From Pseudomonas phage LUZ100: a stretch of DNA of 37,343 nucleotides. The position numbers and the translations under genes are program-made. The stretch lies in sequence record OP329100.1; one strand, 5' to 3'. The notes beneath the pieces are model-generated. The model saw only the letters and a list, made by a program, of their open reading frames with translations, was not told where the DNA came from and did no database searches. Numbering within the stretch: position 1 is the stretch's first letter; every line of letters starts with the position of its first letter. Shown here piece after piece: positions 1-37,343 of this stretch.

Positions 1-244
1 TGGCCCTGGAGTTCCCCCCGGTGGGGTGGGCACCTGGTCTGCGAATCGAGGCCGGTGCCGGGGGCTGCCGGTGCTGGTCGGGGGGCTGGCGACACAAGCC
101 ACGACACAAGATGCCCGCCAAGCCGCGCCGTTGCTGGGCTTGCGAGAGATTAGGAATCCATCGGCCTATCTAGTGGGCGCGCTACCGGGGCAATCCTGGG
201 GCTTTCCTGGGCGTTCTAGTGGGCTGGCCTGGGGCTTGGCCTTG
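1..244. repeat. Left direct terminal repeat (DTR), identical to 37100-37343
   Basis: Bases 1-244 read identically at 37100-37343 (tggccctggagttcccc...ggcttggccttg), as in T7-like linear genomes with terminal redundancy. Confidence 0.9.
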
Positions 245-367
245 CGCTTTTTCTTGTGTGGTCTTGTGGTGCGGTGTCTTATTTTTTTCCTTCGACCACA
301 ATATCTAGTGGTTCCCATGCAGTCACACCACAAGATATAGCGTTATGCCTACCTTCACGCAAAAGAC

Positions 368-396
368 TTGACATCCTATCCACCAGCGCATAAGAT
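368..396 (+). promoter_or_regulatory. Sigma70-type early promoter P1 (TTGACA-17 bp-TAAGAT)
   Basis: Perfect -35 TTGACA (368-373), 17-bp spacer, -10 TAAGAT (391-396); spacer carries B element copy 1. Confidence 0.6.
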
Positions 397-568
397 GCGC
401 AGCCATGGACGGTCATCTAGCGGCCTTCCAGCCCAGCCCCAAGCGCTGAACAGTCAAGGATAAAGACGTTAAAACCCGCGTAGCACTAGGGGCGCAGCAC
501 TGACCACTGGTACAGCCTCAAACGGTCAAGGCCAGACGATACAGACTGCAGGGCGATCCAAAAGCCGC

Positions 569-597
569 TTGACAAACTATCCACCAGCGCATAAGAT
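569..597 (+). promoter_or_regulatory. Sigma70-type early promoter P2 (TTGACA-17 bp-TAAGAT), tandem with P1
   Basis: TTGACA 569-574, 17-bp spacer, TAAGAT 592-597; identical 29-mer ctatccaccagcgcataagatgcgcagcc at 376-404 and 577-605. Confidence 0.6.
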
Positions 598-833
598 GCG
601 CAGCCAAGAGGGAAGCGAAAGCCAACCTCACCGACCTTCGGGTCACTGCTCTTTAACAATCTGGATGATGGTGCCCGTAGGTAACACAAACGGCAAGGAT
701 TGCCGGTAATCCCCAAGGATGGTGGATGCCTCAAGGCACATTGACTGGGTCATTCCCAGGATCAGTGCGCCTTGAAGTATCCACCCGCGAGATGGATGCG
801 TTGACGTATTGCCCAACAACTGGAGAACTACAG

Positions 834-989
834 ATGGCAAACGGTTTTGTGTTGTATGAAGGCCCGTCCGTTCTGGATGGCGCCCCTATTGTCGCAATCG
901 CCACTATGTCCACCAAGAACGCCAAGACTGGCGCGATGGTGCAAACGTGGATTCTGCGGGCTAATATGGCTCCCCTGGCTGCTTGCTGA
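834..989 (+). CDS. Small early hypothetical protein (51 aa), internal ATG of ORF 726-989
   Basis: ATG 834 preceded by GGAGAA RBS; downstream of P2; no recognisable domain. Confidence 0.3.
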   Translation: MANGFVLYEGPSVLDGAPIVAIATMSTKNAKTGAMVQTWILRANMAPLAAC

Positions 990-1116
990 CCGCTCTCGTG
1001 ACTGCCCGGTGGTTCCACCGCCAGGGCATTCGCACTGGACTCACCCGAGTTCGCAAAGGCCACTGGGTTGTGACGCCCAGGGCTTGAATTACCCCCACTA
1101 CTAGGAGAAATGACCT

Positions 1117-1518
1117 ATGAACGAAGCACTGAAAAAACTGGCCCTGGTCGCTCACGCCACCCTGGTCGCTAAGACTGTCGAGAAGGCTGTGACCTGCGAT
1201 GCCCTGGATGACCTGCAGATCGGCCAGACCTTCACCTTCGATGCTGTGAACCGTACCAAGACAGGTCGCCTCATGGTCGAGGGCATCGTGGAGAAGGTCT
1301 GTCACATGGACTTGGCCAAACTGATGCAGCACGGCCCGTTCACCATCGTGGCCACCTACAAGGGTGCGCTGACCGATGTTGTCTGCCAGGACGTGAGTGG
1401 TGAGCACTTCATGCTGCCGAGCGGTGTGTTCGTCCTGTTGAAGCGCTTCGAGAACGGCGACCTGCCGCCCGAGCTGCCCTTCGGTCTCGACTTTGAGGAT
1501 CTGCGAAAAGCTGCCTGA
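1117..1518 (+). CDS. Early hypothetical protein (133 aa)
   Basis: Strong RBS aggagaaatgacctATG; position of T7 class I (host-takeover) genes; no recognisable motif. Confidence 0.6.
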   Translation: MNEALKKLALVAHATLVAKTVEKAVTCDALDDLQIGQTFTFDAVNRTKTGRLMVEGIVEKVCHMDLAKLMQHGPFTIVATYKGALTDVVCQDVSGEHFMLPSGVFVLLKRFENGDLPPELPFGLDFEDLRKAA

Positions 1519-1540
1519 TTGATCATAAGTAGTGGCCTTC

Positions 1541-1568
1541 TAATGCCATTTCGATATTAGAGGGCCAC
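1541..1568 (+). promoter_or_regulatory. Intergenic extended hairpin, candidate RNase III-type processing site
   Basis: AGTGGCC...GGCCACT outer stem with inner TCTAAT/ATTAGA pairing; lies between two early genes like T7 R-sites. Confidence 0.3.
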
Positions 1569-1650
1569 TTGAAAGAAAGGCTTCTAGCCCCCAACCATTT
1601 GCGCCCGGATTCATACACAAAAGGGGCAATGCACCAAAGGAGCACACCGG

Positions 1651-1935
1651 ATGAATCAAACCATTGACAAACTGATCGAGTCCTCGAACGGACGCTTCCT
1701 GACCATCAAGTTCCTCAAGGACAACGGCGAAGTCCGCACCTTGAATGGACGTGTAGGTGTCCGCTGGGGCAACGTCCCGAGCAGCTACCGGCGGGACTCA
1801 AAGCACCGCAAGTTCTACCTGATCTACGTCCCTCACAAAGGTTACCGCCGAGTCAACGCTGACGCCGTGCTGGAGGTATCGCTGGACGGTGTCACGGTGA
1901 AGAACAACACGGTTCCTCCAGAGATCGCCGCATGA
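1651..1935 (+). CDS. Early hypothetical basic protein (94 aa)
   Basis: RBS aaaggagcacaccggATG; K/R-rich; no recognisable domain. Confidence 0.6.
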   Translation: MNQTIDKLIESSNGRFLTIKFLKDNGEVRTLNGRVGVRWGNVPSSYRRDSKHRKFYLIYVPHKGYRRVNADAVLEVSLDGVTVKNNTVPPEIAA

Positions 1936-2320
1936 TCTCCCTGGAGGATGCGCTGGACATCGGGGTGATCGTTCTCCTGATAGGCGTGACCGTGTTTTTC
2001 GTGAGCATCACTTAGGAGTAACTCGGTCTGGAATCGTCTGTCGTCGAGGCGGTACAGGGCGAAAGGAACTCGCAGGGCAAGACGTACTAGAGAGGCAGAC
2101 GCCCGAAGTCTGCTAAGTGCATAAGTTACAAGGGTTATACGAGAAGATGTACATCAGTTTTTGCTCTCCCCAAATCTTCGGAAAGCGGTGCTTTTTTGAG
2201 TTCGATAGTAATTCACGTCCGCAACAGATGCTAGACTGGATTGTCGAACCGAATGATGTTTTACTGTGGGTGTGGAGGTTCCACATCGTCATATCCAAAG
2301 AAACTAGGAGGTAACAAACC

Positions 2321-2650
2321 ATGGCTCTGACAGCTCTCGCAGTGATCGAGGAAGTACTCAAGCGGTTCCGCGACTTCGATCAGGAGATGCAGACTGCCCA
2401 GACATTCATCGCGGTCGCTATGCAGCCCGGCATCACCATGAAGGAGCTATCGGAGAAGGTTGGCATTTCTCAAGCGTCCTGCAGCCGCAACGTCTCGGCC
2501 CTGTCCCGAGTTCACCGGCTGAACAAGCCAGGGATGGATCTGGTTGTGGCTGCAGAAGACCCGATGGAACGCCGCCGTAAGGTAGTCAAGCTGACCCCGA
2601 AAGGGCAGCGCCTTGCCGAGACACTGACCCAACTGATCGAGGAGAAGTAA
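2321..2650 (+). CDS. MarR-family winged-helix transcriptional regulator (109 aa)
   Basis: RBS ctaggaggtaacaaaccATG; motif ELSEKVGISQASCSRNVSAL...ERRRKVVKLTPKGQRL typical of the MarR HTH and wing; lies just upstream of the integrase. Confidence 0.6.
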   Translation: MALTALAVIEEVLKRFRDFDQEMQTAQTFIAVAMQPGITMKELSEKVGISQASCSRNVSALSRVHRLNKPGMDLVVAAEDPMERRRKVVKLTPKGQRLAETLTQLIEEK

Positions 2651-2657
2651 CAGAGGT

Positions 2658-2743
2658 TGGTGCTCGGAGCGGGACTCGAACCCGCAAGACCGTAGGTCGG
2701 AGCATTTTAAGTGCTCTGTGTCTACCAATTTCACCATCCGAGC
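2658..2743 (-). tRNA. tRNA-Leu (anticodon TAA), 86 nt with long variable arm; likely attP core
   Basis: Minus-strand read GCTCGGATGGTGAAATTGGTAGACACAGAGCACTTAAAATGCTCCGACCTACGGTCTTGCGGGTTCGAGTCCCGCTCCGAGCACCA folds with a 7-bp acceptor stem, 3-bp D stem, anticodon loop CTTAAAA, 5-bp T stem GCGGG/CCCGC and CCA. Confidence 0.8.
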
Positions 2744-2755
2744 GAGGAGATACCC

Positions 2756-3829
2756 ATGCCGGTAAAGCCAAGAGGTCGTGGCTTTGAGGCCACAGTTAAC
2801 CACCAAGGGGGGAAGTACCGGAGGCAATTCACAACCCAGGTCGAAGCCGAAGCCTGGGAGAAGGCGACCAAAGCCGCCCTGATGAGGGGCGAGATGGTAT
2901 CAGAAACAACCAACTCTGCCAACGGAAATCCTAGCACTCTCAAGGAGTTGGCTGACTTAACTTACAAGCGATTCTGGCAAGGGCGCCCTGGAGGAGAAAC
3001 GGCCCTACGAAACGCAAAGCAGTGCATCAATATCCTCGGTGAGGGGATGTCCCCAGGCTCAGTAAACGAACAGCGCATCGACGACATGGTGTTCGCCCTA
3101 GAGCAGCTCGGGCTGTTCGACAGTACGATCAACCGCAAGCTCTCCGCTTTGTCCAAGATGCTGACCTTCGCCTATGAGCGGGGCTACATCAGCCGCAAGC
3201 CGAAGATCGAACGCAAGAAAGAACCCCAGAACCGCATCCGCTACTTCGACGAAGCAGAGGAGCAGCTCATCCTGGGAGCCTTCACCCACTTCGGGATGCT
3301 CGACATGGTCGACTTCTGCATCGTTGCAATCGACACCGGTATGCGGGTCGGTGAGATTCTGCGGATCGAAGACCGGGACGTAGCCAATGGGCTGGTGTCC
3401 GTGTGGCGCACGAAGAACGGTAAGGCAAGATCCATCCCGATGACGAAGCGCGTGGCTGAGGTATTGGAACGCCGCTTCAAGGAGGAGCGTCGCCGGATGA
3501 ACACCATCGGCAACGTGAAAGCCTTTGAGGGGTGGAACCACAGCAAGATCCGCACGCTGTGGGATCGAGTGCGCCGTCACCTGAAACTCATGACCGACCC
3601 GCAGTTCGTACCCCATGCAATGCGGCACACCTTCTGCTCCCGGCTGGTTCAGCGTGGAGTGGACATCGTGACGGTCTCGAAGCTGGCCGGTCACAGCTCC
3701 ATCGTAGTCACCATGCGGTACGCTCACCTCGCTCCCGATAGTCTGGCCCATGCCATTCGGAAGCTGGAAGAACCCGCAAAAGATGTAAATCCCCAAGCTC
3801 GACACACGACACAAGTTGTGTCGCGGTAG
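2756..3829 (+). CDS. int: Tyrosine-type site-specific integrase
   Basis: RBS gaggagataccc-ATG at 2756; C-terminal catalytic motifs HAMRHTFCSRLVQRGVDIVTVSKLAGHSSIVVTMRYAHL (H-x-x-R...H...Y); the ORF-track extension from 2711 would overlap the tRNA. Confidence 0.85.
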   Translation: MPVKPRGRGFEATVNHQGGKYRRQFTTQVEAEAWEKATKAALMRGEMVSETTNSANGNPSTLKELADLTYKRFWQGRPGGETALRNAKQCINILGEGMSPGSVNEQRIDDMVFALEQLGLFDSTINRKLSALSKMLTFAYERGYISRKPKIERKKEPQNRIRYFDEAEEQLILGAFTHFGMLDMVDFCIVAIDTGMRVGEILRIEDRDVANGLVSVWRTKNGKARSIPMTKRVAEVLERRFKEERRRMNTIGNVKAFEGWNHSKIRTLWDRVRRHLKLMTDPQFVPHAMRHTFCSRLVQRGVDIVTVSKLAGHSSIVVTMRYAHLAPDSLAHAIRKLEEPAKDVNPQARHTTQVVSR

Positions 3830-3960
3830 TGTCGAGAGCCGTGTTTGATGCGGTAGTGGAAAGGTTGAACATCAATAAAATCAACCACTTACGCTACGCA
3901 TAGTCTCCTGCAACAGACTTAAAAGGTCTTGCATCCGACTATCCACTGGCACATTGAATA

Positions 3961-3988
3961 ACCCGGCATCGTCCGGGTTTTCTTTTCC
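3961..3988 (+). terminator. Rho-independent terminator after int
   Basis: acccgg-catcgt-ccgggt stem-loop followed by tttctttt. Confidence 0.6.
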
Positions 3989-4019
3989 CATCAACTATCC
4001 ACTGTCGCAACCTTTGCAG

Positions 4020-4052
4020 ACCGCTCGACACAGGACACGAGCGGTTTGTGTC
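4020..4052 (+). terminator. Second hairpin (8-bp stem accgctcg/cgagcggt) with a weak T-tract, terminator or processing site
   Basis: Perfect 8-bp inverted repeat with 10-nt loop, then ttgtgtcg. Confidence 0.35.
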
Positions 4053-4080
4053 GTCACGGCTCTCTGACGCCCTGCTTGGC

Positions 4081-4103
4081 AATTACCACACAGTCTTGGA
4101 GCA
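4081..4103 (+). promoter_or_regulatory. Phage RNAP promoter, family A copy 1 (AATTACCACACAGTCTT|GGAGCA), upstream of the RNAP gene
   Basis: Matches the 7-copy family A consensus; resembles K11/T7/T3 promoters (AATTA at -17..-13, CACA at -9..-6, purine-rich GGA start). Confidence 0.6.
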
Positions 4104-4160
4104 CCGAGAGGTGACCTCCGAGGCCGGTTCCTTAAAGCCAAACTCAGAGAGATCCAATAG

Positions 4161-6686
4161 ATGACTTCCATCATCACCAACCAACTGATTCAGGAAATTG
4201 AGAACAACCAAGAGTGGCAAGAGAAGTTCGACCGTCAGGTAGAACTTGAGGAGAAGATGCGAGGTATGGGCGTCGACCGTCACTGGTCGGAGGTAGCCAA
4301 GGCCAGGGAGCGTGGTCAGGAAACCAGCGTCCGCTCCGTCCGCCGACTGATGAACTCGTCAGTCGCCAAGATCGCAGAAGGCATCCGCCAGTTCATCGAG
4401 AGCTGCGAGTCCGGCAAGGCTGGCCGCAAGCACAGCGCATACCCACTGCTCAAGCAGATCGAACCCGAGTCCGCAGCCCTGATCACCGCACGGGTGGTAC
4501 TGGATGGCGTGGCCAAGGGTGACCTGCTGGTTCCCCTGGCTCGCCGCGTTGCGTCCCTGATCGAGGACGAGCTGGCCTTCCGTGAGTTCGCCAAGGCGGA
4601 CAAGAAGACCTACGACTGGCTGGTCAAGCGCGAGAAGCGAGTCAACGGCAGCAGCTACCGCCGCCAGCGGCTGACCATGCTGCACAACATGGAGGCCCGC
4701 AACATCGCATGGCAGGAGTGGACTGCCCGCGAGTCCCTGCTGGTCGGCTCCAAGCTGATCGAGATCATGACCGAGACCACCGGCCTGATCCAGAAAGTCA
4801 CCCGCACCGTGGATGTGAAGCGCCAGGAGGTAGCCATCGAGGCCACCCCTGAGACCATCGCCTGGATCAACGAGGAGAACAACCGCTGCGAAGCTCTCTC
4901 CCCGGTGTACCTGCCCACCATCATCCCGCCTCGCCCCTGGACTTCACCGTTCGAGGGCGGCTACTGGACTCCGCGTGTCCGCCGACTGGCCCTGGTCAAG
5001 ACCCACTCGAAGGGGTACTTGGAGGAGCTGGCCGAACACGACATGCCGGAAGTCTACGATGCGATCAACGCCATGCAGCACACCGCCTGGGCCATCAATG
5101 GCCGGGTGCTGGAGGTGGTTCGCAACCTGTGGAACAACGGTGCCACTCTGGGTGGTATCCCTGCGGCTGACGATCTGCCGCTCCCGCCGAAGCCCCTGTT
5201 CCTTGAGCAGGAGCTGCCCCGCGAGGAGTGGTCGGAGGATCAGGTGCGCCAGTTCAAGGAGTGGAAGCGCGAGGCAACCGACACCTATGCGTCCAACGCG
5301 AAGCTGAAGTCCCTGCGTCTGCAGTTCGCCAAGGTGTTGATGATTGCCGAGATGTTCGAGCATGAGGAGGAAATCTACTTCCCGCACCAGTTCGACTTCC
5401 GTGGCCGGGCCTACGCTGTGCCGATGTTCCTGAACCCCCAAGGCAGCGACATCGCCAAGGGTCTGCTGGAGTTCGCCAATGCGGTAGCGATCAACGACGA
5501 GGAAGGTGCCAACTGGCTGGCCATCCACGGTGCCAACAGCTACGGCTACGACAAGGTCTCCCTGGCCGAGCGTGTGCGCTGGGTGCAGGAGAACGAGGGC
5601 GAGATCCTGGCCTGTGCTGCTGACCCGTACAGCCACAGCATGTGGGCCAAGGCCGACAAACCGTTCCAGTTCCTGGCGTTCTGCATCGAGTGGGCAGAGT
5701 TCAAGCGCGAGGGCTACGGCTACCTGTCGACCCTGCCCATCGCAATGGACGGTAGCTGCAACGGGCTGCAGAACTTCTCGGCCATGCTGCGTGATGCCAT
5801 CGGCGGCGAGGCCGTGAACCTCGTGCCCCAGGAGAAACCGGCGGACATCTACCAGAAGGTGGCCGACCGTGTGGTGCTGCGTGTCGAGGCTGATGCCATC
5901 GGCCAGGACGAGGAGCTGGCGAAGCTGGCCCAGGGCTGGCTCAAGCACGGCATCAACCGCAAGGTGTGCAAGCGCCCGGTGATGACCCTGGCCTACGGCG
6001 CCAAGGAGTTCGGCTTCAAGACCCAGGTGTTCGAGGACACCGTCATGCCGTACAAGCTGAAGGCTGGCAAGGAGTTCCCCTGGGAAGGCTCCGGCTGGGC
6101 TGCCGCTGAGTACATGGGCAAGCTGATCTGGGAGTGTGTCGGTGAGGTGGTGGTCGCTGCTCGTCAGGCTATGGACTGGCTGCAGAAGGCTGCGCGTCTG
6201 GCCGCGAAGGAAGGACTGCCGGTGCGCTGGAACACCCCGGACAATCTGGTCGTGCTCCAGGCGTACCCGAAGATGCTGACCGAGCGCATCGACCTGACCT
6301 TCGGGGGCAGCCGTCACCTGCTCACCGTGGCAGTCAGCCCGACCACCGAGCTGGATCGCAACAAGCAAGCCAACGGGATCAGCCCGAACTGGGTTCACTC
6401 GATGGACGCCAGCCACATGCGGGCCACTGTCCGCCGCTGCTGGAACGAGGGGATGCGCAGCTTCTCCCTGATCCACGACAGCTACGGCACCCACGCCGGG
6501 AACGCCTGGGCCTTGGCCAAGTTCCTGCGGGAGGAGTTCGTCATCATGTACGAGGAGGATGTGCTGGAAGACTTCAAGCGAGAACTGGAGCGGCAGCTCC
6601 CCGAAGGATCGGTGCTCGATCCGCTACCCCCGAAGGGCAACCTGAACTTGGCTCTGGTGCTGGAGTCCGCGTTCTTTTTTGCCTGA
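4161..6686 (+). CDS. T7-like single-subunit DNA-dependent RNA polymerase (841 aa)
   Basis: Collinear with T7 gene 1 product: PRPWTSPFEGGYWTPRVRRLALVKTHSK, DMPEVYDAINAMQHTAW, FPHQFDFRGRAYA, AMDGSCNGLQNFSAML, HDSYGTH, C-terminus PKGNLNLALVLESAFFFA. Confidence 0.95.
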   Translation: MTSIITNQLIQEIENNQEWQEKFDRQVELEEKMRGMGVDRHWSEVAKARERGQETSVRSVRRLMNSSVAKIAEGIRQFIESCESGKAGRKHSAYPLLKQIEPESAALITARVVLDGVAKGDLLVPLARRVASLIEDELAFREFAKADKKTYDWLVKREKRVNGSSYRRQRLTMLHNMEARNIAWQEWTARESLLVGSKLIEIMTETTGLIQKVTRTVDVKRQEVAIEATPETIAWINEENNRCEALSPVYLPTIIPPRPWTSPFEGGYWTPRVRRLALVKTHSKGYLEELAEHDMPEVYDAINAMQHTAWAINGRVLEVVRNLWNNGATLGGIPAADDLPLPPKPLFLEQELPREEWSEDQVRQFKEWKREATDTYASNAKLKSLRLQFAKVLMIAEMFEHEEEIYFPHQFDFRGRAYAVPMFLNPQGSDIAKGLLEFANAVAINDEEGANWLAIHGANSYGYDKVSLAERVRWVQENEGEILACAADPYSHSMWAKADKPFQFLAFCIEWAEFKREGYGYLSTLPIAMDGSCNGLQNFSAMLRDAIGGEAVNLVPQEKPADIYQKVADRVVLRVEADAIGQDEELAKLAQGWLKHGINRKVCKRPVMTLAYGAKEFGFKTQVFEDTVMPYKLKAGKEFPWEGSGWAAAEYMGKLIWECVGEVVVAARQAMDWLQKAARLAAKEGLPVRWNTPDNLVVLQAYPKMLTERIDLTFGGSRHLLTVAVSPTTELDRNKQANGISPNWVHSMDASHMRATVRRCWNEGMRSFSLIHDSYGTHAGNAWALAKFLREEFVIMYEEDVLEDFKRELERQLPEGSVLDPLPPKGNLNLALVLESAFFFA

Positions 6687-6736
6687 TACAATCCACTAGC
6701 GCATAGGTTGCGCATGTGTAACGTCGAGCCAGGCGG

Positions 6737-6759
6737 GATTACCACACAGGTATGGAAGA
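6737..6759 (+). promoter_or_regulatory. Phage RNAP promoter, family A copy 2 (GATTACCACACAGGTAT|GGAAGA)
   Basis: Family A consensus; tandem pair just after the RNAP gene, analogous to T7 phi1.1A/phi1.1B. Confidence 0.6.
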
Positions 6760-6783
6760 CCGCGCTGGCTCCACCCCCAAGGC

Positions 6784-6806
6784 GATTACCACACAGGTAT
6801 GGAAGA
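6784..6806 (+). promoter_or_regulatory. Phage RNAP promoter, family A copy 3, 47 bp from copy 2
   Basis: Identical 26-mer attaccacacaggtatggaagaccgc to copy 2. Confidence 0.6.
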
Positions 6807-6838
6807 CCGCCCACCCACCAGATCACGAGGAGAACTTC

Positions 6839-6964
6839 ATGAGCGCACTCGACAGAGCAATCACCTACTGGAGCGAAGACATGCCGATCCCCTTGGATCT
6901 GGCCATGGAGCTGGCCAGCGAGGGCTACGACGTGGAAGCCCTTGAGGACTTCTATCGCCAGTAA
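6839..6964 (+). CDS. Very acidic small protein (41 aa; MSALDRAITYWSEDMPIPLDLAMELASEGYDVEALEDFYRQ)
   Basis: RBS gaggagaacttcATG; first gene after the RNAP and tandem promoters (T7 gene 1.1/1.2 position); 11 D/E against 2 K/R. Confidence 0.5.
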   Translation: MSALDRAITYWSEDMPIPLDLAMELASEGYDVEALEDFYRQ

Positions 6965-7010
6965 CTATCCACAAACGCATTTAACCCACGACAACTGTGA
7001 GGACAACTGA

Positions 7011-7667
7011 ATGACCGACAAGAAAGCCCGCAACCCCCGTTACGTCACCCAGGTTGGTGTTGCCATCTACCCGCACCTCGTTGAGCCGGACACCAAGTTC
7101 AACGCCGAGGGCGAGTACAAGGTGAAGCTGCGCCTGTCCCCGGACTCGGTAATCACCGACGCCAAGGGCAAGCGTGTTGCTGACGTGCAGAGCTTCATCG
7201 ACGAGATGATGGGCAAAGCCCTGGAGAAGGCGCAGCAGGAGAACAAGGGCAAGATCAAGGAGGCCGATGCGCCCTACGAGATCGACGACGAGACCGGCGA
7301 AGTGCTGGTCAACTTCAAGCTGAAGGCCACCGGCAAGACCCGCGATGGCAAGGAGTTCACCCAGAAGCCCGCGCTGTTCGACGCCAAGGGCAAGCCCGCT
7401 GAGGTCAAGGGTGTCTGGGGCGGCAGCAAGATCAAGGTTTCGTTCGAGGTCGTGCCGTTCTACACCAAGCTGATCGGTGCCGGTGTCTCGCTACGCCTCA
7501 AGGCCGTGCAGATCATCGAGCTGGTAGCCGGTGGCAACGGCGGTTCCGCTGACAGCTACGGCTTCGGTGAGGAAGAAGGCTTCGAGGCTGAGGACGAAGC
7601 AGCCGACAACGGGTTCAGCTCCGACGACGAAGGCGGCTCCGCACCGGCTGACGACGAGGACTTCTGA
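7011..7667 (+). CDS. ssDNA-binding protein, T7 gp2.5-like (218 aa)
   Basis: Position after RNAP; acidic C-terminal tail ending ...ADDEDF (terminal Phe as in gp2.5); RBS gagga. Confidence 0.75.
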   Translation: MTDKKARNPRYVTQVGVAIYPHLVEPDTKFNAEGEYKVKLRLSPDSVITDAKGKRVADVQSFIDEMMGKALEKAQQENKGKIKEADAPYEIDDETGEVLVNFKLKATGKTRDGKEFTQKPALFDAKGKPAEVKGVWGGSKIKVSFEVVPFYTKLIGAGVSLRLKAVQIIELVAGGNGGSADSYGFGEEEGFEAEDEAADNGFSSDDEGGSAPADDEDF

Positions 7668-8113
7668 TGGCTGCTCCCCGAGAGGCCGGGCTTCGGCTCG
7701 GCTTCCGGTCGGGACTTGAGGAGAAGATCGCCCGAGAACTGGATGCCCACGGCATCGAGGTTCAGTACGAAACCGAACAGATCCGCTACGTCAAACCCGC
7801 CCGCGAAGCCAAGTACACCCCCGACTGGATACTGCCCAACGGAATCATCGTCGAGACCAAAGGCAGGTTCGTCGTCGAAGACCGCCAGAAACACCTGATC
7901 ATCAAGGAGCAGCACCCCGGCCTGGACGTGCGCTTCGTCTTTTCCAACTCCCGTACCCGCATCAGCAAGAACAGCAAGACCACCTACGCAATGTGGTGTG
8001 AGAAGTACGGGTTCCTGTTTGCCGACAAGTCCATCCCCGAGGCGTGGCTCAAAGAGCCGCACAGCCCGGAGCGTTGGGCTGCCCTGGAGAATGCACGAGT
8101 CAAGAAGAAATGA
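7667..8113 (+). CDS. Endonuclease I (T7 gp3-like Holliday junction resolvase)
   Basis: FRSGLEEKIARELD...YTPDWILPNGIIVETKG...KHLIIKEQHPGLDVRFVFS...FADKSIPEAWLKE collinear with T7 endonuclease I; start overlaps SSB stop (ATGA). Confidence 0.9.
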   Translation: MAAPREAGLRLGFRSGLEEKIARELDAHGIEVQYETEQIRYVKPAREAKYTPDWILPNGIIVETKGRFVVEDRQKHLIIKEQHPGLDVRFVFSNSRTRISKNSKTTYAMWCEKYGFLFADKSIPEAWLKEPHSPERWAALENARVKKK

Positions 8114-8622
8114 ACCGCGAGATTGACACCCTGATCATCCACACCGCCGCGACCAAGGCGACTGCGGACATAGGTGCCGTCGACATCGACAAGTGGCACC
8201 GCGCCCGTGGTTGGCTGGGCTGTGGCTACCACTTCGTTATCCGCCGCAACGGAACCATCGAGTCCGACGAGTTGGGTCACCGCTGCCGTCCGCTGGCCCA
8301 GGCCGGTGCCCATGTCGGTGACTGCGGCCCTGGCTGGAACAAGCGCAGTATCGGCATCTGTCTGGCCGGTGGTATCGACGCCAACGGTAAGGCCGAGAAC
8401 AACTACACCCCCGAGCAATGGAAGTCCCTGGAAGAAGTGGTGCTGTCCCTGCTCGAACGCTTCCCCTCCATCAAGACCATCGGTGGTCACCGCGACCTGA
8501 TCCGCAAGACTGGCGCACCGCCGAAGGACTGCCCGTGCTTCAACGTGAAGGACTGGTTCGAGAAGGAAGTGAAGCCGAAGTACCCCGAGGCCGCGTACAT
8601 CCAGGCCGTGAAGTACATCTGA
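8101..8622 (+). CDS. N-acetylmuramoyl-L-alanine amidase (T7 lysozyme gp3.5-like)
   Basis: IIHTAATKA...WHRARGWLGCGYHFVIRRNGTIE...HVGDCGPGWNKRSIGICLAGGID...CPCFNV matches the T7 lysozyme zinc-amidase signature; ATG 8101 overlaps the gp3 end. Confidence 0.85.
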   Translation, partial: QEEMNREIDTLIIHTAATKATADIGAVDIDKWHRARGWLGCGYHFVIRRNGTIESDELGHRCRPLAQAGAHVGDCGPGWNKRSIGICLAGGIDANGKAENNYTPEQWKSLEEVVLSLLERFPSIKTIGGHRDLIRKTGAPPKDCPCFNVKDWFEKEVKPKYPEAAYIQAVKYI

Positions 8623-8624
8623 CC

Positions 8625-8647
8625 AATTACCACACAGGTATGGAAGA
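8625..8647 (+). promoter_or_regulatory. Phage RNAP promoter, family A copy 4 (AATTACCACACAGGTAT|GGAAGA), phi3.8 analogue
   Basis: Family A consensus, immediately after the amidase gene. Confidence 0.6.
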
Positions 8648-8650
8648 CCG

Positions 8651-8688
8651 CCCCCGGTATGCCCAGCGCTGCCGGGGGTTTCTGTTTC
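8651..8688 (+). terminator. GC-rich hairpin plus U-tract at +10 of promoter A4 (attenuator or terminator)
   Basis: cccccgg-N14-ccggggg followed by tttctgtttc. Confidence 0.4.
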
Positions 8689-8718
8689 AAGACCCACGAC
8701 AACTGTGAGGAGAACCCC

Positions 8719-8961
8719 ATGACCCACACCCAAATCCGTGCTCTGTCCCCGCAATGTGAACTGATCCTGAACCACCTGATGGCTGGCCACACGATCACCC
8801 AGCGCTCGGCCCTGATGGACTTCGGCGTGATGGCTCTGCCGCGCCGCATCGCTGACCTCAAGGAGCGTGGCTACGACATCGTGTCCGTGATGGAGCACAA
8901 CAAGCTCACCGGCCAGCGCTATGCCCGCTACTCCCTGAAAGCCCAGAAGCGCCGCGCATAA
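8719..8961 (+). CDS. Small winged-helix DNA-binding protein (HTH_39-like), 80 aa
   Basis: RBS gaggagaacccc-ATG; pattern ILNHLMAGHTITQRSALMDFGVMALPRRIADLKERGYDI resembles the phage HTH_39 family. Confidence 0.5.
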   Translation: MTHTQIRALSPQCELILNHLMAGHTITQRSALMDFGVMALPRRIADLKERGYDIVSVMEHNKLTGQRYARYSLKAQKRRA

Positions 8962-8971
8962 GGAGGCCCGC

Positions 8972-9172
8972 ATGATCCAGCTCAACAAGATCCTCAAGTC
9001 CTTCCAGAAGACCATCGACCAGCTCGAACAACTGACCGCCGCCAACAACGTGGAGGTCAGCCGCAACACCGAGCAGATCGACCGACTGCAGGAGAAGAAC
9101 CTGATCCTGATTGCAGAAGCCCAGGCTGCCAAGGAGACCGCCGAGAACCTGAAAGCCCTGATCGGCCACTGA
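8972..9172 (+). CDS. Small coiled-coil protein (66 aa)
   Basis: RBS taaggaggcccgcATG; heptad-like charged/hydrophobic pattern; followed by a terminator. Confidence 0.55.
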   Translation: MIQLNKILKSFQKTIDQLEQLTAANNVEVSRNTEQIDRLQEKNLILIAEAQAAKETAENLKALIGH

Positions 9173-9216
9173 CCTGACCCGACGATTCACCGGGTCAGCT
9201 ACCAACGAACACCCAT

Positions 9217-9248
9217 AGCCCGCCTCTGAGCGGGCTTCGTCTTTTCTG
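9217..9248 (+). terminator. Rho-independent terminator (agcccgc-ctctga-gcgggct + tcgtcttttct)
   Basis: 7-bp GC stem, 6-nt loop, U-rich tail; a second hairpin ctgacccg...cgggtcag at 9173-9198. Confidence 0.6.
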
Positions 9249-9259
9249 GAGGACAGAAC

Positions 9260-9916
9260 ATGAGCAAGCAACTGACTGTATGCGGCGTGGACATCAAGCA
9301 GGACGCCGAGGGCCGCTACTGCCTGAACGATTTCCACAGGGCTGCAGGTGATGACCAGAAGCACCGACCCAAGTATTGGTTGGAGAACTGCAACACCCAA
9401 GCCCTCGTAGCAGAAATTGAAAAGGGCGGATTCCCGCCTGTTTCGGTTAAGCCCGGACGCAGCGGCGGCACCTTCGTGGTGAAGGAACTGGTCTACGCCT
9501 ACGCCATGTGGATCAGCCCGAAGTTCCACCTCGAAGTCATCCGCTCCTACGACCGGCTGGCCACCGAGGGCGTGGCTGTCCACCAGAACGCAGCCGCTGA
9601 TGTGCTGGCCAACCCGCTCAAGTACATGCGCTCCCTGATCGAACAGGCAGAGAAGCTCCAGGCCGAGAACGAGGCCATGCACAAGGAGCTGAACCTCCTG
9701 ACTGTCGACGAGTACCGGGCGCTGACTCACCGCTACTTCAGCCACGGTTACAAGGTGCGCCTTGGCCGAGAGGCTGCCCGCGTCATGCGTGAGCAAGGGG
9801 GTCACCCTGAGCGTCAGGAGCGAACCATCCGCTCCGGTAAGGGAGAGCGAGTCGTGTCGGTCGGCGTCTACACCCGCGCTGCCTTGGAGCAAGCAGAACG
9901 TGAGCTGAGTGCATGA
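9260..9916 (+). CDS. KilA-N domain protein (218 aa)
   Basis: N-terminal LNDFHRAAG...KHRPKYWLENCNTQALVAEIE matches the KilA-N DNA-binding domain pattern; RBS ctggaggacagaacATG. Confidence 0.55.
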   Translation: MSKQLTVCGVDIKQDAEGRYCLNDFHRAAGDDQKHRPKYWLENCNTQALVAEIEKGGFPPVSVKPGRSGGTFVVKELVYAYAMWISPKFHLEVIRSYDRLATEGVAVHQNAAADVLANPLKYMRSLIEQAEKLQAENEAMHKELNLLTVDEYRALTHRYFSHGYKVRLGREAARVMREQGGHPERQERTIRSGKGERVVSVGVYTRAALEQAERELSA

Positions 9917-11568
9917 GCGAGTGGGTGCAAACCCACTTGCCTTGTCCCTGTGGCCAATCCTCTGACGCCTACTCGATCAACGACAAAGGTTGGGGGAAGT
10001 GCTTCTCGTGCGGGAAGAACTTCAACGAGGAGGCGTCGGACTCAACACCCAGAGGTAAACAGCAAGTGGCAGCAGTGAAAGAACTGGTGCCCTTCGGAGA
10101 GTACCGGGCACTAAGCAAACGCAAGATCACAGAGGAGACCTGCAAGAAGTTCGGCTACTTCGTCGGTGAGTTCAAAGAGCAGACCGTCCAAGTGGCCCCG
10201 TACCGCAACAACGAAGGCGAGGTCATCGCCCAGAAGGTGCGGTTCGCTGACAAGTCCTTCACCACCAGGGGCAAGTTCAAGGGCGTGGCCCTGTTCGGCC
10301 AGCACCTGTGGGGTGAAGGCGGCAAGAAGCTGGTCATCACCGAGGGCGAGATCGACTGCCTCACCGTGAGCCAGCTCCAGGGCAACAAGTGGCCCGTGGT
10401 GTCCATCCCCAACGGCGCTCAAGGCGCAGCCAACTCCATCAAGGAGAACCTCGAATGGGTGCTCACCTTCGAGGAAGTCATCCTGATGTTCGATCAGGAC
10501 GAGCCTGGACGTGAGGCTGCCATCAAGGTGGCCGAGCTGTTACCCCCAGGCAAAGCCAAGATCGCGTCCCTCCCGCTGAAAGACCCGAACGACATGCTCG
10601 TCGCTGGCCGTGGCCAGGAAGTGATCCAAGCAATCTGGAACGCAAAGGAGTACCGGCCCGATGGGCTGGTCTCCATCGACGACATCCTCGACGAGGTCGA
10701 GAAGCCCATCGAATGGGGCAAGCCCTGGTGCTTCGAGTCCCTGACCAAGCTGACCTACGGTCGCCGCGAGGGTGAGCTGTACGCCATCGGCGCTGGTACT
10801 GGCGTGGGCAAGACCGACTTCATGACCCAGCAGATCGCCTTCGACGTGGTCGAGCTGGGCGAGCATGTCGGCGTCATCTTCCTTGAGCAGAAGCCAGTCG
10901 AGACCGCCAAGCGGGTGGCCGGGAAGATCGCCGGTCGGCGCTTCCATGTGCCGGATGCTGGCTGGACTCCCGAGGAATTGAAGACAGCCGTGGCCAACCT
11001 CAAGGGGAAGGTCACCTTCTATGACTCCTGGGGCGAGACCGAGTGGGATGCGGTCAAGTCCAAGATCCGCTTCATGGTGGTCAGCCTGGGCATCAGGCAC
11101 ATCTACCTCGACCACCTCACGGCGATGGCCGACACCTCGAACGAGAAGGAATCCATCGAGCAACTGATGAAAGAGATGGCGGGCTTGGCCAACGAGCTGG
11201 GCTGCATCATCCACTTCGTCAGCCACCTGTCCACCCCGGAGGGCAAGCCTCACGAGGAAGGTGGCCGCGTGATGATCCGCCACTTCAAGGGCAGCCGCGC
11301 CATCGGCTTCTGGTCGTACTTCATGTTCGGCCTGGAGCGGAACCAGCAAGCCGAGGATGAGGAGGAACGGCAGACCACCACCTTCCGCATCCTCAAAGAC
11401 CGCTACACCGGCCAGTCCACCGGCCACACCTTGAGCCTCGGCTACGACCAAGAGACTGGTCGCCTGTTCGAGATCGCTCAGACCGCCGACGACTACGGCT
11501 TCGACGACAACCCGGCCAATCCCCAGGAGGGCATCGACCTGCCTTGGGAGGAAAAGCCGGATTTCTAA
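9913..11568 (+). CDS. DNA primase/helicase (T7 gp4-like)
   Basis: N-terminal Cys4 zinc ribbon CPCG...CFSCG, TOPRIM acidic residues (ITEGEIDCLT, FDQDEPG), Walker A GAGTGVGKTDF, Walker B IYLDHL. Confidence 0.9.
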   Translation: MSEWVQTHLPCPCGQSSDAYSINDKGWGKCFSCGKNFNEEASDSTPRGKQQVAAVKELVPFGEYRALSKRKITEETCKKFGYFVGEFKEQTVQVAPYRNNEGEVIAQKVRFADKSFTTRGKFKGVALFGQHLWGEGGKKLVITEGEIDCLTVSQLQGNKWPVVSIPNGAQGAANSIKENLEWVLTFEEVILMFDQDEPGREAAIKVAELLPPGKAKIASLPLKDPNDMLVAGRGQEVIQAIWNAKEYRPDGLVSIDDILDEVEKPIEWGKPWCFESLTKLTYGRREGELYAIGAGTGVGKTDFMTQQIAFDVVELGEHVGVIFLEQKPVETAKRVAGKIAGRRFHVPDAGWTPEELKTAVANLKGKVTFYDSWGETEWDAVKSKIRFMVVSLGIRHIYLDHLTAMADTSNEKESIEQLMKEMAGLANELGCIIHFVSHLSTPEGKPHEEGGRVMIRHFKGSRAIGFWSYFMFGLERNQQAEDEEERQTTTFRILKDRYTGQSTGHTLSLGYDQETGRLFEIAQTADDYGFDDNPANPQEGIDLPWEEKPDF

Positions 11569-11590
11569 CTATCCACTAGCGCATAGGTAC
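11567..11590 (+). promoter_or_regulatory. B element copy 7 (AACTATCCACTAGCGCATAGGTAC), 18 bp upstream of the DNAP start
   Basis: One of 9 copies of the ACTATCCACYAGCGCATAGG family; function unresolved (see findings). Confidence 0.4.
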
Positions 11591-11607
11591 TCCCATGAGA
11601 GGCCCAG

Positions 11608-13404
11608 ATGAAGACCCTTGAGTTCGACTGTGAAACAAACGGGCTGCTACACCAGCTCGACCGCGTCCATTCCCTCGTGATCAAGGACGCAACCACCGGG
11701 GAGCGTGGCTCCTTCGCTGACCAGCCGGGCTACTCGCCCATCAAAGAGGGGCTGGCTTGGCTGATGGAGGCTGACCTTGCGGTTGGTCATAATGTGGTCA
11801 AGTTCGACGTACCTGCGCTGCAGCAGGTCTACCCCTGGTTCGACATCCCGCTCGAACGGCTGCGTGACACTCTGGTACTGACCCGCCTGATCTGGCCGGA
11901 GATCGGTGACCGGGACACCGGCCTGATCCGCAAGGGGAAACTGCCAGGGAAGCTGCGAGGCTCCCACTCCTTGGAAGCCTGGGGCTATCGCCTCGGGGTC
12001 TACAAGGGTGAGTTCGGTAAGACCTCGGACTGGCAGGTCTGGACGCCTGAGATGCAGACGTACTGCGAGCAGGACGTTGAGGTCACCGATGCGCTGTGGA
12101 AGAAGATCCAGTCCAAGGAAGTGGCCGAGCGCGCCGTCGAGCTGGAGCACTGGTTCGCCTTCATCATCGGTCTGCAAGAGCGCCACGGGTTCGCCTTCAA
12201 CACCCAGGCAGCCGCTGCTCTGTACACCACCCTGGTGGCCGAGCGGGAGAAGCTGGACTCGGAACTCAAAGGCGCCTTCCGGCCCTGGTACGTCAACGCC
12301 GGGGTCGTCATGCCCAAGCGCCCGAACCGTACCCAGGGCATCGAGGCCGGGGTTCCGTACTGCAAGGTCACCCTGCAGGAGTTCAACCCAGCCAGCCGAC
12401 TGCAGATCGCTGACCGCCTGACCAAGCTGCACGGCTGGAAACCCCAGGAGTTCACCGATAGTGGCCAGCCCAAGGCCGACGAGACGGTGCTCTCCAAGCT
12501 GCCGTACCCAGCGGCCAAGCTCCTGGCTCGCCGGTTCCTGATCGAGAAGCGCATCGGGCAACTGGCCGAGGGGAACCAGGCTTGGCTCAAGCTGGAGCGC
12601 AAGGGGCGCATCCATGGCTCGGTGAACACCATCGGTGCCGTGACCGGGCGCTGTACCCACAGCCACCCCAACGTCGCCCAGGTGCCGTCAGTCCGCGCCC
12701 CATTCGGCAAGGAGTGTCGGGCACTGTTCGGTGCTGACCCTGGCTACGTCCAGATCGGTGCCGATGCCTCGGGCCTTGAGCTGCGCTGCTTGGCCCACTA
12801 CATGGCGCGGTATGACGGGGGAGCCTACGCCAAGGTTCTGCTCGAAGGTGACATCCACACGGAGAACCAGAAGGCAGCCGGTCTGCCCACTCGGGATAAC
12901 GCGAAGACGTTCATCTACGCCTACCTCTACGGGGCTGGCGACGAGAAGATCGGGCAGATCGTTGGCAAGGGTGCGAAGGAAGGGAAGAAGCTCAAGGAGA
13001 ACTTCCTGAAACGCACCCCCGCATTGAAGCGGCTACGCGAAGACGTTGCGTCAGCCGTGAAAAAGCGGGGCTACCTCGTCGGGATCGACGGGCGACACCT
13101 GCACATCCGATCCGACCACGCCGCCCTCAACACCCTCCTGCAATCAGCCGGTGCCCTGTTGGTTAAACAAGCCACGGTCAACTTGTATCGGGAGCTATCC
13201 ACCCGTGGATACGTCTTCGGCAAGGACTGGGCGATGTTGGCCCACGTTCACGACGAGTACCAGCTCCAGGCCAGGAAGGAGATCGCAGACGAAGTTGCCC
13301 AGGTAGCCGTGTGGGCCTTCCAGCAAGCGGGCCGCGACTTCAACTGGCGGTGCCCCCTGGATGGTGAGGCCAAGACCGGCACGAACTGGGCGGAGTGCCA
13401 CTGA
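11608..13404 (+). CDS. Family A DNA polymerase with 3'-5' exonuclease (T7 gp5-like, compact 598 aa)
   Basis: Exo I LEFDCETNGL; motif A GADASGLELRCLAHY; motif B KTFIYAYLYGAG; motif C HVHDEY. Confidence 0.9.
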   Translation: MKTLEFDCETNGLLHQLDRVHSLVIKDATTGERGSFADQPGYSPIKEGLAWLMEADLAVGHNVVKFDVPALQQVYPWFDIPLERLRDTLVLTRLIWPEIGDRDTGLIRKGKLPGKLRGSHSLEAWGYRLGVYKGEFGKTSDWQVWTPEMQTYCEQDVEVTDALWKKIQSKEVAERAVELEHWFAFIIGLQERHGFAFNTQAAAALYTTLVAEREKLDSELKGAFRPWYVNAGVVMPKRPNRTQGIEAGVPYCKVTLQEFNPASRLQIADRLTKLHGWKPQEFTDSGQPKADETVLSKLPYPAAKLLARRFLIEKRIGQLAEGNQAWLKLERKGRIHGSVNTIGAVTGRCTHSHPNVAQVPSVRAPFGKECRALFGADPGYVQIGADASGLELRCLAHYMARYDGGAYAKVLLEGDIHTENQKAAGLPTRDNAKTFIYAYLYGAGDEKIGQIVGKGAKEGKKLKENFLKRTPALKRLREDVASAVKKRGYLVGIDGRHLHIRSDHAALNTLLQSAGALLVKQATVNLYRELSTRGYVFGKDWAMLAHVHDEYQLQARKEIADEVAQVAVWAFQQAGRDFNWRCPLDGEAKTGTNWAECH

Positions 13405-13616
13405 TGAACCGCAAGACCCTGATCGTCCTGCAGCGAGCCTACATCGAGCCATTCACCGTGCAGAGCAACTACGCACGGGAGAACGCAGTGCGCGTGGCCG
13501 AGCTGGCAAGCCGAGGACTACTGACCACCCATGCTGGCCATGGGCTTTACAGCAAACACTGGCGCGTTACCCCAGCGGGGCGCGCTCTCTTGGAGTACAC
13601 CGGAGGAGAATCCTGA
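13404..13616 (+). CDS. Small hypothetical protein, possible wHTH (70 aa)
   Basis: ATG overlaps DNAP stop (ctgATGa); segment VRVAELASRGLLTT resembles an HTH recognition helix. Confidence 0.45.
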   Translation: MNRKTLIVLQRAYIEPFTVQSNYARENAVRVAELASRGLLTTHAGHGLYSKHWRVTPAGRALLEYTGGES

Positions 13617-13945
13617 TGTTCAAGAACCTGATCGCCACCCTGTTGATCGTTGTCGCCCTGGTCGCTGGCCCGGCCCAAGCCCGTGGCTTCTCGGCACCGG
13701 CTGTCCGTGTTGCCCCTGTGGTTCGCATGGCGCCGACCCCGAAGCCGGTCTACACGCCCAAGCCGCAGGTGGCCCCGCGTTCCACCGCTTCGACCGTCAC
13801 CACCACCAGCTCGACCTCTCGCACCTCCACCGATAGCGGCAGCTCTGCAGTCAGCACCGCCATCACCTGGGGCTTCATCGGCGCCATGCTCGGCTCGACC
13901 TTCGGTGACGACGATGACGAGGAGGAGCAGGAGGACGCCCAGTGA
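13616..13945 (+). CDS. Secreted protein with Sec signal peptide, S/T-rich middle and acidic tail (110 aa)
   Basis: MFKNLIATLLIVVALVAGPAQA|RG signal peptide (AxA site); then PTPKPVYTPKPQ... TSSTSRTSTDSGSS...; C-terminus DDDDEEEQEDAQ. Confidence 0.55.
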   Translation: MFKNLIATLLIVVALVAGPAQARGFSAPAVRVAPVVRMAPTPKPVYTPKPQVAPRSTASTVTTTSSTSRTSTDSGSSAVSTAITWGFIGAMLGSTFGDDDDEEEQEDAQ

Positions 13946-14676
13946 GAGCGCAGTACGTTGACCACATGGGCAGCGACCTGAGCGTGGTGAACGCTGCCCG
14001 CGTGTCCTTCGACAAGGTGTCCCAATGGGAACGCCCGGTGCTGCGGGTCGAGACCTACATCCACCCGCACAACGGCGACGAGATAGAGCACAAGGTACTG
14101 GGCGAGCCGCGCCTCTCCCAGGCCGACTCCAGGCTGATCCGCTACCTCGCCAAGCACGACCACTGGACACCCTTCGCCCACACCAACATCACCCTGCGCA
14201 TGAAAGCTCCGGTGCCGATCCGCACGCAATGCTTCAAGCACAAGCAGGGTCTGGTGGAGAACGAGGAGTCTCGCCGGTACATCAGCTCGACCCCTGAGCT
14301 GTTCGTCCCGTCCGTGTTCCGCAGCAAGCCCGAAGGCTCGGCCAAGCAAGGCTCTGCCGGTGAGCACCCGCGCAGCCATGAGTGGCGCCGGGAGTACCGC
14401 ATGGCTGGCGAGTACGCGATCCGCCTGTACGAGGACATGATCCGTGACGGCGTCTGCCCGGAACAGGCCCGCTTCATCCTGCCGCAAGGCTGCGAGGTGA
14501 ACTGGATCTGGACTGGCAACCTGTACGCCTTCGCCAACTTCTACCTGAAACGCACCGACCCGCACGCCCAGCACGAGATTCAAGTGCTGGCCCAGGAGGT
14601 CGGCTCAATCATCGAACCGCTGTTCCCAGTCTCCTGGGCGGCTTTGACACGTCTGGAGGAATCCACCAGTGGATGA
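13942..14676 (+). CDS. ThyX-like (flavin-dependent thymidylate synthase fold) protein with a divergent active-site motif
   Basis: HWTPFAHTNITL...FKHKQGLVENEESRRY aligns to the ThyX RHRx7SxRY signature (RHR replaced by KHK); ARFILPQGCEVNWIWTGNLYAFANFYLKR matches the ThyX C-terminal AR..LP...NLR.W..F..LR block. Confidence 0.5.
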   Translation: MRAQYVDHMGSDLSVVNAARVSFDKVSQWERPVLRVETYIHPHNGDEIEHKVLGEPRLSQADSRLIRYLAKHDHWTPFAHTNITLRMKAPVPIRTQCFKHKQGLVENEESRRYISSTPELFVPSVFRSKPEGSAKQGSAGEHPRSHEWRREYRMAGEYAIRLYEDMIRDGVCPEQARFILPQGCEVNWIWTGNLYAFANFYLKRTDPHAQHEIQVLAQEVGSIIEPLFPVSWAALTRLEESTSG

Positions 14677-14902
14677 ATTGAACCTTGATCTGAGCGGCAT
14701 CGAAGACCCGGTGACCGCCCGCGTGACCGATCTGATCCGCCTCAGTGAAGCCCTGGACAAGGCCCAGGAGGAAGTCGGCCAGAACGCCTTGAAGGCTGGC
14801 CTAGCGTTCGTGCTGGAAGACCTCAAGCGCGTGGTGTTCCCGCCCGTTGCAGTCCAGGGCGACAACATCATCCCGTTCCCCGGAGGCCGCGATGTCCACT
14901 GA
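14669..14902 (+). CDS. Small acidic hypothetical protein (77 aa, GTG start)
   Basis: GTG start overlapping the ThyX-like stop; no domain recognised. Confidence 0.35.
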   Translation: MDELNLDLSGIEDPVTARVTDLIRLSEALDKAQEEVGQNALKAGLAFVLEDLKRVVFPPVAVQGDNIIPFPGGRDVH

Positions 14903-15674
14903 AACCATCGCACTGATCGACGGCGACATCTTCGCCTATGAGATCGCTGCCGGTGCCGAGGAGCCGATCCACTGGGGTGACGGCCTCTGGACTCTCCATG
15001 CGTGGGAAGACCAGGGCCGACTCCGGGTGGTCGACCGGGTGCATGAGGTGGCCGATGCGATCAACGCCGACCGCATCATCGTGGCCCTGACGGATGACGT
15101 GAACTGGCGCAACTCGGTGCTCCCTTCCTACAAGGAGAACCGGGTCGGCCAGCGCAAGCCGATGATCCTCAAGCCGCTCAAGGAGCAGCTCAAGGAGAGC
15201 TTCGAGACCTTCATCCGTCCGGGCCTGGAGGCTGACGACGTGCTCGGCATCCTCTCCACATGGCCGAAGCTCAAGGGCCGCAAGGTCATCATCACCAAGG
15301 ACAAAGACCTCAAGACCATCCCCGGTCTGCACTTCCACACGCACCGCACCGAGCTGGGTGTGTTCGAGGTCACCGAGCACCAAGCCAACTACCACCACCT
15401 GCAGCAAGCCCTGACCGGCGACATCACCGATGGCTACAAGGGCTGCCCAGGTATCGGCCCGGCCAAGGCCGACAAGATCCTCCTGCCGTTCGCCCACGAG
15501 ACCAAGCACGACCAGTTCTTCGACGTGCAAGGCGCCTGGGAGAAGGTCGTCGAGGCGTTCGCCAAGGCCGGTCTCTCCGAAGAAGAAGCCCTGGTTCAGG
15601 CCCGCGTGGCCCGCATCTGCAGGGCATCCGACTACGACTTCAAGACTAAGAAGGTGAAGCTATGGAATCCGTGA
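14892..15674 (+). CDS. 5'-3' exonuclease (T7 gp6-like, FEN/PIN fold)
   Basis: RBS ccggaggccgcgATG; IDGDIFAYE, GLEADDVLG, ITKDKD, GDITDGYKGCPGIGPAKA (H3TH) motifs. Confidence 0.85.
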   Translation: MSTETIALIDGDIFAYEIAAGAEEPIHWGDGLWTLHAWEDQGRLRVVDRVHEVADAINADRIIVALTDDVNWRNSVLPSYKENRVGQRKPMILKPLKEQLKESFETFIRPGLEADDVLGILSTWPKLKGRKVIITKDKDLKTIPGLHFHTHRTELGVFEVTEHQANYHHLQQALTGDITDGYKGCPGIGPAKADKILLPFAHETKHDQFFDVQGAWEKVVEAFAKAGLSEEEALVQARVARICRASDYDFKTKKVKLWNP

Positions 15675-15982
15675 TCGACATGGTCAACCACCCTGGCCAT
15701 TACAAGGGGAAGCTCGACCCCATGCTTGCCGCTGTACGCGGTGCCCTCGTCGAGGACGTGGACGGCATCAACATCGAGTGCTTCGAGGCCATGGTCTCGA
15801 TGATGACCATCGAGGAGCTGCGCGGTTACCTGCGTGGCAACTCCTTCAAGTACCGCTGGCGTTACCAGAAGAAGGCCGGGATTCAGGACTTGGAGAAGGC
15901 CGAGTGGTACGAGAAGAAGCTGCTGCGCCTGGAGCGTGCGGTGCGTGACTACCTGTTCGCCCAGGAGGACGCAGCAGCATGA
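15662..15982 (+). CDS. DUF3310-like phage protein (VNHPGHY...INIEC motif)
   Basis: N-terminal VNHPGHYKG and IECFEAM resemble the DUF3310 signature common in phage nucleotide-metabolism clusters. Confidence 0.45.
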   Translation: MESVIDMVNHPGHYKGKLDPMLAAVRGALVEDVDGINIECFEAMVSMMTIEELRGYLRGNSFKYRWRYQKKAGIQDLEKAEWYEKKLLRLERAVRDYLFAQEDAAA

Positions 15983-16281
15983 TCGAGAGCCTGGAAACCG
16001 CTGTGATCAAGTGGGCGGAAGACCGGGGCATCTTCGAGAAAGCCACGCCCGCCAGCCAATGGGAGAAGACCCACGAGGAGGTCTTGGAGTTGATCGAGGG
16101 CATCGTCAAGAACGACCGCCGCGAGATCGAGGATGCCATTGGCGACACCGTCGTGACCCTCATCATCCAGGCCCGAATGCACGGGCTGTCCCTCGGTCAG
16201 TGCCTCGCCTCGGCCTACGACCAGATCAAGAACCGAACCGGAAAGATGATCAACGGAGTTTTTGTCAAAGATGCACCTTGA
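15979..16281 (+). CDS. MazG-like nucleotide pyrophosphohydrolase (100 aa)
   Basis: THEEVLELIEGIVKNDRREIEDAIGDTVVTLIIQARMHGLSL matches the MazG EExxE...E..D metal-binding helix pattern. Confidence 0.6.
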   Translation: MIESLETAVIKWAEDRGIFEKATPASQWEKTHEEVLELIEGIVKNDRREIEDAIGDTVVTLIIQARMHGLSLGQCLASAYDQIKNRTGKMINGVFVKDAP

Positions 16282-16392
16282 GACCTACCACGGACTCACC
16301 CTGGACAATGGGCGTGATGCCCGACTGACAGCCCTCGCAGGAGACCTTCTGCGGGGGTTTTATCTTTCTGGGGGTGAGAATGACCCCCGGTC

Positions 16393-16415
16393 AATTACCA
16401 CACAGTCTTGGAGGA
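16393..16415 (+). promoter_or_regulatory. Phage RNAP promoter, family A copy 5 (AATTACCACACAGTCTT|GGAGGA), phi6.5 analogue
   Basis: Family A consensus; followed by an A-rich leader shared with the right-end copy. Confidence 0.6.
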
Positions 16416-16442
16416 CAGGGAAAAAACTCATAGGGATAACTT

Positions 16443-16640
16443 ATGGATCAACTACCTGTGATTCCTAAAGACCTACTTGATGCTCTGGATCAGCGGTTCC
16501 CTGATCGCTGTCCTGAGCCTGAGTGGTCTGATCGTGAAATCTGGATGCGCGTCGGTGAGCGCCGGGTAATCCGGTTGCTCCGTCGCGTGTATGAGCAACA
16601 GCAAGAGAACGTGTTGGAGAACACCCATGTGCTTCGCTAA
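16443..16640 (+). CDS. Small hypothetical protein (65 aa), gp6.5 position
   Basis: First ORF after promoter A5; weak RBS aggga. Confidence 0.4.
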   Translation: MDQLPVIPKDLLDALDQRFPDRCPEPEWSDREIWMRVGERRVIRLLRRVYEQQQENVLENTHVLR

Positions 16641-16830
16641 GACTCCGAAGATGAAGTCCAGCACTCCCGCAGCAGCTCCACCCGCACCGGAGAAATCCGC
16701 TGCTGATGAGCAAGGCGTCCCCGAGAACGAGGACACCAACGTCGCCAAGAAGACCCCGCTGCGGAACAAACTGCGCATTGACCTCGACCGCAACGAGGAG
16801 GAGCGCAAGTTCAGCGGTTACCGCGTCTGA
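16627..16830 (+). CDS. T7 gp6.7-like small virion protein (67 aa)
   Basis: N-terminus MCFAKTPKMKSS parallels T7 gp6.7 MCFSPKIKTPKM; overlaps the previous gene. Confidence 0.55.
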   Translation: MCFAKTPKMKSSTPAAAPPAPEKSAADEQGVPENEDTNVAKKTPLRNKLRIDLDRNEEERKFSGYRV

Positions 16831-16837
16831 GGTAGCC

Positions 16838-17290
16838 GTGTTCATCCCCCAGTATCTGCGCCTGGATGCTGGAACCCCAACCCCACTGACCCGTGAGCAG
16901 ATCGAGCCGACCGTTCGGGAGGCCATGAAGCTCTACTTCGACATCCACAAGGCCGACTACGGCCAGTGGCTACTGTCCGCAGACGAAGCTGCAGAGGTCT
17001 CCCTTCGAGACCACCACATCGCCCTCATCAACTCCGACTACCTGATCGGCTACTCGAAAGCCTCCGAGTGGTACGCCCGTGGCTTCGTGCTCACCGAGGA
17101 GTACCTGCTTCGCGTAGGGACTGGGAGCACCCGGTTGTCCGAGGTGTTCGAGGTGATGAAGACCTTCGCGCTGCTCCACGGGGCAAGGGGTTGTGAGTTC
17201 GGCACACGCGCAGCCAGCAACAAAGCGGCCATCCGACGGCTTTACGCCCGGCATGGCCTGACCGAAACCATGACTGTGATGAGGTGTTAA
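16838..17290 (+). CDS. GNAT-fold putative acetyltransferase (about 150 aa, GTG start) at the gp7 position
   Basis: RBS tgaggtagccGTG; C-terminal HGARGCEFGTRAASNKAAIRRLYARHGL resembles GNAT motif A and the A..LY.k.GF strand. Confidence 0.4.
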   Translation: MFIPQYLRLDAGTPTPLTREQIEPTVREAMKLYFDIHKADYGQWLLSADEAAEVSLRDHHIALINSDYLIGYSKASEWYARGFVLTEEYLLRVGTGSTRLSEVFEVMKTFALLHGARGCEFGTRAASNKAAIRRLYARHGLTETMTVMRC

Positions 17291-17293
17291 CCA

Positions 17294-17578
17294 GTGGGTG
17301 GCATCAAGAAGGCGGTTAAGTCCGTCACCAAGTCCATCAATAAGGTGGTCTCGAAGACCGTGGGCGGTGTGTTCGGCATCAAGCAGGACAAGCCCAAGGT
17401 AGTCGAGCAAGCACCACCGGCCCAGGAAGCCCCGAAGCCGGAACAGAACGCGGAGACCATGACCCAGAACGAGGAGCTGAGTACCCGCAAGCGCAACCGC
17501 CGCAACGGCTTGCGTATCGACCTGAACCAAGCTGGTGGAGCGAACACCGGCAGCGGCCTGAACATCCCCGTGGGCTAA
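17294..17578 (+). CDS. T7 gp7.3-like small virion/tail protein (94 aa, GTG start)
   Basis: MGGIKKAVKSVTKSINKVV parallels T7 gp7.3 MGKKVKKAVKKVTKSVKKV; C-terminal GSGLNIPVG vs T7 GGGINI. Confidence 0.6.
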   Translation: MGGIKKAVKSVTKSINKVVSKTVGGVFGIKQDKPKVVEQAPPAQEAPKPEQNAETMTQNEELSTRKRNRRNGLRIDLNQAGGANTGSGLNIPVG

Positions 17579-17590
17579 CCGAGGAGGCGT

Positions 17591-19132
17591 ATGGAACAAA
17601 CGGCTGGCGGGCGCTACAACGCCCTGATCAGCTTCCGTGAGCCATTCCTTCAACGCGCACGAGAAGCTGCCAAACTCACCATCCCGTCGCTCCTCCCTCC
17701 TGCAAACCACTCCGCACACTCCAAGCTCCCGACCCCGTTCCAGGGGCTGGGCGCTCGCGGCGTCAACAACCTCTCCTCGAAGCTGCTCCTGGCACTCATG
17801 CCGCCGAACAGTCCGTTCTTCCGGCTGACGGTGGACGACTACACCCTGGAGCAGATGACCCAGCAAGAGGGCATGAGGGCCGAGGTTGAGGAAGCCCTGG
17901 GCAAGATCGAGCGTGCTGTCATGTACGACATCGAGTCCCAGGCCATCCGCGTCTCGACCGGCGAAGGTCTCAAGCAGTTGCTCGTTGCGGGCAACGTGCT
18001 GCTGTACCTCGCCCCCGAGGGAGGCATGAAGGTCTACCGCCTGGATCGCTACGTCGTCCGCCGTGACCCCATGGGGAACGTGCTGGAGATCATCGTGCAG
18101 GACGTGGTCTCGCCCGAGGCACTACCTCAGGACTTCCTGGCCAAGCTCAAGGACGCCCCGCAGTTGACCAAGGAGAAGACCCTGGAGCTGTACACCCGGA
18201 TCTACCGGGACGGCAACGAGTGGCGGATCTACCAAGAGGTCAAGGGTGAGCGTGTCCCCGGCACCGAGGGCACCTATCCGCTGGACAAGTCCCCGTGGCT
18301 GGCCTTGCGGTTCACCAAGATCGACGGCGAAGACTATGGCCGTGGCTACGTCGAGGAGTACTACGGTGACCTCCGGTCGCTGGAAGCCTTGACCCAGGCC
18401 ATCGTTGAAGGCTCGGCTGCCGCTGCCAAGGTGCTGTTCCTCGTGAACCCTAATGGCACCACCGAGCAGCGAACCCTGACCGAGTCCCCCAACGGGGCTG
18501 TCCGTACCGGTAATGCCCAGGACGTCACTGTCCTGCAGGTGGAGAAGTTCGCTGACTTCCGCATCGCCTTCGAGACCATCGAGGCGATCAGCCAGCGGCT
18601 GTCCTTCGCGTTCCTGCTCAACACCGCCGTTCAGCGTGGTGGCGAGCGCGTGACCGCCGAGGAGATTCGGTACATGGCCGGTGAGCTGGAGGATGCCCTT
18701 GGCGGCGTCTACTCGATCCTCTCCCAGGAGTTCCAGTTCCCCCTGGTGCAGCGCCTGATCCTGCAACTGGAGAAGCGCAAGAAGATCCCGGCACTCCCGA
18801 AGGACACCGTCCGCCCGACCATCACCACCGGCCTGGAAGCCCTTGGCCGTGGGCACGACCTGAACAAGCTCGATGCCTTCATCCAGGGCGTGAACCAGAC
18901 GTTCGGCCCGGAGGTGGTCGCTCGCTACCTCAACGTCGGGGACTACATGACCCGTCGCGGTACAGCGCTTGGCCTGGACATGAAGGGTCTGGTGCGCAGC
19001 GAAGACGAAGTCAAGGCGATGGAGCAACAGCAAGCCCAGGAAGAACAGATGGCCCAGCTCGGCCAGATGCTCGCCCAGGGCGGTATGGGAATGGCAACCG
19101 AAGTAGTCAAGGCAGGTGTGAAGAATGGCTGA
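17591..19132 (+). CDS. Head-to-tail connector (portal) protein, T7 gp8-like
   Basis: Collinear with T7 gp8: TIPSLLPP, GARGVNNLSSKLLLALMPP, YRLDRYVVRRDPMGNVLEI, GERVTAEEIRYMAGELEDALGGVYSILSQEFQFPLVQ. Confidence 0.95.
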   Translation: MEQTAGGRYNALISFREPFLQRAREAAKLTIPSLLPPANHSAHSKLPTPFQGLGARGVNNLSSKLLLALMPPNSPFFRLTVDDYTLEQMTQQEGMRAEVEEALGKIERAVMYDIESQAIRVSTGEGLKQLLVAGNVLLYLAPEGGMKVYRLDRYVVRRDPMGNVLEIIVQDVVSPEALPQDFLAKLKDAPQLTKEKTLELYTRIYRDGNEWRIYQEVKGERVPGTEGTYPLDKSPWLALRFTKIDGEDYGRGYVEEYYGDLRSLEALTQAIVEGSAAAAKVLFLVNPNGTTEQRTLTESPNGAVRTGNAQDVTVLQVEKFADFRIAFETIEAISQRLSFAFLLNTAVQRGGERVTAEEIRYMAGELEDALGGVYSILSQEFQFPLVQRLILQLEKRKKIPALPKDTVRPTITTGLEALGRGHDLNKLDAFIQGVNQTFGPEVVARYLNVGDYMTRRGTALGLDMKGLVRSEDEVKAMEQQQAQEEQMAQLGQMLAQGGMGMATEVVKAGVKNG

Positions 19133-19283
19133 CGAAGCTCAACCGAAAGTCACCAGCCAGGAAACCAAAGGGGGTCGCCGCAAGACGGCCCCTTCAGTTT
19201 CTGCGGCTGAAACCAACAAGCAACCCCAAGAGGCCAAGCGCGTGGAGAAAACCGAAAGCGGCCTCGTGATCGTTTACCACTAA
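19125..19283 (+). CDS. Possible small ORF (52 aa) between portal and scaffold
   Basis: ATG 19125 with aggtg 9 nt upstream; below the ORF-track size cutoff; no homology signal. Confidence 0.2.
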   Translation: MADEAQPKVTSQETKGGRRKTAPSVSAAETNKQPQEAKRVEKTESGLVIVYH

Positions 19284-19295
19284 GAGGAGAACCAA

Positions 19296-20072
19296 ATGGC
19301 TGAAGTCCTGAACACCCAAGGCACCCCGAACAGCGAAGCCCCGGCTGGCCACGATGCAGCCATGGCCGCTGCAGTTGACCAGAAGAACGCCGAGCTGGCG
19401 AACCTGGGCAACGACGCGCCGAAACCGCAAGAGCCTCTGCTGGGCAAGTTCCAGTCCGTCGACGATCTGGCCAAGGCGTATCAGGAGCTGGAGCGCAAGC
19501 TGGGCCAGAAGCCCCAGGAACCGGCCAAGCCGGATGTCACCGACATGACCCCCGAGAAACTCGACGAGCTGGCCCAGAAGAACGGCTTCGACATCGAGGA
19601 GATGTCCAGCTTCTACGAGGCCAACGGCGGTCTGTCCGAAGACCACTACGCCCAACTGGAGAAGGCTGGCATCCCGCGTGCCTACGTCGACCAGTACATC
19701 GCTGGCGTGGAAGCTGAGGCCGAGCGCGCCCGTGATGCCATCTTCCAAGAGGTCGGCGGCGAGCAAGCCTTCCAGGCCATGTCGCAGTGGGCACTGGCCA
19801 ACCTGAGCAAGGAAGACCTGAACCGCTACAACCTTGCTGTCGAGAGCGGCGACATGGACACCGTGCGCAGTGCCGTGATGTCCCTGGCGTACCGCTACCA
19901 GAAGGCAGTCGGCTCCGATCCGAAGCTGGTCAATGGCCAGAACGGTGGCGGTGCCGGTGGTTATGAGTCCCTGGCTCAACTGACCGCAGCAATGCAAGAC
20001 CCCCGCTATGAGAAAGACCCGGCCTACCGCCGCGAGGTAGAGGCCCGTCTGGCTCGTTCCAACATCTTCTGA
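19296..20072 (+). CDS. Capsid assembly (scaffolding) protein, T7 gp9-like
   Basis: RBS agaggagaaccaaATG; acidic, helical, LLGKFQSVDDLAKAYQELERKLG; position between portal and capsid. Confidence 0.8.
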   Translation: MAEVLNTQGTPNSEAPAGHDAAMAAAVDQKNAELANLGNDAPKPQEPLLGKFQSVDDLAKAYQELERKLGQKPQEPAKPDVTDMTPEKLDELAQKNGFDIEEMSSFYEANGGLSEDHYAQLEKAGIPRAYVDQYIAGVEAEAERARDAIFQEVGGEQAFQAMSQWALANLSKEDLNRYNLAVESGDMDTVRSAVMSLAYRYQKAVGSDPKLVNGQNGGGAGGYESLAQLTAAMQDPRYEKDPAYRREVEARLARSNIF

Positions 20073-20080
20073 GGTGAACC

Positions 20081-20278
20081 ATGATCGAAACTGTCCTCGA
20101 AAACTGGGACGGCATCCTGGCAGTCATCGTGGCTGCCCATGCCCTGGCCCTGGCCATCGTCAACCTGACCCCGACCCCTCGTGATGACGAGATCGTGGGC
20201 AAGGTCTACAAGGTCGTCGAAGCGCTCGCTGGCGTTGTCACCCGCAAGGCCAAGGAGCTGCCCGGCGAGAAGCTGTGA
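20081..20278 (+). CDS. Small single-TM membrane protein (65 aa), holin-like or antiholin-like, directly upstream of the spanins
   Basis: Hydrophobic stretch ILAVIVAAHALALAIV with a charged C-terminus; RBS ctgaggtgaaccATG. Confidence 0.4.
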   Translation: MIETVLENWDGILAVIVAAHALALAIVNLTPTPRDDEIVGKVYKVVEALAGVVTRKAKELPGEKL

Positions 20279-20511
20279 AGGCGCTCCTCAAGGCGCTCCA
20301 GTCGATCCTCCAACTAGCCACCCTGGTGCTCACCCTCCTGCGTGACGACAAGTTGCGCCAGGAAGGTGAGCGCAAGGTGCGCCTGGAGGCGATGGAGGCC
20401 GAGCAACAGCGCCGTGGAGAAGCCCATGAGATTGACCTGCAGGTGGCTCGTGGTGGCCTGTCTGACGCTGATCTTGAGCGGATGCGCCGCTACCAACGCG
20501 CCAGTCGATGA
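20275..20511 (+). CDS. i-spanin (Rz-like): N-terminal TM plus charged coiled-coil (78 aa)
   Basis: GTG start overlapping the previous stop; ILQLATLVLTLL TM, then R/E-rich helix; contains the o-spanin start in another frame. Confidence 0.55.
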   Translation: MKALLKALQSILQLATLVLTLLRDDKLRQEGERKVRLEAMEAEQQRRGEAHEIDLQVARGGLSDADLERMRRYQRASR

Positions 20512-20617
20512 GTGCTCCTGGGTGAAGCCCATCAGTTGGCATGAAGACGACACCCCGACTACCAAGCAGGAGGTCTTCGCCCACAACCTCAAGTGGGAGA
20601 AGTTCTGCCTCCGGTAA
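20426..20617 (+). CDS. o-spanin (Rz1-like outer-membrane lipoprotein), overlapped with the i-spanin gene
   Basis: MRLTCRWLVVACLTLILSGC: positive n-region, hydrophobic core and lipobox L-S-G-C; starts in the +1 frame inside the i-spanin and extends past it. Confidence 0.65.
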   Translation: MRLTCRWLVVACLTLILSGCAATNAPVDECSWVKPISWHEDDTPTTKQEVFAHNLKWEKFCLR

Positions 20618-20638
20618 TTACCACACAGTTATGGAGAA
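20616..20638 (+). promoter_or_regulatory. Phage RNAP promoter, family A copy 6 (AATTACCACACAGTTAT|GGAGAA), phi10 analogue
   Basis: Family A consensus; transcript begins with perfect hairpin GGAGAACaagatcGTTCTCC (20633-20652). Confidence 0.6.
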
Positions 20639-20830
20639 CAAGATCGTTCTCCGATCTCTCCTGTTGGTTGGTACTTCGGGGCTGGCTTCATGTCGGCCTC
20701 GCTTTTTCCCAGGATTCCATCGCCCCCAAGCCTCTGGCCGGGTTCCCCGTCACCCGCGTATCTAAGGCCACGCTCAAATCGTGGGGCCGCTAGGCAGCTT
20801 GCTCCGTCTGCCGAATCACGGAGCTTTCAC

Positions 20831-20906
20831 TGGCATGTAGCTCAGATGGTAGAGCACCCGGCTGTTAACCGGGCGGTCGCAGGTTCGAGTCCTGCCGTGC
20901 CAGCCA
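20831..20906 (+). tRNA. tRNA-Asn (anticodon GTT), 76 nt
   Basis: TGGCATGTAGCTCAGATGGTAGAGCACCCGGCTGTTAACCGGGCGGTCGCAGGTTCGAGTCCTGCCGTGCCAGCCA: cloverleaf with 7-bp acceptor stem (one G-U), anticodon loop CTGTTAA, T-loop TTCGAGT, CCA end. Confidence 0.85.
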
Positions 20907-21191
20907 AATCCCATAGAGAAGGAGGTGATCCTGTATCTCCGGGTGCAGCTACGGAAACTGCACAAGCCCTAGCACGTCGGGAGACGTTACTGGGCAACCC
21001 CTACCTCGAACGACGAGTGCCTCAAGTCGCACTGGCAGCAAAGCCGGTGACTTAGCACCCAAAGCATTTCATGCACGAGCCTCGGCCCAACTGGCCCACC
21101 TGCGGGTGGAGCCGGAAGGACAACCTTGTGCGCAGCGCGTGGATGGCTGCTGGGAGCAACCCACTCTCATCAATCGTTCACGAGGTAACAA

Positions 21192-22145
21192 ATGGCTGAC
21201 GCTATCGTTTCGCGTCTGGGTCAGATCAACGGCAGCGGCGCTGTCGATGCTCTGTTCCTGAAAGTGTTTGCTGGTGAAGTTCTGACCAGCTTCGAGAAGA
21301 CCAACGTGATGATGGGCAAGCACCAAGTGCGAACCATCGCCAACGGCAAGTCTGCTCAATTCCCGGTAATGGGCCGCGCGAGCGCCTACTACCACACTCC
21401 GGGCCAGGAGATTCTGGGCGGCACCCTGAAGCACGCCGAGAAGATCATCACCATTGATGAACTCCTGATCGCGCCGACCTTCATCGCCAACATCGACGAG
21501 GCGAAGAACCACTACGACGTTCGCTCGGTTTACACCCGCGAGATGGGTGCCAAGCTGGCGAACACCATGGACAAGCACATCCTGCAAACTGGTGTGCTGG
21601 CTGCCCGTACCGCCAAGACCATCAACGACCCGGATCAGTTCGGTGGCACCACCATCAACAACGTGGCCGCTGATAACGGCGATGCCCTGGCAGACGCCAT
21701 GTTCGAGGCTGCTCGCATCCTCGACGAGAAGGACGTTCCGGCTGACGAGCGGTACCTGTTCGTGCGCCCGGCTCAGTTCTACGCCCTGGCGAAGTCGACC
21801 AAGGTTCTGAACCGCGACTGGGGTGGCGAAGGTTCTTACGCTGGCGGCAACGTGATCCGCGTTGCTGGCATCACCATCGTCAAGACCAACAACCTGCCGA
21901 ACACCGTTGTCGCTGCAGGTTCCCTGGACGCTGGCACTGGCGACAAGTACGCCGGTGACTTCTCCAAGACTGTCGGTCTGGTGATGCACCCGTCGGCAAT
22001 CGGCACTGTGAAGCTGCTCGACCTGGGCATGGAGTCCGAGTACCAGATCAGCCGTCAGGGCACCCTGATGGTTGCTAAGTACGCGGTCGGCCACGGCGTT
22101 CTGCGCCCGGAAGCTGCAGTGGAACTGTCCACCGCTGTTGCGTAA
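21192..22145 (+). CDS. Major capsid protein, T7 gp10A-like
   Basis: LFLKVFAGEVLTSFEKT, GKSAQFPVMGR, HAEKIITIDELL, NHYDVRSVYT, GHGVLRPEAA collinear with T7 gp10A. Confidence 0.95.
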   Translation: MADAIVSRLGQINGSGAVDALFLKVFAGEVLTSFEKTNVMMGKHQVRTIANGKSAQFPVMGRASAYYHTPGQEILGGTLKHAEKIITIDELLIAPTFIANIDEAKNHYDVRSVYTREMGAKLANTMDKHILQTGVLAARTAKTINDPDQFGGTTINNVAADNGDALADAMFEAARILDEKDVPADERYLFVRPAQFYALAKSTKVLNRDWGGEGSYAGGNVIRVAGITIVKTNNLPNTVVAAGSLDAGTGDKYAGDFSKTVGLVMHPSAIGTVKLLDLGMESEYQISRQGTLMVAKYAVGHGVLRPEAAVELSTAVA

Positions 22146-22146
22146 G

Positions 22147-22168
22147 CAACTATCCACCATCGCATAGG
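22147..22168 (+). promoter_or_regulatory. B element copy 8 (AACTATCCACCATCGCATAGGA), between capsid stop and gp11 RBS
   Basis: Member of the 9-copy B family. Confidence 0.4.
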
Positions 22169-22178
22169 AGGGCCAGAA

Positions 22179-22787
22179 ATGGCTCTCCTATTTTTTTCTT
22201 ATGGGGGTTCCATGATTTCTCCAACCACTGAGCTGGAAGCCATCAACACGATGCTCTCCACCATCGGTGAAGCCCCGATCAGTACCGTCGAGGACAGTGG
22301 CGTTATCGACGCCGTAATGGCCCGCCAGATCCTCCGTTCGGTTGACCGGGAAGTCCAGGCCAGGGGCTGGCACTGGAACACCGATAAGGGCTACCCGCTG
22401 ACCCCGAACCAAGAGGGTGAATGCGAGCTACCCAACGGGGTGCTCCGCTGCGACACCGTCACTCCTGACGACCAGATCGACGTGGTGGTGCGAGGCAAGC
22501 GCCTCTACGACCGCCGCAACCACACCTACCAGATCAACAAGATGGTACGGGTGGACATGGTGACCCAGCTTCCCTTCGAGGAGCTGCCGGAAGCCGCCCG
22601 CCAGTACATCACCATCCGTGCCGCCCGCATCTTCCAAGAGCGTGTCCTGGGTTCGCTGGAGCTTTCCAAGTTCTCGACCATCGACGAGACCCGCGCCCTG
22701 GTGACCCTCAAGGAGATGGAAGCAGACACGGCTGACTACAACATCCTGTCCGACAACTACTCGGTCTTCCGGGTACTGGATCGCTAA
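22179..22787 (+). CDS. Tail tubular protein A, T7 gp11-like
   Basis: RBS aggaggGCCAGAAATG; MLSTIGEAPISTVE and RGWHWN parallel T7 gp11 ILASIGEPPVSTLE and RGWTFN. Confidence 0.85.
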   Translation: MALLFFSYGGSMISPTTELEAINTMLSTIGEAPISTVEDSGVIDAVMARQILRSVDREVQARGWHWNTDKGYPLTPNQEGECELPNGVLRCDTVTPDDQIDVVVRGKRLYDRRNHTYQINKMVRVDMVTQLPFEELPEAARQYITIRAARIFQERVLGSLELSKFSTIDETRALVTLKEMEADTADYNILSDNYSVFRVLDR

Positions 22788-22789
22788 CC

Positions 22790-25186
22790 ATGAGCCTGAT
22801 CTCCACGACCATTCCCAACTTGGTGAATGGGGTGAGTCAGCAGCCCTATGCGATGCGACTGGCCTCTCAATGCCAGGAGCAGATCAACGCCCACTCGTCC
22901 GTGGTCGAAGGGCTGCGGAAGCGCCCCGGTACTCGCCACCTCGCCAAGCTGCCCAACATCACCGGCAGCCTGTACGTCCACACCATCAACCGCGACGCGG
23001 TCGAGCAGTACATCGTCCTGATTCAGAACGGCAACCTGCGAGTGTTCGACCTGAACGGCGTTGAGAAGACCGTGACGTTCCCCAACGGCAAGACCTACCT
23101 GTCCTCGACCAACCCGGCTGAGGAGTTCCGGTGCGTCACCGTTGCGGACTACACCTTCGTGCTGAACACCAAGGTCGCCACCAAGGAATCCACCACGCTG
23201 ACCGCAAGCCGTCCCTACGAGGCTCTGGCCTGGGTCAAGCAAGGCGCCTACGGTGCCAAGTACTACCTGACGGTCGACGGCAAGACGGCGAGCTTCTCGG
23301 CGCCTGACGGCTCCCAGGCTGCGCACGTCAACCAAGTCACCACCGACTACATCGCCACCCAGCTCACCAGCGGCATCACCTCTGCACTGGGCACCGGCTG
23401 GTCGGTTGTTCGGTACGGCTCGACGATCCACATCAAGCGCACCGATGGGGCCAGCTTCACGATCAGCTCCGATGACTCTATCGGGGACAACGGCCTGGAG
23501 GTGATTGCCCAGAAGGCCCAGCGGTTCTCCGATCTTCCGGCCAGGGCCATCGCTGGCTTCACGGTCGAGATCGTCGGTGACCAGTCGTCGTCCTTCGACA
23601 ACTACTTCGTGGCCTATGACACCACCGGCACCGGCACCACTTCGGGTGTCTGGAAGGAAACCGTCAAGGGCGGCGAGTCGGTGGGCTTCGATTCCTCGAC
23701 CATGCCCCATGCCCTGATCCGCAACGCTGACGGCACGTTCACCTTCAAGCGTCTCGACTGGGATCAGCGCAAGGTGGGCGATCTGGACAGTAACCCGCTG
23801 CCGTCCTTCGTGGGGCGACCGCTGAACGACATCTTCTTCCACCGCAACCGGCTGGGATTCATCAGCGACGAGAACATCGTCTTCTCCCGCTCGGGTGAGT
23901 ACTTCAGCTTCTTCCGGGGCACGGCCACCACGGTGCTGGACACCGATCCCATCGACATCGGGGTATCCCACGTCAAGGTCTCGATCCTGCGCCATGCGGT
24001 GCCGTTCAACGAGACCATGCTGCTGTTCAGCGACAAGACGCAGTTCCAGCTCGGCACGGCTGACGTGCTCACGCCTGACACCATCTCGGTGAACCAGACG
24101 ACCGAGTACGAGTGCTCCCTGCGAGCCAAGCCGGTGGGCGCCGGTCGGTACGTCTACTTCGCCGTCAACCGGGGCACCTTCACGGGGCTGCGGGAGTACT
24201 ACGTCGACGGTGAGACTGAGTCCGAGGATGCGGCAGACATCACCGGCCATGTGCCCAAGTACATCCCAGGTGGGGTCTTCAAGATCGCCGCAAGCTCCAA
24301 CGAGGACTGCGTGGTGGTGCTCTCCGACGAGAAGCGCAACTGCGCCTGGGTCTACAAGTACTACTGGAGCAACGGCGAGAAGCTGCAGTCCTCGTGGTCG
24401 CGCTGGGAGTTCCACCCCGATGACCAGATCCTCAACTGCGACTTCATCGAGTCGCGCCTGTACTTTGTCATCCGGCGAAGCGACGGGCTGCACCTTGAGG
24501 TGATCAACCTCGAACCCGGTGCGATTGAGGCCAACTGGAACATTGCCGTCCACCTCGACAGCATGGTCACCCAGGCCCGCTGCACGGTGGCCTTCGTGGA
24601 GAACGACCCGGCCCTGGAGGCGGACAACGTCACCCAGGTCACGCTGCCCTACAAGCTGCGCACCGGGGAGACCGTGCAACTGGTCACCGCGCCTGGAGGC
24701 TCCCGAGTTCCTGGCTTCGTGGTGAGCGACTACACCCTGGACAACACCGGGACGTTCTCGGTGCTGAGCTTCAAGGGTGACTGGCGGGGCCAGCCGTTCT
24801 ACATCGGCAAGCCGTACACCTTCCGCTATCGGTTCTCCACCCTGGTGATCAAAGAGGAGGCCATCGGCGGGGGCCAGTTGACCATCGGTGAGGGCCGCAT
24901 CCAGCTCCGCAGAATGTCGGTGCTCTACAACAACGCCGGGCACTTCCGGGCCGAGGTAACGCCGTTCCGCAGGGATACCTACAGGTACATCTTCTCGGGG
25001 CGTGTGGTCGGCTCCGGTCGGAACATCCTGGGCCAAGTGGCTATCGAGGAAGGCAAGTTCAGCTTCCCCGTCATGGCCAAGAACGATCAGGTCGAGATCG
25101 AGCTGGTCAACGACAGCTACCTCCCGTGCTTCTTCCTGAGCGCCGAATGGGAGGCGTTCTACGTCATTCGTTCAAGGAGACTGTGA
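22790..25186 (+). CDS. Tail tubular protein B, T7 gp12-like (798 aa)
   Basis: N-terminus MSLISTTIPNLVNGVSQQP...GLRKRPG parallels T7 gp12 MALISQSIKNLKGGISQQP...GLQKRPP; matching size. Confidence 0.9.
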   Translation: MSLISTTIPNLVNGVSQQPYAMRLASQCQEQINAHSSVVEGLRKRPGTRHLAKLPNITGSLYVHTINRDAVEQYIVLIQNGNLRVFDLNGVEKTVTFPNGKTYLSSTNPAEEFRCVTVADYTFVLNTKVATKESTTLTASRPYEALAWVKQGAYGAKYYLTVDGKTASFSAPDGSQAAHVNQVTTDYIATQLTSGITSALGTGWSVVRYGSTIHIKRTDGASFTISSDDSIGDNGLEVIAQKAQRFSDLPARAIAGFTVEIVGDQSSSFDNYFVAYDTTGTGTTSGVWKETVKGGESVGFDSSTMPHALIRNADGTFTFKRLDWDQRKVGDLDSNPLPSFVGRPLNDIFFHRNRLGFISDENIVFSRSGEYFSFFRGTATTVLDTDPIDIGVSHVKVSILRHAVPFNETMLLFSDKTQFQLGTADVLTPDTISVNQTTEYECSLRAKPVGAGRYVYFAVNRGTFTGLREYYVDGETESEDAADITGHVPKYIPGGVFKIAASSNEDCVVVLSDEKRNCAWVYKYYWSNGEKLQSSWSRWEFHPDDQILNCDFIESRLYFVIRRSDGLHLEVINLEPGAIEANWNIAVHLDSMVTQARCTVAFVENDPALEADNVTQVTLPYKLRTGETVQLVTAPGGSRVPGFVVSDYTLDNTGTFSVLSFKGDWRGQPFYIGKPYTFRYRFSTLVIKEEAIGGGQLTIGEGRIQLRRMSVLYNNAGHFRAEVTPFRRDTYRYIFSGRVVGSGRNILGQVAIEEGKFSFPVMAKNDQVEIELVNDSYLPCFFLSAEWEAFYVIRSRRL

Positions 25187-25650
25187 TGCTCACCGTTCGA
25201 CGAGCAACCCATGAGGATGCCGTCGATATGGCACCGCGTCTTCGCCAAGCTGACCTTCGAGAACTCCAAGCAGTGGGGCGGAAAGATCCCCTGGAAGCCC
25301 TGCTGGTTGGGGTCGACTCGCCTGATCCTTGCTTCGTGGCAGTCGATGCGCAGGACAAGCCTCAGATCATCTGGGGCACCTGCCCATCCGATGAACCCTA
25401 CCTGGGGTACGTCTGGATGATGGCCACCGACGCCATCAAGGATCACTGGGTTCAGATCCTGCGCGAGACCCGTCCGTATCTGGCGCGTATCCGAGAGCAC
25501 TACCGCGTACTGGCCAACGCCGTCCACGCGGAAAACCAAGTCCACATCCGGTGGCTCAAGTGGGCCGGGTTCACGTTCCTGCGTGAGTTCGACTTCAACG
25601 GCCACAGGTTCTATGAGTTCGCCAAACTGATTCCCTTGGAGGGGCGCTGA
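25186..25650 (+). CDS. Internal virion protein A position (gp13 locus) with GNAT-like motifs (154 aa)
   Basis: RBS aaggagactgtgATG; start LTVRRATHEDAVDMAPRL (GNAT-like beta1/alpha1) and C-terminal VHIRWLKWAGFTFL (fY.k.GF-like). Confidence 0.4.
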   Translation: MLTVRRATHEDAVDMAPRLRQADLRELQAVGRKDPLEALLVGVDSPDPCFVAVDAQDKPQIIWGTCPSDEPYLGYVWMMATDAIKDHWVQILRETRPYLARIREHYRVLANAVHAENQVHIRWLKWAGFTFLREFDFNGHRFYEFAKLIPLEGR

Positions 25651-26240
25651 TGTGTGAACCAACCACCTTAGCAATCGCTTCCTTCGCCCTTAGTGCAGTC
25701 TCCAGCATCGCTGCGTACCAGCAAGGATCGGCACAGGCGAAGATGCAGACCAAACAGCACGAGCAAAACCAACGTAACGCTCAGGCTGCCCTGCGGGACA
25801 GCTACATCGCCATCCAGAACCGACAGCAGCAAGAAGCCCAAAGCGCTGCCCAGCAGATCGAGGAGCGCCGCCGCGAGTCGGTACGGCAGATGTCCTCGGC
25901 CTACGCAGCAGCCGGTGAGGCTGGAGTCTCTGGCTTCTCCGTTCAATCCATCCTGGCCGACATCGGCGCCACTGCATCCCGTGACATCAGCACCATCGAG
26001 CAGAACCGCGATTGGTCGCTCGACCAGCTCAACTCCGAGATGGCCGGTGCCCGTAACCAGGCCATGGGTCAGATGAACGCAACTGCTCCTGGCGTCAAAC
26101 CCAGTGCTTGGGCAACAGCCTTCCAGATCGGCGCTGCGGCGACGGACTCGTACAGCGGCTATGTCAAGCAGACAGGCTCTAACCCGTTGGCAGAGTTCTT
26201 CGGAAAGAGCACGTCAAAACCCACCACCAAGACGACCTAA
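25650..26240 (+). CDS. Internal virion protein B, gp14-like (196 aa)
   Basis: Position and size identical to T7 gp14; Q/A-rich helical. Confidence 0.6.
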   Translation: MCEPTTLAIASFALSAVSSIAAYQQGSAQAKMQTKQHEQNQRNAQAALRDSYIAIQNRQQQEAQSAAQQIEERRRESVRQMSSAYAAAGEAGVSGFSVQSILADIGATASRDISTIEQNRDWSLDQLNSEMAGARNQAMGQMNATAPGVKPSAWATAFQIGAAATDSYSGYVKQTGSNPLAEFFGKSTSKPTTKTT

Positions 26241-26250
26241 GAGGTAACCA

Positions 26251-27963
26251 ATGGACAACGTACCGGGGCTGCGGCCCTCGACTTCCTCGCGTCCCTCTGT
26301 CCGCCAAAAGAGGGGCCGAGTGGTAACCCAGCGGGATACGTCCGCCCGAGTAGGTCTGGCCCCGGCTGCGGCTCGGGTCGACACCTACGTCCGTCCTCAA
26401 GCCATCGCCCAGGACAACCGCATGGGCCAGCTTGCTGACGCTCTTGCCTCCCTGAACCCGGCCCTGGAGAAGTACGCAGCAGCGACCACCAAGGCCGTGG
26501 AAAAGGAGCAGATGCAGAAGCTGCGGTTCTACACCGAGCAGTTCATGCGCGACAAAGAGTCCGGGGCTGTCTCTGCCACCCAGGTGCAGGAGCAGTTCCC
26601 CGAGCTGGTTCCCACCGTGGCTGCCCGTATCGCCCAGGCAACGGGTGAGCAAGAGGCCAAGCAATGGGCGCTCGATCAGGTGCAGGAAATCCTGCAGAAC
26701 GACGAGCTGCGTCTGAACACGGCCAACCGCAAGCAGTTCCTCGACGGCATCCGCAAGCAAGCCTTCGAGCGCACTGGTGGCCAGGACTTCTACGGCACCG
26801 GCTTCCTCGATCAGGTCGACCGAACCCTCAACGAGTTCGAGACCACTTGGATGCGAGAAACTGCTCAGTACCATCAGGAACTCCAGAAGAACTCCTTCTC
26901 GGATGCCGTGGTGAACACCCTCAAATCCGGCGGTGACCTCCTGGCCCTGGACAACGAGTGGAAGCAGTCGTCCTCGCTGAACAACGTGGAGCGCAACAAG
27001 ATCATCGTGGGCTCGGTGATCGCCCAGGCCATCGCTGACAGCAACCCCAAGATGCTCGACACGGTGCCCACCCGGTTCCTCAATGCCGAGTCCAAGGCTG
27101 AACTGGCCAAGGTCGGTCAGCAGATCGAAGCTGCCAAGTACTCCGAGTTCGTCCGGGCCAAGGAGATCGCTGAGTTCCAGCGGTCGCAGAGCATCCGCGC
27201 CGGGAAGGCGGCGATCCTGCAGCGTCTGGTCAGTGGCGATGCCGTGAACCCGGCTGACTACTACAAGACCCCGGAGCTGTACGAGTACGCCCTGCGGCTG
27301 AACTCCCAGCCCACCCTGGATGCCACCTACAGCACCCGCAATGCTGCCTCGGTGCGCTCCAAGCTGCTCCAGGCTGGCACCACCGGCTCCTTCACCCAGG
27401 CGTTCGAGGCCGATCCTGAGTTCCTGTACGACTTCCGCCAGGACGGTGAAGTGACCGAAGACCGTCTGCGCGACCACATCATGGCCCGTAGTGACCTGAA
27501 CCCGAACGACAAGCAGAAGCTGATCGACGAGATTCCGGTGCTGATGGGTGGGGTCAACATGCTCCGCGATCAGGACGTGACCACCTACTTCGACTCCAAC
27601 CTGGGAGACGACCTCAAGGTGTTCGCCCAGTCCCCGCAGGGCCAGATCCTCCAGATCCAGGGGGTGAACGCCCAGGGCGCTGTCCGCTCCACGTTCTTCA
27701 ACACGCTGGCCTACGAGGTCAACGCCTACATCGAGGAGAACGGTGAGCTACCCCGTGGCCGCGCCAAGCTGGAGCTGATGGAGCGTGCCCGCCAAGCCGC
27801 TGACATGCGCCTCCAGACCCTGCAGAACCGCTCCATGCCGCAACCTGCGGCTCAACCGCAAGCAACCAATAAACCCGCACCGACCCCGCAACGGGCTGCG
27901 CCGGAAGGCTCGGCCAACTCGTTCCGTCTACCGAACGGCGTGGAGGTGCGCCGAGTAGAGTGA
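26251..27963 (+). CDS. Internal virion (core) protein C, gp15-like (570 aa)
   Basis: Position between the gp14 and gp16 analogues; RBS taagaggtaaccaATG. Confidence 0.6.
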   Translation: MDNVPGLRPSTSSRPSVRQKRGRVVTQRDTSARVGLAPAAARVDTYVRPQAIAQDNRMGQLADALASLNPALEKYAAATTKAVEKEQMQKLRFYTEQFMRDKESGAVSATQVQEQFPELVPTVAARIAQATGEQEAKQWALDQVQEILQNDELRLNTANRKQFLDGIRKQAFERTGGQDFYGTGFLDQVDRTLNEFETTWMRETAQYHQELQKNSFSDAVVNTLKSGGDLLALDNEWKQSSSLNNVERNKIIVGSVIAQAIADSNPKMLDTVPTRFLNAESKAELAKVGQQIEAAKYSEFVRAKEIAEFQRSQSIRAGKAAILQRLVSGDAVNPADYYKTPELYEYALRLNSQPTLDATYSTRNAASVRSKLLQAGTTGSFTQAFEADPEFLYDFRQDGEVTEDRLRDHIMARSDLNPNDKQKLIDEIPVLMGGVNMLRDQDVTTYFDSNLGDDLKVFAQSPQGQILQIQGVNAQGAVRSTFFNTLAYEVNAYIEENGELPRGRAKLELMERARQAADMRLQTLQNRSMPQPAAQPQATNKPAPTPQRAAPEGSANSFRLPNGVEVRRVE

Positions 27964-27971
27964 GGAATTGA

Positions 27972-30900
27972 ATGGCCGTTTACGAGATCGGCGGCGCTCG
28001 TTATGAGCTGCCCGATGACCTCCAGGGTGACCAACTCAACGAGACCCTGATGTACCTCTCCCAGGCCGAAGCGCCCCAGGAAGCTGCCCCGGCCCCGACT
28101 GATTACCAGTATGGGGCTGTGGCCGAGGACATCGACCCCGATACCCTGGCCAGCAACCAAGACTGGCTCAACGCCTCCCGCGTGCTGTACCAGATGAACG
28201 AGGGGCAACCCTTCCAGGGCAGCGACCAAGAGTTGGCCGAGTGGGGTCTCGACATGATGGGCTGGTTCAATTACAACCTGCCCGTAATGGCGGTGGATGC
28301 TGCCAAGATCGGCAACGCAGAGCAGTACGAGAAGGATGCCTTCCTGTACCTGATGGACTCCTACGACAACCTCAACGTGTCCTGGGAGGGAGCCGGTCGA
28401 TTCTTCAAGGGCGTCCTGACTGACCCTACAACCTACGTCGGTCTGGGCACCCTGGGTGTCGGCCTCGCTGGTAAGGAAGGTGCCAAGCAAGCCACCAAGG
28501 CTGGCGTCCGAGAGCTGCTCAAGGCTGGCCTCAAGACCGGCACCGTGGCTGGCGTCGAGGGTGCCATGTACGGCGCGGTCGACAACACCATCCGCCAGAG
28601 CATCGAGGTATCTGCAGGACGTAAGGAGGAGATTGATGGCACGTCTGTTCTGGGCAGTGCTGCCCTGGGTGCAGGGGTTGGCTTGGCTGGGGGTACTGTA
28701 CTCTCTGCTGTTTCAGACTCACTAGCCAACAAGTGGCGCAACTTCCGGGCTGGGCCGGAGGAAACCCTTCCGGTTCCAGTCCAAGCGGCACCAGAGGCTC
28801 AGCCGAAAGCTGCTGTTGACAGTGCAGCACCCACTACCCCCGATGCGGCTCCCACTCCTAGCCAACCGGCTCAACTCGAAGCCCCGCCGACCGATCTTGT
28901 TCGGGTGGCTCCGGGCACCGATGCAGCCATCCCGGCCCGCGAAGGCGAGCTGATCTTCAACCGCACCCTGGAGCAGCTCAACACCCCCGAGCTGGACAAC
29001 CAGATCCCGTTCGTTCCCAGGAACATGGACGAGGTGACCCAGTTCGCTGAGTCCCTGGCCGAAGACCTTCGAGACCTGCACTACACCCAGGTCGAGGACA
29101 TCGTCGACCAACTCCGCACCACCAAGATGACCCAGGCCGAATGGGGCAGCTTCAACCGCTCCACCCAGATCGCCGTGGATCAGCTCCGCGTCGAGCTGGC
29201 CAGGGTCATCAAGGAAACCCAGGGCACCACCGATCCCGAGAAGCTGTACCTCCTGGGCAAACAACAGGAGAAGCTGGAGCGTCTGCTGTCGCCGGTAGCC
29301 GCCATGGACGAGGCGTTCTCCTCGCTCACCGGCTCCATGCTGCGGCAACGCCAGGAGGGTCTGACGGCTCTTCGTGGTTTGAGTCCCGAGGAGCTGGCCA
29401 AGCAAGGGATGACCAAGGAAGCAGCCGATGCCGAGTACGCTCGCCGTGTCGATGCAGTCATGGAAAGCGCGGAGTTCAAGCAGAAGACCCAGGAGTACGA
29501 CTCCGCGATCTCTGCAGCCCTGGCCAAGGGTGACGTTGGGGAAGCCGCAAGGCTCACCGTGATCAAGCAGGAGGAGCTGGCTATCGACGCTGAGTCGGCT
29601 GCTGGCACCAACCCTGGGTTCATCCGCAAGGCCAACGAGCTGATCATCTCCAACGTGTTCAGCATGACCACCCTGATGGTCAACGCCGTGCCTTCCATGG
29701 CCAAGGTGCTGTACCGGCCCACGCTCAACGCGGCCCTGTCGAACCCCTTCGAGAAGGCTACCCGCCGCGAGATGATGGCCACTTACAGCGCCATGCGGTC
29801 GGCTACTGGCGGTGCCTGGAGAGCGGCCAAGGCTGCCTTCCGGTACGAACAGGCGATCCTCACCAGGGAGTCTGGCCGGTTGCTGGAGGGCGAGCTGGCG
29901 ATCAAGGGACTCAAGGGAGGCGTCATCCGCATGTTCCCGCGACTGCTGAACGCCTCCGACGAGTTCATGTCGCGCATCACCTACGAGGGCTTCATCGCCG
30001 GTAAGGTGGCAAACGACGCATTCGAGGAAGGTGAACGCCAGGGACTCAAGGGCAAGGCGCTGAACCAGTTCGTGAAGACCAAGGTGCGGGAAGCCATCGA
30101 GGCGTCCTACGCCAACCCCACGGCCCAGGAGAACCTGAACGTCGTGCTGAACAAGGGCCGAACCCTGGGCTACTCCGGGCAGAAGCTGATCAACTACGTC
30201 CAGCGCGAGGTGGCCCGAGACCCCGAGGCACTACGCCACGGTCACGACTCCGAGGCCATCGACTACGTCCGCGACGTACTCTACAAGCGGGCGTTCAGTG
30301 GTGAGGGCTTCGCGTCCAGCACCGCCAAGCGCTACGAGGACTGGGTCAACGAGCATCCGATCGTTCGCCTCATGGGGCAGTTGTTCTTCCGTACCCCCGT
30401 GCGTGTCTTCGAGGAAGGCATGAGGATGACTCCCGGTGTGCAGGTACTGGCCCCTGGCTTCATTCGTGACCTGCGTGGCCTGAATGGTCGCCGGGCGCAG
30501 ATGCGTGCCCAGGGCGAGGCGATGATGTCGTTGGCCGCTACCAGTGCTGTCCTGACGCTGTACGCCCAAGGGCGGATCACTGGCGACGGTGCCTACTCGG
30601 ACTGGCGGCAGCAGCGTGCCCGTGGGGATTCCGATCTACCTGAGCCGTACACCATCCGGTTCGACGACGGTTCCACCTGGAGCTACCGCAACTTCGACCC
30701 GCTGGCGACCCCGTTGAAGATCATGATCAACGGCCTGGAGCGCTACGAGAACCTAGTGCGCCGGGAGCGTCAGGGTGAGTTCGTGGCCAAGACCGAGTGG
30801 GATCGAGCCAAGGCAGCGGTGTCTGTCGGAACCGGGGCAATCGCCCAGGCCATCCGCGATGCCAACCTCATGGCCGGTGTCGACGCAATGCTGACCCTTG

Positions 30901-31604
30901 GAGAGGACGCCACCGATCCCGAGAAGTCCGACGCTGCGATGCTCAAGTTCCTGGGCGAGAAGCTGCGCACCCTGGTGCCCAACACCATGCAGAAGATCGC
31001 CAAGACCAACGACCCGACCATCGACGACCCGACTACGTTCTGGCAGATGGTGGAGTCGAAGGTGCTCTTTGGGGGAACCCTGGGAGCCTACGAGCGCAGT
31101 GCCCCGAAGTCCTACGACTTCCTGGGGAACGTGCGGCAGATGGGCGACGAGGGGGCAATGTGGAACATCTTCTCCCTGTCCACTCCCGAGGAGCGGGCCA
31201 AGGGCATGAACGAGCAGCAGCTCGATGTGCTCCGCAAGCTCGACTACATCAGCAAGCAGACCGGGACGACCTTCGCTGCGCCCAACAAGCACCGGCTGAT
31301 GGGCAACACCGATCTTCGCAAGACGTTGACGGCGGACGGCCAGGAGTCCCTGTATGACCGCTGGCAGCGCTACTACAAGGAGCAGCAGCCCGAGGTCGGC
31401 CTGTCGCAGATCCTCAACGCCGGTCTCCCGGTGGGCACCCAGTCCATCAGCGGGCCGGTGGTGCAGCAGGTGAACCGCTACATCAACTCCCTCCGTGATG
31501 CCGCTTTCTACCGGCTCATGGCCGAGGAAGCTGGCGTCCAGCAAGGAGTCATCCAGAACCTGCACCGCAAAGCTGAGGTGAAAGCGGGCTTCTGGGATCA
31601 GTAA
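27972..31604 (+). CDS. Internal virion (core/ejection) protein D, gp16-like (1210 aa)
   Basis: Largest structural ORF just before the tail fiber, as in T7; RBS gagga. Confidence 0.65.
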   Translation: MAVYEIGGARYELPDDLQGDQLNETLMYLSQAEAPQEAAPAPTDYQYGAVAEDIDPDTLASNQDWLNASRVLYQMNEGQPFQGSDQELAEWGLDMMGWFNYNLPVMAVDAAKIGNAEQYEKDAFLYLMDSYDNLNVSWEGAGRFFKGVLTDPTTYVGLGTLGVGLAGKEGAKQATKAGVRELLKAGLKTGTVAGVEGAMYGAVDNTIRQSIEVSAGRKEEIDGTSVLGSAALGAGVGLAGGTVLSAVSDSLANKWRNFRAGPEETLPVPVQAAPEAQPKAAVDSAAPTTPDAAPTPSQPAQLEAPPTDLVRVAPGTDAAIPAREGELIFNRTLEQLNTPELDNQIPFVPRNMDEVTQFAESLAEDLRDLHYTQVEDIVDQLRTTKMTQAEWGSFNRSTQIAVDQLRVELARVIKETQGTTDPEKLYLLGKQQEKLERLLSPVAAMDEAFSSLTGSMLRQRQEGLTALRGLSPEELAKQGMTKEAADAEYARRVDAVMESAEFKQKTQEYDSAISAALAKGDVGEAARLTVIKQEELAIDAESAAGTNPGFIRKANELIISNVFSMTTLMVNAVPSMAKVLYRPTLNAALSNPFEKATRREMMATYSAMRSATGGAWRAAKAAFRYEQAILTRESGRLLEGELAIKGLKGGVIRMFPRLLNASDEFMSRITYEGFIAGKVANDAFEEGERQGLKGKALNQFVKTKVREAIEASYANPTAQENLNVVLNKGRTLGYSGQKLINYVQREVARDPEALRHGHDSEAIDYVRDVLYKRAFSGEGFASSTAKRYEDWVNEHPIVRLMGQLFFRTPVRVFEEGMRMTPGVQVLAPGFIRDLRGLNGRRAQMRAQGEAMMSLAATSAVLTLYAQGRITGDGAYSDWRQQRARGDSDLPEPYTIRFDDGSTWSYRNFDPLATPLKIMINGLERYENLVRRERQGEFVAKTEWDRAKAAVSVGTGAIAQAIRDANLMAGVDAMLTLGEDATDPEKSDAAMLKFLGEKLRTLVPNTMQKIAKTNDPTIDDPTTFWQMVESKVLFGGTLGAYERSAPKSYDFLGNVRQMGDEGAMWNIFSLSTPEERAKGMNEQQLDVLRKLDYISKQTGTTFAAPNKHRLMGNTDLRKTLTADGQESLYDRWQRYYKEQQPEVGLSQILNAGLPVGTQSISGPVVQQVNRYINSLRDAAFYRLMAEEAGVQQGVIQNLHRKAEVKAGFWDQ

Positions 31605-31625
31605 CAACCATTCGTTCAACGCACA

Positions 31626-31657
31626 GGGGCGGCCTTCGGGTCGCCCTTTTTCTTTGT
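31626..31657 (+). terminator. Rho-independent terminator with UUCG tetraloop between gp16 and the tail fiber gene
   Basis: ggggcggcc-TTCG-ggtcgccc then tttttctttg. Confidence 0.6.
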
Positions 31658-31670
31658 CTGGAGGAAAAGC

Positions 31671-33623
31671 ATGGCTCTTGCACGAGTCACCTATACCCAG
31701 AGCGTCAACGGTAACCGCAACTTCTCGGTGCCTTTCCCGTACCTGTCCAAGGATCACGTCAAGGTCACCGTGAACGGCGCAGCCGTGACGTTCTCCTGGC
31801 TGTCGGCCTCGTCCATCCAGTTGACCACGGCACCGGCCATCGGCGCCAAGGTCGAGGTTCGCCGGGTAACCGAGCGCAACTCTCTGCTGGTGGACTTCGC
31901 GGACGGCTCCACGCTCACCGAAAGCCAGCTCGATCTGGCCAGCAAGCAGAACTTCTATCTGTCCCAGGAAGCGGATGACCTGGCTGTCGAATCCAATGGT
32001 CTGGCGAACAATGCAGTGAGCATCGCCAATGGTGCTACCACTACGGCCAATGAGGCGAAGACCCTCGCCAACAGCGCGGTGAGTACCGCAAACACAGCGA
32101 ACTCCACTGCCAACCAAGCCAAGACCTCTGCTGATAGCGCTGTGGTAACTGCCGGTAACGCCGCCAACACCGCTTCATCTGCAGTGGTGACTGCCAACGG
32201 AGCGGTTCAAACCGCCCAACAGGCTGACTCTAAGGCTGGCTCCGCCGTGACAACCGCTTCCCAAGCGAATAGCCGTGCAGCCAGCGCGGAATCCAAAGCT
32301 GATTCGGCAGTAGCCACCGCCAATGGGGCTAACACGAAGGCAGACGCCGCCACGAACACAGCGAACACCGCACTGAGTACCGCGAACACCGCACTGAGCA
32401 ATTCGGAAGCCGCTGTGTCTCTAGCTAACGCGGCGTCGATCAGCTCCGACGAAGCTCAGGCATCCTCAAGCGCTGCCCAGGCTGCTGCCCAGGCTGCTGC
32501 CCAGGACGCCCAAACAGCGGTGAACACTGCTCTAGGGTTAGAGTCAACAGTCAATCAGGTTCTGCAGGATGTCCAAGCGATTGCCGGTGGTGACCTCTCG
32601 GACTTCGCAAAGAACTCCGAGAACTTGTCCGGCCTAACTAATAAGGCAGCGGCAAGAAGTAACTTGGGCCTTGGTCAGGTAGACAACACCCGTGACTTGG
32701 ATAAGCCGATCTCGAACGCTACACAACAAGCGCTCGACACAAAAGCTGAATCCGTTCATGTACACACCAAGTCTCAGATCACTGACTTCACTGTAAGTTG
32801 GGACGAGGTCACAGGTAAACCGTCAACTTTCACCCCGAGCAGTCACAGTCATGCCGCTACGGACTTGCCGGGTTCCGTGCGGGGTCTGGTAGCGTCCTAC
32901 GGGAGCGGTTGGGGAGATCCAAATAGCTCAGTAGACCACATCCTACTTTCCAATCACGCGAATACCCCAAATTCGTCGTTCTACTGGCACATCTACACGA
33001 GCTTCTACTCGTCGATTAGCTCGACAGCGAACCGCTCGCAGTTGGCCATCCAATATAACGGCGGCAATCAAGTATACGCCCGCTCGTGTTTCAACTCGAC
33101 GTGGACGCCTTGGGTGCGTTTGGATGTTGGCGATTGGGATACGCTGCTGAATAAGCCGAGCAGTTTTACACCCTCGGCTCACTCTCACGTATGGGCGGAT
33201 ATTACCAACCCTCCGGCACAAGCGACTCGGTGGCCTACTTGGACAGAAGTAACCAGTAAGCCCACTACCTTCCCCCCGAGTAGCCACACGCACGGCGTAA
33301 ATGACATTGCCACAGCATTTACCGCTGCGGGTTTGCAGAGTCTCGGAACTGACGGTTACCAGCAGTTCCCTGGTGGGTTAATCCTGCAGTGGGGTAGAAC
33401 TGCCAGCATAGCTGGTGATTCGAGCACCACCATTACCTTTCCCATCACTTTCCCTTCAGTTGTCGCAGTGGCCCATGCAACGCCACTTGTAACCGGCAAC
33501 GCGGTCACCAGCGACAACTGGGGCATGGTAGAGCCGATTAGCACCTCCCAACTACGTGTGTACCGTGGGTTAAAAGGTGTCAGCCAGAAAAACCTTGTTT
33601 ATTGGACGGCTATTGGATACTGA
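31671..33623 (+). CDS. Tail fiber protein: gp17-like N-terminal adaptor domain fused to repeat-rich and low-GC C-terminal domains
   Basis: N-terminus VTYTQSVNGNRNFSVPFPYL...VEVRRVTERNSLLVDFADGS parallels T7 gp17 (LTYQLDGSNRDFNIPFEYL...ELRRVTSTTDRLVDFTDGS); then Ala/Ser/Thr/Asn-rich repeats; C-terminal part has different base composition. Confidence 0.9.
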   Translation: MALARVTYTQSVNGNRNFSVPFPYLSKDHVKVTVNGAAVTFSWLSASSIQLTTAPAIGAKVEVRRVTERNSLLVDFADGSTLTESQLDLASKQNFYLSQEADDLAVESNGLANNAVSIANGATTTANEAKTLANSAVSTANTANSTANQAKTSADSAVVTAGNAANTASSAVVTANGAVQTAQQADSKAGSAVTTASQANSRAASAESKADSAVATANGANTKADAATNTANTALSTANTALSNSEAAVSLANAASISSDEAQASSSAAQAAAQAAAQDAQTAVNTALGLESTVNQVLQDVQAIAGGDLSDFAKNSENLSGLTNKAAARSNLGLGQVDNTRDLDKPISNATQQALDTKAESVHVHTKSQITDFTVSWDEVTGKPSTFTPSSHSHAATDLPGSVRGLVASYGSGWGDPNSSVDHILLSNHANTPNSSFYWHIYTSFYSSISSTANRSQLAIQYNGGNQVYARSCFNSTWTPWVRLDVGDWDTLLNKPSSFTPSAHSHVWADITNPPAQATRWPTWTEVTSKPTTFPPSSHTHGVNDIATAFTAAGLQSLGTDGYQQFPGGLILQWGRTASIAGDSSTTITFPITFPSVVAVAHATPLVTGNAVTSDNWGMVEPISTSQLRVYRGLKGVSQKNLVYWTAIGY

Positions 33624-33632
33624 GGAGCATTT

Positions 33633-34043
33633 ATGTACTTCTACTCCCCAACAACAAAAGGGTTTTACCCAGCGGAGTTTGCCTCGAACTATAAAGAGGC
33701 TGATGCGTGGCCTAGCGATTGTGTTGAGGTCACGCTTGAAGAGCACCGTGCTCTTATTGAAGGCCAAAACGGTGAGACTGAGATCGCTTTCGATGCGACG
33801 CTAGGTAAGCCTGTTTTGAGGAAGCGGGTTCCGCCTCCCTTGGAGGAGCGGCGGGCCTTCATCGAACGGCAGCGTCGTAACGCCTACGCAGACCCTCAGA
33901 CGGGAAGCGACCGTCTTTTCGCTGAGGCAAACCGGATGCAGCTCACAGGCGAGACCGGATGGGAGGAGCTTCTGGAGAAAGCCAAGGCCCGCTACACGGA
34001 GATTAAGGAGACGCTCCCTTGGCCTTCGGAGGCTTCTGAATGA
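33633..34043 (+). CDS. Tail fiber assembly protein / chaperone (Tfa-like), 136 aa
   Basis: N-terminal MYFYSPTTKGFYPAEF...DCVEVTLEEHRALIEGQ matches the tail fiber assembly protein start pattern (Y-F-Y/S...GFY...V.V..eeh..L); low GC. Confidence 0.6.
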   Translation: MYFYSPTTKGFYPAEFASNYKEADAWPSDCVEVTLEEHRALIEGQNGETEIAFDATLGKPVLRKRVPPPLEERRAFIERQRRNAYADPQTGSDRLFAEANRMQLTGETGWEELLEKAKARYTEIKETLPWPSEASE

Positions 34044-34267
34044 CCGTCCGCCACGCTGCTGAGCAAGTCGCTCTCGTCACCACTCCCGTACCGGTGGGTG
34101 TCTCGGGCATGACTATGTTCGGGATCACCCTGCAGGACTGGGTGTTCATCGGCACCGCGATGCTGCTGGTGTTCCAGATCATCGTGTTCCTGCCCAAGGT
34201 ACGGGATGCCTTCAAATCCCTGTTCGGTAAGGAGAAACCCAATGACCGCACCGAAAGAGCTTCTTGA
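34040..34267 (+). CDS. Holin, T7 gp17.5-like (class II)
   Basis: PVPVGVSGMTMFGITLQDWVFIGTAMLLVFQI parallels T7 holin PIVGTGVADVSARLFFGLSLNEWFYVAAIAYTVVQI; canonical position before small terminase. Confidence 0.8.
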   Translation: MTVRHAAEQVALVTTPVPVGVSGMTMFGITLQDWVFIGTAMLLVFQIIVFLPKVRDAFKSLFGKEKPNDRTERAS

Positions 34268-34475
34268 GGCTCTCCATGCGGCGGTCGGTGAGAAGCTCCT
34301 GGCTCGCATCCAGTCTGGAGAGGCGACTGCCTCGGATTTCGCCCAGGCCATCAAGTTCTTGAAGGACAACGGCATCGAGGCAATCCCGACTGCCGGTAAC
34401 TCCCTGGAGCGACTGACCAATTCGTTGACCAGCCAGCTCCCGTTCACCGATCCCAACGATCCCGCATACCACTAA
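34242..34475 (+). CDS. Terminase small subunit (gp18-like), 77 aa
   Basis: RBS ggtaaggagaaacccaATG; position between holin and large terminase; helical small protein. Confidence 0.55.
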   Translation: MTAPKELLEALHAAVGEKLLARIQSGEATASDFAQAIKFLKDNGIEAIPTAGNSLERLTNSLTSQLPFTDPNDPAYH

Positions 34476-34510
34476 CCAAACCGCCTAGAAGGCCCGTAGA
34501 GCGTCTCCAG

Positions 34511-34532
34511 CAATCCACCAGTGCATAGGTAC
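34511..34532 (+). promoter_or_regulatory. B element copy 9 (CAATCCACCAGTGCATAGGTAC) upstream of the HNH and terminase genes
   Basis: Member of the B family. Confidence 0.4.
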
Positions 34533-34557
34533 AGGGTGGGTTCGCTGGCGGCGCTCT

Positions 34558-35010
34558 ATGCGTTTCTGTGGAGCTTACAGCCCTATGAAAATCTGTACCC
34601 AATGCAAACAAAACAAGCCCCTAGATGGATTTCATAAACACCCTAATGGCACTTACGGAGTGGCTTCAAAGTGCAAGGATTGCCTGAAGTTCGCTCATAG
34701 GAAGAAGTCAGTACACAAAGTCCTACTGAACAACGCAAAGAACAGGGCGCGTAATAGAGGTCTGGACTTTTCTCTGTCCAGCGAGTGGTTGGCGGCCAAG
34801 TTGGAGAAAGGAGTGTGTGAAGTAACCGGAATCAGGTTTGAAGGTTACTGCTCCTCGTTCGCCCCCTCCCTCGACAGGAAAGACCCTGCCAAAGGCTACA
34901 CCGAAGATAACACTCAAGTTGTCGTTTGGATTTATAACCGCTGCAAAAACAGCGGGAGTCATGAAGATGTACTCCGCATGGCTTTAGCTTTGTCTGGGGG
35001 TATCCACTGA
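34558..35010 (+). CDS. HNH endonuclease (possible alternative start at 34585)
   Basis: Cys-rich N-terminus (CTQCKQNKPLDGFHKH...CKDC) and HNH core PSLDRKDPAKGYTEDNTQVVVWIYNRCKN; markedly lower GC than its neighbours. Confidence 0.7.
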   Translation: MRFCGAYSPMKICTQCKQNKPLDGFHKHPNGTYGVASKCKDCLKFAHRKKSVHKVLLNNAKNRARNRGLDFSLSSEWLAAKLEKGVCEVTGIRFEGYCSSFAPSLDRKDPAKGYTEDNTQVVVWIYNRCKNSGSHEDVLRMALALSGGIH

Positions 35011-36704
35011 TGGATAGCAAAAAAGGTCACAAACTCCCAGAGGGGCACCCACTCTACGACTTTCGCAACTTCCTGTTCGTCGTGTGGGAGTTCCTGTGGA
35101 ATGCCGGGGCCATCACGGCAGCAAAGCCAGACCCCACCCCAATACAATACGACATCGCTCACTTCCTCCAGCACGGCCCTCGACGCAAGGTCATCGAGGC
35201 GTTCCGGGGGGTGGGCAAGAGCTGGATCACCTCGGCCTACGTCTGCTGGCGACTCCTGCTCGATCCCAACCTCAACTTCCTCGTGGTCTCGGCCTCGAAG
35301 GATCGCGCTGACCAGTTCTCGACGTTCACCAAGCGGCTGATCTTCGAGCTGCCCATCCTGGCCCACCTGCGGCCCAGGGACGGCCAACGCAACTCCAACA
35401 TCATGTTCGACGTTGGCCCGGCTGGTATCAGCCACTCCCCTTCCGTGAAGTCCGTGGGTATCACCGGCCAGCTCACTGGTAGCCGTGCTGACGAGATCAT
35501 CGCGGACGACGTTGAGTCTTTGAACAACTCGCTCACCCAGGTGATGCGCGACCAGCTCTCCGAGCGGATCAAGGAGTTCGACGCGATCATCAAGCCTGGT
35601 GGGCGCATCACGTTCCTGGGCACGCCTCAGACCGAGATGTCGATCTACAACCAGCTCACCGAGCGTGGCTACCAGATCCGCGTCTGGCCAGCTCGTATCC
35701 CAGAAGACCCCGACAAGTACCAGGGCCGTCTGGCTCCCTACATCATGGACATGATCGCCCGTGGTGCTAAGACCAGGGAGACCACCGATCCCAAGCGGTT
35801 CAGCTCGGAGGACTTGCTGGAGCGTGAAGCCTCCTACGGTCGATCCGGCTTCGCCCTGCAGTTCATGCTGGACACCAGCCTGAGCGACCAAGAGAAGTAC
35901 CCGCTGCGGCTACAAGACCTGATCGTCATGCCCCTGGATACCCGCATGGCCCCCGTGAAGGTGGTCTGGTCGTCTGGCCCGGAGTACGTCCTGAACGATG
36001 TCCCGTGTGTGGGCATGGGTGGTGATCGGTTCTACCGGCCCATGTGGACTGCCCAGGACATGGCCGAGTACACCGGCTCGGTGATGTTCATCGACCCGTC
36101 CGGTCGCGGTAAGGACGAGACCTCCTACGCGGTCGTGAAGATGCTCCACGGGTGGCTCTACTTGGTCGACTGCGGGGGTTTCACCGGGGGCTACAACGAC
36201 GAGACCCTCAAGAGCCTGTGCCTCGTGGCAGCCAAGCACTCGGTCAATCTGGTGCTGATCGAGCCCAACTTCGGTGACGGTATGTTCCTCGAACTCCTCA
36301 AGCCCTGGATGACTCGGTTCCACCCGGTCACCCTGGAGGAAGCCCCAAGGGCATCCATGCAGAAGGAGAAGCGGATCATCGACGTACTGGAGCCTGTGAT
36401 GAACCAGCACCGTCTGGTGATCGACAAGGCGCTCGTGAAGAAGGACTACGACTCAGCCCCTGATCCCAAGTACAGCCTGTTCTACCAGCTCACCCGAATC
36501 ACCAAGGACAAGGGCGCATTGATCCACGATGACCGCCTGGATGCGCTTGCAGGGGCCGTTGCGTACTGGGTGGAGCAGATGGGTAGGGATACCGAGAAAG
36601 CCGCTCAGAGCCACCGGGAGAGGCTCCTAGACGCTGAACTGCAGAAGTTCGCACGCAGCGTCCTGGGCTATTCGCCCCAGGCTGACACATGGATGGTTAT
36701 GTAG
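35010..36704 (+). CDS. Terminase large subunit (gp19-like)
   Basis: PDPTPIQYDIAHFLQHGPRRKVIEAFRGVGKSWITSAYVCW...LVVSASKDRADQFS parallels T7 gp19; ATPase Walker A/B then nuclease domain. Confidence 0.9.
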   Translation: MDSKKGHKLPEGHPLYDFRNFLFVVWEFLWNAGAITAAKPDPTPIQYDIAHFLQHGPRRKVIEAFRGVGKSWITSAYVCWRLLLDPNLNFLVVSASKDRADQFSTFTKRLIFELPILAHLRPRDGQRNSNIMFDVGPAGISHSPSVKSVGITGQLTGSRADEIIADDVESLNNSLTQVMRDQLSERIKEFDAIIKPGGRITFLGTPQTEMSIYNQLTERGYQIRVWPARIPEDPDKYQGRLAPYIMDMIARGAKTRETTDPKRFSSEDLLEREASYGRSGFALQFMLDTSLSDQEKYPLRLQDLIVMPLDTRMAPVKVVWSSGPEYVLNDVPCVGMGGDRFYRPMWTAQDMAEYTGSVMFIDPSGRGKDETSYAVVKMLHGWLYLVDCGGFTGGYNDETLKSLCLVAAKHSVNLVLIEPNFGDGMFLELLKPWMTRFHPVTLEEAPRASMQKEKRIIDVLEPVMNQHRLVIDKALVKKDYDSAPDPKYSLFYQLTRITKDKGALIHDDRLDALAGAVAYWVEQMGRDTEKAAQSHRERLLDAELQKFARSVLGYSPQADTWMVM

Positions 36705-36780
36705 AACATGGATGTGACTGAGGGGAGCAGGAGGCTCCTCTCGGTCTCTTTGCAAGATCGCTGCAAGATCGACGACGTTC

Positions 36781-36803
36781 AATTACCACACAGTTCTGGA
36801 GGA
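36781..36803 (+). promoter_or_regulatory. Phage RNAP promoter, family A copy 7 (AATTACCACACAGTTCT|GGAGGA), phiOR analogue at the right end
   Basis: Family A consensus; A-rich leader about 80% identical to the leader of copy 5. Confidence 0.6.
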
Positions 36804-36860
36804 AAGGGGAAAAAGAATAGGGAAAAACTTATTGATTACTTATAGATACAGACACTAGAT

Positions 36861-36962
36861 CCTCTGTCAGATGTCTGCTGCTTTCCCTCCACTGACCATG
36901 ATCATCATTGTCCATCCATCCAATCACTGACACCAGGGCTTCACCCTCTGTCAGTTGTCTGC
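36861..36962 (+). repeat. Right-end repeats: 18-mer cctctgtcagaTgtctgc / cctctgtcagtTgtctgc (36861-36878, 36945-36962)
   Basis: Two copies with one mismatch in the AT-rich region before the DTR; 11-bp tandem tgcaagatcg(c) x2 at 36751-36771. Confidence 0.5.
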
Positions 36963-37099
36963 AAGTCCCGCCTCAAGTCCTACCTCAAGCCTCCCATCAA
37001 GCCCAACCTAAACCCGACCTGACCCGTTGAATCGACGGGGCAGCTTCAGGGGAACCCCTTGGTTTTTGCCAAAAATGCGAGACGGTATAGCGCCAACCC

Positions 37100-37343
37100 T
37101 GGCCCTGGAGTTCCCCCCGGTGGGGTGGGCACCTGGTCTGCGAATCGAGGCCGGTGCCGGGGGCTGCCGGTGCTGGTCGGGGGGCTGGCGACACAAGCCA
37201 CGACACAAGATGCCCGCCAAGCCGCGCCGTTGCTGGGCTTGCGAGAGATTAGGAATCCATCGGCCTATCTAGTGGGCGCGCTACCGGGGCAATCCTGGGG
37301 CTTTCCTGGGCGTTCTAGTGGGCTGGCCTGGGGCTTGGCCTTG
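37100..37343. repeat. Right direct terminal repeat (DTR)
   Basis: Exact copy of bases 1-244. Confidence 0.9.

Follow-up and report, generated by a model that had tools for sequence, protein, structure and literature searches.

In phages lambda (Rz/Rz1) and T7 (gp18.5/gp18.7), disruption of the outer membrane is assigned to a two-component spanin, in which an inner-membrane helical subunit, the i-spanin, is paired with a small outer-membrane lipoprotein, the o-spanin, encoded in the +1 frame. The o-spanin gene of both phages is fully embedded in that of an i-spanin of ~145–153 aa, and in T7 the pair lies between the terminase genes, apart from both the amidase and the holin; the lysis genes of T7 and T4 are already scattered. 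An overlapped architecture is also common, accounting for 228 of 528 known systems, and is found in Pseudomonas phage AF (gp21, 82 aa, and gp22, 67 aa) and in Aeromonas phage vB_AhyS-A18P4 (gp44 and a lipoprotein ORF), where an i-spanin of ~82 aa with a basic, R-rich C-terminal motif is followed by an o-spanin that starts inside it and extends beyond its end, the pair being located directly 3' of the endolysin gene in a conventional lysis cassette. For the Pseudomonas aeruginosa phage LUZ100, the published description reports that no spanin equivalents could be annotated and discusses lysis without them, listing gp37 and gp38 as hypothetical and omitting a third small ORF between these two. 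We found no earlier report of these genes in the literature on LUZ100, temperate T7-like phages and Gyeongsanvirus spanins.

We analyzed the 37,343-nt LUZ100 sequence (OP329100.1; hereafter, the window), with a focus on three small ORFs located between the scaffold and capsid genes (Table 1). A prior reading of the sequence alone (the sequence-only reading) had proposed that this interval contains a spanin pair preceded by a second holin or antiholin, and the three ORFs were indeed found on the plus strand where that reading had placed them. Sequence comparisons make it likely that positions 20275–20617 encode an overlapped-type two-component spanin acting in the final step of lysis. The pair follows the same logic as those of T7 and lambda, but the LUZ100 genes overlap rather than being nested, the i-spanin candidate is only 78 aa long, and no sequence similarity to the T7 and lambda proteins was detectable, no Pfam family matching either ORF. 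In size and overlapped layout, it resembles the pairs of AF and A18P4, from which it differs in its location. The putative spanin pair is ordinary in kind, and what is new is a previously unannotated member in an unexpected place.

Table 1. Features of the LUZ100 window relevant to the putative lysis module (positions in OP329100.1)
Feature	Position	Strand	Details
gp17, T7 gp3.5-like N-acetylmuramoyl-L-alanine amidase (endolysin)	8110–8622	+	PF01510, E 1.2e-15 on the 8044–8622 ORF
Phage promoter	16393–16405	+	Motif; published TSS 16410; transcript covers portal, scaffold, ORF65 and the spanin pair
Scaffold gene	19296–20072		PF05396
ORF65 (published gp37)	20081–20278	+	65 aa; ATG start; GAGGTG 5' of ATG
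ORF78	20275–20511	+	78 aa; GTG start; missing from the published annotation
ORF63 (published gp38)	20426–20617	+	63 aa; ATG start; GGAGAA 5' of ATG
Lipobox L-S-G-C of ORF63 (residues 17–20)	20474–20485	+	Rule-based pattern; Cys20, predicted SPase II site
Phage RNA-polymerase promoter motif of the capsid gene	20616–20628	+	AATTACCACACAG; overlaps the ORF63 stop codon
Capsid gene	21192–22145		PF21703
gp50, T7 gp17.5-like holin	34040–34267	+	phrog_920 (holin), E 5.7e-11; 5' of the small terminase gene
Small terminase	34206–34475		
HNH/endonuclease VII-type gene	34558–35010	+	phrog_3322, E 3e-29; phrog_1035, E 4e-24; inter-terminase
Large terminase	35010–36704		

The identification of ORF63 as an o-spanin, that is, the precursor of an outer-membrane lipoprotein, is supported by several features of its sequence. 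Its N-terminus, MRLTCRWLVVACLTLILSGC, satisfied a rule-based pattern for lipoprotein signals, which places lipidation at Cys20, so that both the lipobox called by the sequence-only reading, a canonical one, and a signal peptidase II site are predicted. The mature protein of 44 aa contains two conserved periplasmic cysteines, C30 and C61, where at least one, available for disulfide formation, is expected of a spanin. A profile search matched residues 6–61 of ORF63 to positions 7–69 of the 81 in phrog_1275, annotated as ‘Rz-like spanin’ (E 1.6e-12). The o-spanins of AF and A18P4, both encoded in canonical lysis cassettes, are homologous to ORF63 at 36–38% identity, and an alignment of 12 homologues, which takes in AF gp22 and the Rz-like spanin of Ralstonia phage BOESR1, showed seven invariant positions (G19, C20, C30, T43, T46, H53 and C61), with AF gp22 sharing the Cys, Thr and His positions. 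Neither ORF63 nor ORF78 matched a curated Pfam spanin model (lambda/T7-type Rz and Rz1) at E ≤ 0.1, and an NCBIfam search with the two proteins yielded nothing beyond noise-level lipoprotein-signal matches. AlphaFold2 modeled ORF63 with low confidence only (pLDDT 66). Retention of lipoproteins in the inner membrane by the Lol pathway is specified by Asp at +2 in E. coli and by Lys-Ser at +3/+4 in P. aeruginosa; the mature N-terminus of ORF63, C-A-A-T-N, contains neither signal, so we expect it to be sorted to the outer membrane.

By itself, a lipobox is a poor discriminator in this genome: the pattern occurs in 3 ORFs, compared with 2.7 ± 1.9 in dinucleotide shuffles, and therefore the case for ORF63 rests on conservation. 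The two other ORFs with the pattern are out-of-frame or antisense within known genes; across the genome, ORF63 alone is credible as a lipoprotein ORF.

ORF78 is supported as the i-spanin-equivalent partner of ORF63 by its arrangement and predicted fold, although its N-terminal segment is amphipathic and only borderline hydrophobic. The GTG codon is the most upstream start possible and overlaps the stop codon of ORF65 as GTGA; relatives couple the two genes alike, through GTGA, TGATG or TAATG. As had been proposed, the o-spanin gene starts in an alternate frame inside the i-spanin gene, as ORF63 reads in the +1 frame with respect to ORF78 and shares 86 nt with it, and in the 10 relatives examined a homologous lipoprotein gene overlaps an ORF78-type gene in the +1 frame by 65–113 nt. 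The ORF78 family comprises 192 representative clusters with a median length of 76 aa, and the gene was also predicted independently in genomes of P. aeruginosa and Metapseudomonas. In ORF78, an N-terminal amphipathic/hydrophobic helix is combined with a long helix and, at the C-terminus, the conserved motif ERMRRYQR, and AlphaFold2, run with a 22-sequence alignment, predicted helices at residues 2–60 and 64–76 (mean pLDDT 85), in keeping with the largely alpha-helical or coiled-coil periplasmic domain typical of i-spanins. Profile searches of ORF78 against PHROG, Pfam and NCBIfam returned no match, and in a profile-profile comparison (hhalign) the i-spanins of AF and A18P4 matched its family weakly (probability 58%), the sequence similarity between them being marginal only. 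The obligate pairing, the overlapped +1 architecture, the purifying selection described below and the predicted long helix all bear out the spanin reading of ORF78.

The N-terminal segment of ORF78 is not a clear transmembrane domain (TMD). Residues 4–22 of ORF78 have a Hessa sum of +3.67 kcal/mol, a KD19 score of 1.76, a mean hydrophobicity of 0.48 and a helical moment of 0.43, compared with moments of 0.04–0.20 in lambda Rz, T7 gp18.5, AF gp21 and the BOESR1 i-spanin; in AF and A18P4, the i-spanins have clearly hydrophobic TMDs (Hessa sum 0.1–0.4, moment 0.08–0.20). Across the family, anchor scores span from −3.4, a clear TMD, to above +10, with 76 of the 169 members above +5, and many members have 2–5 charges in the core of the N-terminal segment. 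Because the segment is amphipathic and borderline and the family scores are mixed, the N-terminal TMD (N-in, C-out) by which i-spanins are defined is no more than putative in ORF78.

These properties leave room for a reading, in our estimation unlikely, in which ORF63 is an o-spanin-type protein whereas ORF78 is a peripheral or cytoplasmic amphipathic helical protein, and the pair works unlike Rz/Rz1; ORF78 might then reach the periplasm via holin lesions, insert as an oligomer, or exert antiholin-like control of timing. Along with the amphipathic N-terminal helix, this would fit the 3–5 charged residues in the N-terminal segment of several family members, the AlphaFold2 model, in which the N-terminal helix runs seamlessly into the next one, and the lack of cysteines in ORF78 (and in 159 of the 169 family members), given that at least one homotypic disulfide has been reported as general in spanin complexes. 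However, the o-spanin, with its two conserved cysteines, can provide the disulfide, and three members of the ORF78 family (P0234, P0200 and P0235) have unmistakable TMDs together with the same downstream motifs and an overlapped lipoprotein gene, so that homologous lipoproteins overlap clear-TMD and amphipathic-helix members alike. Furthermore, the partners of the homologous o-spanins in AF, A18P4 and BOESR1 are proteins of similar lengths with classical TMDs. We favor ORF78 as the inner-membrane-side partner, with its N-terminal helix being the least secure part of the assignment.

The size of the pair also deserves comment. The periplasm measures ~20 nm, and by our own estimate the predicted ORF78 helix and the 44-aa lipoprotein would be short for this distance. 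The sequence-only reading had called the i-spanin unusually short; at 78 aa it is short, yet it remains within the published range, and the combined periplasmic length of the pair, ~100 aa, falls inside the 62–300 aa reported for spanins.

Small phage lipoproteins can also be exclusion factors, for example, Llp of T5, and some temperate phages use such lipoproteins. Accordingly, ORF63 could be a lipoprotein for superinfection exclusion or receptor masking, with ORF78 an unrelated small protein and LUZ100 truly spanin-less, a reading that we consider quite improbable. LUZ100 encodes an integrase and related elements are prophages, as such a role would suggest, and normal lysis was reported for this phage with no recognized spanins; normal lysis, however, is also what would be expected with spanins present. 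More to the point, the ORF63 family is annotated as spanin and, in AF and A18P4, its members follow the endolysin gene within a lysis cassette, ORF63 lies on the late structural transcript rather than under a host promoter, and in the loci examined the ORF63-type gene overlaps the same helical partner, all of which argue against this alternative.

The three genes are real, conserved and under selection, and lysis cassettes contain members of the same families. In 9 near-identical viral contigs and one prophage, none of the three ORFs is interrupted, and as intact frames they are retained down to ~30–60% protein identity. Within the overlap, dN/dS was 0.08–0.11 in the ORF78 frame compared with 0.85–1.14 in the ORF63 frame, and the low value in the former frame only indicates purifying selection on ORF78 itself; dN/dS of the non-overlapped part of ORF63 was 0.04–0.21, and that of ORF65, 0.17–0.32. 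Conservation and dN/dS hence refute the notion that these small ORFs arose by chance in the GC-rich intergenic sequence from the scaffold gene to the capsid promoter, to which we assign a negligible probability: such DNA yields many spurious ORFs, the lipobox pattern occurs at chance frequency, and ORF78 was skipped by the published annotation and by one metagenome gene call, but intact frames persist among diverged homologues, selection acts in the correct frames, and there are significant PHROG matches and hundreds of homologous clusters.

We found the module between the scaffold and capsid genes in contigs with portal proteins 56–80% identical to that of LUZ100, in prophages, and in the diverged T7-like contigs where the o-spanin was detected. 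The 12-sequence o-spanin alignment proved too diverse for a genome scan, and a scan of species representatives with a closer alignment recovered three prophage-like loci only (Telmatospirillum, Devosia and one MAG). An analogous set occupies the same slot in Ralstonia phage BOESR1 (Gyeongsanvirus), a T7-like phage with a portal protein 61% identical to that of LUZ100, where the genes flanked by those for head assembly and the major head protein follow the same order: a small membrane protein, a helical N-anchored protein and a lipoprotein. The BOESR1 o-spanin likewise matches phrog_1275 (E 5e-16), but its gene is separate from, rather than overlapped with, that of the i-spanin, which is 100 aa long and has a classical TMD; the first gene in the slot encodes a two-TMD holin (phrog_1356/DUF7940), and the gp17.5 position is occupied by an XhlA-like protein instead of the gp17.5-like holin of LUZ100. 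The closest cultured relatives, Rhizobium phages RHEph21 and RHEph01 (Paadamvirus), are T7-like phages that share with LUZ100 an integrase gene, a tRNA-Leu close to it and, between the scaffold and capsid genes, an ORF65-type gene (42% identity) and a tRNA-Asn(gtt), but differ from LUZ100 in that the slot lacks the spanin pair and an XhlA-like protein is found at the gp17.5 position. In the genomes of Ralstonia phages DU_RP_I and BB8, the slot contains a multi-TMD protein only; the paper describing Ralstonia phages reported that neither holin nor spanin could be found.

Because the same slot is occupied in many diverged T7-like contigs and prophages, and by an analogous set in BOESR1, the comparison of these sequences indicates that the scaffold-capsid placement is a clade trait. 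The spanins had been described as relocated, which is true relative to T7, but a placement conserved across a wide clade does not correspond to a one-off move. These observations point to an annotation blind spot, in which a branch of T7-like phages, including LUZ100-like prophages of Pseudomonas, many contigs of environmental origin and at least one Gyeongsanvirus of Ralstonia, keeps lysis genes between the scaffold and capsid genes, and the i-spanin-like gene is often skipped by gene callers because of its overlap with neighbors.

The first gene of the LUZ100 slot, ORF65, is a plausible candidate for a holin-like or antiholin-like protein, because its large family often adjoins endolysin genes. 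It has an acidic N-terminus, one N-terminal transmembrane helix (approximately residues 11–29; KD19 2.37, Hessa sum 0.36), the invariant motif LTPTP[KR]DD and an amphipathic, basic C-terminus, with 7 basic and 6 acidic residues in the C-terminal half, and thus displays features that would be expected of a holin, namely, small size, one or more TMDs and a C-terminus that is hydrophilic and charged. ORF65 matched phrog_9685 (E 4e-9) and phrog_402, both of unknown function; profile searches detected no Pfam or NCBIfam family, and no described holin family was among the matches. The LTPTPxDD family consists of more than 1800 clusters, mostly from marine and soil viruses, all unnamed, with named homologues annotated as ‘hypothetical’. 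With ORF65 as the query, a tblastn search of a phage collection produced no match, probably owing to the low-complexity filter, and a marine homologue retrieved just S-SRP02 and RHEph01/21, where the proteins are likewise listed as hypothetical.

The genomic neighborhoods of this family lend indirect support to the proposal of a second holin or antiholin. In 33 T7-like loci, a family member lies directly 3' of the scaffold gene, and in LUZ100 it is immediately 5' of the spanin pair. Among 47 non-T7 viral loci with ORF65 homologues, which are not phylogenetically independent, an endolysin gene is located within 4 kb in 37, and in about 15 of them it starts 7–800 nt downstream of the ORF65 homologue on the same strand; in phage S-SRP02, the homologue adjoins a C39 peptidase gene. 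The equivalent slot of BOESR1, as noted above, opens with a holin of another family. Taking this further, in a broad clade of T7-like phages that encode integrases, the scaffold-capsid slot could represent a self-contained module for disrupting the envelope, with parts unlike those of textbook systems, combining an unrecognized holin/antiholin family, LTPTPxDD, with a ~75-aa partner that in many members, and perhaps in LUZ100, is amphipathically anchored, an idea that we put forward tentatively and regard as doubtful. Should it be true, such a partner would take another route to the periplasmic face, for example, oligomeric insertion or passage via holin lesions, and such pairs would escape screens requiring a TMD, thereby accounting for the spanin-less reports for several phages of this branch.

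Taken together with the canonical systems, the data suggest a scheme in which ORF65 and the spanin pair would be translated from the late transcript starting at 16410, shared with the portal and scaffold genes. ORF63 would be synthesized as the precursor of a lipoprotein, with cleavage and lipidation at Cys20, and would then be targeted to the outer membrane, on its inner leaflet, and ORF78 would be its inner-membrane-side partner with a predicted helix of ~9 nm, the C-terminus of which, containing ERMRRYQR, might bind the conserved C-terminal domain of ORF63; conserved C-terminal motifs are present in both proteins and are compatible with such binding. The holin gp50, possibly with ORF65, would allow the cell wall to be broken down by the amidase gp17, after which the ORF78/ORF63 complexes would be free to bring the membranes together and disrupt the outer membrane. 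The lipidation, membrane topology, complex formation and lysis role of the pair are inferred. With the pair identified as probable spanins, the published description of LUZ100 should be amended to include a complete lysis set of amidase, holin and spanins, and none of the three genes should be regarded as an expendable unknown when engineering LUZ100 or its relatives for therapy or as synthetic-biology parts. The amphipathic anchor of ORF78 and the uncharacterized LTPTPxDD family offer concrete, cheap targets for lysis genetics.

The remaining lysis genes of LUZ100 reside where the T7 map predicts. The gp17.5-like holin, gp50, which the published annotation lists as a type II holin, indeed occupies the same place as its T7 counterpart, ahead of the small terminase gene, although its score against the T7 holin model PF10746 (18.3 bits) is below the cut-off of 25.4. 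The amidase gene gp17, also annotated as endolysin in the published description, sits in the DNA-metabolism region, as in T7, so that LUZ100, like T7, keeps its amidase, holin and spanins apart along the genome. Between the terminase subunits, where T7 has 18.5/18.7, LUZ100 has the HNH endonuclease gene that the sequence-only reading had recognized there.

Published long-read data show that the module is carried on a late transcript, with transcription units extending from 16410 to 20382, 20828, 21001 and 22194. The 3' end at 20382 (T13) falls inside ORF78, but we rejected it as an argument against the gene, as longer transcripts continue past T13, which does not have the character of an intrinsic terminator. 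The promoter of the capsid gene, with a published transcription start site at 20635, overlaps the stop codon of ORF63, and therefore the module ends exactly at the capsid promoter; gp39 (20631–20765), which starts upstream of this site, was considered as a module member and rejected. Allowing up to 2 mismatches, the promoter motif has 7 matches in the window, compared with 0.45 expected.

The window, from Pseudomonas aeruginosa phage LUZ100, is a complete T7-like phage genome (37,343 bp, 61% GC) with every gene on the plus strand, and three small ORFs lie between its scaffold and capsid genes, at exactly the positions proposed in a sequence-only reading (see the table). The published annotation (Putzeys et al., mSystems 2023, PMC10134795, Table S4) lists ORF65 and ORF63 as the 'hypothetical' gp37 and gp38 and lacks ORF78, and its authors state that they could annotate no equivalents of spanins; in the later literature, we found no report of these genes. 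Searching the phage collection returned no close relative of LUZ100, the best match being Rhizobium phage RHEph21, with 77% over part of the portal gene.

Features of the LUZ100 genome, with XhlA-like genes of other loci
Feature	Position	Strand	Remark
tRNA-Leu(taa)	2658-2743	-	abuts integrase gene; published as 2658-2742
RNA polymerase	4161-6686	+	
Portal	17591-19132	+	
Scaffold	19296-20072	+	
ORF65	20081-20278	+	gp37
ORF78	20275-20511	+	
ORF63	20426-20617	+	gp38
tRNA-Asn(gtt)	20831-20906		between capsid promoter and capsid gene
Capsid	21192-22145	+	
Tail and internal virion genes	between capsid and fibre	+	
Fibre	31671-33623	+	
Holin	34040-34267	+	gp50
Small terminase, then endonuclease gene	between holin and large terminase	+	
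Large terminase	35010-36704	+	
XhlA-like, RHEph21 (L001)	36043-36291		
XhlA-like, locus L099	14189-14419		
XhlA-like, locus L084	4452-4748		

Support for the gene status of the three ORFs comes from conservation. Nine near-identical IMG/VR contigs and one prophage, found on a 289-kb contig, have all three intact, and the spanin pair (ORF78 and ORF63) is present in T7-like contigs with a detected o-spanin, whose portal proteins are only 56-80% identical. ORF65 had a dN/dS ratio of 0.17-0.32; in their free parts, ORF78 gave 0.35-0.48 and ORF63 gave 0.04-0.21. Where ORF78 and ORF63 overlap, the ratio was 0.08-0.11 in the ORF78 frame versus 0.85-1.14 in the ORF63 frame, and thus selection guards the C-terminus of ORF78 rather than the exact sequence of the ORF63 signal peptide. 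Translation signals are likewise in place: ORF65 has a good Shine-Dalgarno sequence upstream, the GTG start of ORF78 overlaps the ORF65 stop codon as GTGA (relatives couple these genes via GTGA, TGATG or TAATG), and the ATG of ORF63 is preceded by GGAGAA. Chance ORFs are excluded as an explanation.

ORF63 carries a predicted canonical lipoprotein signal, MRLTCRWLVVACLTLILSGC, and starts within ORF78 in the +1 frame with an overlap of 86 nt, bearing out the proposal of a lipobox-containing o-spanin that begins in an alternate frame inside its partner. In this GC-rich genome, the lipobox pattern as such is not beyond chance (3 ORFs versus 2.7 +/- 1.9 in shuffled sequences), but the other two matches are out of frame or antisense within known genes, leaving ORF63 as the sole credible lipoprotein gene. 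It matches the 'Rz-like spanin' family phrog_1275 (E 1.6e-12), and an alignment of 12 homologues shows invariant G19 and C20 (in the lipobox), C30, T43, T46, H53 and C61 across the signal and the predicted mature protein of 44 aa. No Pfam or NCBIfam model was matched, so that by sequence ORF63 is unrelated to the lambda or T7 proteins. In cultured phages, homologues of ORF63 belong to lysis cassettes of the conventional kind: Pseudomonas phage AF has, after the endolysin gene, gp21 (82 aa, Rz-like) and the overlapped, Rz1-like gp22 (67 aa), the ORF63 homologue, and in Aeromonas phage A18P4 the endolysin gene is followed by an 82-aa Rz-like gene overlapped by an unannotated homologue. These cassettes, together with late transcription, fit poorly with the view that ORF63 is a moron or exclusion lipoprotein, which we consider very improbable.

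ORF78 matched nothing in PHROGs, Pfam or NCBIfam, although independent gene calls in P. aeruginosa and Metapseudomonas genomes include it as a hypothetical protein. Among 1.84 billion representative proteins, a profile search retrieved a family of 192 clusters aligning end to end (median 76 aa), with a conserved N-terminal hydrophobic or amphipathic helix, K-L-R-x-x-G, E-I-D and, at the C-terminus, E-R-M-R-x-Y-Q-R. The loci examined each have an ORF63 homologue in the +1 frame that overlaps this gene. AlphaFold2 (22 sequences, mean pLDDT 85) predicts a continuous helix for residues 2-60 and, past a break at GGL, another for 64-76. The pair has the standard 'overlapped' two-component architecture, found in 228 of 528 known spanin systems, and its combined periplasmic length of about 100 aa lies within the published range of 62-300 aa.

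One defining feature of i-spanins is an N-terminal transmembrane domain (TMD). In ORF78, the corresponding residues are 4-22 (LLKALQSILQLATLVLTLL), for which the Hessa sum is +3.7 kcal/mol and KD19 is 1.76. K6, Q9, S10, Q13, T16 and T20 line up as a polar stripe, and the helical hydrophobic moment is 0.43, whereas the moments are 0.04-0.20 in lambda Rz, T7 gp18.5, AF gp21, A18P4 gp44 and the i-spanin of Ralstonia phage BOESR1. Across 169 family members, this segment ranges from unmistakable TMDs (for example, P0234 at -3.4) to helices that carry 3-5 charged residues and could not cross a bilayer alone, and the score exceeds +5 in 76; homologous lipoproteins overlap members of both extremes (TMD-type in locus L104, amphipathic in L105). 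The proposed i-spanin/o-spanin pair is upheld by the lipoprotein family, the overlapped layout and conservation, but the TMD of ORF78 is borderline. This borderline amphipathic segment is probably why a membrane-signal screen missed ORF78, besides the gene being unannotated. We read ORF78 as the partner subunit of the o-spanin. The main alternative, that ORF63 is indeed the o-spanin while ORF78 is a non-spanning amphipathic partner reaching the membrane by a different route, appears unlikely. An ordinary spanin pathway is the best-supported model and quite probable: gp50, perhaps with ORF65, would permeabilise the inner membrane, the amidase gp17 would degrade the murein, and the ORF78/gp38 complexes, now free, would disrupt the outer membrane.

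ORF65 has a single clear predicted TMD, an invariant LTPTP[KR]DD motif and a charge distribution predicting N-out/C-in topology. Its family comprises >1800 clusters at 90% identity and >537 viral loci, with all named members 'hypothetical'. In 33 T7-like loci, the scaffold gene is immediately followed by this gene, whether or not spanins come next; in RHEph21 and some contigs, it stands alone, with no pair after it. An endolysin gene lies within 4 kb in 37 of 47 loci of other virus types, a count that overstates independence because these loci are mutually related. In about 15 of the 37, the endolysin, mostly glucosaminidase plus C39 peptidase (phrog_10051), is encoded on the same strand and begins 7-800 nt downstream; the remainder have a lysozyme gene on the opposite strand at a distance of 1-3 kb. 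In Synechococcus phage S-SRP02, the homologue adjoins a C39 peptidase gene. Given this linkage and a BOESR1 slot that starts with a holin from a different family, our best guess is that ORF65 acts like a holin or an antiholin, with about an even chance.

Contigs L024/25, L027, L028, L029-31, L042, L054, L069 and L087/89 repeat the gene order scaffold, ORF65, short i-spanin, overlapped o-spanin, capsid, and so does L026, there with another o-spanin and one additional gene. The spanins thus do occupy the scaffold-capsid slot, as proposed, but the module is no private rearrangement of LUZ100, since it recurs in diverged contigs. Of the cultured relatives with the closest portal proteins, BOESR1 has in this slot a phrog_1356/DUF7940 holin, an N-anchored helical protein of 100 aa and an o-spanin of phrog_1275; Bordetella phage BB8 (L096 6545-6934) and Ralstonia phage DU_RP_I (L097 6533-6919) have a 128-aa multi-TMD protein of phrog_28107 (unknown function), not followed by a spanin gene. 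A paper on Ralstonia phages from Europe that belong to the same genus could identify neither holin nor spanin; together with the slot contents, this marks the scaffold-capsid slot as a place where lysis genes of this branch have been overlooked. Such a split of lysis functions is less radical than first presented, because amidase, holin and spanins are already apart in T7, and the T4 spanins lie far from holin and endolysin. Overall, the initial observation is confirmed and its interpretation supported, with these corrections. Systems of this kind are already known, and the family of the o-spanin already bears the annotation spanin. The new elements are the identification of the pair in LUZ100, which contradicts the published statement, the clade-wide scaffold-capsid placement, and an i-spanin-like family that is missing from current profile libraries and has an unusual anchor.

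In the distant T7-like contigs L045 (4134-4562) and L053 (4122-4568), with portals 44% identical, the ORF65 homologue is followed first by a 142-148-aa lipoprotein (lipobox LPGC) and then by a 77-83-aa helical protein, possibly a spanin-like pair of another type with the order reversed. At the position of T7 gp17.5, RHEph21 and BOESR1 have XhlA-like proteins (N-terminal coiled coil, C-terminal TMD, weak phrog_1193 match); in other viral contigs, such proteins lie between an ORF65 homologue and an endolysin gene, which suggests an alternative membrane-lesion protein interchangeable with the gp17.5-type holin.

The phage promoter motif AATTACCACACAG has 7 matches (up to two mismatches) in the window versus 0.45 expected, coinciding with published transcription start sites (TSSs); one of these matches, at 20616-20628, overlaps the stop codon of ORF63 and is the promoter of the capsid transcript (TSS 20635). 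The module is carried by the transcript from 16410 through portal and scaffold, with published 3' ends at 20382, 20828, 21001 and 22194 (PMC10134795), making the spanins late genes co-transcribed with head-assembly genes. The 3' end at 20382 (T13), not an intrinsic terminator, falls within ORF78, 44 nt before the ORF63 start, and could be a processing site setting the ratio of the two subunits. Published gp39 (20631-20765, 44 aa), which starts 4 nt upstream of the capsid TSS, in the leader before the tRNA, is unlikely to be a gene; positions 20677-20701 hold a terminator-like hairpin. Being downstream of this TSS, tRNA-Asn(gtt) is made from the strongest late transcript. It shares its slot with RHEph21 (L001 22617-22690), one diverged contig and a prophage relative (loci including L031 4768-4842 and L013 10405-10479), and the remaining 15 loci checked lack it, L026 having a tRNA-Ala call instead.

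The endonuclease gene between the terminase subunits (34558-35010) matches endonuclease VII/HNH families, and in DU_RP_I an endonuclease VII gene splits the major head gene; homing endonucleases appear mobile across the late region of this group. The longest integrase ORF (2711-3829; published start 2756) overlaps tRNA-Leu(taa), and RHEph21 has tRNA-Leu(tag) at the equivalent integrase-side position.
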